A stretch of DNA of 64,000 nucleotides from positions 16,358 through 80,357 of the forward strand of contig CP055308.1 of assembly GCA_013374855.1 (NCBI GenBank), in the 5' to 3' direction. Positions 1-64,000 of this stretch are shown piece by piece. The notes beneath the pieces were generated by a model. The model saw only the letters and a list, made by a program, of their open reading frames with translations. It searched no databases and was not told where the DNA came from. Position numbers and translations under genes: made by a program. Position 1 is the stretch's first letter, and every line of letters starts with the position of its first letter. This DNA comes from Candidatus Woesebacteria bacterium. GTDB taxonomy: Bacteria > Patescibacteriota > Microgenomatia > UBA8517.

Positions 1-598
1 CTTCGTTTTCTGGAGGAGAAACTCGAGGAATAACCTTAAGTGGCAACTTATCCTCTCCCCTTCTAACTATCAGGGAGACTTTCTCTCCCTTTTTTGAATC
101 AATATAAGAAACAAAAGATGAGGTATTGTCAATCAACTGACCATCTACACTTTCCAAAACATCATCCTTCAAGATACCAGCTTCTTGAGCAGGAGAACCG
201 GGCAAGACATCAATCACTCTAACAATTTTCGTATCCCTTGGGATGCCGGTAAAGAAATAGACAACAGAAAAAATAACAATCGCCAAAGCAAAATTCATCA
301 AAACCCCAGCTGTTACTACAAAGAGTCTCTGACCTTTAGACTTGAAAATAAAAGCTTTTTCCTTTTTAACTTTAGATGAGCTTTCCTCTCCATGCATCCT
401 CACAAAACCACCAAAAGGAAACCAGTTAAGAGAATAAATAGTACTACCAACTTTTTTACCAAAAATCCTAGGCGGAAGACCTAGACCAAACTCCTCAACC
501 CAAATACCAACTTTTTTAGCAGCCAAGAAATGACCCAGTTCATGGATTAAAATTAAAACGGAAAGAACTACTATAAAAGTTAAAATTGATATAAACAT
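1..598 (-). CDS. rseP: RseP-like site-2 protease (M50 with PDZ domain), N-terminal part. The gene runs off the window start.
   Basis: Minus-strand translation from ATG at 596-598 reads MFISILTF...IHELGHFLAAKKVGIWVEEFGLGLPP (HExxH) then a PDZ-like segment. It sits downstream of frr as in the conserved frr-(uppS-cdsA)-rseP arrangement. Absent from the ORF track because no stop lies inside the window. Confidence 0.8.
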   Translation of the reverse strand, partial: MFISILTFIVVLSVLILIHELGHFLAAKKVGIWVEEFGLGLPPRIFGKKVGSTIYSLNWFPFGGFVRMHGEESSSKVKKEKAFIFKSKGQRLFVVTAGVLMNFALAIVIFSVVYFFTGIPRDTKIVRVIDVLPGSPAQEAGILKDDVLESVDGQLIDNTSSFVSYIDSKKGEKVSLIVRRGEDKLPLKVIPRVSPPENE

Positions 599-1155
599 TA
601 TACTTGCATCAACTCCTCTTTCTTCCTCTCTCCAAGTTCATTAATAAGCCCAACAAACTCATCGGTTATTCCTTGAAGCCTTTTTTCCTGATCAAATTTA
701 TCGTCTTCCCCCATTTCTTTATTTTCAAAAGATTTTTGAATCTCCTTCATAAAATCACCTCTTATCTGACGTATCATTACTCTGCCAGCCTCAAGTTTGG
801 TTGAAACTAGCTTAAGATATTTCTCTCTGTCCTCACTTGTCATAGGCGGAACAACTATTCTTATTTTCTCTCCACTTATTATCGGATTTAAATTAATGCC
901 ACTTGTTAAAATTCCCTGCCTTATTTCACCAATTATTGATTTATCCCAAGGTTCAATCTCTAAAGTTTGGGCATCCAGAACACTAATTGTTGCAAGCTCC
1001 TGAACCTTTAGTCTTTGCTGCCCACCATAAACAGACACCATCAAATCAGACACCAATGATGGAGAAACTCGACCGGCACGAACAGAAGCAACATCAGAGG
1101 AAACTAAATCCAAAACAGCCTGCATTTTTGACCTAACAGCTTTTTCGTCAAGCAT
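598..1155 (-). CDS. frr: ribosome recycling factor
   Basis: 185 aa with full-length similarity to the RRF family (…VRAGRVSPSLVSDLMVSVYG…IRQIRGD…). Confidence 0.95.
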   Translation of the reverse strand: MLDEKAVRSKMQAVLDLVSSDVASVRAGRVSPSLVSDLMVSVYGGQQRLKVQELATISVLDAQTLEIEPWDKSIIGEIRQGILTSGINLNPIISGEKIRIVVPPMTSEDREKYLKLVSTKLEAGRVMIRQIRGDFMKEIQKSFENKEMGEDDKFDQEKRLQGITDEFVGLINELGERKKEELMQV

Positions 1156-1172
1156 TACTTTTTATTTTATTA

Positions 1173-1634
1173 TTATTCCTTACCCAATTCCAGACGAACT
1201 ATTCTACCAACCCTTACATTTTCTCCTGTTTTTGCTATAACTTCCCTTATTAAATCAGAGACTTTCTTTGAAGGATCCTTTATAAAATCCTGAGACAAAA
1301 GGTCGTCAACATCTTTCGGCGACATGGAAGCAACCTGCATTGCCAGATCATACGCTAAATCCTGAAAAAGCTCGTTCCTGGCAACAAAATCTGTCTCGCA
1401 CAAAAGTTCCACCAGACCAGCTATTTTTTTTGAATGATGAACATAAGAAGAAATAACCCCCTGACTTGTAGTTCTGTCTGCTCTTTTTTCGGCTTTTTCA
1501 AAACCCTCCTCTTTCAGAATAATAGAAGCCTTTTCAACATCACCATTGCATTCTTCCAGAACCTTTTTAACCCTCATCACTGGAGCACCTGTTTCTTCTC
1601 TTAACCTTCTGATAAGATCAAAGTCTATTTTCAT
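1173..1634 (-). CDS. tsf: elongation factor Ts (short form)
   Basis: 153 aa. N-terminal UBA-like EF-Ts motif (IRRLREETGAPVMRVKKVLEECNGDVEKA) and position between rpsB and frr. Confidence 0.9.
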   Translation of the reverse strand: MKIDFDLIRRLREETGAPVMRVKKVLEECNGDVEKASIILKEEGFEKAEKRADRTTSQGVISSYVHHSKKIAGLVELLCETDFVARNELFQDLAYDLAMQVASMSPKDVDDLLSQDFIKDPSKKVSDLIREVIAKTGENVRVGRIVRLELGKE

Positions 1635-2350
1635 TCTATTTCTAATTTCTTACCGGATTTAGCAAGCAATACTACCTCAGAAAGTAAATCAAAAACATAA
1701 GAAATAGCCTCAATTGAATCATCATTCATGGGAATGGGGTAATCAACTAAAGATGGGTCAGAATTGCTGTCAACTATAGCAATTGTGGAAACTCCAGTTT
1801 TCGCCGCCTCACTCAAGGCAGTCTTTTCTCTTTTTGTATCGACAATAAACAAGATATCAGGTCTATTCTCAATCCCTTGCAATCCCCCCAAAAACCTCTC
1901 TAATCTTTCTAATTCCCTTTGTAACAGAAGCCTTTCTTTCTTTGTGTAATCCTTTAAAAGACCGCTCTCAAGCTTTTCTTTCAAATCTTTCATCTTGCCA
2001 AGTGATTTTTTGATCTGATCAAAATTGGTAAGTGTCCCACCAAGCCACCTTTGATTTACATAATAAACTCCACATTTCTCTGCAATTTCTTTAGTTTTTT
2101 CAGCCAATTGTTTTTTTGTGCATACCAACAAAATAGATTTACCCTCAGAAACAGCTTCCGATATAAAAAGAAAAGCATCTTTCAGAAGATCTTTTGTCTT
2201 TATTAAATCAAAAATATGAACACCTTCCTGCTCTCCATACAAGTATTCCTTTATCTTAGGATTCCACCGCCTTGATTGATGACCAAGATGGGCTCCAAAT
2301 TCTGCCAGCTTCTCTATTGATATTTGTAATTTATTTTTTGTTTTCATCAC
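1631..2350 (-). CDS. rpsB: 30S ribosomal protein S2
   Basis: 239 aa with S2 family signature (FGAHLGHQSRRWNPKIKEYLYGEQEGVHIFDL); rpsB-tsf pairing. Confidence 0.95.
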   Translation of the reverse strand: MMKTKNKLQISIEKLAEFGAHLGHQSRRWNPKIKEYLYGEQEGVHIFDLIKTKDLLKDAFLFISEAVSEGKSILLVCTKKQLAEKTKEIAEKCGVYYVNQRWLGGTLTNFDQIKKSLGKMKDLKEKLESGLLKDYTKKERLLLQRELERLERFLGGLQGIENRPDILFIVDTKREKTALSEAAKTGVSTIAIVDSNSDPSLVDYPIPMNDDSIEAISYVFDLLSEVVLLAKSGKKLEIE

Positions 2351-2384
2351 AACCTAGCAATATTATCAATTTGCAATAAACTTA

Positions 2385-3206
2385 TCAAGAAGTATTCTTC
2401 TCTAAAGCACCAAAAAGATTCTCCATTAAAAAATAAACTGTCAAAGGGCCCACTCCACCAGGAACCGGTGAAATAAAAGCAGCCTTATCGACAACATCCC
2501 TTTTTACATCGGGCTTTGGATAACCCAAATCGATGACTACAGCACCGCTTTTGATATCTTTGACCCCCAAAACACTGGGGGTGCCTGTTGCCGAAACAAC
2601 CACATCTGCAGTTTTAATCAATCTCCTCTTAACCACACTTCCTCTGTCAACACCAAAGACTCTAAAGCCTTCTCTACGAAGCAGGTCAACAATTTTACCT
2701 CCCTCAAACCCCCTAGACCCTATAACAACCACCTTGTAGGGAGCCTCCTTCAATGGTAGTCGCACAATATTGGCAGAATAGTTTACCACCTCTAAAACTG
2801 CAAGAGCAGCTGGATTCTCAAAAAAAGAATTACTTCCCATACCATCAACATCTTTAGCAGGATCTATTTTATTAACCAGAAAATCACGATCACCAGCAGA
2901 AAAACAAGAAGGTAGTGGCAATTGAATCATAATTCCATGTACATCCTTATTTTTATTCAACTTATCAATAAAAGCAGCTAATTCTTCTATCTTTGCATCC
3001 TTACCAAACTCATATACAGAAAGATTACCACCCAAACTCTCCAGCACCCTTTTCTTTAGATTAGTGTAAAAAAGACTTGCCTTATCAGGAAATACAAGAA
3101 TAGAAGCAAGATGAGGAGATGGCTTTGTTTTAAATTTTCCTATTTTTTCCTTAAGCTTATCAATTTTTTGAGAAAAATAACTTCTACCATCAAAAATAAA
3201 TACCAT
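2385..3206 (-). CDS. folD: bifunctional methylenetetrahydrofolate dehydrogenase / methenyl-THF cyclohydrolase
   Basis: 273 aa; FolD motifs (VVIGSRGFEGGKIVDLL…SPVPGGVGPLTV). Confidence 0.9.
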   Translation of the reverse strand: MVFIFDGRSYFSQKIDKLKEKIGKFKTKPSPHLASILVFPDKASLFYTNLKKRVLESLGGNLSVYEFGKDAKIEELAAFIDKLNKNKDVHGIMIQLPLPSCFSAGDRDFLVNKIDPAKDVDGMGSNSFFENPAALAVLEVVNYSANIVRLPLKEAPYKVVVIGSRGFEGGKIVDLLRREGFRVFGVDRGSVVKRRLIKTADVVVSATGTPSVLGVKDIKSGAVVIDLGYPKPDVKRDVVDKAAFISPVPGGVGPLTVYFLMENLFGALEKNTS

Positions 3207-3367
3207 AAATTATAATTGCTAATTCTAGATTATGAATCAAATTTATACAAGACTACAAAAAAACACCAAATTTCAGATTCCAACAAACAACAATGTTTAG
3301 AAAACGAAAAAAATTCTAGAACAAATGACCATAGAGATTTATTACTCAAGAAGAAGCCAAAAATAAT

Positions 3368-4678
3368 TCAAAAATCAACTGGAAATTCACTGCAAAGTTT
3401 CCTAACTTCCTTCGCAATATTCAAGAGGAATCTATCTTTCCTTATCCTATCCCTAAATCTTTTTAAAAATTCAGATCTTTCCTTAGGTCTTTCTGGCAAT
3501 TTGTGAGGTTTAACATAACCAACTACCTTTGTAATCAAGCCAGCAATTAATTCCATTTCTTTTTCTTTCATTCCCCTTGTCGTCAATGCTGGTGTGCCAA
3601 GACGAATCCCCGAAGGATAAAAAGGAGGCATTGTATCATTTGGAACAGAATTCCTGTTAACAATAATACCAGCTACCTCAAGTGATTCGGCAACCACATT
3701 TCCAGAAAGCCCAATCGGTCTTAAATCAACCACCATAAGATGACTTTCAGTTCCACCACTAACAAGCTTCAGACCTCCATTCTTCAATCCCTTAGCTAAA
3801 ACCTTTGCATTATTAACAACCTGTAAGGCGTATTTTCTAAATTTAGAGCTATCTGCTTCAATCAAAGCTTGTAGGATCCCCGCTGTTGTATTGTTGTGAG
3901 GTCCACCCTGAAGACCAGGAAAAACAGCCCTATCAATTTTAGAAGCAACACCAGCATCTTTAACCAAACCTTTCTTTGTAACCATAACCATAGCTCCTCT
4001 AGGTCCCCTTAATGTCTTATGTGTTGTTGTTGTAATAATATGAGCAAATTCAACAGGAGACGGATAAACACCAGCCAGAACCAGACCGCTAACATGAGAT
4101 ATATCAGCCACAAACCAAGCTTCAATTTTATCTGCAATTTGTGCAAAACGTTTCCAATTAATAATAAGAGGATAGGAGGTTGTACCAATTATTATCAACT
4201 TAGGCTTAATTTTCAAAATCAGCTTCTCTGCTTCATCATAATCTATAACACCATTATCATCCGTCCCAAATTGATAAGACTTAAAAAACTTCCCAGAAAA
4301 AGTAATATCAGGATGCCCATGAGTCAAATGCCCTCCGGATGATAACTTAAGACTTGAAATTCTATCTCCACGATTTAAAAGAGCAAATAATACTGCATCA
4401 TTGGCAGGAGAACCAGAATAAGGCTGAACATTAACATGCTCTACCTCAAAAAGCTTCTTGGCTAAATCAACCGCCGCTTTTTCAATCCTATCAACAATCT
4501 CATTTCCCTGATAATACCTCTTACCAGGATAGCCTTCAGAATATTTATTCATCAAGACAGAACCAACAGCTTCTCTTACCGCCCTTGAGGTGTAATTTTC
4601 AGAAGGAATCATCATCAAAGTTTCCTTTTGCCTTTTTTCCTCTTGTTTTATAAGTTCCGATAAACTAATTCTTTTCAT
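3368..4678 (-). CDS. glyA: serine hydroxymethyltransferase
   Basis: 436 aa; PLP-lysine region TTTTHKTLRGPRGAMV and GGHLTHGHP motif. Confidence 0.95.
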   Translation of the reverse strand: MKRISLSELIKQEEKRQKETLMMIPSENYTSRAVREAVGSVLMNKYSEGYPGKRYYQGNEIVDRIEKAAVDLAKKLFEVEHVNVQPYSGSPANDAVLFALLNRGDRISSLKLSSGGHLTHGHPDITFSGKFFKSYQFGTDDNGVIDYDEAEKLILKIKPKLIIIGTTSYPLIINWKRFAQIADKIEAWFVADISHVSGLVLAGVYPSPVEFAHIITTTTHKTLRGPRGAMVMVTKKGLVKDAGVASKIDRAVFPGLQGGPHNNTTAGILQALIEADSSKFRKYALQVVNNAKVLAKGLKNGGLKLVSGGTESHLMVVDLRPIGLSGNVVAESLEVAGIIVNRNSVPNDTMPPFYPSGIRLGTPALTTRGMKEKEMELIAGLITKVVGYVKPHKLPERPKERSEFLKRFRDRIRKDRFLLNIAKEVRKLCSEFPVDF

Positions 4679-4924
4679 ATAAGAAAACCTTTAAAATTAA
4701 CTTAAACATAGCTACCATCTCCTCTGTATTCATCAAACACTATTGGAGGCGTAACCATTTGCATTGCTCCTCCCAGAGTCTTTCCAAAAAACCAGATTAG
4801 ACACATCAAAACTCAAAATCCAAAAATAAGACTTAAAACTTATCACAAAATTTTTTTAATTTTGAGTCTTAACTTTTGAATCATTCTCAAATCCTCTATT
4901 CTCTCCAAATAAGCCGTCTTCATT

Positions 4925-6898
4925 TTAGTTCCTAGGCATTTTCCAAGAAGCCCACTTACAATCAGGGTAGCGGGAACATCCATAAAACCTCTTGCCTTTT
5001 CCTGTTTTTTTCACCACAACTTCACCTTTTTGGCATTCAGGACAGAAAATTCCCACTCTTTCCACATACTTTTCCCTGTACTTACACTCTGGAAAATTTG
5101 AACAAGAAATAAACTTACCAAACCTTCCTATTCTTACAACCAATTCCCCTTTCCCACATTCTGGACAATTTCTACCGACTTTTTCTGTTTCTATCTTCAC
5201 TCTTGTAGAATTTGCTTCAACTTCAGAAAGAACCTTACTGAAAGAATCCCAAAAAAGAGAGATAAGTTTATGCCACTCAACCTTCCCTCTTGCAACCTCA
5301 TCAAGACCTTCTTCCATTTTTGCAGTAAAACTATAATCAAAAGTATCCTTAAAATTTGGAATCAAAAAATCATTAACTGCTATCCCAACTTTTGTAGGGA
5401 AAAACTTACCATCTCTCTTTTCAACATAATTTCTAAGTTGAATTGTACTTATAATGGGAGCATAAGTAGAAGGTCTTCCTATACCTAATTTTTCAAGAGT
5501 TTTTATCAAAGATGCCTCATTATAGCGAGATGGTGGCTGAGTAAAGTTCTGCACTGCTTCTGGTTCAATCAAAAAAACCTCATCCTCTTTTGATAAATCA
5601 GGAATAAAGATATCTTCTTCTTTCGGTTTATTTGAATAAACTGAAAGCCAGCCGTCAAACTTAAGCTTTAATCCAGACAACAAAAAATAAAACCTATCAG
5701 AATCATTTAAACCTTCTATATTAACTTTAGTTTCATTATAAATAGCATCCGACATTTGGCATGCAACAAAACGCTTCCAGATAAGATCATAAAGCCTATG
5801 AAGATCAGGTTCCAACTCAAGATCTTTAGAATAAGGCTTTAAAAATACATCAGTAGGTCTTATTGCTTCGTGAGCTTCTTGAGCTGATTTTACTTTCTTC
5901 TTAAAAAAATGGGGTACAGACGGAAGATATTGACTACCAAAATCTCGAACAATAATATCACGAACCCTCTCCAAAGCAGTCTGTGCAATATTAACAGAAT
6001 CGGTTCTGTGATATGTGATCAATCCCTTCTCATAAAGCCTTTGAGCTACTGTCATAGTTCTCTTAGAAGACCAATAATAAAGATTTGCCGCCTTTTGTGT
6101 CATAGTAGAAGTAGTAAAGGGAGGCGGAGCTTTTTTTCTAACTTCTTTTTTTGCAATATCCGAAACTAAAAAACTAGCTTTTTTAATTTTTTCTAAAATA
6201 AAATATGCTTCTTCTCTACTTGAGATTTTCGGCTTATTACCGTTCATTTTAATCAATTTAGCTTTAAAAGTATCTCTTTTCTCCCGTTTTTTCGAAAAAA
6301 CCGCAAATATTTCCCAATATTCCTCTGGTCTAAAGGTTTCTATTTCTCTTTCTCTTTCAACAATAAGTCTAACTGCTACGGTTTGAACTCTACCCGCAGA
6401 CAAACCTCTTCTAACTTTTTTCCAAAGCAGTGGAGATAGTTTATATCCAACCAATCTGTCCAAAACTCTTCTTGCTGTTTGAGCATAAACAAGCTTTTTA
6501 TTTATGTCCCCAGGCTTTTTTAAAGATTCAAAAATAGCATCTTTTGTTATCTCATGAAAAGTAATCCTCTTAATTTTATCTTTCTTATATTTAGCCTTAT
6601 CCAAAATAATCTCTGCTATATGAGAAGCTATCGCCTCCCCCTCTCTATCTGGGTCTGTAGCAAGAAATATAAAACCATCATTTATCGATTTTAAACTCTT
6701 AATTATTTCATCTAAAATCTTTTCTTTCTTCTCAACTATTCGAAAATCCGGCTCAAAATTATTTTCTATATCAACTCCCAAAACATTTTTCGGCAAGTCT
6801 TTAACATGACCCATTGAAGCCTTTATAAGATAGTCTCCTCCTAAAAACTTACTTAAAGTTTTAGCTTTGGTTGGACTTTCAACTATTATCAAATTCAT
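4925..6898 (-). CDS. topA: DNA topoisomerase I with C-terminal zinc ribbons
   Basis: 657 aa; TOPRIM N-terminus MNLIIVESPTKAKTLSKFLG, C-terminal CPECGKGELV… / CPECQKGE… zinc fingers. Confidence 0.95.
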   Translation of the reverse strand: MNLIIVESPTKAKTLSKFLGGDYLIKASMGHVKDLPKNVLGVDIENNFEPDFRIVEKKEKILDEIIKSLKSINDGFIFLATDPDREGEAIASHIAEIILDKAKYKKDKIKRITFHEITKDAIFESLKKPGDINKKLVYAQTARRVLDRLVGYKLSPLLWKKVRRGLSAGRVQTVAVRLIVEREREIETFRPEEYWEIFAVFSKKREKRDTFKAKLIKMNGNKPKISSREEAYFILEKIKKASFLVSDIAKKEVRKKAPPPFTTSTMTQKAANLYYWSSKRTMTVAQRLYEKGLITYHRTDSVNIAQTALERVRDIIVRDFGSQYLPSVPHFFKKKVKSAQEAHEAIRPTDVFLKPYSKDLELEPDLHRLYDLIWKRFVACQMSDAIYNETKVNIEGLNDSDRFYFLLSGLKLKFDGWLSVYSNKPKEEDIFIPDLSKEDEVFLIEPEAVQNFTQPPSRYNEASLIKTLEKLGIGRPSTYAPIISTIQLRNYVEKRDGKFFPTKVGIAVNDFLIPNFKDTFDYSFTAKMEEGLDEVARGKVEWHKLISLFWDSFSKVLSEVEANSTRVKIETEKVGRNCPECGKGELVVRIGRFGKFISCSNFPECKYREKYVERVGIFCPECQKGEVVVKKTGKGKRFYGCSRYPDCKWASWKMPRN

Positions 6899-7998
6899 AT
6901 TCTCTTATAACTTCCTCCCCCCAAACTTTTAACCAAACCCTTTATTTCCATAAGCGAAAGTTTAGCTGAAATCAAAGAAACTTCCAACCCCAAAATTCTG
7001 GAAATCTCATCAAGATGCAGAGATTCCCTAGATATAATCTCAAGTATCTTGCTTTCCACTTCATCTGTCGGAGCTACTTTCAAAGCTTTATTTTTATCCA
7101 ATCTAAACTGCAAATCCAATTCTTCCAGAACATCAGCAGGAGAAAATGCTATTCTCGCACCATTTTTAATCAAAAATTCAGAAGCTCCAGACATTGGAGA
7201 GGTAATTTGGCCAGGAACTGCAAAAACAACTCTTCCTTGTTCAGCAGCATGACTTGCTGTTAATAATGTTCCACTTTTCTTTTCGCCTTCTACAACAAGA
7301 ACAGCTTTCGAAAGTCCAGATATTATTCTATTGCGAAAAGCAAAATTAGGTCGCAAGGCTGGATATCCTAAGGGGAATTCAGAAACCAAAGCACCGTTTT
7401 TTGCTATTTCCAAAGCTAGCATTCTGTTTTCCGGAGGATAAATAACATCAATACCTGATCCCAAGACTGCTATTGTCCTTCCACCTGACTCAAGAGCTAT
7501 TTTGTGAGCAATAGTATCAATACCGCGAGCCAATCCTGAAACTATAGTAATACCAACATTTGAAAATTCCGAAGAGAAAACTTCAGTCACTTCTTTTCCA
7601 TAAGATGTCATTTTGCGGGAACCAACTATAGCTATCGCATTGCAATCCTCATCTTGTATCTCTCCTAAAACATAAATAACCAAAGGTGCCGAATCTATTT
7701 CCAGTAAATTTTTAGGGTAATCACTATCAGATTTGACAAAAACTTTAATTTTCAATTTATCTAACTTCCCTAAGTACTCCCGAGGAGAAAATTTTTTTCT
7801 ATAACAATCAAAATCAAAGACCAGTTTATCTCTCAATCCCACAGAAACCAAAGAAGAATTACTAGCATCCCAGACCTTCTTGGCACTACCAAAATAAGAG
7901 AGCAGAAGTGAAAGACGAGCCGGTCCAAAAGGAAAAAATGAAGAAAGACAAATTAGATATTCTCTCTCTGTCATTGAGCAGTTTTTTCTGAAAACCAA
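6895..7998 (-). CDS. dprA: DNA processing protein A (Smf/DprA)
   Basis: 367 aa; DprA Rossmann core GLARGIDTIAHKIALESGGRTIAVLGSGIDVIYPPEN. Confidence 0.9.
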   Translation of the reverse strand: MVFRKNCSMTEREYLICLSSFFPFGPARLSLLLSYFGSAKKVWDASNSSLVSVGLRDKLVFDFDCYRKKFSPREYLGKLDKLKIKVFVKSDSDYPKNLLEIDSAPLVIYVLGEIQDEDCNAIAIVGSRKMTSYGKEVTEVFSSEFSNVGITIVSGLARGIDTIAHKIALESGGRTIAVLGSGIDVIYPPENRMLALEIAKNGALVSEFPLGYPALRPNFAFRNRIISGLSKAVLVVEGEKKSGTLLTASHAAEQGRVVFAVPGQITSPMSGASEFLIKNGARIAFSPADVLEELDLQFRLDKNKALKVAPTDEVESKILEIISRESLHLDEISRILGLEVSLISAKLSLMEIKGLVKSLGGGSYKRI

Positions 7999-9599
7999 AA
8001 ATCAGCAATTTTGCGAGCAATTGGACCTGCCACCCTTGAACCTTCCCCGCCCTCTTCAACAAAAACAGTAGCGACGATCTGAGGATCATCAGTTGGAGCA
8101 AAAAAAGTAAACCAAGCATGATTAGTTTCTTTCTTACCTGTTTCTGCTGTTCCAGTTTTACAAGCCACCCTAATCGGAAAGTCAAAAAAAGTAGAACCCG
8201 TTCCACCAGGAGAACAAGCACCAATCATCCCTTCCCTAACCAGCTCCAAACTTTCTTTCCTAATACCCAAATCTCGACATCCTAGCTCTCCAACAAAATG
8301 TGGTCTACATAGCTTTCCACCATTAGCAATAGCAGCAATCGCGGTATTTATTCCTATCACTGTTGTAGAAAGATCTCCCTGACCAATAGAAAAGTGGTAG
8401 GTATTGCCCAAAAACCAGCTTTCCCCTTTTTCCTTCAGTTTCCATGCCGGAGTTGGAACTAATCCTTCCACCTCTCCAACAATATCTACCCCAGTCTTTT
8501 TATCAAGACCAAACTTCCTAGACCAAGCAACAATATTTTCAATCCCCAAAAGCTCTCCCACCTTGTAAAAAAAGGTATCAGTAGACCTCGCTAAAGCTCT
8601 AGTCAAATTTATTTCCCCTTCAGTTCTCCCATACTGGGTGAAGTACCAATTACGATAAGAAAACAATCCATATGGCGTTTCTATTGTAACCTGACCAGTA
8701 TCCAAATAGCGAAAATTTCTATCTACTTTACCCTCCTCAAGAGCAGCTACTGAAATCAATGGCTTAAACACAGACCCCGGATGATAAATACCGGCAACAA
8801 CCCTGTTAAACAAAGGCTGATTTTTATCCTTTAAAATAGATTCAAGTTTCTTTGTGTCCTTTAAAATAAAAGTGTTAGGGTCAAAAGAAGGAGAAGAATA
8901 AAAAGCAAGAATTTCACCATTTTTATCAGTAACCACCACTGCTCCTTTTAAATCTTTAAAAAGAGATGAAACTTGCTCCTGCAACTTGTAATCAACAGTA
9001 GTTTTTAAATCCTTGCCTTTCTGCGGCTCCTTTTTGCCCAAAAGACGAACTTTTTCCCCTCTTGTGTCTACTTCAATTAAAAGCTCCCCATCCTTTCCGC
9101 GCAACAAACAATCATAATATTGTTCCAAACCACCACGACCAATGATATCACCCGACTTTAATAAACCTAGAGTCTTGCAATAATCATAAGATTTACCCAA
9201 TTCTTCTGTAAAAACCTCGCTAACATATCCTGTTATATGAGCTGCTTTCTCTGAAAGCGGGTAGTGCCTTTGCCATTCTATTATTTTCTCCGCATTATTC
9301 AAATCAACATCATCTCCTTTTTCAGTCTTTATATAACCTAAGTGAGGATCAAAAACCACAAATTTATCAACTGACAGGCTTGTTGCCAAGACTTCCCCAC
9401 CCCGAGCCAAAATTTTTCCCCTTTCCGCAGAAATAAGCACTCTCCTTAAGCTGTTATTCTTAGCCAATGTGCGATAATACTCTCCTTTTATTACCTGCAA
9501 TTCCAGAGTTCTACCCAAAATAACTGCCAAAAAAACAAAAAGCAAAGTCCTATAAAACCAGACAAGCCAAAAGGAATCTTCTTTTTTATATTCAAACAT
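7971..9599 (-). CDS. penicillin-binding protein 2-type transpeptidase (likely the elongasome PBP, given the adjacent mreB)
   Basis: 542 aa; N-terminal TM helix, PBP dimerisation region, SxxK (GSVFKP) active-site motif. Confidence 0.85.
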   Translation of the reverse strand: MFEYKKEDSFWLVWFYRTLLFVFLAVILGRTLELQVIKGEYYRTLAKNNSLRRVLISAERGKILARGGEVLATSLSVDKFVVFDPHLGYIKTEKGDDVDLNNAEKIIEWQRHYPLSEKAAHITGYVSEVFTEELGKSYDYCKTLGLLKSGDIIGRGGLEQYYDCLLRGKDGELLIEVDTRGEKVRLLGKKEPQKGKDLKTTVDYKLQEQVSSLFKDLKGAVVVTDKNGEILAFYSSPSFDPNTFILKDTKKLESILKDKNQPLFNRVVAGIYHPGSVFKPLISVAALEEGKVDRNFRYLDTGQVTIETPYGLFSYRNWYFTQYGRTEGEINLTRALARSTDTFFYKVGELLGIENIVAWSRKFGLDKKTGVDIVGEVEGLVPTPAWKLKEKGESWFLGNTYHFSIGQGDLSTTVIGINTAIAAIANGGKLCRPHFVGELGCRDLGIRKESLELVREGMIGACSPGGTGSTFFDFPIRVACKTGTAETGKKETNHAWFTFFAPTDDPQIVATVFVEEGGEGSRVAGPIARKIADFWFSEKTAQ

Positions 9600-9603
9600 T
9601 GCA

Positions 9604-10719
9604 TTATGTTAATCCCCTTGTTAACCTCACCTTAAAAAGAAGAGCAACATCTTCCAATAACTTCCCACAACCTCTGACAACAGCACTTAGAGGATCATCA
9701 ACAATATTAACCGGTATATTTACTGAGTCTCTAACTAATTTATCTATACCCTCAAGAAGAGCCCCGCCACCCGCTAGATAAATTCCACTTTGCATGACAT
9801 CAGCCACAAGTTCAGGCGGAGTTTCCTCCAAAACATCAGATATATTTTTTACAATCTCATTCACTATTGGCAAAATTGCTTCTCTAACCTCAAAACTAGA
9901 AAGCTTTACAGATCTTGGCAAACCCTTCTCTAAATCTCTTCCTCTGACCACAAAAAACTTTTCTTTTTCAGAAAAACAACTCCCAATAGACATTTTCGCC
10001 TCCTCTGCCGTTGTTTCTCCTAAAAGAAGAGAGTATTTTAGCCTAACATAATTAACTATTGCCTCATTCATTTCATCACCTGCTATTCTTATTGATCTTC
10101 CCAAGACAATCCCACCTAAAGAAATAACAGCAATTTCTGTTGTTCCCCCACCAATATCTACAATAAAAACTCCCTCTGGAGAGTCAACAGGTAATCCTGC
10201 ACCCACTGCTGCTGCCAGTGGTTCTTCAACTAGATGGACTTCTCTTGCCCCTGAAGACAAAGCAGCATCAGAAACCGCCCGACGCTCAACTTCTGTTACG
10301 CCCGACGGAATTCCTATAACTACTCTTGGACGTGGAATTCTAGGAATAGCTCCACCTGATTCATGAACTTTTTTGATATAAAAAGAGAGCATGCTCTCAG
10401 TTGCATCAAAATCAGAAATCACACCATCTTTTAATGGTCTCACAACTTCTATTGTTTTAGGAGCCTTACCCAACATTTTCCGAGCAGCACTACCTATCGC
10501 TAGTATCTCCTTGGTTTTCTTATTCCTTGCCACCACAGAAGGCTCTCTTATTAAAATTCCTTTACCACGCACCCAAACCAAAGTATTCGCCGTACCAAGA
10601 TCGATACCAACATCCAAAGACAAAGATGACAAAAGACGGCCAAAGACAAACCCACTAAAGAAAAGTTTGGGGTTAAATTCCTCAAGCTTAAGTTTTAATC
10701 TGTTAAGCTGCTTTCTCAT
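9604..10719 (-). CDS. mreB: rod-shape protein MreB paralog 1 with a short N-terminal extension
   Basis: Actin-fold motifs IDLGTANTLVWV…DIGGGTTEIAV. The ORF can extend to 10833, but that would overlap the divergent gene at 10822, so the internal Met (MRKQLNRL…) at 10719 is preferred. Confidence 0.85.
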   Translation of the reverse strand: MRKQLNRLKLKLEEFNPKLFFSGFVFGRLLSSLSLDVGIDLGTANTLVWVRGKGILIREPSVVARNKKTKEILAIGSAARKMLGKAPKTIEVVRPLKDGVISDFDATESMLSFYIKKVHESGGAIPRIPRPRVVIGIPSGVTEVERRAVSDAALSSGAREVHLVEEPLAAAVGAGLPVDSPEGVFIVDIGGGTTEIAVISLGGIVLGRSIRIAGDEMNEAIVNYVRLKYSLLLGETTAEEAKMSIGSCFSEKEKFFVVRGRDLEKGLPRSVKLSSFEVREAILPIVNEIVKNISDVLEETPPELVADVMQSGIYLAGGGALLEGIDKLVRDSVNIPVNIVDDPLSAVVRGCGKLLEDVALLFKVRLTRGLT

Positions 10720-10821
10720 TTTGTCATTTTGGCTAAAGTATATCTTTTCTCTAAAACAATTCAAAGTGGATTTGCACTTCAAAAGATTGCCATTCCAACT
10801 ACCAGATGTTAAATTATTGTT

Positions 10822-12810
10822 ATGGAAAAACATTTCACCAAAGCCTTATTTATTTCGTATCTTACTCTCTTATTTTTTCTTCCAATAACAGTAGTTCCCA
10901 TAACTTCTGAGATATTTGAGTTTAACAAAATCGTTCTTGTTTATCTGGCAACTGCAGTTATAACCTCACTTTGGCTGGCAAGAATGATATCTGAAAAAAA
11001 AATTATCTTCAAAAAAACAATCCTTGATTTGCCAATTTTAGCATTCATAATCGCAAATCTTGCTTCTACCACATTTTCTATTGACCGAAATATGTCTATT
11101 TTTGGATATTATTCAAGATTCAATGGTGGAGTTCTTTCTCTAATATCATATTCACTCCTTTATTTTGCTTTTGTCTCAAACTTAGACAAAAAGCAAACAA
11201 TCTTGATACTAAAAACAATAGTTGCCTCAACTATTCTTGTCTTAACCTATGCAATTCTCCAAAAACTAGGGATAGACAAAAACATTTGGATTCAGGATGT
11301 GCAAGCAAGAGTTTTTTCAACTTTCGGTCAGCCAAATTGGCTTGCTGCTTTTTTAGTCATAACCTTTCCAGTAGTTATTGCTTTTTCTTTCAAAGAACTA
11401 AAAAAACAAAAATATTACCTTGCTCTGTCTCTCATGTACTTTCTTGTGATTTTGTTTACAAAATCAAGATCGGGTCTGATTGGTTTTATGGTTGCCAACA
11501 CAACATTTTGGATTAAATCAGCAATTTGTCACAAAGAAGCAGTAAAACCAAAATTAATTATCACATATCACCTTTTGCTTGCATTAATAATCATTATCAT
11601 AGGAACTCCTTGGACCCCTTCAATCGCAAAATTCTTCCAAAGAAAAAGCACAATTCAAGAAACCAAAACTACTACATCGCTTGAAACAGGTGGAACAGAA
11701 TCGGGAGAAATAAGAAAGATAGTCTGGAAAGGAGCGATCGAGATTTGGAGAAATAGCCCTATTTTTGGTACAGGCCCTGAAACTTTTGCTCTTTCCTATT
11801 TTAAATTCAAACCAAAAGAACATAATCTAACATCAGAATGGGATTTTGTTTACAATAAAGCACATAATGAATATCTAAACTATCTTGCAAACACCGGAGT
11901 TATTGGATTTTTCTCTTATCTTCTAATAATATCAGTTTCTTTGATCATAATGGCAAAAACTAGCAAAAAAGAAAATCTCCTTAAAAGTGCTCTTCTATCC
12001 GGCTATCTTGGATTCCTTATTACAAATATATTTGGTTTTTCCGTTGTTACAACAAACCTTTTATTCTTCCTCTTCCCTGCTTTTGCCACAACTATTGACA
12101 AGGAACCAGAAAAAGAAAAAAAAGAAACTAGAAGCAATCCCTTACTTTTAGTAATATTGCTAATCTCAAGTCTGCTTATTATCCAAATAATAAAATATTG
12201 GCAATCGGATATTCTGTACAATCAGGGAAAAAGTCTAAACAAAAGCAAGAATTACTTTGAGGCAAAAAACAACCTAGAAGAGGCTATTAAGAAAAGCCCA
12301 TACCAGCCCATTTATTACGAAGAGATATCGCGGTCAAGTATTGGAATGGCTCTTGTTGCTTATGAACAAAAAAAAGAAAATCTAGTAACCCAATTTGTAA
12401 ACGATGCAATAAAACAAATCAATACTGCTATAAAAATATCCCCCAATAATTTCTTCTTCAGAAAAACTTATTCTTCCATAGTAATTCAGCTTTCACTAAT
12501 TGACCCAAATTATCAAGATGACGCCGAAAAAGCTTTGGCCAACCTTTCAGAATTTGCACCTACTGATCCTAAAATCTACTACAACTTAGGACTTCTTTAT
12601 GCAAGAAAAGGAGAGTGGCAAAAAGCAAAAGAGATGCTGACAAAAAGCATTGATCTTAAGCCAACCTACAAAGAACCAAGATTGGCTATTGCTACTGTTT
12701 ACAAAAAGTTAAGTGAAAAGAAAAAAGCCCAAGAAGAGCTTCTATTTATTTTAGAAAAAATAGACCCCAACGACACTATTGCAAAAAGAGAGTTGGAAGA
12801 AACTAAATAG
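10822..12810 (+). CDS. polytopic membrane protein with O-antigen ligase/polymerase (Wzy_C) domain fused to C-terminal TPR repeats
   Basis: 662 aa; about 10 predicted TM helices, Wzy_C-like TKSRSGLIGF motif, C-terminal TPR-like repeats (YYNLGLLYARKGEWQKAKEML). Confidence 0.75.
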   Translation: MEKHFTKALFISYLTLLFFLPITVVPITSEIFEFNKIVLVYLATAVITSLWLARMISEKKIIFKKTILDLPILAFIIANLASTTFSIDRNMSIFGYYSRFNGGVLSLISYSLLYFAFVSNLDKKQTILILKTIVASTILVLTYAILQKLGIDKNIWIQDVQARVFSTFGQPNWLAAFLVITFPVVIAFSFKELKKQKYYLALSLMYFLVILFTKSRSGLIGFMVANTTFWIKSAICHKEAVKPKLIITYHLLLALIIIIIGTPWTPSIAKFFQRKSTIQETKTTTSLETGGTESGEIRKIVWKGAIEIWRNSPIFGTGPETFALSYFKFKPKEHNLTSEWDFVYNKAHNEYLNYLANTGVIGFFSYLLIISVSLIIMAKTSKKENLLKSALLSGYLGFLITNIFGFSVVTTNLLFFLFPAFATTIDKEPEKEKKETRSNPLLLVILLISSLLIIQIIKYWQSDILYNQGKSLNKSKNYFEAKNNLEEAIKKSPYQPIYYEEISRSSIGMALVAYEQKKENLVTQFVNDAIKQINTAIKISPNNFFFRKTYSSIVIQLSLIDPNYQDDAEKALANLSEFAPTDPKIYYNLGLLYARKGEWQKAKEMLTKSIDLKPTYKEPRLAIATVYKKLSEKKKAQEELLFILEKIDPNDTIAKRELEETK

Positions 12811-12835
12811 CTTCAAATTCTGCTATAATAGGCTA

Positions 12836-13363
12836 ATGATTCTAAAAATTGTTGACTCAAAACATCCTGCTCTTCGGCAAAAAGCAAAAGAAATAAAAAA
12901 AATAGACAAAAAAATCAAAAAGTTGGCACAAGATTTAATCGATACACTTGAAGCGCAAAAGGACCCGGAAGGAGTTGGTCTTGCTGCTTGTCAAGTTGGA
13001 AAACCGCTTTCTATGTTTGCCTTTTTGGATAAAGACAATAAAATTAAAATCGTTATCAACCCTAAATTAATCTCTTGCAAAAAAACAGTACCCCAAAAGC
13101 AAAAGAAAAAAGACAAAATCTTAGAAGGTTGTCTTTCACTACCAAACTTTTATGGAAATGTAAAAAGACCAGTCAAGCTGCTACTCGAGTACCAAGATCT
13201 AGAAGGAAAGAAAAGAAGAGAAACTTTCACAGGCTTTCAAGCACACATTATCGCCCATGAGATAGACCACCTGAACGGGATTTTATTTACAGATCACATT
13301 CTTAAAGAGAAAAAACCTCTTTTTGAATACAAAAACGGAGAATGGGAAAAAGTAGAAATATAA
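12836..13363 (+). CDS. def: peptide deformylase
   Basis: PDF motifs GVGLAACQVG, EGCLSLP, HEIDHLNG. Start chosen at MILKIVDS; the ORF-track start at 12779 overlaps the upstream gene. Confidence 0.9.
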   Translation: MILKIVDSKHPALRQKAKEIKKIDKKIKKLAQDLIDTLEAQKDPEGVGLAACQVGKPLSMFAFLDKDNKIKIVINPKLISCKKTVPQKQKKKDKILEGCLSLPNFYGNVKRPVKLLLEYQDLEGKKRRETFTGFQAHIIAHEIDHLNGILFTDHILKEKKPLFEYKNGEWEKVEI

Positions 13364-14325
13364 AAAGTACAAAAATTGTCTTCTTTGGAACACCAGATTA
13401 TGTAGTTCCTATTCTTGAGGTGCTTTACAAGTACTTTAAGACAAAAGAAAACGAAAATCCAATAGCAGCTGTTGCAACACAACCCCCATCTCCAGCTGGA
13501 CGAGAAAAAAAACTTACCTACTCTCCAGTTGACAAATGGGCATATAGCAAAAAAATACCAGTTTTTTATGATCTGAAAAAACTTAAAGAGAGTGATATTG
13601 AAAAACAATTAGGAATACTAGCCTCTTTCAGTAAAATAATTCCCAAAGAAGTAATTGATATTTTTCCAAAAGGAATCTTGAATATTCACCCCTCTTTGCT
13701 TCCCAAATACCGCGGCGCATCTCCTGTACAAGCTGCAATTGCATCAGGAGATAAAGAAACCGGAGTTTCAATCATTAAACTTGACAACATTCTTGATCAT
13801 GGAGATATAGTTTGTCAATTCAAAGAGAAAATAGAAGAAAATGACACTACAGAAACTTTAAGAAAAAGGCTTTTTGAGAAAAGTGCTCAAGTCTTGCTCG
13901 AACTTCTGCCTGCTTATTTAGATGGAAAAATAAATCTCAAAAAACAGAACGACAAAGAAGCTGTTTTTTGCAAAGAAATTAAAAAAGACTGGGCTTTTAT
14001 TGATTCCTCTATTCTTGCTCCACTCTTGCAAGGAAAATCTCCAAGAGAAAAAACTATAGAAATCCAATTTATAGTAAACAAAAAAATAAGCGCAAATTCA
14101 AAAAATGTAAATAATCTGATTAGAGCTATGTACCCATGGCCATGTGTTTGGACTTTAGTTAGGCTTACACCACAAGATTCCAATCCGAAAAGACTCAAAA
14201 TAATCAAAAGCCACCTAGAAGAAAAAAGATTAGTTTTAGACGAAGTGCAACTTGAAGGAAAAAATAAAGTAAGCTGGGAACAATTCAGAGAGGGCTATCC
14301 CCAAAACAGCCTTCTAGATTATTGA
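13342..14325 (+). CDS. fmt: methionyl-tRNA formyltransferase
   Basis: 327 aa; formyltransferase motif NIHPSLLPKYRGASPVQAAI; def-fmt pairing; ends with TGA. Confidence 0.9.
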   Translation: MGKSRNIKSTKIVFFGTPDYVVPILEVLYKYFKTKENENPIAAVATQPPSPAGREKKLTYSPVDKWAYSKKIPVFYDLKKLKESDIEKQLGILASFSKIIPKEVIDIFPKGILNIHPSLLPKYRGASPVQAAIASGDKETGVSIIKLDNILDHGDIVCQFKEKIEENDTTETLRKRLFEKSAQVLLELLPAYLDGKINLKKQNDKEAVFCKEIKKDWAFIDSSILAPLLQGKSPREKTIEIQFIVNKKISANSKNVNNLIRAMYPWPCVWTLVRLTPQDSNPKRLKIIKSHLEEKRLVLDEVQLEGKNKVSWEQFREGYPQNSLLDY

Positions 14326-14565
14326 GATACTCTTATAGTCCCCTATAGATTTGTATTTTTTAATTCTTTTAATACACTTTGCACAAAGCCTCATTTTCTT
14401 TTCCTTGTCATTTAACAAAACAGTTACTTTTTGCAAATTAACCCTAAAAAGTCTTGGTGTTTTAGTAGTCTTTTTTCTCCAACGTCTACCTGCCACTCCA
14501 CGCTTGTGAGTGTGCGAGCGGCCAACTACATTTCCCTTTTTGCAAATTTGACAAATATAAGACAT
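14314..14565 (-). CDS. rpmB: 50S ribosomal protein L28
   Basis: About 84 aa, basic; MSYICQICKKGNVVGRSHTHKRGVAGRRW…NLQKV matches the L28 pattern (CxxC…SH…NLQKV). Confidence 0.75.
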   Translation of the reverse strand: MSYICQICKKGNVVGRSHTHKRGVAGRRWRKKTTKTPRLFRVNLQKVTVLLNDKEKKMRLCAKCIKRIKKYKSIGDYKSISII

Positions 14566-14605
14566 AATATTAAAGCACAATAGATTATACAGTAAAAAAA
14601 GTCAA

Positions 14606-15235
14606 ATGTTAACACTTTATAAAATAATTGCTTTCCTGATAGCCTTGAGTGTTCACGAGGCAGCACATGCATGGACTGCCAACAGACTTGGTGATCCAAC
14701 AGCAAAACTTGAGGGAAGAGTTAGTCTAAACCCATTAAAACACCTTGACCTTTACGGAACTATAATTGTACCCCTATTTCTGATTTTTATCGGCTCACCC
14801 TTCGTTTTTGGCTGGGCAAAACCCGTAATGTTTGACCCTTTTAACCTCAAAAACCCAAGAAAAGACACAGCGCTAATTTCTCTATCTGGTCCTCTGGCTA
14901 ACTTCTTAACAGCAATCACCTTTTCCCTTGTAATAAACTCAATACCCACAGGACCACTTCTACCTCTTATTTACCTTATTATCCTAATAAACATAGTGCT
15001 TGGCGTATTTAATCTTATACCCATTCACCCGCTTGATGGAGGAAAAATACTTGTTGGCATACTTCCTGAAAAGGAAGCAGAAGAGGCAGACAGATTCTTA
15101 AATAGATATGGCTTAATCATCCTTTTTGCCTTGATTTTCTTTTCTTTTCGAGGAGTAACTCCTCTTTCTGCCTTTTTGGGAACAGCAGTCAATTTTTTTG
15201 TCAAAATACTAATACCCCAAGGAAATTTGATATAG
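14606..15235 (+). CDS. site-2 protease family (M50B/SpoIVFB-like) membrane metalloprotease
   Basis: 209 aa; HEAAHAW zinc motif and NLIPIHPLDGG LDG motif in a multi-TM protein. Confidence 0.85.
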   Translation: MLTLYKIIAFLIALSVHEAAHAWTANRLGDPTAKLEGRVSLNPLKHLDLYGTIIVPLFLIFIGSPFVFGWAKPVMFDPFNLKNPRKDTALISLSGPLANFLTAITFSLVINSIPTGPLLPLIYLIILINIVLGVFNLIPIHPLDGGKILVGILPEKEAEEADRFLNRYGLIILFALIFFSFRGVTPLSAFLGTAVNFFVKILIPQGNLI

Positions 15236-15591
15236 ATAGACCTCTTTTGCCCTCTTGATATTATTGGTATAATAACAATGACCCTGCTTTACAGGGAAGT
15301 TCCGGGGAAGCTTTTTCCTCACCAGCTTTCTTGAAGGGAGGGCAAATTGCCCTATTTCAAAGTAGATAGGGTTGAGCCCACCCACCTGGATTAATCCGGG
15401 GAAAAATTCAACCGGAATCCCCAAAGCGGGGTCGCTCTTTTGTAAAACTCTTAATCTTTATCTCCTACTCTGCTATAATTTACAATGTCTCCCTTGATTT
15501 AAAGGTTTCAGTAAAATTGAAAACAAGAAACCAAAAGTTTACAATCTAAAGACAAAGGTGCAATCATTACAAAAAGCACTTTTATGATCTT

Positions 15592-15663
15592 GCCGGGGTA
15601 ACTCAGCGGCAGAGTAGCTGTTTTGTAAACAGCAAGTCGTGGGTTCGAATCCCACCTCCGGCT
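15592..15663 (+). tRNA. tRNA-Thr (anticodon TGT)
   Basis: Cloverleaf read by eye: acceptor GCCGGGG/CTCCGGC, anticodon arm GCTGT-TTTGTAA-ACAGC, T arm GTGGG-TTCGAAT-CCCAC. Confidence 0.85.
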
Positions 15664-15671
15664 CAAAACTT

Positions 15672-15756
15672 GCTGGGGTGGCGGAGTGGACAAACGCAAC
15701 AGTCTGTAAAACTGTCGCCCGAACGGGCTACCCAGGTTCGAATCCTGGCCCCAGCA
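15672..15756 (+). tRNA. tRNA-Tyr (anticodon GTA), long variable arm
   Basis: Acceptor GCTGGGG/CCCCAGC, anticodon arm ACAGT-CTGTAAA-ACTGT, long variable arm CGCCCGAACGGGC, T loop GGTTCGAATCC. Confidence 0.85.
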
Positions 15757-15805
15757 CAAAAAGAAACACAAACACCACCAACAATATCCTTTCTTTTTCA
15801 AACAA

Positions 15806-16852
15806 ATGAAAATAACCACGCTTGATTATCAACTCCCCTACTCTCTTATAGCAAACAAACCCGCCTCCCCACGAGACAGTTGCAAACTAATGGTTATCGA
15901 CAGAAAAAACAAAACTATAAACCACTACAAATTCAGCCAGATTGACAAGTTTTTCAAAAAGGGAGATTTTCTAGTTTTCAACAAAACAAAGGTCTTCCCC
16001 GCACGACTATTTGCCAAAAAAGAAACTGGAGGGAAACTCGAAATCCTTTTTCTGGAAGAAGAATCGCCTTGCCTTTGGCATGTCCTAACAAAACCGGGTT
16101 TCAAAGAAGGACAAAAAGCAATTTTTAAAAACCTTAAAATAAAATCCATAAAGCAAGAAAAAGACTACACAAAAATAAAGGTAAATTTGCCAAAAGAAAA
16201 GGTTATAAAATTTTTAGAAAAATATGGAAAGACTCCCCTTCCCCCATATATAAAGACAAAAGAAAATGAAAACAAACTAAGAAAAAATTATCAAACAATA
16301 TATGCCCAAGAAATAGGTTCAGCAGCAGCACCAACCGCAGGTCTTCACTTTACAAAAAGGATAATAGAAAAGCTCAAAAGAAAAGGAGTCAAAATCAGAT
16401 ACCTTACATTGCATATTGGTATAGGAACATTTGCTCCAATCAAAGTCAAGGATATTAAAGACCATCAAATGCATTCTGAATATTTTGAAATAGACAGAAA
16501 AACAGCTCAGGAAATATTCAGAGCAAAAACACAAGGAAAAAGAATTGTTGCTGTCGGCACAACCACAACAAGAGTGCTTGAAACTCTGGCAAAAGATAAA
16601 GGTCAAACATCAGGAAAAACAAATATCTTTATATACCCACCTTACAAATTTGAACTTACCAATTGTTTAATAACCAACTTTCATTTGCCAAGAACCACTC
16701 TTTTGGCAATGATATCTGCTTTTGTTTCCTATCCTCAAACAAAAGAAAAGTTTAAAAATTTTCAAGAAAGCCTAATCGGAAAAGCATACCAAGAAGCAAT
16801 AAAAAACAAATACCGCTTTTTCTCCTTTGGTGACGCTTGTTTAATTTCATAA
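15806..16852 (+). CDS. queA: S-adenosylmethionine:tRNA ribosyltransferase-isomerase
   Basis: 348 aa; QueA N-terminus MKITTLDYQLPYSLIANKPASPRDSCKLMV and overall length. Confidence 0.9.
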   Translation: MKITTLDYQLPYSLIANKPASPRDSCKLMVIDRKNKTINHYKFSQIDKFFKKGDFLVFNKTKVFPARLFAKKETGGKLEILFLEEESPCLWHVLTKPGFKEGQKAIFKNLKIKSIKQEKDYTKIKVNLPKEKVIKFLEKYGKTPLPPYIKTKENENKLRKNYQTIYAQEIGSAAAPTAGLHFTKRIIEKLKRKGVKIRYLTLHIGIGTFAPIKVKDIKDHQMHSEYFEIDRKTAQEIFRAKTQGKRIVAVGTTTTRVLETLAKDKGQTSGKTNIFIYPPYKFELTNCLITNFHLPRTTLLAMISAFVSYPQTKEKFKNFQESLIGKAYQEAIKNKYRFFSFGDACLIS

Positions 16853-16907
16853 TCGGACTGAAAAGAAATAAAACAATAACAACCGCATACCAAAACTACA
16901 TAAAAAA

Positions 16908-16936
16908 TTGACAAACAAAAGAACTTATACTACAAT
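16908..16936 (+). promoter_or_regulatory. near-consensus sigma70-type promoter TTGACA-17-TACAAT
   Basis: TTGACA at 16908-16913, 17-nt spacer, TACAAT at 16931-16936. A perfect Shine-Dalgarno AGGAGG (16982-16987) lies 7 nt before the ATG at 16995. Confidence 0.6.
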
Positions 16937-16994
16937 TACCCCCCAGTAAAGTGTTGGTTAGCTCTTTTAAATTTAACTATCAGGAGGTGCCAAG

Positions 16995-17195
16995 ATGGGG
17001 CCCGGAGGTAAAGACCCAGACGACAATAACACAACTGATTCGACCGCCAAAACAAGTAGTCTACCGTGGGATGTTGCAACTTGGTACGCCACAAGAAATG
17101 GTTATACAAAATCAGACGCTGAGGTAGACTGTGAAGATTCTAAAGAAGGAGTTGAGGCAGCTTGGAAAGCCGCCCGAGAAGATGCGTTAAATTGA
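16995..17195 (+). CDS. small acidic protein of unknown function (66 aa) in its own transcription unit
   Basis: Consensus promoter, strong SD, and a hairpin plus T-run terminator immediately downstream. No recognisable domain. Confidence 0.55.
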   Translation: MGPGGKDPDDNNTTDSTAKTSSLPWDVATWYATRNGYTKSDAEVDCEDSKEGVEAAWKAAREDALN

Positions 17196-17238
17196 CGTGT
17201 CAAATTGAAAAAGTAAAAAGAGACTAACCAACACCAAA

Positions 17239-17298
17239 GCAGGGGAAAACTAGAAGTGCTGCCATTGCCAAAGTTTTCCCCTGCTTTCTGTTCTTTTA
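17239..17298 (+). terminator. rho-independent terminator-like hairpin
   Basis: GCAGGGGAAAAC … GTTTTCCCCTGC stem (12 bp) followed by TTTCTGTTCTTTT. Confidence 0.55.
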
Positions 17299-17330
17299 CC
17301 AAAGTTTTCTTACCTTAAAAATAAAGAAAA

Positions 17331-18365
17331 ATGAAAAATAAAAACAATAAAGAAAAAATAACACAAAATACACTATACAAGGCTACTATGTACGACGCAG
17401 GTTTGGAATACTTAAAAATTATAAAATTAATTCCCAAAGAAAAGGCAAAAAGTATAAGAAAAATATTAATAACAAATGATTCTTTCACTAATAAGGTTGC
17501 AGGATTCCAAAGATACGCCAAAGACCTAAAAGAAGCAGAAGCAGTGTTTGCCAATTTAATCAAAATTTTAAATAAGGCTTCCAAATACCAAGGATATAAA
17601 AATTTCGCTGAAAAAATAGCCGCAGATGCCAATATACCAAATAACATCCTTAAAAACGTTATTAAGGACTCAAAGATATTGATTGATTTCCTTAATAAGA
17701 AAGTGAAATTTAAGAAAAACATACCGAAAGAATACTGGACAGAACACTATACTCAATGTGCAAGCCACTCCACCCAAACAGAATATAAAATCCCGGAAGA
17801 AATTTATTCACTTCTAAAAAAATATGATCCCGATATAGAAAAGCTAACCAAAAAGATAAAAGTAAAGGAAATAAAAGGTGATGAAAACCCTTTTTGCAGG
17901 TATGACAAAGAAAAAGACATGTGTAAAATTTTTTGTTCAAAAGGAACCCAAGCCTTACCTGGTGTTTTTACTTTTCTCCACGAATTAGGACACGCCAAAC
18001 AACATCTAACTTCAAAAAAGGAAATAGAAATATCTGGATACGAAAAGGAAAAGTATGCTCACAAATTTTCAATAAATCTTGCAGAAAAAATATTCCCCAA
18101 AGAAGAATATTTGGCATATCTATGGTTTAGAGCAAAAGAAATAATAGTAAATGGAGTGTTTGAATATATCATCTACTCCAAGCAACCGAACAAACCAAGT
18201 AAGACCTATGCAGAATTGCAAAATTTGTTTCTTGGTAAAAAAGATCAAAAAGAAAACTACTACTACTTAGTGAACAAAAACATCATTCACAAAAACGGGG
18301 AATACCTTACAAGTGCCGCTTCATTTATCCAGGCATCAAAAGAAACATATCTAAAACAATCTTAA
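17331..18365 (+). CDS. hypothetical protein with HExxH motif (putative zinc metallopeptidase-like)
   Basis: 344 aa, Lys-rich; single HELGH motif (VFTFLHELGHAKQHL) with Glu residues 20-30 aa downstream. No secure family assignment. Confidence 0.5.
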   Translation: MKNKNNKEKITQNTLYKATMYDAGLEYLKIIKLIPKEKAKSIRKILITNDSFTNKVAGFQRYAKDLKEAEAVFANLIKILNKASKYQGYKNFAEKIAADANIPNNILKNVIKDSKILIDFLNKKVKFKKNIPKEYWTEHYTQCASHSTQTEYKIPEEIYSLLKKYDPDIEKLTKKIKVKEIKGDENPFCRYDKEKDMCKIFCSKGTQALPGVFTFLHELGHAKQHLTSKKEIEISGYEKEKYAHKFSINLAEKIFPKEEYLAYLWFRAKEIIVNGVFEYIIYSKQPNKPSKTYAELQNLFLGKKDQKENYYYLVNKNIIHKNGEYLTSAASFIQASKETYLKQS

Positions 18366-18460
18366 AACTAAGCTTTAAAGCTCAAACCTGCAAAAACTGA
18401 AAAGCTATCTTGCAAAGAGAAATATCAAAAAGATATAATCAAGAAGTTGATCTCCTTCCT

Positions 18461-18533
18461 GCTGGCATAGCTCAGTCGGCAGAGCGCGAACTTGGTAAGT
18501 TCGAGGTCTCCGGTTCAATCCCGGATGCCAGCT
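18461..18533 (+). tRNA. tRNA-Thr (anticodon GGT)
   Basis: Acceptor GCTGGCA/TGCCAGC, D arm GCTC-AGTCGGCA-GAGC, anticodon arm CGAAC-TTGGTAA-GTTCG, T loop GGTTCAATCC. Confidence 0.85.
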
Positions 18534-18586
18534 CACTACCTTTAATTAGCAATTGAAAAAAACAAATCTACTGGTAAAATAACCCT

Positions 18587-18760
18587 ATGGCAAAAAAAGG
18601 AGCAAGAGAAATAGTTGGGCTTTTGTGCAAAGACTGCGGCAGACAAAACTACACCACAACCCGCAATAAGGTTAATATGGAAAAGAAACTAGAAATAAAC
18701 AAATTCTGCCCCGGCTGCAAAAAGCACACCCTTCATAAAGAAACCACAAAATTAAAGTAA
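18587..18760 (+). CDS. rpmG: 50S ribosomal protein L33 (below the ORF-track length cutoff)
   Basis: 57 aa, MAKKGAREIVGLLCKDCGRQNYTTTRNKVNMEKKLEINKFCPGCKKHTLHKETTKLK. Cys-pair zinc ribbon and the L33 pattern NYTTT+NK…KHT.HKE. Confidence 0.85.
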   Translation: MAKKGAREIVGLLCKDCGRQNYTTTRNKVNMEKKLEINKFCPGCKKHTLHKETTKLK

Positions 18761-18790
18761 AAATAAGGTCAGACTTTTAATAAGTTACTT

Positions 18791-18819
18791 TTGACTTTTA
18801 AGTTTTAAGTTAATATAAT
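18791..18819 (+). promoter_or_regulatory. sigma70-type promoter TTGACT-17-TATAAT upstream of rplK-rplA
   Basis: TTGACT 18791-18796, 17-nt spacer, TATAAT 18814-18819. A leader of about 80 nt precedes rplK. Confidence 0.55.
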
Positions 18820-18900
18820 CAAATCACCTCCATCCGGAGGGAGACTTGAAAACAGTCGAAAGCCCCACTCTGCTTTCTTCTGTCTTTCAAGACCAGAAAT

Positions 18901-19326
18901 ATGGCAAAAAAAGTAAAAGTTGTTATTAAAGTAAACCTAAAAGGTGGTGAGGCAACGCCTGCGCCTCCTTTGGGACCCGCTTTGGGACAACACGGAGTCG
19001 CCATAATGGATTTTGTCAAAGCCTACAATGATAAAACTGCCAATATGAAAGGACAGGTAGTTCCCGCAGTCATTACCATATATGAAGACAGGTCTTTTGA
19101 CTTTGAGATAAAAAAAGCGCCCGTTGCCGATATGATTAAAAAAGAACTTGGCCTTGAAAAAGGTGCAAAACAAGCGCTTCGCGAAACTGTCGGAACATTA
19201 ACCAAAGAGCAGGTAGAAAAAATAGCCAAAGAAAAAATGGACGACCTTAATACTGACGACTTGGAAGCAGCAAAAAGAATAGTAGAAGGTACTGCCCGAT
19301 CAATGGGAGTCAAGGTTCAAGAATAA
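18901..19326 (+). CDS. rplK: 50S ribosomal protein L11
   Basis: 141 aa; PAPPLGPALGQHGVAIMDFVKAYN L11 signature. Confidence 0.95.
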   Translation: MAKKVKVVIKVNLKGGEATPAPPLGPALGQHGVAIMDFVKAYNDKTANMKGQVVPAVITIYEDRSFDFEIKKAPVADMIKKELGLEKGAKQALRETVGTLTKEQVEKIAKEKMDDLNTDDLEAAKRIVEGTARSMGVKVQE

Positions 19327-19327
19327 T

Positions 19328-20137
19328 ATGGGAAAAACAAAAACAGTATTTGTTACAGGTCAGGAAGAAGCCTTAAGCGGCGAGGAGAAATATAAATTAA
19401 GGCTAAAGAAAAAAGCAGAAAAAGAGGCAATAAAGAAAGCCAAAATAGAAGGAGTAGGACTAAAAGGTGGAGAAAGAATCAAGGTTGTAGCAAGCGAGGA
19501 GATTATAACGGCAGAGATTCCAAAAGAAGAAAAAGCAAAAAAAGAAATAAAAATAAAAAAAAGAGGCAAAAAATACATTTCCGCCAAACAAAAAATAGAC
19601 AAATCCAAAGAATACGAAATAAACGAGGCTATTAAGCTTGTTAAAGAAACATCTTATTCCTCATTTGACGGAACAATGGAAGCCCATTTTGTTGTCAAAA
19701 AACAAGGGCTGTCTGTATCTGTTACACTTCCCCATTCAACAGGGAAAACAAAAAAGATAGAAATAGCAAACGAGGAAACTATTAAAAAACTAGAAAAAGG
19801 AATTATAGACTTTGATGTTCTTTTAGCAACCCCTGATATGATGCCTAAGCTTTTGCCCTTTGCGAGACTTCTTGGTCCAAAAGGACTTCTCCCCAACCCA
19901 AAGGCAGGAACTCTAATTAAAGATAAAGAAGAAGCTAAAAACTTCTCAATCGATAAGATAAACATCAAAACAGAAAAAGAAGCCCCTTTAATTCATACTA
20001 TTTTCGGCAAAGTGAGTATGGATGATACAAAACTTGAGGAAAATCTCAAAAGTTTAATCGAGGCTGTTGGAGCAAGGCAAATAACAAAGCTTTTTATCAA
20101 ATCAACAATGAGTCCGTCGGTAAGAGTGAAAATTTAA
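19328..20137 (+). CDS. rplA: 50S ribosomal protein L1 with Lys/Glu-rich N-terminal extension
   Basis: 269 aa; L1 core from KSKEYEINEAIKLVKE… onward; preceded by about 75 aa of K/E-rich low-complexity sequence. Confidence 0.9.
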   Translation: MGKTKTVFVTGQEEALSGEEKYKLRLKKKAEKEAIKKAKIEGVGLKGGERIKVVASEEIITAEIPKEEKAKKEIKIKKRGKKYISAKQKIDKSKEYEINEAIKLVKETSYSSFDGTMEAHFVVKKQGLSVSVTLPHSTGKTKKIEIANEETIKKLEKGIIDFDVLLATPDMMPKLLPFARLLGPKGLLPNPKAGTLIKDKEEAKNFSIDKINIKTEKEAPLIHTIFGKVSMDDTKLEENLKSLIEAVGARQITKLFIKSTMSPSVRVKI

Positions 20138-20343
20138 TCTTCTCTACCTTTTCTTTCCCGTAAAGACTTTATTTTCTCCAAAAACTCTTGCTTTTGCTCA
20201 TCAGTCAAAAAAGGAAGACCAGCGATAAACTTAACAACTTTCGCCATCGAATCTTCTAAAAAATCAGGTGTTCTCTGCTTCAAAAAATCCCAACGAGATT
20301 CCACCACCACTAATTTATCATCCTTTTTATTTTCTTGCGTCAT
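20134..20343 (-). CDS. hypothetical small protein (69 aa)
   Basis: ORF only. Last gene of a three-gene minus-strand unit inserted between rplA and rplJ. Confidence 0.4.
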   Translation of the reverse strand: MTQENKKDDKLVVVESRWDFLKQRTPDFLEDSMAKVVKFIAGLPFLTDEQKQEFLEKIKSLRERKGRED

Positions 20344-20349
20344 TTTTTG

Positions 20350-21231
20350 TCAATTGGGCAAAAGACCAATTCTTTCCGCTTCTTTTTTAAACTGATCAAT
20401 CAAAATTTTTCTACCAGGATATCCCGGATGTATTATACCAAAAGCATTCCTCACAGGAGGGCTGTCAAAAGACGGCACACAAACAGCAAAAAAACGGCAA
20501 TAGTAATCAGGATAACGCTCTCTTGCCCCTTCAATCATTCTTTCTGCATCTTTCTTTGTAACGCTTCCTCCAAGATATTCTGTTTTTAGATCATTCGGAT
20601 GAACTTCATTTGCCACAACTTGCCCAGAACGATCTGTCTTAAGCTGAACCAGCCGCAAAACTTTCTTTCCCCCTTTTGTTTTTGTCCCAAAATCAAGGAC
20701 AGCATCAATAGCATACCGAGCATCCAGCTCTCCACCTACAATCATCTGGGCAAAATCCAACCTGCCAGCAAGATCTTGTTTTGATTCCGTAATCAGGCGC
20801 CAGAAAGTAAGATTGGAGATCGCCCCCGCTAAAGACCCCTCAACAAAACCCCTTCTATCCATTCCTAACACATTGACTACTGAATCCCTTCCTTCCCCAA
20901 ATAACGCCTCTCTCACCGGCTTTTCTAATTCTCTCAAAAAGTCTCTATTCTGACTTACAAGGAAAAGGTAATATGCCAAATCGCGTTGAAGATTGGCAAG
21001 TTCCGTGCAAATTTTAAGCATCTCTTTTCCTCTATTGTCTTTCAAAGACTCCAAAGATCGCAAATTTTTATTCCATCTATTTCTAAAATCCCCTTTTAAC
21101 CAATCAACTCCCTTTCTCAAAACTTCAAGAGTTAGCCCTTCACTTGAAACCGGAGCTTCCACCCAATGCGAAACAACTTCAGCAACTTGATCAACCATAA
21201 TTAGAAAAAATATACACCAAAAAAAACACAA
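20350..21231 (-). CDS. hypothetical protein (about 283-293 aa), no recognisable domain
   Basis: Long ORF with compositional coding character. Likely start at MVDQVAEV (21198). Possible D…(E/D)xK-like residues (GGELDARYAIDAVLD…VLRLVQLK), but not convincing. Confidence 0.55.
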   Translation of the reverse strand: MCFFWCIFFLIMVDQVAEVVSHWVEAPVSSEGLTLEVLRKGVDWLKGDFRNRWNKNLRSLESLKDNRGKEMLKICTELANLQRDLAYYLFLVSQNRDFLRELEKPVREALFGEGRDSVVNVLGMDRRGFVEGSLAGAISNLTFWRLITESKQDLAGRLDFAQMIVGGELDARYAIDAVLDFGTKTKGGKKVLRLVQLKTDRSGQVVANEVHPNDLKTEYLGGSVTKKDAERMIEGARERYPDYYCRFFAVCVPSFDSPPVRNAFGIIHPGYPGRKILIDQFKKEAERIGLLPN

Positions 21232-21286
21232 AAAACAAAATTTTACTTTGGCGTAATACTCTTAGTTGTTTTAAAAGAAGCTTAAA

Positions 21287-21616
21287 TTAATCTTTAATCT
21301 CACCAACTTTGTATTTGATGCTAGTTTGTGAAGGCTTAATTCCTGCTTTTATTTCTTGATAATATCTTTCAAGCAGATTCTGAACACTCCCTGGGTCCTT
21401 GGGGTTATATCCATAGTCAGAAGTTAAATATGTGATGGAACTTGCCCTATCTATTATTACAACCAATAATCCATTACCCGATTTTGTTAATTTGCGAAAA
21501 ACTTGCGGATCAACAAATTTTCTCATTCTCTCCTCAAGCCTGCCCACTCCATCTCTACCTTCTATGTAATCCACAACTGCAGAATTCACCTCTTTTATAA
21601 TTTCATTCAATTTCAT
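21287..21616 (-). CDS. hypothetical protein (109 aa)
   Basis: ORF with alternating hydrophobic core (GLLVVIIDRASSITYL). Faint resemblance to small alpha/beta regulatory folds; unassigned. Confidence 0.5.
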   Translation of the reverse strand: MKLNEIIKEVNSAVVDYIEGRDGVGRLEERMRKFVDPQVFRKLTKSGNGLLVVIIDRASSITYLTSDYGYNPKDPGSVQNLLERYYQEIKAGIKPSQTSIKYKVGEIKD

Positions 21617-21652
21617 AACAATCTAAATTATAACAATTACACAAAAGTAATT

Positions 21653-21709
21653 GTGTAGGGTACACAACCTACTTGAAACCGAGAAACATCTCTATTGTGT
21701 ACCCTACAC
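21653..21709. repeat. perfect 15-bp inverted repeat (stem GTGTAGGGTACACAA) with 27-nt loop
   Basis: Read directly: GTGTAGGGTACACAA-N27-TTGTGTACCCTACAC. Each arm is itself internally palindromic (GTGTA-GGG-TACAC). Confidence 0.8.
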
Positions 21710-21737
21710 TTTAACACACGCAAGAGCTAAAAACAAC

Positions 21738-21959
21738 TCACTTAACATCCCAGCTTTCGGTGTGATAGTTGTAGTGAATTTCGGTGTCTCCCAACCGCTG
21801 GCCATAATGGTAATCAGTCACATTCCCTTCACGATCCACATTGTAGCTTTCTCAGTGAGTAATCCCGTCCCCTTCGGTCCACCAATATGTCCAGTGCTGA
21901 GTTCCATCAGGATTGTTTCTCACCGACTGTCCACTCTTCACATCACCAGGTCCTGACAT
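21738..21959 (-). pseudogene. degenerate copy of the small YD-motif ORF found intact at 52897-53175; interrupted by an in-frame TGA
   Basis: Minus-strand frame reads MSGPGDVKSGQSVRNNPDGTQHWTYWWTEGDGITH*ESYNVDREGNVTDYHYGQRLGDTEIHYNYHTESWDVK*. It lies immediately downstream of the same about 300-nt repeat that precedes the intact 92-aa ORF. Confidence 0.45.
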
Positions 21960-22295
21960 CTCACACTCTCCTTCTGCTGACTATCAGCAGTTACTAAAGG
22001 ACAGATACAGTGATTTTGCTTAGGCTTTGTAAGACTTTTCTTCTTTGGAAATTTTCTTCTCTTCAGTGACCTCTTGTTTTTTAGCTTATCTTCCTCTCGC
22101 TTTTGAGAGTTAGCCCAAGAGAATATAGTTTGAAGAGAAAGAATCACCCCTTGAAGAAGAAGTCCTTACACCCCAAGCCTGTTAAAGTGCGACAAGCTCT
22201 TGCGTGCTTTGACGGGGATGATATCAGAAGAAGAAGAAGAAAAAGTCAAGACCTTGCAATCCTAACTTTGGATCTTGACTTTGGCAACCGCAAAA
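21960..22295. repeat. copy 1 of an about 300-bp repeated element (about 75% identical to 53180-53454)
   Basis: Aligned by eye: …ctgactatcagcag…ttttgcttagg…cagtgacc…cccaagagaatatagtttgaagagaaaga…cttgaagaagaag…caagcctgt…gatatcagaagaagaag…gtcaagac… is shared in the same order and orientation. Confidence 0.8.
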
Positions 22296-22389
22296 ACATA
22301 TAATAGCCTGTTCCCTAAGAAAGTGTGTATTTGGGTCAACCCAAAGTAAATCGCACCGAGGGCAAAAATAAAATTACCTAAAGTTTGTT

Positions 22390-22418
22390 TTTGCGCCTTG
22401 GTGAGGCGCTTTTTTATT
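22390..22418 (+). terminator. terminator/attenuator-like hairpin in the rplJ leader
   Basis: GCGCC-TTGGTGA-GGCGC followed by TTTTTTATT. A 21-bp DNA palindrome GGACAGGGTCCGACCCTGTCC follows at 22426-22446, 12 nt before the rplJ start. Confidence 0.4.
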
Positions 22419-22457
22419 GTAACGGACAGGGTCCGACCCTGTCCAGGAAACAAGAGT

Positions 22458-22979
22458 ATGAAAAAAGCAGAAAAACCATTATTTGTAGAAAACTTAAAAG
22501 AAGAGTTAAAGGCAGCCACCGCCGTGGTTCTGGTTGACTTTCAGGGTCTTTCTGTAAAACTTCAGCAAGAACTTAAAAAAAGACTAAAAACTCAAGGCGC
22601 CAGACTCACCGTTGTCAAGAATACCCTTTTTAAGATAGCATCTGAAAAGGCTGATATGCCGGAAAATTTGCGCTCGGACTCTGTTCTCTCAGGACCTACT
22701 GCCCTTGTGATAACAGAAGGTGATCCAATTGCTCCTCTTCAAATACTTGCAAAATTTGCAAGCGAATTTGAAATTCCAAAATTTAAAGTTGGTGTTGTAG
22801 AAGGAAAATTCCAAGACAAAGAAAATTTGATTTCACTCTCAAAACTTCCCTCAAAAAATGTCCTCTTGGGACAAACAATTGGATCTATATCCTCCCCACT
22901 ATACGGGATAATATTTGCACTTCAATCTAATTTACAAAAGCTAGTTTTTATATTGAAAACCAAATCTGAAAGCAATTGA
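22458..22979 (+). CDS. rplJ: 50S ribosomal protein L10
   Basis: Start at MKKAEKPLFVENLKEELK (the ORF-track start at 22398 would read through the leader); L10 family similarity. Confidence 0.9.
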   Translation: MKKAEKPLFVENLKEELKAATAVVLVDFQGLSVKLQQELKKRLKTQGARLTVVKNTLFKIASEKADMPENLRSDSVLSGPTALVITEGDPIAPLQILAKFASEFEIPKFKVGVVEGKFQDKENLISLSKLPSKNVLLGQTIGSISSPLYGIIFALQSNLQKLVFILKTKSESN

Positions 22980-22994
22980 AAGGGGGTGTAAAAA

Positions 22995-23408
22995 ATGGCA
23001 GACGAAAAATTATCCAAAAATGTCGAAGAATTAGTAGAAAAGATAAGTTCTCTTTCTGTTCTTGAACTTGCTGAACTTACAAAAGCATTGCAGGAAAAAC
23101 TTGGAGTTTCTGCAGTTCCTGTTGCTGCCGCTCCTGCTGCGGCAACGCCTGCAGCTGAAGGACAGCAAGAAGCAGCGTCTCAAGAAGGAGGTTCTGGAAC
23201 ACAAACTTTGGTTATGACAAACGCAGGAGCAAACAAAATAAATGTGATCAAGGCACTTCGAGAGATAAACCAAAACCTAACTTTAATGGACGCAAAAGCA
23301 ATGACAGAAAATGTTCCTGCTGAAATCTTAAAAGACGCAAAAGCAGAAGATGTAAAAGCTGCAGCAGAAAAACTCAAGGCAGCAGGCGCAACAGTAGAAA
23401 TAAAATAA
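22995..23408 (+). CDS. rplL: 50S ribosomal protein L7/L12
   Basis: 137 aa; Ala/Pro-rich hinge then the conserved C-terminal domain (…EKLKAAGATVEIK). Confidence 0.95.
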   Translation: MADEKLSKNVEELVEKISSLSVLELAELTKALQEKLGVSAVPVAAAPAAATPAAEGQQEAASQEGGSGTQTLVMTNAGANKINVIKALREINQNLTLMDAKAMTENVPAEILKDAKAEDVKAAAEKLKAAGATVEIK

Positions 23409-23424
23409 AAAATCTAAAACTTTT

Positions 23425-23462
23425 CAAAAACCCCATGTTTTAAACATGGGGTTTTCTTTTGA
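23425..23462. terminator. bidirectional rho-independent terminator between convergent rplL and the NodB-family gene
   Basis: AAAACCCCATGTTT-TAA-ACATGGGGTTTT stem with A-run before and T-run after. Confidence 0.75.
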
Positions 23463-23474
23463 AGAAGAAAACAC

Positions 23475-24284
23475 TTAATCAATAATTAATTTATTGGAAA
23501 TTGATTTGTTTTTCTCATTTTCTTCTTTAAGAAGAATCAAAGAGTTAATGTCTGTGGCATTTAACTTTATACCAGGTTCTGACAACAACCATCTTAAGTA
23601 TTCAAGATCAGTTTTACGAACATGGTACAAAACTATGTCGCCAGGTCTAACCTTATGACCTTGTCTAAAATTTTCAGGAGTAGGAGTAATAGACCAACCA
23701 CAAGGTATCAACCCCTTTATTCTACAAAAAGACAAAAATTGAGGGGAAAAATACCCACCAACAGCCCTAGCAAGACCAGAGAAAGATTTTTCTAAATTCT
23801 TCTCGCCCATAACTGAGACTAAAGAACGCTTCCATAAATCAAAATCTTCGATATATTCTCTCGTTGATAGATAAGGTGATTCATCATTATGATACATCGT
23901 ATGGTAACCAATTTTGTGACCTTCATTTGCCACCCTTTGCCAAATACCAGGCATTTTATTCTCTAAGTTTAAGACAGCAACACCAACGGGAAAAAAATCC
24001 ACACGTACTTCTTTCTCATCTAGAACATCAAGCATTTCTTTAAAAACATCGGGCAACCAACAATCATCAATAGTCAAGGCATAAAAAGGACTATTAATCT
24101 CCACCCTTCTAAAAATAACTACTTCGTTTTCATCTTCATTTATAGAAATTTTATCTGCCAAACGTAATAGAGGAAGACAAATTGCTAATTTTAAAAAATC
24201 TCTTCTAGTAATAGAATTCTCTTCTTTATCTATCTCCTTCATATATAAGTATATTCTACCATAAATAACTACAGGATTAAACAA
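23475..24284 (-). CDS. polysaccharide deacetylase (NodB-family) with Tat-type signal peptide
   Basis: TIDDCW and HTMYHN NodB-type motifs; N-terminal RRDFLKL twin-arginine motif plus hydrophobic stretch. Confidence 0.7.
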   Translation of the reverse strand: MFNPVVIYGRIYLYMKEIDKEENSITRRDFLKLAICLPLLRLADKISINEDENEVVIFRRVEINSPFYALTIDDCWLPDVFKEMLDVLDEKEVRVDFFPVGVAVLNLENKMPGIWQRVANEGHKIGYHTMYHNDESPYLSTREYIEDFDLWKRSLVSVMGEKNLEKSFSGLARAVGGYFSPQFLSFCRIKGLIPCGWSITPTPENFRQGHKVRPGDIVLYHVRKTDLEYLRWLLSEPGIKLNATDINSLILLKEENEKNKSISNKLIID

Positions 24285-24371
24285 AAGAATTAGATTTAAA
24301 AAAACAAGGGCAACTCTAATAACAATTGTTTTTTTGCATATCCCAATTGAGTATAATTATAATTATCCAAA

Positions 24372-24446
24372 CGGGGTGTAGGTCATCGGTAGACCACTTG
24401 TTTCGGGTACAAGAGGCAGTGGGTTCAATTCCCACCACCCCGACCA
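24372..24446 (+). tRNA. tRNA-Pro (anticodon CGG), CCA encoded
   Basis: Acceptor CGGGGTG/CACCCCG, anticodon arm CTTGT-TTCGGGT-ACAAG, T arm GTGGG-TTCAATT-CCCAC, 3' ACCA. Confidence 0.85.
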
Positions 24447-24506
24447 AGATAAAAGTCTATCTCACGAATATTTATTTCCAATATAGCAATTAGCCATCCT
24501 GTTTCA

Positions 24507-24521
24507 ATGTATTAATACATC
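24507..24521. promoter_or_regulatory. palindromic motif ATGTATTAATACATC (copy 1 of 2)
   Basis: The same 15-mer is embedded in a 30-bp perfect palindrome at 28756-28785. Both lie 60-330 bp 3' of a tRNA gene and downstream of a minus-strand gene. Confidence 0.5.
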
Positions 24522-24577
24522 AAAACAAGAATGCAAAATAAAGATAAGCAAGTGTAAAAAAGATAAATAACAATAAA

Positions 24578-25534
24578 CTAGGATTTATATTCAGACACAA
24601 AAACCTCCCTAAAAGTCTCTCCATTTTGCAAAGAAAGCTCCCTCTGAAAAAAATAATTACCATCCATATCTCTTCTAACAGAAGTAAGGCTAACTCTATA
24701 TCCTTCCACTTCCCCAGAAAAAGCTGCTCTTACAAATATCTTTCTATTACCAAGAGTGTCTTCAGGAAAGTACTGACTAGGCAAACCTGCCCCTTTTTCT
24801 TCTAATTCACGACGCAAAATTCTAACTAAATGTTCAAGATAAACAGCTTTATAAGAAAAAAGTGAAAGTTCTCTACCAGGTGGCAAAATTATTTCGCCAA
24901 AAGGATCAACTACAGAAAAATGCAAAAATACTGGCTTATCAGTAGGATTTAAAAATTTCAAATCAAACTGTGGCAAATTATCACCCGGATCAGGATAAAA
25001 AATAGCAGCGTCTGTACCAAGAGGATACTCAGGGTCCCTAAAATATTCAGGATAAATATCAAAATGAGTATGCCTTTCCAAAACAAGAAGAGGAGATCTT
25101 AAAAATGCCCTAAAAATAGCAGTTGAAGCAAGACACAAACCATAACCCCAACCATCAAGCTTTGTTGGGTCAGACATCTGAGCAGCCACATAGCCAAGAT
25201 TTGGGTCAGTATTTTCCCTTGAAACATTAGACATCTCTTTAAAACGAAGAGCCTGATTCAGTGAAAATTCTTTACCCGGATCTATCCTAAGACCACCAAT
25301 AAACTTAGAAGCTATAGCTAAATTAACCCAAACCCAAGGCCTTGCCCGCCAACCGATCATATATTCAGATAAACAATTAGGTATTTTTTCTAAATTTGGC
25401 TCTATACTATCCAAAACTTCTCCTAAAAGTGAATTGCTTAAAGATGCCAAAGTAAAAGCTCCAGACCCAAAGCCCATAAGTTTTAAAAACTCTCGTCTGC
25501 TTAACCTTATCTTTTCTTCAGATTGGTTATACAT
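24578..25534 (-). CDS. Tat-signal secreted protein with papain/C39-like Cys-His signature
   Basis: N-terminal SRREFLKLMGFGSGAF twin-arginine signal. GYGLCLASTAIFRAFL resembles the C39-like catalytic Cys helix, with His further on (ERHTHFD). Confidence 0.5.
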   Translation of the reverse strand: MYNQSEEKIRLSRREFLKLMGFGSGAFTLASLSNSLLGEVLDSIEPNLEKIPNCLSEYMIGWRARPWVWVNLAIASKFIGGLRIDPGKEFSLNQALRFKEMSNVSRENTDPNLGYVAAQMSDPTKLDGWGYGLCLASTAIFRAFLRSPLLVLERHTHFDIYPEYFRDPEYPLGTDAAIFYPDPGDNLPQFDLKFLNPTDKPVFLHFSVVDPFGEIILPPGRELSLFSYKAVYLEHLVRILRRELEEKGAGLPSQYFPEDTLGNRKIFVRAAFSGEVEGYRVSLTSVRRDMDGNYFFQRELSLQNGETFREVFVSEYKS

Positions 25535-25766
25535 CTAAATAAAATAAGTCAATTATATTAGAAATTAAGCAACTTTTAAAACAATATTCCAACTTTAATT
25601 AATAAATTTACAAGCTACTAGATAATTCCAAAAACATTTTTTGAATCCATTAATTTTTCTATGCATAGAATAAAAAATCTCTAACTTTACCTTTCATTTC
25701 CCCTTTAAGTAATAATTAAATTTTGCTAAAATTTAACTGCTTATATAAGAAAGGAGGCGATTAGTT

Positions 25767-25967
25767 GTGGTTGTTGTTAAAAAACAAAAAGGAGAATCTG
25801 AAGATAAGCTCATCAACCGATTCAAAAAAAAGGTTTTAGATGAGGGAATTGTTATTGAAGCAAGGGAAAGAAAAGAATACAAACCCAAATCCCAAGTAAG
25901 GAAAGAAAAAAAATACCGCCTCAAGTTTCTAGATGAGCTTGCAAGAAAAAGAGCAAAAAGAGGCTGA
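25767..25967 (+). CDS. rpsU: 30S ribosomal protein S21 (GTG start)
   Basis: 66 aa, highly basic; …LINRFKKKVLDEGIVIEARERKEYKPKS…RLKFLDELARKRAKRG; SD GGAGG 9 nt upstream. Confidence 0.85.
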   Translation: MVVVKKQKGESEDKLINRFKKKVLDEGIVIEARERKEYKPKSQVRKEKKYRLKFLDELARKRAKRG

Positions 25968-26271
25968 AAGGGTTTAGAATATACCCAGCCGGGACAGGAG
26001 ACATTCAAAAAAGATTCAAAAGTCAAAAGCACAAGTTAAAATCTGAAAGCTTTCATTAAAGCTTTGATTTCAAGCCTTAAATCAACTTTTTTTCTATCGC
26101 GATTTCTTTATTACATTTTTCCAATCAAGATAAAAAGGTAATTTTTTGTATCTTTTTTCTTCATTCTGTTAAATCTACAATCTAGATTCTACAGTCTGCA
26201 TCCTATAATTATATTCACTCCATGCAGACCTCCCCAATTTTAAAATGCGACCCTCAAATCCCCCACCTTTT

Positions 26272-26997
26272 TTACCTAATTAATATCGAATCAACAAACA
26301 AGCTTCTATGAAGTCTGGTTTTTCCATATTTTTTCAGAGCTTCTATATGATCTTTTGTGCCATAACCTTTGTTTTTTGACCAATTATATTTTTTATAGGC
26401 CCTATTTTTGAACAATCTATCCATTAATCTATCACGATAAACTTTGCAAACAATAGACGCTGCGGAAATTGAAAAAGATTTTTCATCTCCCCGGACAATA
26501 GCCAGCTGATTTGCTGATATTTTTTTGTTTTTAGATCCTCTGTTTGCTTTTCTGTCTTTTTTTGAAGGCATAGGCAAATTTGCAACGTAAGGGATATAAA
26601 ATGCATCAACGAGTATAAAATTTACTCTCTTATTCATTCTCCTTTCAGCATCTCTTATCGACCGACGAAAAGCCGAAAAAGTTGCCTTAGCTATACCAAG
26701 TTTGTTAATTTCCGCAACGCTTGCAACACCCACTCCCCAAGAGAGTGCATTCTTCTTTATCCAGTTAGAAGCTTTCTCTCTCTGAAGACAAGTTAACTTC
26801 TTTGAATCATTAATTTTAATTTTTTCATTTTCAACTTTGGTCAAAATTTCCTTCCACTTTCCTTTCTCAAAACAAACAGCACCACAAACCAAAGGTCCAG
26901 CCAAAGCGCCCCGACCCGCCTCATCAAGACCCAAAACAACATCAAAGCCCTTTCTCCAAACTTTCTTCTCATAATAAAAGTTAGGAAGTTTTCTCAC
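26272..26997 (-). CDS. rnhB: ribonuclease HII with C-terminal extension
   Basis: 241 aa; catalytic N-terminus VLGLDEAGRGALAGPLVCGAV. Confidence 0.9.
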   Translation of the reverse strand: MRKLPNFYYEKKVWRKGFDVVLGLDEAGRGALAGPLVCGAVCFEKGKWKEILTKVENEKIKINDSKKLTCLQREKASNWIKKNALSWGVGVASVAEINKLGIAKATFSAFRRSIRDAERRMNKRVNFILVDAFYIPYVANLPMPSKKDRKANRGSKNKKISANQLAIVRGDEKSFSISAASIVCKVYRDRLMDRLFKNRAYKKYNWSKNKGYGTKDHIEALKKYGKTRLHRSLFVDSILIR

Positions 26998-27437
26998 TTT
27001 GTTTTCGGCTTTTCTCCGTAGGCTATATCGGCAAGACCATCAATTGCCTGTTTTACCGCTTTCAATAGAAAACCTTTATCTTCATTACTTATCCCTTTTG
27101 CACCAAATACATCAAATAGAGTTTCAGAAATACCTTCTAATCTTCTTTCAACTCTTCTGTCACCCACCAATACCCTTAAAGAATCCGAAGGTTTCCCTTC
27201 AGCAATGGTATCAGGATCCCAAGTTTCAATAAATCCTACCATGTTTGGATATTGCTCTTTAAGCTCAAAAGCCACCCATGCCGCAACATTTCTCAAGTGA
27301 CCCAAATATTCAGGAGAAAATCGCAAGGAAGTCTCTTTCTTAACCTCACCAACTGGCGAAAATTGTCCACTTTCAGTTCTTCTCGCTAATACAAAACCAC
27401 CTCCCGCAATTTGCAAAAGAAACAGTCTCTCTCCCAT
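26994..27437 (-). CDS. hypothetical protein (147 aa)
   Basis: ORF, start overlapped by the rnhB stop (4-nt overlap); no recognisable domain. Confidence 0.5.
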   Translation of the reverse strand: MGERLFLLQIAGGGFVLARRTESGQFSPVGEVKKETSLRFSPEYLGHLRNVAAWVAFELKEQYPNMVGFIETWDPDTIAEGKPSDSLRVLVGDRRVERRLEGISETLFDVFGAKGISNEDKGFLLKAVKQAIDGLADIAYGEKPKTK

Positions 27438-27451
27438 AATATGATTATATA

Positions 27452-27676
27452 TTGCCTATGCAAATATTTTTTGTTAAAATCAGCGCTAGCGTGTCAAAAA
27501 TAATAAACTATTTAAAAGAAGTCCGTCTTGAACTTTCCAAAGTTACTTGGCCCAAAAAGGAAGAAACAATAAAACTGACTTTGACAGTTGTTGTTTTTTC
27601 AGCTATAGTAGCAGGATATGTAGGGCTTCTGGACTTTGCTTTTACCAGCATTTTAACTAAAATCCTAACAAGATGA
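27452..27676 (+). CDS. secE: preprotein translocase subunit SecE
   Basis: 74 aa; EVRLELSKVTWPKKEETIKLTLTVVVFSAIVAGYV matches the SecE cytoplasmic segment plus single TM; 4-nt overlap with nusG. Confidence 0.85.
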   Translation: MPMQIFFVKISASVSKIINYLKEVRLELSKVTWPKKEETIKLTLTVVVFSAIVAGYVGLLDFAFTSILTKILTR

Positions 27677-28269
27677 AAAAAGACGAAAAAAATCAACAAG
27701 AAGAAAAAGTTTTTGGACACATTGTTATAAACAAAGAAGAAAACCCAAATGCCAAATGGTATGTTGTTCATACCGCCTCAGGCCACGAGATGCGTGTTGC
27801 AGAAACATTGCGGCAACGTGTTGAATCAATGAATCTAGAAAGTAATGTCTTGGAACTGCTTGTGCCAACTCAAGACAGAATCGTCATTAGAAGTGGTAAA
27901 AAAGCAACAGTAAAAGAAAAAATTCTACCCGGATATCTTTTAGTAAAGATGATTCTTGACGACCCAACATGGCTTGCCGTGCGCACCACTCCAGGTGTCA
28001 CAGGTTTTGTAGGAACAGGAAAAGACCCGTCCCCTCTAAGTGAAAACGAAGTAGAAAATATATTTAAGTTTGTTTCAACCCCCGCAAAGCGGTTCAAAAC
28101 TAAATTTTCAATCGGTGAAGCAGTCAAAATTGTCGATGGTCCATTCTCTGGTTTCCTTGGCGCAATAAATGAAATGGATGAAGAAAGAGGCAAGGTGAAA
28201 GTTTTAGTCTCTATCTTTGGCAGAGAAACCCCGGTCGAACTTGACTTCCTACAAATCCAAAAAGTATAA
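27673..28269 (+). CDS. nusG: transcription termination/antitermination factor NusG
   Basis: 198 aa; NGN domain (WYVVHTASGHEMRVAETLRQRVE), KOW motif (FSIGEAVKIVDGPFSGFLGAI). Confidence 0.95.
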   Translation: MKKDEKNQQEEKVFGHIVINKEENPNAKWYVVHTASGHEMRVAETLRQRVESMNLESNVLELLVPTQDRIVIRSGKKATVKEKILPGYLLVKMILDDPTWLAVRTTPGVTGFVGTGKDPSPLSENEVENIFKFVSTPAKRFKTKFSIGEAVKIVDGPFSGFLGAINEMDEERGKVKVLVSIFGRETPVELDFLQIQKV

Positions 28270-28363
28270 ACCTCTGTTGACAAGGACGGACCTTGTCAAG
28301 TAAATCTGGATTGCAAATCAGAAATAAGATAAAATAATAAACATAAATATATTGTGTTCTCAA

Positions 28364-28434
28364 AGGGGTGTGATGAAATGGTATCATGGCGGTCTCCAAA
28401 ACCGCTCTTCCAGGTTCGAGTCCTGGCACCCCTG
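28364..28434 (+). tRNA. tRNA-Trp (anticodon CCA)
   Basis: Acceptor AGGGGTG/CACCCCT, anticodon arm GCGGT-CTCCAAA-ACCGC, T arm CCAGG-TTCGAGT-CCTGG. Confidence 0.85.
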
Positions 28435-28755
28435 CATTCAATTTTTAAAACAATTCAAAAAATAAACACTACATCTTTCAAACTGCGTATCCCAAAAAGT
28501 CTTAACTGACAATAAAGGACTTCTACTGCGAGTCAAACGCAGTTGAGCTAATATACGGAGGCAGGCAATCATACGATTTGCCAATAGAAGTTTGGAACTC
28601 AACCTCTGAATATCTTGAAAGTATGAAAATGAGGAAAGCTTAGTTGTCAAAAATATAGGCAATAAATAAGTTGACCTAGTAAATATCAGTCAAAACCCCG
28701 AATTAAACGAGATTATCGCTACCTTCAGCCTTCTTGAGGGATAAGAGAAAAATAT

Positions 28756-28785
28756 TTGTATCGATGTATTAATACATCGATACAA
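28756..28785. promoter_or_regulatory. perfect 30-bp palindrome TTGTATCGATGTATTAATACATCGATACAA (copy 2 of the ATGTATTAATACATC motif)
   Basis: Read directly; identical to its own reverse complement. Lies between tRNA-Trp and the 3' end of the ATP-grasp operon. Confidence 0.55.
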
Positions 28786-28790
28786 AATAG

Positions 28791-28832
28791 AAAAAGTGAG
28801 GGGTGTGAAGCTATATCACCCGGAGGGTGTGT
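28791..28832. repeat. about 42-nt motif AAAAGTGAGGGGTGTGAAGCTATATCACCCGGAGGGTGTG (copy 1)
   Basis: Near-identical copy at 29628-29669; each abuts or overlaps the stop codon of a minus-strand gene. Contains mutually exclusive hairpins CACCC-NNN-GGGTG. Confidence 0.7.
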
Positions 28833-28842
28833 AGTAAGAAAA

Positions 28843-29562
28843 TTATTTAGCCAACAAACCAAATAGTTCACCCAAAAGCTGTGGAGGAAAACTGGAGGTT
28901 GTTCTTTTAGGCTCTGACACTCCTACAAAATTCGCCTTCACCTGTTCCAACTTACCTTGGTCATTTTTATATTGTCTCGTCAACCATTTAAGCATCCGCC
29001 TGTTTATTCTATCTACAATTTCGCTAGCCCTATGAATACCTTTCTCATCATCCAAAACAGCAAGCTCAATCAAATCGGCAGCTGTTTGCAAAATCCCCCT
29101 GCCGCGAGTGCCCTCTTGGGGCTCTCCATCATTGACAAGTCGTGGTAAATTAAGTTCTTCCCCTTTCTGGTGAGCAAATCGAACCAAAGCCTCAAATTTT
29201 TCTCTACCAAGCAAAGAAAAAACACCAAAAGCCCTATCTTCAAATTTACCCTCTCCCCCTCTGCAAAAAGAATCTAAAACGCCATCAGCAGGAAGAGGCA
29301 TCCACCTCCCTCCTTTTGGTTTGGATCTATCATAAACTAAAATTTCGCCTCCTTCGCCAATTTTTGCGCGAAACTGAGAAGCCTCAAGAGATTCTCGAAC
29401 TTCAGGAGAAACCTCTTTCTCCAAACCAAATATTTCCCTTAAGTTGTCATAAAAACCACGCAAATTATCAATATCAACCTTAATCGGTTTCTCCCTTTCC
29501 GCACAAATCAACATCTCTCTAATCAATAAATCTTTCAATCCGCCGGTTTCTTGCTCAACCAT
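28843..29562 (-). CDS. hypothetical protein (239 aa), last gene of the ATP-grasp operon, bracketed by the 42-nt motif
   Basis: ORF; no recognisable domain. Confidence 0.55.
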   Translation of the reverse strand: MVEQETGGLKDLLIREMLICAEREKPIKVDIDNLRGFYDNLREIFGLEKEVSPEVRESLEASQFRAKIGEGGEILVYDRSKPKGGRWMPLPADGVLDSFCRGGEGKFEDRAFGVFSLLGREKFEALVRFAHQKGEELNLPRLVNDGEPQEGTRGRGILQTAADLIELAVLDDEKGIHRASEIVDRINRRMLKWLTRQYKNDQGKLEQVKANFVGVSEPKRTTSSFPPQLLGELFGLLAK

Positions 29563-29627
29563 ACCAATTCACTTAAATTATACAACAAACTGTCAACAGT
29601 TCTCCTATTCATCATATAAAAAGAATG

Positions 29628-29669
29628 AAAAGTGAGAGGAGTGAAGCTGTATCACCCGGAGGGTGTGGT
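29628..29669. repeat. about 42-nt motif AAAAGTGAGAGGAGTGAAGCTGTATCACCCGGAGGGTGTGG (copy 2)
   Basis: Overlaps the last codons and stop (…HSTTPSG*) of the 304-aa ATP-grasp gene. Confidence 0.7.
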
Positions 29670-30566
29670 AGAATGTTTGCGAAGAGACTCAAAGTATTTG
29701 ATAATCTCAAGTGCGGCATTAACGCCTGTATATTTTTCAAGACCTTCAAACTGAGGAGAAGGATTGACTTCCAAGATATAAGGCTTACCCGTGTCTTTGT
29801 TTATAATTATATCAACTCCTGCAATTTCTGTCCTTGATACTTTTGCTGCATTCTCGGCAATTTTTTTTATTTCTGGATAATTATCCAGCTCAAATTTTTC
29901 TCCTCTTCCTCCCTGGCTGATATTGCTTCTAAACTCACCTTCCCTTGTTGGAACTCGTTTCATTGCCCCTATTGCCTTGAAACCGACAGTAAAAATCCTT
30001 AAATCTCCATCATTTGGTATAAACTCGCGAATAACAACAGCCTTCACTCCTGTATGGTGAATCTCCTCAATCGCATTTTTAACCTCATCAAAATTGTGAC
30101 ACAAATAAACTCCTCGCCCTTGCCTCCCCGCACTGGTTTTGACAATTAAAGGATAATTAAACTTACCAATTACCGCCTCTGCTCCTTTTTTGTTAAAAAC
30201 AACGCAAGAAGCAGGATAAGGAAGATTGTTTTGAGTCTGTCGCAAGTAGTCAATCGCCGGCGTCAAATAATATTTATATCCAGCCTCAACAGTTTTTCTA
30301 TTTACAATCAAAGTCCCAAAATTTTCCGCTAAATAAGAAGCTGCCGTATACCACTCCCACCGCCTGTTACCAACCATAAGATAAATGAGATTATAATCTT
30401 TTAGATGCCTGCCATCGGCCAAGAATGCATCAAAACCATTAGTTTTACATTCCAAAATCAAATCAGCAGCGTAGCAACCTTCCACCTGATGTCCAAGTTT
30501 TCCTCCCTCTTCCTGAAGCCTCAAAAGCTGAATATTTGTAACAAGTCCTGCTATAAGGATTTTCAT
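29652..30566 (-). CDS. RimK-like ATP-grasp ligase (alpha-L-glutamate ligase family)
   Basis: 304 aa; ATP-grasp core (PLIVKTSAGRQGRGVY…EFIPNDGDLRIFTVG…AGVDIIINKDTGKPYILEVNPSPQF). Confidence 0.8.
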   Translation of the reverse strand: MKILIAGLVTNIQLLRLQEEGGKLGHQVEGCYAADLILECKTNGFDAFLADGRHLKDYNLIYLMVGNRRWEWYTAASYLAENFGTLIVNRKTVEAGYKYYLTPAIDYLRQTQNNLPYPASCVVFNKKGAEAVIGKFNYPLIVKTSAGRQGRGVYLCHNFDEVKNAIEEIHHTGVKAVVIREFIPNDGDLRIFTVGFKAIGAMKRVPTREGEFRSNISQGGRGEKFELDNYPEIKKIAENAAKVSRTEIAGVDIIINKDTGKPYILEVNPSPQFEGLEKYTGVNAALEIIKYFESLRKHSTTPSG

Positions 30567-30567
30567 T

Positions 30568-31443
30568 TTAAAATGCCCTCTCTATGGCATTTTCAAGCCA
30601 TATTCGAGCTATATTTTTACCCGTTGCCTTTTCCATCCCCACAAAACCAGCTGTATGATTAACTTCCAGAATATAGCGTCCTCCGTCTTTGCCTATTAGA
30701 ATATCCACTCCACCAACGGACATATCAACTGTCTTCAAGGCATCAATGGCAAGTTTTTCATCATCCTTGCTAATATTAAAGACCTCGACGCTTCCACCCA
30801 GAGAAAAATTGGCTCTAAATTCCCCTGGACTTGGAATTCTTCTCATACAAAAAACATTATTCCCTATAACAAGACATCGTAAATCATGTTCATAATCAAT
30901 AAACTCTTGCATCAAATAGCTTTTTGCCTCCTTACCTTGAGATTCTGCATCTTCGATAAATTCAGAGAGTTTTTCTTTTGAATCAATCTTAAAAACGGAA
31001 TATCCTTTACCAGCGCGAACCAATTTAACAACCACCGGAAAACCTATTTCTTCTGCCGCCTTTTTGTAGTCGGAAAAATTACGAGAATAGAAAGTCTTTG
31101 GAATAGAAATACCCTTCAAGGCAAGTTTCAAAAGATCTGATACCTTATCAATTGAATACTTGTGTTGTACAAAATTATTATCAAATACCTTAACACCGAG
31201 GCTTCTTAGATATTCAACAACTACAGAAATAGGCTTTATATTGTTAAAAATACCCCTTACAATAACAAGATCCGCCTTCGCAACTTCCTCTAAACGACCA
31301 AGATTTATTTTTGATTCGTCAACAAAGAATCTAAAATCACCAAGATCAAAAATTTCAAAATCATAACCTAAAGACAAGGATTCTTCCTTCAATCTCTCAT
31401 TTTCTACTAAAGATGGAAGCGTTGTAAGTAATACTATTTTCAT
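30568..31443 (-). CDS. RimK-like ATP-grasp ligase, second paralog
   Basis: 291 aa; PVVVKLVRAGKGYSVF…EFIDYEHDLRCLVIGN…GGVDILIGKDGGRYILEVNHTAGF. Confidence 0.8.
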   Translation of the reverse strand: MKIVLLTTLPSLVENERLKEESLSLGYDFEIFDLGDFRFFVDESKINLGRLEEVAKADLVIVRGIFNNIKPISVVVEYLRSLGVKVFDNNFVQHKYSIDKVSDLLKLALKGISIPKTFYSRNFSDYKKAAEEIGFPVVVKLVRAGKGYSVFKIDSKEKLSEFIEDAESQGKEAKSYLMQEFIDYEHDLRCLVIGNNVFCMRRIPSPGEFRANFSLGGSVEVFNISKDDEKLAIDALKTVDMSVGGVDILIGKDGGRYILEVNHTAGFVGMEKATGKNIARIWLENAIERAF

Positions 31444-32777
31444 AAGCCCTTCAAGGAAAAACTTCTTACCAATCTTTCTTTTTCTTCTGCCTCAACTTCA
31501 GGCCTAACTAAAAATCCTTTTAAATCTTTCCTCCCTATTATAACAGGAAATTTCAAAGAATGCCTCTTTGAAACAGAAGCGGAAGTCTCAATTCTTCTCC
31601 CACCAAGCCAAAAAACAAGACCAATAATCTTCCTCTTCTCCTTCCCAAGAGAACTGCTTACATCTTTTGTCCAAAGGATATTTTCTTCCCCAAGAAGACC
31701 TAACTTCTGCGCTAGATTTCTATCAATTGAAGTCCTCCAAGCACCTGTATCTACTTTAGCGGCAACTTCAATTTTTTTACCACCAGCTGATTTAATTTTA
31801 ATTTTTTCAAAAGCATCTACTATTTTTATACCCTCTTCAACCTTTACTCTATCAGCAAAAGGTCCCGCAAATAAAGCTTTAGCTACTTTTATACCATGTT
31901 CCGCATCCCTTATTTTCAAATCTTCAACCTTTTCAAGTCTTTTCTTTAGCCCTACTCCATTTGCCATCTGTATCGAAAGGCCAGGTTGCGAGTTAATTTC
32001 CAAAACAACAGGTCCTTTAGTTGGGTGAAGAACTACATCCACTCCCACATACCCCAAGAAACAAGCTTCCTGAGCCAATATAGCAGTTTCTAAAATCTTA
32101 TTCCAATTAGGAATTTTTATCCCATGAAGCTTGCGTTTTGTACCAGGCTTAAATTTAATAATCTCTCCATGCCAAATAGCACGAGTTGTAATACCAGTTG
32201 CAATATCAATCCCTACTCCAATTGCTCCTTGATGAAGATTTGCCCTGCCCCCTGACTCCTTGGTAGGAAGCCTAAGCATCGCCATTACAGGAACACGATT
32301 AAAAACTATAACCCTAATATCCGGCGTCCCGCGATAGGCGTATTTTCTAAAAGCCTTATGCCTCCCAACATATTCTTCAATATAGGCAATATCCGGCTCA
32401 TTGCCCATTGAGAAAGCCCCTTCCAAAATATCAGTTGTGTGAAGCTTCAAATCGTCAACCGTTACTCTTTTCCTTTGCGTAGTAATCCAGCCATTGCCAT
32501 CCTTTGCCTTTCTTTTGACAACTATTATCCCCTCTCCCCCAAGCCCTTGGTTTGGTTTTAAGGCAAAGCTTGAAGGGAGAGTATTCCAATCAAAATTCCA
32601 GACATCCTCAAAGGTCTTAAATTTCGCATAAATTTCAGGCACCGGAACGCCTGCTTTTTTTAAATATTTTTTGGTCAAAAGCTTTGAGGCAGCAATAGCC
32701 TTACCTTTAGCAGTATTATAAACATAGGAAAACATTTTATTCCTTGCATTTATTCCCAAGATATCAGAAATTTTCAT
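31440..32777 (-). CDS. ATP-grasp ligase fused to a C-terminal retropepsin-like (RimK-associated 'ATP-dependent zinc protease'/DUF785-like) domain
   Basis: 445 aa; N-terminal ATP-grasp (FALKPNQGLGGEGIIVVKR…VLEINSQPGLS) and C-terminal AKVDTGAWRTSID with the aspartic-protease D-T-G-A motif. Confidence 0.7.
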   Translation of the reverse strand: MKISDILGINARNKMFSYVYNTAKGKAIAASKLLTKKYLKKAGVPVPEIYAKFKTFEDVWNFDWNTLPSSFALKPNQGLGGEGIIVVKRKAKDGNGWITTQRKRVTVDDLKLHTTDILEGAFSMGNEPDIAYIEEYVGRHKAFRKYAYRGTPDIRVIVFNRVPVMAMLRLPTKESGGRANLHQGAIGVGIDIATGITTRAIWHGEIIKFKPGTKRKLHGIKIPNWNKILETAILAQEACFLGYVGVDVVLHPTKGPVVLEINSQPGLSIQMANGVGLKKRLEKVEDLKIRDAEHGIKVAKALFAGPFADRVKVEEGIKIVDAFEKIKIKSAGGKKIEVAAKVDTGAWRTSIDRNLAQKLGLLGEENILWTKDVSSSLGKEKRKIIGLVFWLGGRRIETSASVSKRHSLKFPVIIGRKDLKGFLVRPEVEAEEKERLVRSFSLKGL

Positions 32778-32806
32778 ATTTTTTGAATATAAAAGTTATT
32801 CTTTTT

Positions 32807-33712
32807 TTAAGAAGAAATCAATTTTCTAAAACGCCAATACTCCATAAAACGCAAACCCACATAACGCCCCACTAAAATATCGATTATCATTACCAAAAAC
32901 AGAAAAACCTCAGGATTTAAAAGCGCATATCGACGGAGTGGCTCAAGCGTTAAAAGAAAATAAGAAAAAAGAGCAAGAACTAAAGTTTCAGCTGTTAAGT
33001 TTAATGCTGTTCTTACGCTTTTCCCAAGCTGAACTCGAGAAAAATCCTCTGCCAATAAAACAAGAATAAGAACAGGAAAAATAGAAACATTAGTTAACCC
33101 AATTTCTTTCAATAAAGGTGCAGAAAACAAAAGACCCAAGACCCCAATTACCACAAACCACAAAAGCATTGCCATTCTTGGAAGATATTGAAGCCTAAGT
33201 TTTAGTTTTCTTGTAATCATTCTAAATAAAGTGGAAAAAAAGATGATAACGGTAAAAATTAAAACTCCAAGCAGAGGCCCAATGGCAATAAAAACAACCG
33301 AGAGAGCAGCCGGCATAAAAATTCCAAAACCGCGTAGGCCGATCAAATGACGGGAGGCGGCAATTAAGGCGGCAACGGCCGTTAAAAGCAAAAGTAAAAC
33401 TATCGTGTTTGCCGGCACTCCTGCGGCAACCGATTTTCTGATTGCATATTTCATAAAATTAAACGGCCAGACAGCGCCTATTCCTTGTTCTGCCAAAAGT
33501 TTTTCTAGAGGACCTATTGCTTCTTCCGTTTTTTGAGTTATGTCAACCTTGGGCAACGGTGTAGTGATTTCCTCAACTTTTGACGATTCCATTTGCTTAT
33601 CTATGGGAGTTGGCGGTGGTGAAGAAACCACAGGAAAAACCGCAAAAACAGATTTTGCACAAAAGAAGACAAAAACAAAAGCTGCCAACAAAGAAAGCTG
33701 CAGAAATTTCAT
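32807..33712 (-). CDS. polytopic membrane protein (signal peptide, about 65-aa extracytoplasmic segment, about 7 TM helices)
   Basis: Hydropathy read from the sequence; first gene of the ATP-grasp operon. Confidence 0.6.
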   Translation of the reverse strand: MKFLQLSLLAAFVFVFFCAKSVFAVFPVVSSPPPTPIDKQMESSKVEEITTPLPKVDITQKTEEAIGPLEKLLAEQGIGAVWPFNFMKYAIRKSVAAGVPANTIVLLLLLTAVAALIAASRHLIGLRGFGIFMPAALSVVFIAIGPLLGVLIFTVIIFFSTLFRMITRKLKLRLQYLPRMAMLLWFVVIGVLGLLFSAPLLKEIGLTNVSIFPVLILVLLAEDFSRVQLGKSVRTALNLTAETLVLALFSYFLLTLEPLRRYALLNPEVFLFLVMIIDILVGRYVGLRFMEYWRFRKLISS

Positions 33713-33729
33713 AATCTATATTATACCGT

Positions 33730-34330
33730 AAGTACCCAAGAGTGAACAACAACGTTGACGCGAACAAACAACTTCCAACAACCAACTAACAACAAGATTA
33801 GAACATAAAACAAAGAACAACGCTCCCCGCGAACAATTAACAATTAACATTTAACAATTAACGGATAGAGCACATAACCTTGAACAAATCTCCTAACAAG
33901 GTCTGGCCTTTAATAAAGGCCAGACCTTTATAGAATCAAATTACAAATTACAAATTACAAAGCAAAAATAACAAATAACAATTAACAATTAACTATTGAC
34001 CATTAACCATTGACCCTTGAAATAGTAGAACAAAGAACATAGAACAAAGAACAAAGTGAATTAAGATTCTAGAATAAATTCATAAATCCTAATTCATAAA
34101 TCATAAATCAAATCTTCAACTTCTACTCTCCCGCTCTTCTATACAACATAGAACAAAGAACATAGAACAAAGTTAGAATATAGAATGTAGATTATAGAAT
34201 GTAGAAACAACTCAAGAGTCAGATATACATAATACCAGATACCAGATACAAATACTTTCTTATACTCTTATACTCTTATACTCTTCAACTCTTCCACCCT
34301 TTTAATGACTTTTGAATTAACTTCCACTTT
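33730..34330. repeat. mosaic short-tandem-repeat element, copy A (inverted relative to copy B at 48890-49440)
   Basis: 600 bp non-coding stretch built from 2-4x tandem 7-14-mers (TTAACAA, AAATTAC, ATAGAACAAAGAAC, CATAAAT, TAGAATGTAGA, ATACCAG, TTATACTC, CATTGACC) plus the palindrome GGTCTGGCCTTTAATAAAGGCCAGACC. About 330 bp align at about 90% with the reverse complement of 49130-49440. Confidence 0.8.
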
Positions 34331-34404
34331 TCCATTCTCTTACTCTCATCAAAATTAAATCCTATAGTTGCAAAACGGAGGAGAATAAGATAAAATATAC
34401 ACAA

Positions 34405-35781
34405 ATGAGAGATACTGACAATAGAATTTCCAGACGGGAGTTTATGAAGCTTTCAGGTGTAGCAATTACTGGGGCAATACCTCATCAAATCATAGAAAGA
34501 GTAAGTCTCCTTTTATCTAAAGAAAGAATAACAACAATAAACACTTTAACAGCTCATCAAGCTGCATTTTATGCTCAAACAATATTTAAAGGCCAACCTT
34601 ACGAACTTGGAGTAAGAGATTGCGCGATGTTTGCCGCCCAATTTGCCTCATACTATGGCATACCCCTTGTAAGAACCAACACCACCAATATCAATGAATA
34701 TTCCCCTCAGCCTCCAAAAGATCCAATGCCAGACGCATCAACAATATTCCAAGTAAAATGGTTTGAAACAGCAGCAACTCTCCTACCGAAAGAACTTATT
34801 CAAACCTACTCCTACAATCAAATCGCGGATATAAACTCTTGGCATAAGATAAATCCCGGCTCATTACTCTACCTGAGAAACAAAGGGCGCACTCATCATG
34901 GATATAATACATATTTCCATACTCTTGCTTACATAGGAATTAACAAACAACAACCGATTTTTGCTGAATATAATGTAGGTATGAAAAAAGGCCCAGAAGT
35001 TGGAATACCGCTAGACAAGATTTTATCCAGATATCAAAACTTACCTAACGATCAGATAACAGGCACTATAATAAATGTCCCCGGATTATCAACTGAAATA
35101 TGGCAAAGACAAACAGGAAAAGTTTCCCCTAATTACGATTCTAGAATTTTAAGAGAGGCAGGTCAACAAATTCTAACTATAAACTTAATTGATGGCACCG
35201 CAACCTACTGGCAGGTAGATTCAAAAGGAAAATTCATTCAAAAACCGTTTGAAAACAAAGAAATGGAGGTTAGAACAGAAAGAATCGGCACCCAAATTCC
35301 ATCAGATCCGTATACCATACTCACCTTCTACAAGTTTACCCAGCCCCACTATTTTGTTTCCCTCGGTATGCCCACAACAGAAGAGGGATGTTTCTACGGA
35401 GCACCTCTTTGCGTTCCACGTTTTCTCACTATTCCTCCAATGGTAGCTGGTGTTAACCTCACAAGTGAGGGGGCTTCTCTGGAAATACTATACTCACCTT
35501 CAACAGGGAAAATAGAAAAAGGAACCCCACAACACGTTTATATTCTTCAGCCCAGTAATGCCTTTTTGCCAAAAAACACTGCTATCACATTCCCACCCCA
35601 AACCTTTGAAGCTATCCGGAAAACGATAGATAAAGGAATAAAAACAATTTTGATTTTATCATATCCACAATTTCCACAAGACATTCTCTTACAGAAAGGC
35701 AATTCTCTCCTTGGAAAAGATCCTTTACTTGATTTTCTTAACACCCACAAGATGCCTCCACAAGTTCTCACAGGCCGATAA
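34405..35781 (+). CDS. Tat-signal secreted protein with N-terminal papain/C39-like domain
   Basis: 458 aa; SRREFMKLSGVAITGA twin-arginine signal; GVRDCAMFAAQFASYYGI (C39-like Cys helix) and HHGYNTYFHTLAYIG (His). Confidence 0.55.
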   Translation: MRDTDNRISRREFMKLSGVAITGAIPHQIIERVSLLLSKERITTINTLTAHQAAFYAQTIFKGQPYELGVRDCAMFAAQFASYYGIPLVRTNTTNINEYSPQPPKDPMPDASTIFQVKWFETAATLLPKELIQTYSYNQIADINSWHKINPGSLLYLRNKGRTHHGYNTYFHTLAYIGINKQQPIFAEYNVGMKKGPEVGIPLDKILSRYQNLPNDQITGTIINVPGLSTEIWQRQTGKVSPNYDSRILREAGQQILTINLIDGTATYWQVDSKGKFIQKPFENKEMEVRTERIGTQIPSDPYTILTFYKFTQPHYFVSLGMPTTEEGCFYGAPLCVPRFLTIPPMVAGVNLTSEGASLEILYSPSTGKIEKGTPQHVYILQPSNAFLPKNTAITFPPQTFEAIRKTIDKGIKTILILSYPQFPQDILLQKGNSLLGKDPLLDFLNTHKMPPQVLTGR

Positions 35782-35875
35782 ATCCCCTCCCTCACCTTAA
35801 AAACAAAATCTACCTTCCCAGATCAAAATAACTCCAAGAAGAAAAAACCACTAGACATTTGAGTGAGCAGAAAAA

Positions 35876-36730
35876 TTGTTTATTTCGGAGAAGAAGAGTA
35901 GAACAAAAAACTCTCCAAGGTCTCACAATAACCTGGCTAAACCAAAAAGTATTATATATTCAAGAACAAACCTAAAAATCAAAAGGAGAATTGTTCCAAG
36001 GATGAGCAAATACAAACTCAAGCCTCAACTTGATGAGTTTTGTTTGCAAAATAATCTCCAAATGGTATCAACTGCAACCATTGGGAGAATTATTAAAAGA
36101 AATAATCTGTTTTATTACAGATCAGGCAAAGTATATCACAATCCTGCATCTAAATGGGCTCAGAATGAGACCAAAAGAAAGAAAAAAGCAAGAGTCAGGT
36201 ATGCGCCAAAACCTTCAAATTTAGGTTACATTCAAATGGATACGGTTGAAAAAATAATTGATGGGCAAAGATGGTATATGTACCAGGCAATTGATGTTCA
36301 AGGGAAATCTGCCCTTTCCTTGACATACAGAAGACTTAATTCAAAAAACACAGTAGATTTCTTTAAAAAGTTCCAGTTTATCTTGCCTTACAAGGTAACC
36401 ACAGTCCAAACAGACAATGGACTTGAGTTTTTGGGGCATTTTGATGCCTACCTCCAAGCTCAGTGTGTCCCACATGTCTTTACTTATCCCAGATGCCCGA
36501 AGATTAATGGGGTCGTTGAGCGATTCAACAAAACACTAAATGAAGATTTTATTGAACCAAACCTCAATCTCATATATGACCAAAAACAATACAACAAAAA
36601 CTTAGCTGAATATATGATATATTACAACTGCATTAGACCACACGAATCATTAAATAATATGACACCGATTAACTACCTTATTCAGAAAGGAGGAATGTCG
36701 AAAATGTTGCGATCCTGTATATTGAATTGA
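35876..36730 (+). CDS. DDE-type integrase/transposase (rve catalytic core)
   Basis: 284 aa; …YIQMDTVEKI…WYMYQAIDVQGKSAL…TTVQTDNGLEF…NGVVERFNKTLNEDF… is the D,D(35)E rve pattern. The N-terminal HTH looks truncated; the true start may be MSKYKL at about 36002. No flanking terminal inverted repeats identified. Confidence 0.75.
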   Translation: MFISEKKSRTKNSPRSHNNLAKPKSIIYSRTNLKIKRRIVPRMSKYKLKPQLDEFCLQNNLQMVSTATIGRIIKRNNLFYYRSGKVYHNPASKWAQNETKRKKKARVRYAPKPSNLGYIQMDTVEKIIDGQRWYMYQAIDVQGKSALSLTYRRLNSKNTVDFFKKFQFILPYKVTTVQTDNGLEFLGHFDAYLQAQCVPHVFTYPRCPKINGVVERFNKTLNEDFIEPNLNLIYDQKQYNKNLAEYMIYYNCIRPHESLNNMTPINYLIQKGGMSKMLRSCILN

Positions 36731-36785
36731 AAAACCAATACCTAAGTGATATAATTCATCAGACAAACAAGACTGCCCTCCCAAA

Positions 36786-37493
36786 ATGTCAAAAGAGAGT
36801 TTATCAAGAAGAGAATTTTTAAAGTTGGGTGGGGTGATTCTTGTTTCCCGTCTTGTTCCAGACTGCCTTAGGGAGGTTAAACCATTCCCTTTCATTAACC
36901 AAAAAAACCAGTCTCAATGTGCCATTGCTTCTATGACTATGTTAATTGCCAGTTTCAAACAAAGAGAGAACAAACCTGATGTCAATGTCGAAAATATTTA
37001 CGACCAAGTCCTCCAACAAGCAATCAAGACAACCAAAAGAGATCTAACCAAACCATCCTCAAATGGGGTATATGGAAACGAAATAATTCAAATTCTTAAT
37101 TCTATAGGGCAACAGCAGGGATGGATAGCAAAAGACAACAGGAGAAAAGCTTCTCCTGAAGTAGTTGAGCAACAACTATTAGCATACGGACCTGCCATTG
37201 TAGATATAAATGTAGATTACAAACCAATAAAAAAGGACTATTCTTTGAATCATTGGGTTGTAGTAACCAATCTAGAAAGAAAGGGGGGTACTCGTGTAAT
37301 AATAGCCGACCCTTTCAGAACACAATCAAAGGTTCCGTTTCTTCCATTTTCTCCAACCTTGCCTGAAGGTGTTCAATTCTACGACGGCGACAACAGACTG
37401 ATAATCGCGGAGTGGACAACCTTTACCTCATCAGCTGGAGGCGTTTTTATACAACTGCAAAGAACATACAAACGGACAACTCCTTCCATTTAA
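36786..37493 (+). CDS. Tat-signal C39-like (papain-fold) peptidase-domain protein
   Basis: 235 aa; SRREFLKLGGVILVS signal; Q…C…H…D pattern (QSQCAIASMTMLIASF, HWVVVTNL, IIADP) typical of the C39-like family. Confidence 0.6.
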   Translation: MSKESLSRREFLKLGGVILVSRLVPDCLREVKPFPFINQKNQSQCAIASMTMLIASFKQRENKPDVNVENIYDQVLQQAIKTTKRDLTKPSSNGVYGNEIIQILNSIGQQQGWIAKDNRRKASPEVVEQQLLAYGPAIVDINVDYKPIKKDYSLNHWVVVTNLERKGGTRVIIADPFRTQSKVPFLPFSPTLPEGVQFYDGDNRLIIAEWTTFTSSAGGVFIQLQRTYKRTTPSI

Positions 37494-37520
37494 CATACTC
37501 AGGATATTCCCCAGACCCCC

Positions 37521-40292
37521 CTAGGGGTTTATTTCCCTCCAATTGAAGCTTCTCTGATAGAAGTAATAAGGCATAGAAAGGATAAGATTCGGTTTGTATT
37601 CAAATAATTCAGCAGGTGTGGATTGAGGATTCTTATCTAGAGTTAGAGATCTTTGAAGCTGTACTGTGTTGGCTACAACAGTCCCATTTACAATAAGCTG
37701 ACTGTCTTGTCTTGACCCTTCTGTCCCTGTAGAAAAAGAACCATCGGCAAGGAATATTCCATCAATTCTTGTTACTGAAGGATCAATTTTAATATCACCC
37801 GTTGCCACTATCATCAGAAAACCATTACCATTAGTAGCTAATGTAATGTCTCCTTCCACAGTTACGTCTCCATTAACAAAAAGTACAAGTTTTTGATTAA
37901 AGCCTGAAGAGGCACTAATCTTAAGATCTCCATTCACTTTAGTCCAATAGTAGTTGTCTTTTAGTATGCTGTTATTCCCTGTTGTAAAATTAGAAAGAGA
38001 TAATGGACTAACAGGACTATTAATAACACCTTGGGAGTTCCCCCACCCATTCCTAACTTCAGAAGGAACTTTGCCTTCAAAGTAGGAATAGTTATACAAG
38101 TTGTAGACAGAGGCAATATTTGTCTTTACTGCCCCCCATCCACTTTCTGAAACAGACCCCTCACCTATCCTAATGTTTCCATTATAGAAGGCAATACCAG
38201 AAGTATTACTACCTTTAGTCAGAAGATAACTACCTTCAGGAATATATGAGGCTATATCATTTAATGCAATAACATCAGCATCTTTAGCCTGCCAGAACTT
38301 ACCAGGCCTTACAATTACAGAAACAGAACAAGGAACATCGGCACTACCACATGCTTTACCAGAGCCATCAGCAGCAGGAGAACTAATAGTCAGAGTTGCA
38401 GTTTTCAAAACATCAACTTCTCCTGCTTCCAAATTAGCTCTTACTTCCCCATTGTCTCCCACACTTGATGAAATAACTCTAATTATGCTATTATCAGACG
38501 ATGTGACAGTGACAGAAGAATTGTTATTGTCTGACAGGGTAGCCAATAAGACATTATCCCTTCGTTCACCAGAAACAAAGGGAACAACACTTTGTAGAGT
38601 GCACTTGCAAGGAACCTCAATCGACCCGGGGCCACATGAGAAAAATCTCGCTAACCCGTTTCCGTGCACATACTCATTAACAGGACCATAAATCCCAGTT
38701 GCAGGATTATAACTTCTCCAAAGTAATCTCTGTCCCTTAGTCACAAAATCCAAAACCGGTTCATCCTCTGCCCTGAAAATTCTGTCAAAATCAATGGAAA
38801 ACTGAACAGGATAAATTCCTCCCTCATAATATCTTGGTCCTGTCCATATCTCATCAACCTTGGCAGAAGTAGAAGTTCCTCTTGGTATTCCTTCTACATC
38901 AATTTCAGCAATTATAACTGTCTTCTCACCTTTATCCCACCTTGGCTCCATCGTAATTGTGAAATTCCTGCAAACAGAGCCGTCCAACATTACCACCAAT
39001 TCTGTTTTTTGCTGCTCTGTAGACTGCCTGCTCAAACTCCCTAACAATTTCCCAACACTCCCCGGATCGTTACAAAAAACTTGAATCTTTTCAGGAGGAA
39101 AATGAAAAAGACCGCCAACTTTACCCGCAAAAAAGTAAAAGCGCAAAGTCTGCAAATAATAATAACCACCCATGTTAATATTAATTTTTGCCACTACATT
39201 TTGAAAAAAAGTCCATGCAGGATCAGAAAAATAACCACTGCCGTGATTGTCATCAGTCATCTCGCCACCACTATCAGTATTATTAAGTGGCTGGTTATCA
39301 ACCCAAGAGTAAGTGTAGTCTAAGTCTTGCTGAGCTTGATTTTTTATGTTTTCTGCAACATACGGCTTAGTAAACTCCCGCCATGTGTAAAGAGAAAACA
39401 ACTCTTCCAAACTTTTACTTGGATTGTAAATAGAAGAATCATAAACATTAGAGCGTATTGGGTCAGAAACACTGCTTCCACTTCCTCTTGCTCCAATCCA
39501 GCCATAAACTGACCCACCACATTTCAAACAAAGTTCCTCTAAATAAGAAGGAAGTATCCCAGCATCTCGCTCTCCTGGGAAGCAGGCAGATTGAACACTG
39601 GTATATACACAAGGGAACTGGCTTTGATTTGGAGTAACATTAGGGTCCCCACCTATAGGCGGAGGAAAAGATGGAAAAAGAGTTGAAACAGGGGAAGACT
39701 GATTAATGCTAATTGCAAAATCCCACCATCCCCGTGGTATGTACATATAGGAATAAGTTCTGTGGTAATCATTACAACACCTACCTGGAAAACCAATAGA
39801 GCCATACAGATACTGATCAGGAAAATCTAAAAATTTGTTAGAAAAACCAATAAGACCTATATTCAAAAGACTTGTCGAAGCCCAAGCGGTAATAGCACCA
39901 ACAGATTGGCCTAATAAGTTTGTTTCAGGAGAAAAAATAGGACGATTGCTACCTACATAAGAAGATGTAATCTTCGTAAAAACACCTCCACCTAATTTTA
40001 AATAATCTGGCACATAACCACTAACCTCACTACTAGTAATCATATCCCTAACCTCTTGGCATGTCTTATTGGGTAAGCCACAAGGAGGAGGGCTTGGCGG
40101 CAATTCCAATGTTCCATAACAAGGAAGTGACGTACCTGTATAGCTAGTACAGCCCTGAAAAACACCTCCATCAGGCAGGCTATACCACCAATAATAAGCC
40201 GCTTTTGCAAATCTCACAAAGAAGAATGCAAAAAAAACAAAGACCAAAAAAGCAACTAGACTATTTCTAAAAAGACCCCTTTTCATAGACAA
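37521..40292 (-). CDS. large Cys-rich secreted protein (923 aa) with Big_2-like Ig domain and a C-terminal domain shared with the 1042-aa paralog
   Basis: N-terminal signal/TM (LVAFLVFVFFAFFFV), many Cys pairs, Big_2-like segment (VTVTSSDNSIIRVISSSVGDNGEVRANLEAG…). The C-terminal about 330 aa are 75-100% identical to those of the 41181-44309 product. Confidence 0.7.
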   Translation of the reverse strand: MSMKRGLFRNSLVAFLVFVFFAFFFVRFAKAAYYWWYSLPDGGVFQGCTSYTGTSLPCYGTLELPPSPPPCGLPNKTCQEVRDMITSSEVSGYVPDYLKLGGGVFTKITSSYVGSNRPIFSPETNLLGQSVGAITAWASTSLLNIGLIGFSNKFLDFPDQYLYGSIGFPGRCCNDYHRTYSYMYIPRGWWDFAISINQSSPVSTLFPSFPPPIGGDPNVTPNQSQFPCVYTSVQSACFPGERDAGILPSYLEELCLKCGGSVYGWIGARGSGSSVSDPIRSNVYDSSIYNPSKSLEELFSLYTWREFTKPYVAENIKNQAQQDLDYTYSWVDNQPLNNTDSGGEMTDDNHGSGYFSDPAWTFFQNVVAKININMGGYYYLQTLRFYFFAGKVGGLFHFPPEKIQVFCNDPGSVGKLLGSLSRQSTEQQKTELVVMLDGSVCRNFTITMEPRWDKGEKTVIIAEIDVEGIPRGTSTSAKVDEIWTGPRYYEGGIYPVQFSIDFDRIFRAEDEPVLDFVTKGQRLLWRSYNPATGIYGPVNEYVHGNGLARFFSCGPGSIEVPCKCTLQSVVPFVSGERRDNVLLATLSDNNNSSVTVTSSDNSIIRVISSSVGDNGEVRANLEAGEVDVLKTATLTISSPAADGSGKACGSADVPCSVSVIVRPGKFWQAKDADVIALNDIASYIPEGSYLLTKGSNTSGIAFYNGNIRIGEGSVSESGWGAVKTNIASVYNLYNYSYFEGKVPSEVRNGWGNSQGVINSPVSPLSLSNFTTGNNSILKDNYYWTKVNGDLKISASSGFNQKLVLFVNGDVTVEGDITLATNGNGFLMIVATGDIKIDPSVTRIDGIFLADGSFSTGTEGSRQDSQLIVNGTVVANTVQLQRSLTLDKNPQSTPAELFEYKPNLILSMPYYFYQRSFNWREINP
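37922..38339. repeat. 417-bp segment 100% identical to 41590-42005 (direct repeat inside the two giant paralogs)
   Basis: Base-by-base comparison of the two stretches showed no mismatch; flanks drop to about 75%. Confidence 0.9.
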
Positions 40293-40298
40293 AATAAA

Positions 40299-40997
40299 CT
40301 AAAACCTAAAATTAGAAAAAAGAACAACTGACGACAAATTATATCCTCCATACCCACTATCACATAAAGCATTGGTTTTATTTTCATCTGATTCAAAGGA
40401 AACAAAAACTAAACTATTAGGTTTAAGTTTGCAAGGGTTATAGTTATCTTCTGAATAAAGAGGCTTATTATCGCTTTCTCTTATATATTTACCCAGATCA
40501 AAACCAAAAAACGGCTCACCGCCATACGAATAAAAACCAGATCTACCAAAAACAAAATCAAACCTAATTTTGCATCTTTCATTAAATTTAACAACAACTG
40601 GGCAATAATTTACAGCAGAAGAAGATAACAAATTCATATAATCAGACATAACTTTCTCATCTACCACAATGGTACCATATCCGCCGTAAATATATTCCTC
40701 TCCAAATTCATCTACCTTTTTATCTAAAAGAAACAGCCCCCTAGGATAGGGAGAGTATAAAACAGAAGCTTCTTCAGGAAGAACAACTTTTAATGAAGGA
40801 AGGAAAATTCTGTTATAGAAAGAAGAAAATGGTCCGGCGGTTAATTTGGAAACAAAAGTTAAACTATTGGCATTTAAATTAAGATTCCGAACACTCCAAG
40901 AAAACATAAAGCATAAAGTATAAAGAATTACGAATAGGAAGACGAAGAGAAAAATAAAATATCTTACTTTTAGCTTAAAAGGCAGTTTTAATTTCAT
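40299..40997 (-). CDS. hypothetical membrane-anchored protein (232 aa) preceding the 923-aa giant gene
   Basis: N-terminal TM (FIFLFVFLFVILYTLCFMF); weakly similar to the 222-aa protein at 44370-45038. Confidence 0.55.
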   Translation of the reverse strand: MKLKLPFKLKVRYFIFLFVFLFVILYTLCFMFSWSVRNLNLNANSLTFVSKLTAGPFSSFYNRIFLPSLKVVLPEEASVLYSPYPRGLFLLDKKVDEFGEEYIYGGYGTIVVDEKVMSDYMNLLSSSAVNYCPVVVKFNERCKIRFDFVFGRSGFYSYGGEPFFGFDLGKYIRESDNKPLYSEDNYNPCKLKPNSLVFVSFESDENKTNALCDSGYGGYNLSSVVLFSNFRF

Positions 40998-41180
40998 TAT
41001 TCAATTTGTCTAATTAAAAGATATAGCAATAAAACATCGTTGTCAACACAAATTGTAAAGCAGGAAAAAAGATAGTAAATACAATTAAAATTATAAAATT
41101 AAAGCAAGTACACTATTTACAAGAATTTATAATCCAATTACAAAGATCTCCTCCCCCTTTGTGAAAGACTATTGTATTTA

Positions 41181-44100
41181 TTACGGATTTACCTCCCTCC
41201 AGTTTAAGTTTCTTTGATGGAAGTAGTAAGGAATAGAAAAGAGAAGGTTGGGTTTGTACTCAAATAGTTCAGCAGGTGTGGTTTGAGCTTGGCTTACAGG
41301 AAGGGATCTCCTAAGGATAACATTACTGGCAATAACTGTACCATTTACCTTAAGTTGGCTGTCTTGCCTTGATCCTCTTGTTCCTGTAGAAAAAGAACTA
41401 TCAGAAACAAATATTCCATCAATTCTTGTTACTGCAGGGTCAATTTCAATATCACCTGTTGCTATAACCATAAGGAAACCATTATTACCAACATCAGCAT
41501 TTCTTAATGTAATATCCCCTTTTATAGTCACTTTTCCATTAACAAAAAGCATAAGTTTTTTATCAAAGTTTGATGAAGAAGAAATTTGAAGATCTCCATT
41601 CACTTTAGTCCAATAGTAGTTGTCTTTTAGTATGCTGTTATTCCCTGTTGTAAAATTAGAAAGAGATAATGGACTAACAGGACTATTAATAACACCTTGG
41701 GAGTTCCCCCACCCATTCCTAACTTCAGAAGGAACTTTGCCTTCAAAGTAGGAATAGTTATACAAGTTGTAGACAGAGGCAATATTTGTCTTTACTGCCC
41801 CCCATCCACTTTCTGAAACAGACCCCTCACCTATCCTAATGTTTCCATTATAGAAGGCAATACCAGAAGTATTACTACCTTTAGTCAGAAGATAACTACC
41901 TTCAGGAATATATGAGGCTATATCATTTAATGCAATAACATCAGCATCTTTAGCCTGCCAGAACTTACCAGGCCTTACAATTACAGAAACAGAACAAGGA
42001 ACATCTGTGGTGCCACAGGCTAATTCCGACTCGTCAGAAGAGTTTGCGCTAATATTTAGTGTAACAGTCTTTACTTCATCCACTTGCCCTGCAGTTGCGT
42101 TAACCTTCACATTACCTGCATCATCAACACTAGTACTGTTTATTGACAAAACAGATGTATCAGAAGAAGAAACAGATACAGAAGAACGATCATAATTCCC
42201 AAGAGTCACCAAAGTCACGTCCTTCGTTTCTCCAGATACAAAAGGAGGAATAGATGGCTTGATAGTGCATTGGCAAGGCGTACTAGCCGGCTGACAGGGA
42301 CTAAGTCTTGCGCCTAAAGGATTTTGATTACCATCAGCAATGTTAGGATCCTCTTCATAAGGGTAAGCTTGACCACAAGAACTAGGGTCGCTACTAGTAC
42401 ACCTTCTCCACAAAAACTGAGGACCATAAATGCGACTACCATCTAAATTTGCAATTGACATTTGAGTCAAGTACCAGCCAGATTTGAAATACTTAGGACC
42501 AAAAAACACTGTATCAACAGGATTACTCCTATCAACGGCATAACTATCAAAACTAAAGCTATAAGCTCTACTCCAATCTTGCCTTCTAACATTTTCTTCA
42601 AGAACATTGTCCACCCTAACCGCATCCTCTGAAACAATAGGATTATTCTGACCCCAAACCTTAAGTTCTTGAAGATAGGTTGGTGTGTCCACTGTGTCCC
42701 CCGGCTCCGCAATCCCAATATAATACTTAACTCTCAAACTGCTACAATTTCTCCTCAAAGGTACTGATAATCTGTCTTCTGTATAAGATGTCGTATTGTT
42801 CGATGCTTTGAAGAGGACACGAGGATAAACAACTCCAGACCTTTCACCATCACAAAATACCCAAATCTCCTTGGGAACATTTATTACCTGACCGTACTGA
42901 TTCCTGTAAAGAAAATCAAAAGTAAGATAATCCACAAACTTTTCGCTACCAAGATCAATTTCCAAATCAGCATCCGCAACAGCCGTACCTAAATTACTAT
43001 CCTCATTATTATCAGGAAAATGCCTAACAAAGTAAAAATCACCATTTGGATAGGTAACACCAAATGGTGTGCCACTTCTTGTAACTTTATCGTCTCTTAA
43101 CTTAACATTACTTTCACTTTCTATATTATCATCTGTTTTATAACAATCAGCACAATCAGTTGTTGGGCTCACTAACCAACTATAAGTATAATCCAGCTTT
43201 ACAGAAGGAGGTATCTCGGGAGCTTCTATACTTTCATCAGGAGGAATATAAGGAGATGGTAAAAACGGATCAGCTTGTGTTCCTGAACCACCACCATTTG
43301 ATATCCAAGTGTAAATTTTGCCTCCACAATTTGGCTTACAACCAAAACTAGGTGGAGGTGTTAAAGTCTTGTACTCAGTACCATAACATATATATTCTTT
43401 TTCGTCACCACTACCTACTCTCCTAAAATCACAATCACTATAACTATTATAAGAACATGTCAAGTCTACACTATCACCAGAACACTTATATGAACCACGA
43501 CAATGACCACTACTCACCCGCGCAAAAGAATCATTTCGGTTGTTGCCATTACAACTTGAATAAGGCACACCAGGACTACTAAAAGGACAATAATAACAAG
43601 CGCCAGGTTCCAAACCTGTAAGATTAGACCTGTAACCAAAAGAATACCAACCATCACTAGGTATATAAATGTAGCCATACTCCCTTAATTGTTGCGTACA
43701 TTTGTTATTAAAAACAGAAAACATTTTTGAAGTTCCAGATAAGAATGCATCGACAAAGCCAACAGTATTTAATGAAATAGGTTCTTCCACCGCTCGACTT
43801 TTTTCAACTGAATCATCATCTAGCCTCGTTTCAGGTAAATAATAATCAACTGTAGAAGCAGTGCGTGCAATTGACTTATAGAAAACCTTGCTACTTTGAA
43901 AGGCCTTTTTTAAATCATCCTCGCTGCTACTTCCCTGAAGGCTATCTAATAAACTTTGTAAAGAGCTTTGGCAAGTTGTATTGTAATAGCTACACTGTGG
44001 CGGACTAAAATTACCAGGTTTATCCCCTATTTTTTTTACTACCTTATTTCTACGTGGTGCTTCACCACAATCCCCCCTACAATAACCAGCAAGTATTGGT

Positions 44101-44309
44101 CTGCTACCACAGTTAGTACACCAATTAAAATCATATGTACAACTAGATCTGTAACAATCTTGATCAAGAACTATCTCCCATTGCGCACTCGCATAAAAAT
44201 TTTTAAGAAAAAAAGACAAAGAATAAAAAATAAACAGAAAATAGACTAAAAATACCACTCCCTTAGCTAATTTATCCAATAAATAAGCAAAACTTATCTT
44301 GTTCTTCAT
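41181..44309 (-). CDS. large Cys-rich secreted protein (1042 aa), paralog of the 923-aa protein
   Basis: N-terminal TM/signal, Cys-rich N-terminal half, Big_2-like segment (SVSVSSSDTSVLSINSTSVDDAGNVKVNATAGQVDEVKT), shared C-terminal domain ending …LFEYKPNLLFSIPYYFHQRNLNWREVNP. Confidence 0.7.
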   Translation of the reverse strand: MKNKISFAYLLDKLAKGVVFLVYFLFIFYSLSFFLKNFYASAQWEIVLDQDCYRSSCTYDFNWCTNCGSRPILAGYCRGDCGEAPRRNKVVKKIGDKPGNFSPPQCSYYNTTCQSSLQSLLDSLQGSSSEDDLKKAFQSSKVFYKSIARTASTVDYYLPETRLDDDSVEKSRAVEEPISLNTVGFVDAFLSGTSKMFSVFNNKCTQQLREYGYIYIPSDGWYSFGYRSNLTGLEPGACYYCPFSSPGVPYSSCNGNNRNDSFARVSSGHCRGSYKCSGDSVDLTCSYNSYSDCDFRRVGSGDEKEYICYGTEYKTLTPPPSFGCKPNCGGKIYTWISNGGGSGTQADPFLPSPYIPPDESIEAPEIPPSVKLDYTYSWLVSPTTDCADCYKTDDNIESESNVKLRDDKVTRSGTPFGVTYPNGDFYFVRHFPDNNEDSNLGTAVADADLEIDLGSEKFVDYLTFDFLYRNQYGQVINVPKEIWVFCDGERSGVVYPRVLFKASNNTTSYTEDRLSVPLRRNCSSLRVKYYIGIAEPGDTVDTPTYLQELKVWGQNNPIVSEDAVRVDNVLEENVRRQDWSRAYSFSFDSYAVDRSNPVDTVFFGPKYFKSGWYLTQMSIANLDGSRIYGPQFLWRRCTSSDPSSCGQAYPYEEDPNIADGNQNPLGARLSPCQPASTPCQCTIKPSIPPFVSGETKDVTLVTLGNYDRSSVSVSSSDTSVLSINSTSVDDAGNVKVNATAGQVDEVKTVTLNISANSSDESELACGTTDVPCSVSVIVRPGKFWQAKDADVIALNDIASYIPEGSYLLTKGSNTSGIAFYNGNIRIGEGSVSESGWGAVKTNIASVYNLYNYSYFEGKVPSEVRNGWGNSQGVINSPVSPLSLSNFTTGNNSILKDNYYWTKVNGDLQISSSSNFDKKLMLFVNGKVTIKGDITLRNADVGNNGFLMVIATGDIEIDPAVTRIDGIFVSDSSFSTGTRGSRQDSQLKVNGTVIASNVILRRSLPVSQAQTTPAELFEYKPNLLFSIPYYFHQRNLNWREVNP
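41590..42005. repeat. 417-bp segment 100% identical to 37922-38339
   Basis: See the paired feature at 37922-38339. Confidence 0.9.
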
Positions 44310-44369
44310 TTTCTAAATTCAAATAAACCCACGCTTATGAAAGTCTATTTTTCTCATAAATTACACATA

Positions 44370-45038
44370 CTAATGGTAAAGAATAGAATCAATCAAGTCA
44401 ATCCTTAAAACTCTACCACTATCATCTAAGAAATACCTAATAAAATCACCTTCTGAAATATCAGAAAAATTAAATTCAAATGAAACAAAAAGAGGCTTTC
44501 CTTTAGCAAAATGCCTTCCCACCTCTAAAAACTGGTCTTCTTTAAAAATCCTACTAGGCAACAAAAAAATATTCCCTTTTGGGTAATAGAAGCCAAAAGT
44601 TATATTATCCAAATTTGTATTTTCAAGAACAAAATTATTTTCCCTATTCAATAACCTCCCTCTTACCCCCAAGGTCATTTTAATAATTGGGTCATAAGCA
44701 CCACTTCTTATATCAGTTACGCCATCAGGAATAGTTTCTTCAAACTTCAAGTAATTTATATAACCATAACCCACACTAACTGTAGATGACAAAGAATTAT
44801 CATAATAACTATACTCATAAGCAGAAAGAGGAAAGCGATAGGTTGGAACAAATACAAGATGTCTAGCCAATTCAAGATAAAAATTGTCTAACCCCAACCT
44901 CCACTTCCCAGGGATAGGCAAAAAGGCTGTTAATTCGAAAATAAACAAAAATAAAGCAAAAAATACAACTAAAAGTAAAAGATTCCTAAAAAAATAATTA
45001 AAACTTAACTTTTGCTTCCAATCTACATTCACTAACAT
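44370..45038 (-). CDS. hypothetical membrane-anchored protein (222 aa) preceding the 1042-aa giant gene
   Basis: N-terminal TM (LLLLVVFFALFLFIFELTAFL); no recognisable domain. Confidence 0.55.
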   Translation of the reverse strand: MLVNVDWKQKLSFNYFFRNLLLLVVFFALFLFIFELTAFLPIPGKWRLGLDNFYLELARHLVFVPTYRFPLSAYEYSYYDNSLSSTVSVGYGYINYLKFEETIPDGVTDIRSGAYDPIIKMTLGVRGRLLNRENNFVLENTNLDNITFGFYYPKGNIFLLPSRIFKEDQFLEVGRHFAKGKPLFVSFEFNFSDISEGDFIRYFLDDSGRVLRIDLIDSILYH

Positions 45039-45044
45039 AATGCA

Positions 45045-45908
45045 CTAATAGCTAGCCGATAAAACAATATCATATTGAAAATCCGGATTATTAATTACTT
45101 CATTGATATCAAAACTACTCAAAAACTTAACAAATACTAGTTTGTCCCTATAATAATTTTCCAAAGAAGATACAGACACGGGCACACTTAGATTACAATT
45201 AGGATTCATAAAGCTATCAAGACCATCTAAGTTTACACAGGAATAATCATAAATAATAATATTCCTAAGTGATCTACAATAATTATAACCTACCTTTCCA
45301 TTCAAGATGTATGAATATGAAATTCCTGGAATTTCATTATATAACTCCGGTAATCCTAAATCACCACTATTATTAAGACTAGGCAAGATGGAAGAAGAAC
45401 TAATGTCATACCTAAAAGAATAAGTCTTACCATCTTTAGAAAGTAATTCCATAACAACATACTGCTTGTCAAAACCATCTTCCTTCACATTGAATTCTCT
45501 TCCACCCTTATACTTACCAATAAAGCCATAAGTAAAATTTCCTGCATAGTTTTTACCCCTTATTAAATAAGGGTGAGATGGATAAGGGCAAAAGAAATCT
45601 CTACTTAAATCGAATTTGTTCGATGATACAAAACCAGTTAAAAAAGTATAGGCAAAACTCATATATTTGTTTTGAATTAAATAACTAAAAAAGCCTATCT
45701 TCTTAATATCTTTTAGCATATAGGTCCTTGATATTAATAACCAGCTAATAAAACACAAAATAACAGAAAATAAAGCATAAATAAAAAAAATTAGAATAGC
45801 CCTAAACAAAAAGAAGCTTACCCAATAAATAAACTTATTATTATCGAAAGACAAGGATTTAAATTCAAAAGAAAAAGCATTCCCACTTTTCGCTTCGCTT
45901 TTAGGCAT
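45045..45908 (-). CDS. hypothetical membrane protein (287 aa), first gene of the giant-protein operon
   Basis: Two N-terminal TM helices; rest unassigned. Confidence 0.5.
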   Translation of the reverse strand: MPKSEAKSGNAFSFEFKSLSFDNNKFIYWVSFFLFRAILIFFIYALFSVILCFISWLLISRTYMLKDIKKIGFFSYLIQNKYMSFAYTFLTGFVSSNKFDLSRDFFCPYPSHPYLIRGKNYAGNFTYGFIGKYKGGREFNVKEDGFDKQYVVMELLSKDGKTYSFRYDISSSSILPSLNNSGDLGLPELYNEIPGISYSYILNGKVGYNYCRSLRNIIIYDYSCVNLDGLDSFMNPNCNLSVPVSVSSLENYYRDKLVFVKFLSSFDINEVINNPDFQYDIVLSASY

Positions 45909-46068
45909 TAATTCAATTTAGACAAACTAAAAACATTTGTCAAGAACCAAGAAATATTCTTTATTAGACTTCCAATCTCCTAAAAAATTCACCTGGTCAA
46001 AAAAATTTATTTCCCAACACAAAAATCAAATTTTTAGATAGAAAGAGTATTTATCCTCCCACGCAATA

Positions 46069-47358
46069 TTATGCCACTCTCTCTTTCAAAGCCTTGTAGT
46101 ACTTATGAAGGTAATCATATGCTAATTCCCAATGATGCTCTCCCATTCCTGCTAAAGCCTTGTTTCTTTCCATCTCAGCCATCACACGAAGATGAGCCGC
46201 TTTTTGAAACTGGAAAGAAGAGATACGATACTCTTCTGCCAACAAATTTTTAACCGTATCTTCCACCTCAACAGCCTTCACCGGGTCGGGGGTGCCATTT
46301 ATCTTTTGCCATTTATTAACCTGAAGCGAAGCGACAATATTGGGCTCAAAAGCAAGCTTTAAGTTAGAAGCCAAAAGGCAATAAAATTTTTCAAGCGAAA
46401 CTCTCGCCTCTTCCCACTTATGTTTATCGCCACTTACTAAGGCTTCTATAAAATGCCTCCCTGCCTGAACAGCAAGACTTTTTGATATACCATACTGCTC
46501 TTTAAGATAACTGATAACAAAATCGCGAAACCTTACTCCTTGTGGCACTTTGGAAAGCCTCCACCAAGAAAGCTCAAGTTTGGCAACCAACTCTGGTTTA
46601 AAGGTAAAATGCCTTTCAGCGTCATTTCCACCAAACCTCCTTCTGCGGCGAGAATAGTCAAGAATTGCTTCTTTTAGCTTTTCGGGGGTAAAGTCAGGAA
46701 GATGATCTTCTTCAAAATAATATTCCGCATAAACCATCTGCCAAGGGAGATATCCTGAAGTTCTCTGTTCTCCCGATGTTCTGATAAAAAGGTCCGGGTA
46801 GGGATAAGGCTGTCCCTTTGTATCCAAGTAAGATGCAAACAAGTTTTCATCTATTTTTTCAGGAGAAACTCCGTCTTTTACTATTGACTTCACTGCCCTT
46901 AATATCTCATCTCTGCCACCATAATCAAGAGCCAAATTAAGAATATTTTTATCAAAATGAGCAGTTTCTTTTTCTACTCTAGCCAACAATTCAGCAACAT
47001 CTTTTGGAAATCTGTCCTTGCGACCAAGATGAACAAGGCGAACTTTATCCCTTTTAGCTTCTTTCAAAAACTCAACTAATCCCTTTCGCAAAAGATCCAA
47101 AATAGCATCTATTTCCTCCTTCGGACGAGACCAATTTTCAGTTGAAAAAGCCCAAATGGTAAATGTGTGAACTCCCATTTGTCGTGCGGCTTTGGCAACT
47201 TTCTTAATTGCCTCATACCCTGCCCTGTGGCCTTCCCAAGGGAGAAGTCCGCGGCTTCGCGCCCAGCGGCGGTTGCCGTCTAATATCATTGCAATATGAT
47301 CCGGAACTTTTGTCCCTTTGGGAAGTTCTAAATTTTTATCGCTTTTCATTAAATTCAT
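46069..47358 (-). CDS. uppS: undecaprenyl-diphosphate synthase (cis-prenyltransferase) with about 190-aa C-terminal extension of unknown function, paralog 1
   Basis: UppS core HIAMILDGNRRWA…FTIWAFSTENWSRP…RTSGEQRTSGYLPWQ; the residues after …RRRRRFGG have no counterpart in canonical UppS. Confidence 0.8.
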   Translation of the reverse strand: MNLMKSDKNLELPKGTKVPDHIAMILDGNRRWARSRGLLPWEGHRAGYEAIKKVAKAARQMGVHTFTIWAFSTENWSRPKEEIDAILDLLRKGLVEFLKEAKRDKVRLVHLGRKDRFPKDVAELLARVEKETAHFDKNILNLALDYGGRDEILRAVKSIVKDGVSPEKIDENLFASYLDTKGQPYPYPDLFIRTSGEQRTSGYLPWQMVYAEYYFEEDHLPDFTPEKLKEAILDYSRRRRRFGGNDAERHFTFKPELVAKLELSWWRLSKVPQGVRFRDFVISYLKEQYGISKSLAVQAGRHFIEALVSGDKHKWEEARVSLEKFYCLLASNLKLAFEPNIVASLQVNKWQKINGTPDPVKAVEVEDTVKNLLAEEYRISSFQFQKAAHLRVMAEMERNKALAGMGEHHWELAYDYLHKYYKALKERVA

Positions 47359-47413
47359 AAAAGGCTATCCCAAAATTATATCAGACCAAAACAAAAATAA
47401 AAATAGAATATAC

Positions 47414-47438
47414 CCTTTAAAGGCCTGGCCTTTAAAGG
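47414..47438. promoter_or_regulatory. 25-bp palindrome CCTTTAAAGGCC-T-GGCCTTTAAAGG between uppS1 (5') and the 370-aa gene (3')
   Basis: Read directly; related to the GGCCTTTAA(TA)AAGGCC palindromes inside repeat copies A (33900-33926) and B (49284-49315). Confidence 0.5.
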
Positions 47439-47510
47439 TTTAGTCCAATGTCAAGCTATCTGGCACTAGCAAAACAACAACTTTAAACAACAAAATATTT
47501 TTTCCCTGAA

Positions 47511-48623
47511 TTACCCCTGCATTTTCTGTTTGTCGCCCGGAGAAGGAATATGGGGAATTAAATTTTCGGAGAAATAACTTAAAGATTCATTCCATTTCTG
47601 ACTCCAGCTATTCCTATCTTCACCATCCAATAAAGGAGCAACCTCTTCCACAAAAGAAGTTAAGTTTAGGAAAAATGCCCCCAATTCTGGCAAGTTCATA
47701 ATTCTTGTTCTATCAATTCCTGAAGACAGCTCTCTGGCAAAATTATCTACATCAGATTTCATAAACATCTCAATAACTTGACGATAGGTCATTTTTGCTC
47801 TTCTACATAAGTCTTCAAAAATAAATCTCCCAGCGCTACCGGCAGAAGACGGAAAAACAATAGAATCTACATCACGAATTTCGTTATCAAGCACCCACTC
47901 TGTAAAAGTAGAATTAATTATTCTATTCATTCCCCCAAAACTACTGTCATTATCTCGATCTAGGGTATAGACACCAAAACCGTATGCAAACAAAACTTCC
48001 GGCCTGTACCCAAAAAGTTTTTCTAAAATTTCATTTTGAAAAAGATGGTTTTCCTGTTCTCCTTTTGAAATTTTAACCTCTCCCGGCAGAGAAAAAGATA
48101 AACTAGCGGCATCTCGAAGAGTAATATGTTCTCCACAAATATAATATTTCATTCCATACCCTCCAGTGGACAATTCATTAAAAGACATTATTGAAACAGG
48201 ATCCTTCCAACCCTGTTCTTTTAAAAGATCGTAAATATCCCGATGATTTGCCGGCAAATTATCGGGATTAGATAAAAGTTCCACTCCCAACGACAGGCCT
48301 TTTTCTTTATAGAACAGAAGCTTATCTTTATTATTTTCCCCCAAAAGACGGTACATTTCATTATTAACCATACCTTCTCTTTTTAAGACCTCAGGCAGAT
48401 AAACAAATATACCCATATAGGCAGGGTCATTGTTTTTGTCTTCTATCTTACTTTGAAAAAGGCGAAAATCGGTTTCAAGAAGCAAATTATCATGTTGTCC
48501 CTCTCTCGCTTGGAATAATTTAGACAATCCGAATGCCGCTGCTGCTCCTGCCGCACCTCCATAAGCAATTAATTTTAGCGCTTCACGCCTGCTAATTTCA
48601 GTATTGCTCTCAGTATTACTCAT
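47511..48623 (-). CDS. Tat-signal secreted hypothetical protein (370 aa)
   Basis: SRREALKLIAYGGAAGAAAAFG twin-arginine signal; rest unassigned. Confidence 0.5.
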   Translation of the reverse strand: MSNTESNTEISRREALKLIAYGGAAGAAAAFGLSKLFQAREGQHDNLLLETDFRLFQSKIEDKNNDPAYMGIFVYLPEVLKREGMVNNEMYRLLGENNKDKLLFYKEKGLSLGVELLSNPDNLPANHRDIYDLLKEQGWKDPVSIMSFNELSTGGYGMKYYICGEHITLRDAASLSFSLPGEVKISKGEQENHLFQNEILEKLFGYRPEVLFAYGFGVYTLDRDNDSSFGGMNRIINSTFTEWVLDNEIRDVDSIVFPSSAGSAGRFIFEDLCRRAKMTYRQVIEMFMKSDVDNFARELSSGIDRTRIMNLPELGAFFLNLTSFVEEVAPLLDGEDRNSWSQKWNESLSYFSENLIPHIPSPGDKQKMQG

Positions 48624-48855
48624 ATAATCTCTTTTTAAAAATTCTTTTTAAGCCACGAGTCGACCCTAGAAAAACCACTTTTGCTCCATCTTTTCCGGCA
48701 TCCTTAAAGAGTATAACCTCCCCTAGAAGGTGCTCACTATCTGGTCTATTTCTAATAACTACAAATTCTTCCCCCTTAAAAAAGACCCTATCACCATTCG
48801 CTATTGGGTCATCTAGATCATCTAATCTTGGATGACTTTTATTTTCTCTTTCCAT
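48616..48855 (-). CDS. hypothetical small protein (79 aa)
   Basis: ORF overlapping the start of the 370-aa gene by 8 nt. Confidence 0.35.
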   Translation of the reverse strand: MERENKSHPRLDDLDDPIANGDRVFFKGEEFVVIRNRPDSEHLLGEVILFKDAGKDGAKVVFLGSTRGLKRIFKKRLYE

Positions 48856-48889
48856 AATCCAGAATAAGAAAAAGCTAATATAGATATTA

Positions 48890-49440
48890 TAGGATAAAAA
48901 GAAGGATTGTCAATACCGGAAAATGAGGCTGAGCTAGGTTGGGACAGGTTGGGAGGTTGGAACAGCGTCGGACACTGCCATATAAGGGCAGGAGAGTAGA
49001 AGAGTGGAAGTTATTAGTTATTTCTGCTTGCCCTTCCGTAGCCTTGGCGAAGGAGGGTGATTTGTAATTTGGAATTTGTGTATCGTTTGTAATTTGTAAT
49101 TTGATTGGTTCTTTGAATTTGTGATTTGGAATTTTTCTTCTTTGTTCTATGTTGTATAGAAGAGCGGGAGAGTAGAAGTTAATTCAAATGGTCAAGGGTC
49201 AATGGTCAATGGTTAATGGTCAATAGTTAATTGTTAATTGTTATTTGTTATTTTTGCTTTGTAATTTGTAATTTGATTCTATAAAGGTCTCGCCTTTATT
49301 AAAGGCCAGACCTTATTAGGAGATCTGTTCAAGGTTGCGTGTTCTATCCGTTAATTGTTAAATGTTAATAGTTAATTGTTCGCGGGGAGCGTTGTTGTTA
49401 GTTGGCAGTTGTTAGTTGGCAGTTTGCAGTAAGCGCGCCT
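48890..49440. repeat. mosaic short-tandem-repeat element, copy B (inverted relative to A)
   Basis: The reverse complement of 49130-49440 aligns with 33790-34190 (…aacgctccccgcgaacaattaac…ggtctggcctttaataaaggc…aaattacaaattacaa…cattgaccattaacc…cttctactctcccgctcttctatacaacatagaacaaagaa…). Confidence 0.8.
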
Positions 49441-50737
49441 ACGCTATTCTTTCTTTGAGGGCTCTGTAGTACTTTTCTAAATAGTCAAAAGCAAGCTGCC
49501 AATGACGCTCCCCCATCCCCGCCAAGGCTTTATTGCGCTCCATCTCCGCCAATACCCGAAGATGAGCTGCTTTTTGAAACTGAAAAGAAGAAATGCGATA
49601 TTCTTCAGCCAAAAGATTTTTAACCGTCTCTTCCGCCTCAACCGCATTTACAGGATCGGGGGCACCGTTTATCTTCCGCCATTTGTTAACCTGAAGCGAG
49701 GCAACAATATCAGGCTCAAAAGCAAGTTTCAAATTAGAAGCCAAAAGCCGATAAAACTTTTTAAGCGAAGTCTTTGCTTCTTCCCACTCGTGCCTGTCCC
49801 CGCTTATTAAGGCCTCTACAAAATGCTTTCCAACCTGCTTTGCAAGCTGTTTTGATATGCCATACTGCTCTTTAAGATAGCTGATCACAAAATCGCGAAA
49901 TCTTACTCCCTGCGGCACTTTGGAAAGCCTCCACCAAGAAAGCTCAAGTCTGGCAACAACCTCCGGCTTGAAAGTAAAATGACGCTCAACATCATTTCCA
50001 CCAAATCTGCGACGGCGGCGAGAGTAATCAAGAATTGCTTCTTTTAATTTTTCAGGAGTAAAATCTGGAAGATGCTCTTCTTCAAAATAGTACTCTGCAT
50101 AAGCGATTTGCCAAGGAAGATATCCAGAGGTTCGTTGTTCTCCTGATGTTCTGATAAAAAGATCCGGATATGGATAAGGCTGGCCTTTAGTATCCAGATA
50201 AGAAGCAAACAGATTTTCATCTATTTTTTCAGGAGGAATTTTATCGGCAACTATTGCTTTTACCGCTCTTAATATTTCATCTCTGCCACCATAATCAAGA
50301 GCCAAATTAAGAATATTCTTATTAAAGTGAGCAGTCTCTTTTTCCACTCTAGTCAGAAGTTCAGAAACATCTTTTGGAAATCTATCTTTGCGTCCAAGAT
50401 GAACAAGGCGTACTTTATCTTCTTTAGCTTCTTTCAAAAACTCAACTAATCCCTTTCGCAAAAGATCCAAGATTGCATCTATCTCCTCCTTAGGACGGGA
50501 CCAGTTTTCAGTTGAAAAAGCCCAAATGGTAAATGTGTGAACTCCCATTTTACGCGCAGCTTTGGCTACTTTCTTAATAGCCTCATATCCTGCCCTATGT
50601 CCTTCCCAAGGAGGAAGACCACGACTTCTCGCCCAACGACGGTTGCCATCTAAAATCATTGCTATGTGATCTGGAATTTTTGTTCCCTTTGGAAGCTTTA
50701 GACCTTCTTTAATTTTCATCTTAAAAATACTGCTCAA
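49439..50737 (-). CDS. uppS: undecaprenyl-diphosphate synthase with C-terminal extension, paralog 2 (about 85% nt identity to 46069-47358)
   Basis: 432 aa, same architecture as paralog 1; co-directional with the polyprenyl synthase upstream. Confidence 0.8.
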   Translation of the reverse strand: MSSIFKMKIKEGLKLPKGTKIPDHIAMILDGNRRWARSRGLPPWEGHRAGYEAIKKVAKAARKMGVHTFTIWAFSTENWSRPKEEIDAILDLLRKGLVEFLKEAKEDKVRLVHLGRKDRFPKDVSELLTRVEKETAHFNKNILNLALDYGGRDEILRAVKAIVADKIPPEKIDENLFASYLDTKGQPYPYPDLFIRTSGEQRTSGYLPWQIAYAEYYFEEEHLPDFTPEKLKEAILDYSRRRRRFGGNDVERHFTFKPEVVARLELSWWRLSKVPQGVRFRDFVISYLKEQYGISKQLAKQVGKHFVEALISGDRHEWEEAKTSLKKFYRLLASNLKLAFEPDIVASLQVNKWRKINGAPDPVNAVEAEETVKNLLAEEYRISSFQFQKAAHLRVLAEMERNKALAGMGERHWQLAFDYLEKYYRALKERIA

Positions 50738-50814
50738 AAATTATAACAGACAAAAACAAAAAACAAAATCCATATTTGAATTAACTTAATAAAGCATAAA
50801 AAAATGCCAGCTAA

Positions 50815-51879
50815 TTAATAGTTTCGGTTAGTAATAAAATCAATTATTGTTAAAATCTGCATGCGGTATGGGTTTTTGGAAAGAAATCCAAGCTCACTTT
50901 CAAAATACTCCGTCGCTTTATCTTTCCATTCCAAGGCAAGCTTACGAGCATAATCAATCGAACCATATTCCTTCATTTTCTCAACAACCCACAAAACCTC
51001 ATCTTTTGTCTTTTCTTCACGCGTTTTTTCAAGAACACTTTTCAGTTTTTTCCTATCTACCTGATTTGCTTTTTCAAAAAGATGAGCAAGCAAAACAGTG
51101 ATTTTACCCTCATAAATGTCCCCGGCAAATTCTTTTCTGCCACTAAAATCTCCTGTCACGTCCAAAACATCATCTGTCAATTGAAACGCACGCCCCAACA
51201 AAACTCCAAACTGGGCAAGTTTCTCAAGTTGAAAATCGTTTGCTCCAGCAACAATTGCCCCAAGCCTCATCGGACAGGCTATCGTATAATAGGACGTTTT
51301 TCCATCGGCAACAAAGTACCAGTCTGATACATTAAATCGCATTTTTTTATCTCTTGTCCATTTTATCTCAGTCATCTGTCCTAAGGTTGTCCTTGAAAGT
51401 TGAACATAAAACTCGTTAGCAAGTGCAAAAGTTTTCTTTTCCCCTAAAACTTCTCTTGAATCAAGAAGAACCTTCCACATAATATTATGGAGAGCATCGC
51501 CCGCGTTTACCGCCAACTCGTTCCCATAAATCCTGTGCAGAGCCGGCAGACCCCGTCTTTTTGGTGAATCATCCTCAACATCATCATGAATCAAAAGCCA
51601 ATCCTCTGATATTTGCATTGCACAAGCAGGTGGTAAAAGGTCACCAAGTTTTACCCCCATTGCCTGGCCAGTTAAACACAAAAGCGCAGGCCGCAGATAT
51701 TTTCCTTTTCTTTTTGGATAATCCGAAACCACCTGCCAGAAGAAATCCTCTTCTCTTTTGCATTTGCGCGGCACTTTAAATGGAGTAGGAAAATCAGGGG
51801 TTTGGAGATATTTTTCGATTCTTGGGAATATACGTTTTTGATAATATTGCAAAATTTTCTCTGGCGACTTTGGTTTCAT
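50815..51879 (-). CDS. trans-polyprenyl diphosphate synthase (FPP/GGPP synthase family)
   Basis: 354 aa; first Asp-rich motif LIHDDVEDD and second FQLTDDVLD. Confidence 0.85.
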   Translation of the reverse strand: MKPKSPEKILQYYQKRIFPRIEKYLQTPDFPTPFKVPRKCKREEDFFWQVVSDYPKRKGKYLRPALLCLTGQAMGVKLGDLLPPACAMQISEDWLLIHDDVEDDSPKRRGLPALHRIYGNELAVNAGDALHNIMWKVLLDSREVLGEKKTFALANEFYVQLSRTTLGQMTEIKWTRDKKMRFNVSDWYFVADGKTSYYTIACPMRLGAIVAGANDFQLEKLAQFGVLLGRAFQLTDDVLDVTGDFSGRKEFAGDIYEGKITVLLAHLFEKANQVDRKKLKSVLEKTREEKTKDEVLWVVEKMKEYGSIDYARKLALEWKDKATEYFESELGFLSKNPYRMQILTIIDFITNRNY

Positions 51880-51889
51880 TTAAAGTATT

Positions 51890-52150
51890 ATAACACCGCT
51901 TCACAAACTACCAACTTCCAACTGCCAACAGGCTACAAGGAATAAAGTTAGAATATAGAATAAAGAATGTAGAACAGAGATAAGTGGCATCAGGTAGAAA
52001 ACGAGTTGGTGAATAGTGATTTGTGATTTCTAACCTTTGTTGTTTGTCCTATTCTTGTTAACAGTTAATTGTTAAAAGTTAAAAGTTACTTGTAATTTGT
52101 CAGTCTGAGACTGATAAGATAAATTAGAGACAGAATTTGGTTCAAATATT
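51890..52150. repeat. mosaic short-tandem-repeat element, partial copy C (same orientation as A)
   Basis: Shares the motif families CCAACTTCCAACTGCCAAC, TAGAATATAGAAT…GAATGTAGAAC, TTAATTGTTAA, TGTAATTTG with copies A and B, but is rearranged and more degenerate. Confidence 0.55.
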
Positions 52151-52288
52151 CCTTTTTCTTCTTTTCTTCAAGGATTCTTGAAATTTCCCTTTTCTGCTTC
52201 TGTTTCTAAGGTGTACAAGACTACTCGCATTTTTTTAATTTTCAATTTTATCTTCCTCATCACAAAGGATAAAACCAAACTACAACTA

Positions 52289-52750
52289 TTAAAGTATAGT
52301 ATACCACTCTTCTTCCTTGTCAGCTCCTTGGAAACCTATATAAGACTCGCCAAATTCAGAGATAGGAATTCCTATCTTAGACCAATAATCCCCATCGCTA
52401 AACACAAGAAGTTGTGAATAGAAGTCCTTTTGCCTTAAACCTACGGCCAGAACATGCGTTCTGTACATATATTTTACATCTGTAACATAGTCAAAACTAA
52501 CACCACCTGCTAATAACTTTCTAAAAGGTTGATGAAGAGAGACACTTATCCAATTATTCTTGTTATATTTGTTTGGAGTTTCGAATAGAATTCTAGTAAA
52601 AATTCCATTCTTAAATTCTCTATAAAAACTGCAAGGATCTACTATTTGCGCGTTAGCTTCTTCTAAAACAGTAACTTCATTCTTCCAATCAGGACCTAAA
52701 ACACGACGAACTTTTTCTGGATAAAACAACTTATTGGATTTAATAGGCAT
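52289..52750 (-). CDS. hypothetical protein (153 aa)
   Basis: ORF only. Confidence 0.45.
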   Translation of the reverse strand: MPIKSNKLFYPEKVRRVLGPDWKNEVTVLEEANAQIVDPCSFYREFKNGIFTRILFETPNKYNKNNWISVSLHQPFRKLLAGGVSFDYVTDVKYMYRTHVLAVGLRQKDFYSQLLVFSDGDYWSKIGIPISEFGESYIGFQGADKEEEWYTIL

Positions 52751-52788
52751 ACATTTAAATTATACCAATTAAAATCTACACAATAAAA

Positions 52789-52859
52789 AAGATAAAGCTG
52801 GAGAATGATTCTCTATCGTGGTGGGGCACGAGTACTGGATAAACCAGCAGCTTTATCTT
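52789..52859. repeat. long hairpin (12-bp stem AAGATAAAGCTG with 3-nt bulge, about 40-nt loop) immediately downstream of the 92-aa ORF
   Basis: Left arm AAGATAAAGCTGG, right arm CCAGCAGCTTTATCTT; positional analogue of the 21653-21709 hairpin. Confidence 0.6.
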
Positions 52860-52896
52860 AAACTCCCACTATTTAGTTGTTGAACCAGTAGAAGAG

Positions 52897-53175
52897 CTAC
52901 TTTTCCTGTTTACCAGTGTTGAAATTGTAGCGCTCAACTGGTCTACCATTGGGGTCGTACCTTGAAATAGTCAATCCCTCTGGATGTCGGTGGAGATGGG
53001 TTTCCCAACCAGTTTCTAAATCCTTGATAACCTTAACCACCTCTCCTGGACGCGGCCCATTTGACAGGTAACTTTCAACTAGGTCTTTATACTGGCTGAA
53101 ACCGTAACGATTGCTCCACCCATTAGGCACCTGCCCCTTATCCTTATCACCCATTTCGCACACTCCTCTAGCCAA
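52897..53175 (-). CDS. small protein (92 aa) with YD/RHS-core-end-like motif
   Basis: …HPEGLTISRYDPNGRPVERYNF resembles the DPxGL…RYYDPxxGRF signature that closes RHS/YD-repeat cores; SD AGGAGTG upstream; preceded by the 300-nt repeat leader. Confidence 0.5.
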   Translation of the reverse strand: MARGVCEMGDKDKGQVPNGWSNRYGFSQYKDLVESYLSNGPRPGEVVKVIKDLETGWETHLHRHPEGLTISRYDPNGRPVERYNFNTGKQEK

Positions 53176-53179
53176 AAAA

Positions 53180-53454
53180 GTCGGCTGACTACTAAAGTGA
53201 TACGGATTGGTTTTGCTTGGAAAACAAGGTTTCTCTTCTTTGGGGTTTTTCTTTTCTCTCAGTGACCTTTTTTTAATTTTGGCTAGTATTCCTCCCGCTT
53301 TTGGGAGTCAGCCCACAAGAATAGTGGTTTGAAGAGAAAGATTACCCTCTTGAAGAAGAAAACACTTGCACCAAGCCTGTCAAGGTACAAGCAGCTTTTG
53401 CCTGCTTTGGAAGCAATGATATCAGAAGACAGAAGAAGAAGTCAAGACTCTGCC
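53180..53454. repeat. copy 2 of the about 300-bp repeated element
   Basis: See the paired feature at 21960-22295. Confidence 0.8.
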
Positions 53455-53679
53455 CTACTCTTGTGAAGGCTGGATGCCAAGAAGCCAAAGAACAGCTTCT
53501 TTCTTATAGCGACGGTCACCGCGAGAGTTGATTCTTATTGGAACGAGTTTTCCTCTTTTGCCCCATCTTTTAATTGTAAGAGGAGAAACGCGCAACAAAT
53601 CTGCTACCTCTCGAACGGTAAGTAAATCAGGCAAATCCTCAAGCCTTATTTTCTTTCTTTTCCTTTTAACCTCATCCAT
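53455..53679 (-). CDS. excisionase/MerR-type helix-turn-helix DNA-binding protein (74 aa)
   Basis: LTVREVADLLRVSPLTIKRWGKRGKLVPIRI is the HTH_17/excisionase-family signature; basic N-terminus. Confidence 0.65.
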   Translation of the reverse strand: MDEVKRKRKKIRLEDLPDLLTVREVADLLRVSPLTIKRWGKRGKLVPIRINSRGDRRYKKEAVLWLLGIQPSQE

Positions 53680-53756
53680 TGATTTATTTTGTTATATTTA
53701 ATAATAATTAGATATTATGTCAAAGCTAAAATTAAACTTTAATCAATCACAAAATA

Positions 53757-54671
53757 TCAAAGAGAAACACCTCTGTCAATAGCCTTTTTTCTTGCCTTCC
53801 AAGAAATAAGCTTTAAAGGAAAAACTACAACAGCTTTAAATATCCTCCCTACTCGCTTGGGCTGTATCACAAGTCGCCAGAGCCATTCTAGACCCCGTTT
53901 CTCCAAGAACTTGGGAGGTTTCTTAACTTTGCCTGAGACGTAGTCAAAAGACCCACCCACAGTCATTGCAACACCAACCTCAAGATTGGGAAGATTTCTG
54001 TCAAGCCAAAGCTCCTGTTTTGGTGCGCCAAAACCAACAAACAAAAAATGTGGCCTAATTCTGTTAACAGATTCCAGAACTTCACTTTCTATTCTTTCAT
54101 TTTCAAGACCAACTGGTTGCCCATATCCGTCAAGAACAGGCCCAACAAAAGGAAAAATCTTAATTTTCTTATAGCTTTTCTGCAAGACCGCTGCTGCTTT
54201 TTGAGCGCTTTCTCCCTTATCGCCAAGAAAAACAACTCTCCATCCTTTCTTATTTGCCAAAAAAACAAGTCTTTCAAAAAGCTCACGTCCTTTAATCAAA
54301 TTAAGAGAAGAAATATTCTTTCTGTTTAAAAGGCACAAAAATGCAGCGTAAAACATTTGAAAAGGCAAAACCAAGAAAGAAAATGGTCTTTTTGGACTTT
54401 TAAGATTCAAAAAGAAATCAGCAAGTAAAAGTCCCACTCCGTCAGGAACCGCAAAATCAGATTTATCTATAAAAGAATGAAGTTTTGGGATTGAAATCGC
54501 CTTCAAAATAATCTCCGGATTTGGAGTTGTAATAACCAAAGGTGAAAATCTAGGTGTTCTTTTTTCAAAAAGCAAAGCTTTAACTCTAGATTCTCTTAGC
54601 ACTTGATTAATTGAAGTGCTACTCAAGTTTACATCTAATATTTTTACCTTATTTAGGGCATTTTTTAACAT
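53757..54671 (-). CDS. WecB/TagA/CpsF-family glycosyltransferase
   Basis: 304 aa; VPDGVGLLLA and FVGFGAPKQELWL motifs. Confidence 0.75.
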   Translation of the reverse strand: MLKNALNKVKILDVNLSSTSINQVLRESRVKALLFEKRTPRFSPLVITTPNPEIILKAISIPKLHSFIDKSDFAVPDGVGLLLADFFLNLKSPKRPFSFLVLPFQMFYAAFLCLLNRKNISSLNLIKGRELFERLVFLANKKGWRVVFLGDKGESAQKAAAVLQKSYKKIKIFPFVGPVLDGYGQPVGLENERIESEVLESVNRIRPHFLFVGFGAPKQELWLDRNLPNLEVGVAMTVGGSFDYVSGKVKKPPKFLEKRGLEWLWRLVIQPKRVGRIFKAVVVFPLKLISWKARKKAIDRGVSL

Positions 54672-55150
54672 ATTTTTAGTAAATTTTTACAAAACAAACT
54701 TGTTTTAAGATGTAAAAAAAGACAAAAATACCAAAACAAACCTAAACTAGAGGAAATCATAGATGCTTTATTCAATTCCCCTAGTAAAAGATATTATCTA
54801 GTTCTATAAAATCAGATCCATATAGATAAAATCTGATCTTGACTAGAAAAATCATTATACTACAGGAAATATAAACACAAAATACTGAAATAAAAAAACC
54901 AATTTATGAACAAAATTATTCTACAAAAATTAAACCTAATTTTGACTAATTATCCTCAAGTTATCTTCAATTATTTTCAAAAAAGACAAATCAAACTATA
55001 AAATATCTCAAACTAAAAACCGCTTACTCGAATTTGCTAAAAAATAAACGCAAAAATTAACGCAGAGAAAATATTTAGAACTAAGAAAACTTATTTTCAA
55101 AGAACCTGTAGTAATTACTATTATTTATATTTTTATATTTAACAATAAGC

Positions 55151-56164
55151 TTAACCTTTAGTTGTCACACTCCGCTTCCAAAGCTCTATGTTTTCAAGCA
55201 CCAAACCAGTTCCTTTAACCACACAAAGCTGTGGGTCTTCTGCAACATGGGCAGGAACCCCCGTTTCTAAAGTCATATATTTGTCCAAATTAGTCAAAAG
55301 ACTTGTTCCTCCACTCATAATTATACCCTTATCTATAATATCAGCCGCCAATTCCGGCGGTGTGTCCTCAAGAACCGACTTTACCACACCAACTATCTGA
55401 TTTACCACATTTCTTATAGCCTCTGTTATCTCCTTGGATGTCAAGACCACACTCCTTGGCAGACCAAAAACCAAATCGCGACCTGATACTTCAAGCTTTT
55501 CCTCTTTACCTTCGGGTATAGCAGAACCTATTTTAACTTTAATCTCTTCTGCAGTCTGATCTCCTATTATCAAATTATATTTCTTCTTCAGGTATTCTTG
55601 GATAGCCTCATCAATTTTATTCCCAGCCACTCGCGCGCTTCTGTGGACAACAACTCCACCCAAAGAAATAACCGCCGCTTCTGTTGCACCCCCTCCACTA
55701 TCTACTATCATATGTCCCGATGGAGCTGAAACTGGGATACCTGCTCCAATTGCAGCCGCCAATGGTTCATCAATCAAATACGCATGAGCTGCGCCAGCAG
55801 AAAGAGTTGCATCAAGTGCCGCTCTTCTTTCAACCTGCGTGCATCCTGCCGGCACACACACCATAACATCAGGTTTGAAAAATAAAAACTGCCCGCTTAC
55901 TTTTTGAATAAAATAACGAAGCATTGCCTCTGTAACCTGATAATCTGCTATAACTCCATCTCGCATTGGGCGTGAGGCAATTAAAGACTCTGGGGTTCGC
56001 CCCAGCATCTTTTTTGCCTCTTCCCCTACTGCCACTACCTCATTACTCTCTGCGGATACCGCGACAACCGTTGGCTCATTCACTACTATTCCCTCTCCTG
56101 CCACCCAAACCAAAGTGTTAGCGGTACCCAAATCTATTGCTATTTTTTTCCTTATCTCTATCAT
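55151..56164 (-). CDS. mreB: rod-shape protein MreB, canonical paralog 2
   Basis: 337 aa; IAIDLGTANTLVWV…DSGGGATEAAV…. Confidence 0.9.
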   Translation of the reverse strand: MIEIRKKIAIDLGTANTLVWVAGEGIVVNEPTVVAVSAESNEVVAVGEEAKKMLGRTPESLIASRPMRDGVIADYQVTEAMLRYFIQKVSGQFLFFKPDVMVCVPAGCTQVERRAALDATLSAGAAHAYLIDEPLAAAIGAGIPVSAPSGHMIVDSGGGATEAAVISLGGVVVHRSARVAGNKIDEAIQEYLKKKYNLIIGDQTAEEIKVKIGSAIPEGKEEKLEVSGRDLVFGLPRSVVLTSKEITEAIRNVVNQIVGVVKSVLEDTPPELAADIIDKGIIMSGGTSLLTNLDKYMTLETGVPAHVAEDPQLCVVKGTGLVLENIELWKRSVTTKG

Positions 56165-56483
56165 CTATTTTGATATATTAAAATAGTATTAAGATATATT
56201 TAATGAAAACTTTGTAAGAGTCATTTTAGACTATCAAAAAAAAATTGGCAATTGTAAGAAAGTTAAAATTCAAAAATAAACCTCAAAAACCAAAACTTCA
56301 CCAATCTAACAACTTTAATAAGTTTTTTACTTGGATTCTTGAATTTTTGAATTTACTCCGCAATTACAATAACACCATCCAATCCAATCTGATATAGCTT
56401 CTGTTTTGTTCTATATTATCTTTTTGCTGTAAATAATAAATTCACAAACATTATTCTATACTTACCCTTTTTAAGCTATAATA

Positions 56484-57710
56484 TTGCCAATGACCAAAAT
56501 CAGAATTCTTATTCTAATTGCCACAATAATGATAGTTGGGCTTGGGAGCTATCTGCTTTTTCTTTACGCACGAGGTTATAGGATCGATGGAAAAGATTTA
56601 ACCGTCAAACCAAGCGGTCTTTTAATAGTAAAGTCAAATCCAGAAGGCGCCCAAGTGCTTATAAATCAAGAAGTAAAAGGCGCCACAAATATAAACCTAT
56701 CTCTCCCACCCGAATCGTATGATATAACTATCAAAAAGGAAGGCTATTCAACTTGGCAAAAAAGAATAACTATTAAAAAAGAGGAAGTTACTGAAATAGA
56801 AGCACAACTTTTCAAACTGGCGCCCTCACTTTCAGCAATTACATTAAACACCGCTATAAATCCCAATACATCCCCTGATGGAACAAGGATTGCATTTGTG
56901 GTTCCAGCAACCAAAGAAAACATAGAAGAAGAAAAAGAGGGCTTATGGATACTTGACAATATAAATCTACCCCTTGGCTTCTCTCGCGATCCAAGAAGAA
57001 TCACAGATGGAGATTTAAAAGAAGCAAGCTGGGTCTGGTCTCCAAATGGCAGAGAAATTCTTCTGACTCTTGGCAAAAGCAAGTTTTTGTTAGATACAAA
57101 CATTTTCACCCCACAAACTAAAAGAGTGAATGTAGCAGCTAAAGCTGATGAAATAATTTCTGAATGGCAAAAGGAAAAAGAAAAAATACTTGCCTCCAAA
57201 ATTAAAAGTTTACCTGAAAAATTAGCGCCAATTATAAAAGACTATGCAACCAATATAACTTTTTCCCCTGATGAAACAAAAATTTTATACACCGCCAAAT
57301 CTGATTACAACTTGCCAGACGAAATAATAAAACCAATTCCCGGCGCCTCTACTCAAAAACAGGAAAGAGGTATCAAAAAGTATAATACATATGTTTATGA
57401 TATCAAAGAAGATCGGAATTTCTTAATATCAGAAAAAAATGAAGATTTACAAGTAGGTAACCTTTGGGAAAACAAAACCCCTCCAAAGGAAAAAATAGTT
57501 TGGTTTCCAACATCAATCAACCTTATGTGGGCAAAGGAAGGAAAAGTAATTGTTATGGATTATGATGGTAAAAACAGGCAAGAAGTATATTCAGGAAGTT
57601 ACTTTGCTCCGTTTGCTTTCCCTTCCCTAACAAATGACAGAATCATTATACTTACCAATCTTGGCTCCGATTCACAAGATGCAAATCTTTATCATGTAAA
57701 CATAAAGTAA
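56484..57710 (+). CDS. membrane-anchored PEGA-domain protein with TolB/PD40-like beta-propeller repeats
   Basis: 408 aa; N-terminal TM, PEGA motif (VKSNPEGAQVLINQ), repeated SPDGTRIAF / SPNGREILL / SPDETKILY segments. Confidence 0.65.
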   Translation: MPMTKIRILILIATIMIVGLGSYLLFLYARGYRIDGKDLTVKPSGLLIVKSNPEGAQVLINQEVKGATNINLSLPPESYDITIKKEGYSTWQKRITIKKEEVTEIEAQLFKLAPSLSAITLNTAINPNTSPDGTRIAFVVPATKENIEEEKEGLWILDNINLPLGFSRDPRRITDGDLKEASWVWSPNGREILLTLGKSKFLLDTNIFTPQTKRVNVAAKADEIISEWQKEKEKILASKIKSLPEKLAPIIKDYATNITFSPDETKILYTAKSDYNLPDEIIKPIPGASTQKQERGIKKYNTYVYDIKEDRNFLISEKNEDLQVGNLWENKTPPKEKIVWFPTSINLMWAKEGKVIVMDYDGKNRQEVYSGSYFAPFAFPSLTNDRIIILTNLGSDSQDANLYHVNIK

Positions 57711-57717
57711 AGAATTG

Positions 57718-57790
57718 TGCCGGTGGAGGGAGTTGAACCCCCAACCTTTCCCTTAGGACGGGACTGCTCTATCCTTTGAGCTACACCGGC
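57718..57790 (-). tRNA. tRNA-Arg (anticodon CCT)
   Basis: Reverse complement reads GCCGGTGTAGCTCAAAGGATAGAGCAGTCCCGTCCTAAGGGAAAGGTTGGGGGTTCAACTCCCTCCACCGGCA; anticodon loop GTCCTAA. Confidence 0.8.
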
Positions 57791-57815
57791 AATAGGCTAA
57801 TTCTAGCAAAAAACA

Positions 57816-58484
57816 CTACTCTCCCTCAACTACAACTACTAATTCCCCTCTTATTTTTCCACAAGAAAGCTCATCAATAACAGAATCAATACTCCCTCTA
57901 TACAAAGTCTCATAAATCTTCGTAAGCTCGCGAGCTACCAATACCCGCTTTTCTCCACCAAAAATTTCTTTTAGAAAAACAAGCGAATTTAAAACCCTTT
58001 TCGGAGATTCAAAAAAAGCAAAAGTAAACCCCAAGTCTTTGACTCTTGTGATTGTTTTGTGCTTTTTCTTCTTAGGCAAAAAACCAAGAAAAACAAAGTT
58101 GTTTGTGCGAAAACCACAAACAGAAAGCGCCGCTGTTAAAGCTGACACCCCCGGCACCACCTCAACCTTACAAAACCCAGCTCTGTAGAGAAAATCAATA
58201 AGCTCATTACCGGGATCAGAAATTCCGGGAGTGCCAGCATCGGTTACTAAAGCTATATTTTTGCCCTGCTGGAGATAATTCAATATCTTAAATTTCTTCT
58301 CATCACTACTATGCTGGTGATAGCTCAAAATATTATTATTTATATCATAATGTTTCAAAAGTTTACTTATAACTCGCGTGTCTTCCGACAATATCAGATC
58401 TACCTCCTTCAAAACCTTTAAAGCCCGAAAAGTAATATCCTCTAAATTCCCTATTGGCAACCCTACAACATATAAAGTTCCCAC
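57816..58484 (-). CDS. rsmI: 16S rRNA (cytidine1402-2'-O)-methyltransferase
   Basis: 222 aa; tetrapyrrole-methylase fold N-terminus MGTLYVVGLPIGNLEDITFRALKVLKEVDLILSEDTR. Confidence 0.85.
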   Translation of the reverse strand: MGTLYVVGLPIGNLEDITFRALKVLKEVDLILSEDTRVISKLLKHYDINNNILSYHQHSSDEKKFKILNYLQQGKNIALVTDAGTPGISDPGNELIDFLYRAGFCKVEVVPGVSALTAALSVCGFRTNNFVFLGFLPKKKKHKTITRVKDLGFTFAFFESPKRVLNSLVFLKEIFGGEKRVLVARELTKIYETLYRGSIDSVIDELSCGKIRGELVVVVEGE

Positions 58485-58643
58485 AAGAGAATTCTATATT
58501 ACAAACCAATAACTTACAACAAAATTGAACTAACAAGAAAAACAAATAGGTTCATACAATGCCCAACAAATGAGAGGAATTGGAATCTCTCACTTGACAA
58601 GGTCTGTGCTTGTCAAAAAAACAATAAGTAATAAAATGAAAGG

Positions 58644-59486
58644 ATGACTGATAGAAACCAAGAAACAGAAGATAAATTACTCCAACCATACCAAGAGACC
58701 ATCCAAGAAATATTCCAGGAGATAAGAGATGAAACCTTCCCTGAAAGAATTGAAAAACTACCAGAAAATATAAAAAAAGAAGTCGTGGCCTCTCTAGCAT
58801 CAATAGAGATAATACGAGAAGCTCTAGGATTCATTATAAGAAACGATAAAATGCCAGAGGAATATAAAAAGGAAAAATTTCACTTAAAATTCCCTTTCAC
58901 AAATAACCTTTTATCAAATCTAGAAAGTTCTAGAGCTGAAAAAGAAACAATAAAAAAAATAAAAGAATGGTCCTTGGAGCAACTGCCCCAGATAATAAAA
59001 AACCTTAAAGATCCAAACTATATCGCTCAAGCTTATAAAGAATTTGGAATTAAGGGAGAAGTTGATATAAGCTTTGAAAACAGAGAACAACAGAATGCAG
59101 CCTATATGTTCACAAATACAATAAGGGAAATAATATATATACACACTTTGCAGGAAAGCCTTAAAATATTAGGAGAAAATGCTTTGGAAATGTCCGAGGA
59201 AGGATTAAAAAGACAATTTTATGAAGAAATTCTTTCCTTTGAAGACGACATTAGTGGAACTAGATATATAAAAACAATACATCTACCCAAACTAAAAGAA
59301 GCATATCTAAACGCCCTCGCCCGCGAATCCTCTCCAAAAGAGCCTGCAACGACGAACGAAGAGAGGATTCAAAAATTATTAGAAGAAACTATGTCGCCAG
59401 CAAAATATAAAGACTGGCAGGTAGCATCCGTTATAACTAAAGAATACGAAAGGCTAATAGAAAACTTCCTAAAAGAAGTCCTATAG
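58644..59486 (+). CDS. hypothetical protein (280 aa), Glu/Lys-rich
   Basis: ORF only. Confidence 0.45.
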   Translation: MTDRNQETEDKLLQPYQETIQEIFQEIRDETFPERIEKLPENIKKEVVASLASIEIIREALGFIIRNDKMPEEYKKEKFHLKFPFTNNLLSNLESSRAEKETIKKIKEWSLEQLPQIIKNLKDPNYIAQAYKEFGIKGEVDISFENREQQNAAYMFTNTIREIIYIHTLQESLKILGENALEMSEEGLKRQFYEEILSFEDDISGTRYIKTIHLPKLKEAYLNALARESSPKEPATTNEERIQKLLEETMSPAKYKDWQVASVITKEYERLIENFLKEVL

Positions 59487-59746
59487 ATACCTTGGCACGA
59501 AGTACCCCTTTAAATTGGTCTTTACTCAACAGCCCATTTGTATTAAAATATTTGAACTATGCTAAAAGAAACAAAACCAAGATGCAGGCCCAGTGAAGAA
59601 GGAGAATTAATACCCCACAACGCTCCAAAACCCAATTCTATAGAGGAAAAACAACACCAAACAAAACAAGGACCAGATGATGGAGCAAGAGAATCTCAGC
59701 TTGAAAAAATCATTTTTGGAGAATAAAAAAAAGAAACAACTCAATC

Positions 59747-60223
59747 TTAACTTTCCACCTCTTCCCTAGAATAGATAAGACATTCCGATGCACTAACATA
59801 ATCAAAAATCTCACTATCTTTAAAAATAAGTTTTCTCTCTTTTTCTGCCGCTTCGACCGAATCTGAAGCATGAATTAGATTTTGGCTTCCACTCATTCCA
59901 AAATCTCCCCTTATTGAGCCTGCCTCCGCTTCCCTACCCTTGGTCGTTCCAACAATCTTTCGAACCGTTGCAACAGCATCAAGTCCCTCCCAAACCATGG
60001 CTACAATTGGCGTCCATTCCATAAAATTTTTAAGATTGGGGAAAAAAGATTTATCTTTATGATGAGCATACCACTCGTCCAGTATCTCATCAGTAAGCTT
60101 TAGCATCTTAATGCCCACCAACTTCAACCCTTTTCTATCAAATCGATGAATAATTTCGCCTGTCAAGCCTCTCTGAAGAGCATCAGGTTTTATCAAGACT
60201 ACTGTTTTCTCCATATTAGACAT
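59747..60223 (-). CDS. ndk: nucleoside diphosphate kinase
   Basis: 158 aa; NIIHASD active-site region (NLIHASDSVEAAEKE) and N-terminal TVVLIKPDA. Confidence 0.9.
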   Translation of the reverse strand: MSNMEKTVVLIKPDALQRGLTGEIIHRFDRKGLKLVGIKMLKLTDEILDEWYAHHKDKSFFPNLKNFMEWTPIVAMVWEGLDAVATVRKIVGTTKGREAEAGSIRGDFGMSGSQNLIHASDSVEAAEKERKLIFKDSEIFDYVSASECLIYSREEVES

Positions 60224-60276
60224 ACCAGTCTGATTATAACAACCAAAATCAAAAACTCAAATGGCAAAAGAGAAAA

Positions 60277-61563
60277 TCAAATTTTATGGACAGGGTCGGA
60301 TCCTGTCCACCAAGTTGCCTTTTCATACGGGCCAATGACGGCAATGTTCAGACGGTTCTCACGGAAGAAATTTTCTGCCACCCGATAAACATCTTCAACC
60401 TTAACTCTATCAATCTCCTCAAAAACTGACTCAATCTTGCGAGTTTTCCCCAGATAAAGCTCCTCAAGCGAGAAAAAATCGCAGACTGCGTGCGTGTTTT
60501 CCAAAGAAAGCGCAAAATGCCCCTTTAAATACTCTTTGGCTTTGAAAAATTCTTTTTTGTCTATTCTGTATCTTCTGTCACGCAAGCCAAAATACTGATC
60601 TAAAATTACATCTATTGCTTCCTTAATTTTAGCAGTCTGCACCCCAGCATAAGTAAGAAAACTCCCCGAATCCTCTCCATGATCAACACCCACCCTGACC
60701 GCATAAGCAAGCCCGCGCTTTTCCCGTACTTCGATAAACATACGCGAACTCATTCCACCACCCAAAACAGAAGACAAAACAGCCTCAGCATACCTGTCTT
60801 TATGCCCAAACTCAGCCCCCCTAAAGCCAACAATCAAATGGGCTTGGTCTGTTTTTTTCTTCTTTAAAAAAACATTCGGCCTTTTCTGGTCAAAACTATC
60901 CCAAGCTGAAAGTGGTTTCTGATCAGTCTTTTTAAGTTCCCCAAAATACTCCTCCACCAACCTCAAAAGAGTATCTTCCTTGAAATTACCTACAACACTC
61001 AAAAGCATGTTCTCCGGATAATAATACTTTTCCCGATAATTCAAGAAGTCCTCCCTTTTCAAACCCTTTACCGTTTCTTTCGTCCCCGCGATATCCCGCG
61101 CCAAAGAAGAACCGGCAAATGTAATATTTTCAAAAATATCATAAATTTTAGTCATTGGAGTATCCTCATACATTGCAATTTCCTCCAAAATTACCCCTTT
61201 TTCCTTTTCAATTTCCTCCTCTTTAAGAAGTGGATGCAAGACTATATCAGAAAGTATATCAATACTTTTTTCTATAACATCCGCACGGGATTTTATATAA
61301 AAATTAGTCCACTCCTTAGAAGTACCCGCATTGGTTTCCGCCCCTATTGAATCAATGCTCTCTGATATGGCTTTTGCAGAAGGTCTTTTTTTGCTTCCCT
61401 TAAAAACCATATGTTCCAAAAAATGAGAAAGACCAGCCTTTTCATCTTCCTCAAAACGAGAGCCAGTTTTTACCCACAAATTAACAAGAACAGACTTCAA
61501 ATCATCTCTTGGCACAAGCAAGACTCGCAAGTTATTCTTAAGAATTATTTTTTTGCAATCCAT
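60277..61563 (-). CDS. M16-family (insulinase-type) zinc peptidase
   Basis: 428 aa; inverted zinc motif HFLEHMVFKG; start at MDCKKIILKN. Confidence 0.85.
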   Translation of the reverse strand: MDCKKIILKNNLRVLLVPRDDLKSVLVNLWVKTGSRFEEDEKAGLSHFLEHMVFKGSKKRPSAKAISESIDSIGAETNAGTSKEWTNFYIKSRADVIEKSIDILSDIVLHPLLKEEEIEKEKGVILEEIAMYEDTPMTKIYDIFENITFAGSSLARDIAGTKETVKGLKREDFLNYREKYYYPENMLLSVVGNFKEDTLLRLVEEYFGELKKTDQKPLSAWDSFDQKRPNVFLKKKKTDQAHLIVGFRGAEFGHKDRYAEAVLSSVLGGGMSSRMFIEVREKRGLAYAVRVGVDHGEDSGSFLTYAGVQTAKIKEAIDVILDQYFGLRDRRYRIDKKEFFKAKEYLKGHFALSLENTHAVCDFFSLEELYLGKTRKIESVFEEIDRVKVEDVYRVAENFFRENRLNIAVIGPYEKATWWTGSDPVHKI

Positions 61564-61574
61564 AAGGCTTTTTA

Positions 61575-63353
61575 CTACATTCTCTCAACCACCTCAATAC
61601 CCAAAAGCCGAAGTCCATTTCTTATCACCCACCCAATATCCTCTGTAAGTTTTAGCCTAAACATTTTCTTTTTGGAGTTTTTTTCCTTCAAAATTGGATA
61701 TTTATCGTAAAAGCTATTGTAACGCTGGCAAAGAGCAAACAAATAATCACAAATCACCTTTGGAGAAAAATCAACAGCTGCTTTTTTAACAAATTCCCCA
61801 AAATGAAAAAGAAGGCGGGCAATATCCCGCTCTTCATCGGTTAAATCAAGCCTTAAAACTTCAATATCGCAATATTCTAAATCTTTGACAATAAACCCTT
61901 TTTCTTTTGCTTTTTCCAAGACAGAATTAGTCCGTGCAAAAGTATACTGGATATAAGGCCCGGAATTTCCTTTTAAATCAAGAATCTTGTTCCAGTCAAA
62001 AACAATATCGCTTCCTACTGCATGCTTTAAATCAAAATATTTAATTGCTCCTATCCCGATATCGTTTGTTATCCTCTCCAAATCTTTTTCAGGAATATCG
62101 CGAGCAGTCTTTGAGGAATTAATAATCTCTCCTGCTTTTCTTATAGCCTCCTTTAGTACTTCTTCCAAGTTTACAACATCACCTTCTCTGGTTGAGAATT
62201 TTTTACCAGAAGGAGAAAGGTAAAGACCATGCGCTGTATGGTGCAAAATAATCGAATCGCCAGCCCAACCAAGTTTTCTTGCTGCAGCAAAAACTTGTTT
62301 AAAATGAAGGGTCTGCTCTTTCCCTACCTCATAAATAATAACATGAGGCTCAAAACGACGTATACGGTAATAAATACAGGCCAAATCCCGCGCCGCATAA
62401 GTAGTTGTTCCATCACTTTTTAAGAACATCAAAGGAGTTTTTATTCCATACTCTTGTAAATCTATTATTTTTGCCCCTCCTTCCCCTTCAGAAAGATAGC
62501 TTAAGAAATGTTTATTCTTAAGCAACCGCTTAAGAACATTAGAATATCGGCTCTCTCCCATCATCATATCAAAAGAAACACCCAAAAGATCATAAATTCT
62601 GTTGAATTCCCTCATTGAGATGCTTACACACTTGCGCCAAATCTCCCGCGCCATGGGAACACCTTTCTCAAGCTTTGCAAACCAAGCGCGCGCCTCAAAA
62701 TCCATTTTTTCCTTTTCTTCGCCCTTTGCAAGCTGATGATACTTTACATACAACTTCTCCAATCCTTCAACAGTAACTGATTCTAAAGGATGTCGCTTTA
62801 GCATATAAATAAGTTTGCCGAACTGTGTCCCCCAATCACCCAAGTGATTGTCTCCTATTACCTTATAGCCTAAAAATTCATAAATGTTATAAAGCGATTG
62901 CCCAATAATGGTTGAGCGGAGGTGCCCAATAGAAAATCTTTTGGCAATATTTGGAGAAGAATAATCAATAACCACCCGCTTGTTTCTTCCTATATCACTT
63001 GAACCATAGTAATAATGTTTTTTACTTATATGTATCAAATTATCAACTAATATCTCATCTTTAAGCCAAATATTTATAAAGCCGGGTTTAATTGCCAATA
63101 TTTTTTCAACATAATTTAAAAGATCAGTTTTTTCCTCAAGAAAGACAACTAGAGATGAAGCCAAATCGTATGGATCTTTGGAATCTCTAACACTTTCCGG
63201 CAACTTTTCAAGCAAACTTTTATCAGCAAAAGCCCGCATAGCAATACTTGTTGTGTAATCGCCAAAATCCTGATTCTCCGGAATCTCAAGCAAAAGTTCG
63301 CTAGTGACTATTCCCAAAGAAGAAGCAACAACCTCTGCAATCCTATCCTTCAT
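61575..63353 (-). CDS. argS: arginine--tRNA ligase
   Basis: 592 aa; class I HIGH-type motif (SIGHLRSTIIG) and ArgRS anticodon-binding C-terminus. Confidence 0.9.
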   Translation of the reverse strand: MKDRIAEVVASSLGIVTSELLLEIPENQDFGDYTTSIAMRAFADKSLLEKLPESVRDSKDPYDLASSLVVFLEEKTDLLNYVEKILAIKPGFINIWLKDEILVDNLIHISKKHYYYGSSDIGRNKRVVIDYSSPNIAKRFSIGHLRSTIIGQSLYNIYEFLGYKVIGDNHLGDWGTQFGKLIYMLKRHPLESVTVEGLEKLYVKYHQLAKGEEKEKMDFEARAWFAKLEKGVPMAREIWRKCVSISMREFNRIYDLLGVSFDMMMGESRYSNVLKRLLKNKHFLSYLSEGEGGAKIIDLQEYGIKTPLMFLKSDGTTTYAARDLACIYYRIRRFEPHVIIYEVGKEQTLHFKQVFAAARKLGWAGDSIILHHTAHGLYLSPSGKKFSTREGDVVNLEEVLKEAIRKAGEIINSSKTARDIPEKDLERITNDIGIGAIKYFDLKHAVGSDIVFDWNKILDLKGNSGPYIQYTFARTNSVLEKAKEKGFIVKDLEYCDIEVLRLDLTDEERDIARLLFHFGEFVKKAAVDFSPKVICDYLFALCQRYNSFYDKYPILKEKNSKKKMFRLKLTEDIGWVIRNGLRLLGIEVVERM

Positions 63354-63493
63354 ATTAAGAAATTATATCCTTTATTTTCCTCTTCTCAAGCACTAACTGG
63401 TCAGGCAGGTTTTGAATTTTGAATTTTAAATCATCTAGTTAATCCTCTTTGGTTCTTGCATTTTTTTATTGGATTTTTATTCTATAGCCCCTC

Positions 63494-64000
63494 TCAACGC
63501 TTTACCCAGAATCTCCTGCCATCAGAGGCAACCACCACATCACCAATTTGGTCTGTTCTAAAAACCGAAACACCAAAAGAAGAAAGCATATCAAGAATTT
63601 CCTTATGGGGATGCCCGTAAGAATTCTTCCCCACCGAAATCACTGCCAATTTTGGCTTTATTAATTCCAGCAAATCCTGCGTTAATCCATTTTTACTGCC
63701 ATGATGAGGTACTTTGATATATTCAACAGACAACCTTGAAAGGACACCCAAAGAAGAAAAAGCAGATCCAACTTCCAAAGCCGAAGACGGAGAAAGATCG
63801 CCAGTTAAAAGCGCATCAAATTCGCCAAAGCTCAAGATCAAGTTTATAGAAAAATCATTAGGGCTTTTAGATGTTGTGCGCGCCCCAAGAATAGAACTAT
63901 TTTGATCCATTTGCCCCAATTCTTTAACACTTGATTTTTCAGCCAAAAACGACTGCGAAGGGTGCAATATTACAAAATGCATCAAACCAACTCGCACTTC
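63494..64000 (-). CDS. metallo-beta-lactamase-fold domain, C-terminal part of a ComEC/Rec2-like protein. The N-terminus lies beyond the window end.
   Basis: …YIKVPHHGSKNG… motif characteristic of the ComEC C-terminal MBL domain; the ORF runs off the 3' edge of the window. Confidence 0.55.
   Translation of the reverse strand, partial: EVRVGLMHFVILHPSQSFLAEKSSVKELGQMDQNSSILGARTTSKSPNDFSINLILSFGEFDALLTGDLSPSSALEVGSAFSSLGVLSRLSVEYIKVPHHGSKNGLTQDLLELIKPKLAVISVGKNSYGHPHKEILDMLSSFGVSVFRTDQIGDVVVASDGRRFWVKR

Follow-up and report, generated by a model that had tools for sequence, protein, structure and literature searches.

The locus described here encodes two paralogous giant proteins, g923 and g1042, that carry Sec signals and are best read as modular surface adhesins, in which a conserved C-terminal β-solenoid would dock to the type IV pilus apparatus and/or to a membrane partner. 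We put the probability of this reading at about one half. The giants and their small partners fall into a large, unnamed and unannotated protein family of CPR/Microgenomates. Since genes of this family lie within the type IV pilus cluster of many relatives, their products probably act as exchangeable heads with which a cell attaches to others.

Little is known of how CPR/Patescibacteria locate their hosts and stay attached to them beyond a few cultivated Saccharibacteria, and we know of no cultured member of the Microgenomates. Secreted proteins that combine glycan-binding-type modules, the fold of a pilus-tip receptor and a fixed slot in a pilus cluster are concrete candidates for host recognition, and may be linked to an episymbiont lifestyle. 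As a marker, the family could allow host range to be predicted from metagenomes, and its solenoid domain merits a Pfam model. It also offers a testable scheme in which variable heads sit on a conserved docking plug and gene conversion maintains their compatibility.

Organisation of the locus

In the window, that is the whole 64-kb stretch of DNA analysed, five co-directional ORFs of 287, 222, 1042, 232 and 923 aa follow one another on the minus strand, separated in the same order by gaps of 6, 60, 183 and 6 nt (Table 1). An ORF check returned coordinates and sizes exactly as they had been given in an earlier note on this DNA, and the source contig of 802,554 bp agrees with the small genome assumed there. 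Each of the five proteins has a single N-terminal hydrophobic segment, which in s287 spans aa 25-66.

Table 1. Features of the locus, in coordinates of the window.
Feature	Position	Strand	Description
s287	45045..45908	-	ORF; 'u2-type' partner, predicted bitopic (N-in, C-out) membrane protein
s222	44370..45038	-	ORF with N-terminal TM segment; 'u1-type' partner, predicted bitopic membrane protein, no Cys, immediately upstream of g1042
g1042	41181..44309	-	Sec-secreted giant, 30 Cys; variable N-terminal region, then C-terminal solenoid
C-terminal solenoid of g1042	41181..42011	-	aa ~767-1042; HMM match 4.5e-92; 85% identical to g923 domain
417-nt block, second copy	41589..42005		in g1042
Promoter-like site	45915..45943	-	TTGACA-17-TAAATT, upstream of s287; 10/12 matches
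Promoter-like site	41018..41046	-	TTGACA-17-TATCTT, in the 183-nt gap upstream of s232; 10/12 matches
s232	40299..40997	-	'u2-type' predicted bitopic membrane protein, paralogue of s287
g923	37521..40292	-	Sec-secreted giant, 17 Cys; TTG start, alternative ATG two codons downstream
Jelly roll of g923	38883..39305	-	discoidin/F5-8C/CBM32-like; about aa 330-470, boundaries approximate
Ig-like β-sandwich of g923	38358..38585	-	about aa 570-645, immediately before solenoid; pLDDT 80-92, all-β
C-terminal domain of g923	37521..38345	-	aa ~650-923; predicted IBP-1/ComZ-like right-handed β-solenoid, invariant tail
417-nt block	37923..38339		first half of g923 solenoid domain; 100% identical to 41589-42005

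The locus had previously been interpreted as a tandem duplication of a module made of one small TM protein and one giant. A duplication did take place, but the small proteins in front of the two giants are not each other's duplicates, and we dropped that part of the interpretation. BLASTP detects no mutual similarity among s287, s222 and s232, while profile and transitive searches (via L029_5625 and an iterative HMM) pair s232 with s287 and not with s222, which is of a different type. The layout is therefore u2 (s287), u1 (s222), g1042, u2 (s232), g923, and not two identical two-gene modules. No match to s287 was found in Pfam, NCBIfam or PHROG. s222 resembles L018_202 and L029_6311, which occupy the equivalent position, only weakly (E about 1e-3 against a database of 8 sequences), and an iterative HMM seeded with s222 recruited no sequences. 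Direct BLAST, iterative HMM and hhalign failed to group the small TM proteins as a single family, and gave no link between the partners in the window and the 'U-family' described below or other small-TM clusters. The small partners evolve fast, and their divergence is too great for a single family to be demonstrated.

Architecture of the giants

Overall identity between the two giants is 41% and rises to about 85% in their C-terminal domain, and both end in ...NWRE(I/V)NP. AXA-type cleavage sites (FAKA↓A and ASA↓Q) accompany the N-terminal hydrophobic segment of each. Cysteine makes up 1.8% and 2.9% of their residues, compared with 0.78% in the other ORFs of the window, and almost all of it is located outside the last 270 aa. 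The N-terminal signal or TM segments, the Cys-rich character and the conserved C-terminal domain with its aromatic tail, all pointed out in the earlier note, are borne out by these figures.

The N-terminal structure model is of moderate confidence (pLDDT 63). It has no pilin fold; instead it contains a galactose-binding-like jelly roll, the fold of discoidin, F5/8 type C and CBM32 domains, and an Ig fold. The latter had been described as Big_2-like. A confident β-sandwich is indeed predicted at this place (pLDDT 80-92), but the assignment to Big_2 (PF02368) does not hold, as the match of 11.7 bits (E 0.27) lies below the 22.8-bit Pfam threshold.

Features of sortase or SLH anchoring were not found: the giants have no SLH or Gram_pos_anchor match in Pfam, their sole hydrophobic segment is N-terminal, and the giant C-terminus (...PYYFYQRSFNWREINP) does not combine LPXTG with a TM segment and a basic tail. 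Likewise, we found neither the C-terminal β-barrel translocator nor the N-terminal TPS domain that would mark an autotransporter or two-partner secretion system of a diderm host. The C-terminal domain is neither an autotransporter nor an S-layer anchor, and this objection to the earlier interpretation does not apply.

The C-terminal domain has a ComZ/IBP-1 solenoid fold

In its predicted structure, the C-terminal domain of about 270 aa adopts the ComZ/IBP-1 solenoid fold, with a right-handed β-solenoid of triangular section and a helix packed alongside, as is characteristic of IBP-1/DUF3494; Foldseek TM-scores are low (0.3-0.44). Searches of PDB sequences and PDB profiles detected no similarity in sequence to ComZ, IBPs, PilY1 or tapirins and, like those of NCBIfam and PHROGs, came back empty. 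The Pfam model PF11999 (DUF3494) matched neither the giants nor any of 33 family members at E<1. The sole recurrent sequence-level match is to Pfam DUF7305 (PF23981), found in 14 of the 33 members (E<1) over profile positions ~67-175 of 185, in no case reaching the gathering score of 27 bits (best 20.8 bits, E 3.9e-4). DUF7305 has no described function, and we found no mention of it in the literature searched.

ComZ, the competence pilus tip protein of Thermus thermophilus (PDB 6qvi), has the solenoid fold in common with the domain described here. However, ComZ carries its solenoid as an insertion within a GspK-like pilin domain that has an N-terminal pilin helix, whereas that of the giants is a free C-terminal domain in proteins with cleavable Sec AXA signals, without sequence similarity to ComZ and with no pilin domain found. 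ComZ also binds DNA, while the giants carry CBM32-like and Ig-like modules instead. The DUF3494/IBP-1 ice-binding proteins, among them the ice adhesin SfIBP_1 of Shewanella (6bg8), are alike in fold at 12-18% identity, but the domain of the present family exceeds theirs in length and continues into an additional, invariant C-terminal tail with residues P262, P269, W279, E281 and P284. Since the metagenomes in which the organisms occur were taken from groundwater, sediment and reactors, we do not expect ice binding.

A functional analogy can be drawn with the PilY1/PilC tip adhesins. These, too, are not pilins; they have a Sec signal, an N-terminal binding region that varies and a conserved C-terminal domain proposed to dock on minor pilins, and they are encoded inside a pilus cluster with extra paralogues elsewhere. 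The analogy does not extend to sequence or fold: the C-terminal domain of PilY1 is a β-propeller and not a solenoid, and no Neisseria_PilC match was obtained in Pfam. The tapirins of Caldicellulosiruptor turned up in both fold searches; in that organism they adjoin the pilus locus (bioRxiv 10.1101/359786).

A large family with a fixed place in pilus loci

An exhaustive representative search with g923 matched 1535 representative clusters, in each case through aa ~650-923 only. The matched region always forms the extreme C-terminus of the family proteins, which are 217-1308 aa long. A Sec-like h-region is present in 52 of 53 complete members, and none of 53 family ORFs contains a prepilin motif. 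With homologues this abundant, the concern that the genes might be absent from all relatives falls away. Two peptide patterns, both derived from an 8-sequence alignment, served to collect the related loci, and this choice may skew the range of subfamilies covered; an alignment of 33 sequences proved too diverse for patterns.

In 100 related loci, the usual upstream neighbour of the family gene encodes a fast-evolving small membrane protein or a partner of ~470 aa. A small single-TM protein is encoded immediately upstream, on the same strand, of 39 out of 65 family genes; the background frequency is 250 of 1347 ORFs. The ~470-aa 'U-family' partner precedes most of the remaining family genes and is present in 49 loci. 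A lipobox-like motif (11 of 38, compared with 17 of 307 controls) supports in part that U-family proteins may be lipoproteins.

Of the 34 loci that span 15 kb or more, 16 have the family gene within a type IV pilus superlocus, always in the same position. Here, the order is PilO<PilN<PilM<(PilX-like)<[U>][sTM>]FAM>...pilins<PilD<PilC<PilT/B, where pilus genes of the reference are labelled by Pfam hits. CP011214.1 at 573-594 kb is one example of an embedded locus. Together with the ComZ/IBP-1 fold, this supersedes, at the level of the family, the earlier statement that no domain ties the system to a pilus. A precedent for such a link comes from Saccharibacteria, in which type IV pili and the atypical minor pilin PilX2 have been implicated in host attachment (PMC12206443), and the tapirins of Caldicellulosiruptor, mentioned above, provide another.

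Against a pilus reading, 18 of the 34 long loci are not embedded in this way, and the 64-kb window contains no pilus genes. The '...NWREVNP' subclade, to which the window copies belong, lies outside pilus clusters in every case with known flanks (L022, L029); it is an out-of-locus subclade with conserved synteny. The pilus link of both giants therefore rests on 30-37% identity of their C-terminal domain to embedded members. An alternative that is possible, if somewhat unlikely, is that the giants are pilus-independent envelope adhesins. Solenoid and tail would then be held by the co-encoded bitopic proteins or by the cell wall, the giants would form part of a surface coat or attachment organelle, and the position within the pilus locus in relatives would reflect co-regulation only. 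Yet co-regulation alone hardly explains a fixed slot between pilMNO/pilX-like and pilin genes in members that are 30-37% identical, and, given the rapid evolution of the partners, it is not obvious that they share a conserved interface with the invariant tail.

A model for docking and adhesion

In the docking-adhesin model that we prefer, the locus would produce two paralogous Sec-secreted modular adhesins together with fast-evolving bitopic membrane partners. The Cys-rich region, the CBM32/discoidin-like jelly roll and the Ig-like spacer may form a variable, disulfide-rich ligand-binding part, which is mounted on the conserved ~270-aa solenoid with its invariant tail. The solenoid would act as the docking module that attaches the giant to the pilus, at its tip or minor-pilin complex, and/or to the co-encoded membrane partners, while the N-terminal part would bind the target surface, probably host-cell glycans. 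The domain folds, the secretion signals, the size of the family, its conserved gene order, its embedded position in relatives and the duplication are shown here, and we infer physical docking, adhesion and the nature of the ligand. Docking plus binding is consistent with a C-terminus that is conserved and an N-terminus that varies, and the block of 417 identical nucleotides lies within the putative docking domain. The type IV pilus superlocus of Microgenomates may be the founding position of the family, and the window copies would be paralogues outside that locus, supplying alternative heads for binding. Recent gene conversion would keep the docking domains identical as the heads diverge.

A more specific version, which we consider unlikely, is an interchangeable pilus 'head' system. 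Here, a universal solenoid plug, akin in fold to that of ComZ, would be delivered in trans by Sec and loaded on the pilus tip with the help of putative non-canonical, pilin-like or priming membrane partners, resembling a 'split ComZ'. Cassettes duplicated outside the pilus locus would diversify host range, and gene conversion would keep the plug compatible. If true, the giants would be the proteins by which a major uncultivated CPR lineage recognises its hosts.

It is rather improbable that the giants are secreted enzymes or toxins, with a solenoid that is catalytic on a host envelope polymer, as in lyases, hydrolases or tailspikes, and with CBM32-like and Ig-like modules that target this polymer. 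Polysaccharide lyases and tailspikes typically contain a β-solenoid (PMC6561018). Charged residues (D34, R242 and E256) are invariant or near-invariant across the family, two tryptophans (W80 and W279) are invariant, and CBM32 modules usually occur with glycoside hydrolases.

Origin of the locus and of the identical block

A relative (L018-L020, L022) carries a single unit of 222, 202 and 998 aa between the same flanks, in the order UppS, C39-like peptidase and 7TM-transglutaminase/ATP-grasp genes. The synteny with L018 shows that the locus genes are native to the genome, and the single unit of the relative that the window carries a lineage-specific extra copy. The flanks of the 417-nt block are about 75% identical between the giants, and the perfect identity of the block itself may stem from either gene conversion or assembly collapse. 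A diversity-generating retroelement was rejected as its source, as the copies are identical and not adenine-mutated and as an rve transposase is the sole mobile-element-type gene that Pfam detects in 35 window ORFs, roughly half of the ORFs that reach 100 aa; the rest of the window may still encode a reverse transcriptase.

That the locus is an assembly artefact or foreign DNA, be it a mis-assembled or contaminating contig or a prophage tail-fibre region, is very improbable: such a block could be the product of a collapsed or chimeric repeat assembly, and a transposase lies 800 nt away, but the flanking order is kept in the independent relative, which was assembled from three samples, the GC content agrees with that of the window, g1042 and s232 are on record from the 802-kb NCBI contig, s232 is also found in an independent Logan assembly, and a prophage or tail-fibre origin was rejected on 0 PHROG matches and 0 relatives in 2.9 million viral contigs.

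Gene calls and transcription

Promoter-like sites precede s287 and s232, and on this weak evidence two transcription units would be as likely as one operon; the total of 34 such sites is not above the 27.7±4.8 expected from shuffles. g1042 is identical to P0001 of the representative library. At NCBI, s232 is entered as a 202-aa version from a later start. s232 and s287 have the leader AAATTGAAT(T)A-ATG in common.

Architecture and duplication of the locus

Open reading frames were found at exactly the positions and with the sizes that the earlier note had claimed for five minus-strand genes, with gaps of 6, 60, 183 and 6 nt between successive genes.

Genes of the locus, in order of transcription (numbers in the names are protein lengths in amino acids)
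Gene	Product	Coordinates	Strand	Evidence
s287	small membrane protein	45908-45045	minus	ORF
s222	small membrane protein	45038-44370	minus	ORF
g1042	giant	44309-41181	minus	ORF
s232	small membrane protein	40997-40299	minus	ORF
g923	giant	40292-37521	minus	ORF, TTG start

Each of the five proteins has one hydrophobic segment, located at the N-terminus. In the giants, this is accompanied by signal-peptidase-I-type sites (FAKA↓AYY and FYASA↓QWE), in agreement with the signal/TM segments proposed for them. The basic N-termini of the three small proteins fit a bitopic, N-in/C-out topology. As also claimed, the giants are Cys-dense outside their C-terminal domain: g923 contains 17 Cys (1.8%) and g1042 contains 30 (2.9%), versus 0.78% in the other 54 ORFs of the window, and the last 270 aa hold one Cys in g923 and none in g1042. 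The expected conservation of this domain is borne out by 85% identity between the giants, compared with 41% overall. The giants are built from a signal peptide, a Cys-rich region, a jelly roll, one or more β-sandwiches and a C-terminal solenoid. An Ig-like sandwich lies directly before the solenoid; the Pfam Big_2 match there is below threshold (E 0.27).

The genes are co-directional. The best minus-strand promoter-like matches (10/12) lie in the intergenic regions upstream of both s287 and s232. As the total of such matches in the scan shows no excess over shuffled expectation, a single operon and two units are both possible.

BLASTP among s232, s222 and s287 revealed no significant similarity. 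L029_5625, from a related locus, is matched by s232 (E 7e-6) and s287 (E 8e-5), with E 3-4e-6 in a small database. An iterative HMM seeded with either protein pulls in the other, and also gathers the position-equivalent proteins of L018, L023 and L024. The leader AAATTGAAT(T)A-ATG is common to both genes. s222 shows only weak similarity to the proteins encoded directly before the giant in L018 and L029 (E ~1e-3; 8-sequence database). The pairing of s232 with s287, with s222 as a separate type, gives the layout [u2 s287][u1 s222][g1042][u2 s232][g923], where u1 and u2 denote the partner types.

A syntenic relative, known from independent assemblies of three samples (L018-L020, plus L022), carries only a [222][202][998 aa] unit. 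In window and relative alike, the flanks comprise a polyprenyl synthase and a fused UppS, then convergent genes for a C39-like peptidase and a 507-aa protein, and further 7TM-transglutaminase/ATP-grasp genes. This conserved order shows that the five genes are native to the genome and speaks against the contaminating contig that the earlier note had considered. With a single unit in the relative, the window carries a lineage-specific additional [u2 + giant] copy. The proposed tandem duplication is thus retained, but s232 pairs with s287 rather than s222. Two family genes are in tandem or close together in L011:155-4216 and L051 as well, so local cassette duplication is recurrent and not specific to the window.

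The giants share a further feature, which was absent from the earlier note. Over 139 codons (417 nt; 37923-38339 and 41589-42005), every nucleotide is identical, whereas the flanking codons show ~20-45 nt differences per 30 codons. The block lies in the first half of the C-terminal domain. Gene conversion here would let the heads diverge while both paralogues stay able to use one docking partner; alternatively, the identity could stem from assembly collapse.

A family defined by its C-terminal domain

Pfam returned only a sub-threshold DUF7305 match for the C-terminal domain, and NCBIfam, PHROGs and PDB sequence and profile searches gave no match. Searched exhaustively with HMMER, 1.84 billion representatives yielded 1535 homologues at E<=1e-3 (723 at E<=1e-10), at odds with the possibility, raised earlier, that the genes are absent from relatives. 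All 1535 matches cover aa ~650-923 of g923, always at their own extreme C-terminus. Members are 217-1308 aa long and begin with a Sec-type signal peptide followed by a Cys-rich, highly variable region; an h-region is present in 52/53 complete family ORFs and a prepilin motif in 0/53. Member records carry no Pfam annotation and no name but 'hypothetical', and literature searches turned up no account of the family or of DUF7305, nor any link between DUF3494 and pili.

The last 284 aa, modelled with AlphaFold2 from a 33-sequence alignment, are almost all β (pLDDT 84.7, pTM 0.81), and the predicted fold is IBP-1/ComZ-like. The structure prediction proposed in the earlier note yields a confident β fold; at the sequence level, the domain belongs to no curated family. 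A known autotransporter or S-layer anchor, which the earlier note had named as refuting its reading, is not borne out: the giants lack the defining features of autotransporter/TPS and of sortase- or SLH-anchored proteins. They also differ from ComZ-type pilins and PilY1, whose pilin domain and propeller, respectively, were not found in them.

Association with type IV pilus loci

Pattern scans yielded 15 genome loci and 80 metagenome loci. The former come from Microgenomates, Woesebacteria and 'Patescibacteria group', plus some MAGs that probably bear wrong labels. Public titles of L004, L005, L008, L011, L012, L016 and L002 include 'uncultured Gammaproteobacteria' and 'Brocadiaceae'; these MAGs hold the solenoid family together with typical CPR pilus loci, and are probably mislabelled Patescibacteria bins.

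ORF calling gave 104 family ORFs, which reduce to 86 at 90% identity. Among the 65 family genes with enough upstream sequence, 39 are directly preceded by a same-strand 110-330-aa protein with one N-terminal TM (background 250/1347 ORFs). Nearly all others have a ~470-aa protein <80 nt upstream. These proteins form one family ('U-family', 49 loci), without a Pfam match and with a lipobox-like motif in ~30% of members; the window has none. The U-family gene lies directly or second upstream of the solenoid gene (e.g. L004:7239-8753, L095:7447-8388), also inside type IV pilus loci. The L005 U-family protein is 60% identical, in its C-terminal half, to the neighbouring small TM protein.

In 16 of 34 distinct loci of >=15 kb, the cassette occupies one fixed place within a type IV pilus superlocus, in the order PilO<PilN<PilM<(PilX-like)<[U>][sTM>]FAM>(PilX-like<)...pilin cluster<PilD<PilC<PilT/B, where FAM is the family gene. 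PilM, PilC, PilB/T, PilD and pilins were labelled from Pfam hits in L001 and BLAST to those references, PilN and PilO from position and topology only, and PilX-like from a sub-threshold PilX_N match (E 0.013). By rough estimate, a random gene in a ~0.8-1 Mb genome would lie no more than 10 kb from the pilus cluster in only a few per cent of cases. The ~290-aa PilX_N-like protein (GQA[LV]LIVLLSLSVVL...) directly adjoins the cassette in Microgenomates superloci (L006, CP011214.1, 573023-593757; L001; L011; 13 others), where small single-TM proteins without a G/E5 prepilin motif are scattered among the pilin genes.

Pilus-embedded members are 30-37% identical to g923 in the solenoid. The window giants fall in a '...NWREVNP' subclade (L021, L017, L024, L022, L023, L027...), in which no member with known flanks is pilus-embedded, and the 64-kb window contains neither a pilin-motif ORF nor a Pil homologue. 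For the window genes, the putative pilus link therefore amounts to family-level guilt by association. The earlier statement that no domain ties the system to a pilus no longer applies to the family, given the relatives' superloci and the ComZ-type fold.

A putative docking module

The most economical reading combines a docking module, a head and membrane partners. Docking would fall to the conserved solenoid with its invariant tail (W279, E281, P284, P262, P269), ligand binding to the variable, disulfide-rich N-terminal part, and anchoring or loading of the giant to the co-encoded membrane proteins. As docking site we favour the pilus tip or a minor-pilin complex, given where the family sits in the pilus cluster and that its fold is of the ComZ type. 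ComZ, whose own solenoid is closest to an IBP, has been argued to cap the pilus (PMC6561018). Giants docked on a pilus tip would be functional analogues of PilY1/PilC. Precedents are PilX2 of Saccharibacteria (PMC12206443) and the tapirins, encoded beside the Caldicellulosiruptor pilus locus (10.1101/359786). Non-pilin adhesins encoded in a pilus locus are a known kind. Previous mention of large Cys-rich extracellular proteins in CPR is only generic (PMC4736985). For an uncultivated lineage, the family offers concrete host-recognition candidates that can be tested.

Three alternatives can be ranked behind the docking scheme. The foremost, though still rather unlikely, is that the membrane partners anchor the giants at the surface independently of any pilus. 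A catalytic solenoid appears improbable. An artefact or foreign DNA is hardly credible, given the synteny with relative loci, the matching composition, the same proteins in independent records and the lack of viral relatives in our searches.

Neighbouring features

Adjoining the giants are two fused undecaprenyl-diphosphate synthase copies (46069-47358 and 49439-50737, both minus; 429 and 432 aa; 88.7% mutual identity), each a Prenyltransf domain with a C-terminal extension of ~190 aa, and with a 370-aa Tat-signal protein between them. In L018 there is a single UppS, along with a 63-aa remnant that matches the C-terminus of the Tat-signal protein. The UppS pair marks a second segmental duplication of recent date.

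An rve-family transposase (IS element; 35876-36730, plus) separates two genes that are adjacent in L018, encoding a C39_2-like peptidase (36786-37493) and a 458-aa protein (34405-35781). Each has a Tat-like SRREFLKLxG signal, and within the subclade the two are conserved as convergent neighbours of the giant. The conserved cluster at 29652-33712 (minus), also present in L018/L019, includes a 7TM-transglutaminase-associated membrane protein, an ATPgrasp_ST protein with a C-terminal protease-like region and two RimK-like ATP-grasp ligases, and resembles a system for peptide ligation or modification. Most window genes are on the minus strand and GC skew is negative in nearly all 2-kb bins over the 64 kb; strand bias is strong, and the window seems to lie inside a single replichore.
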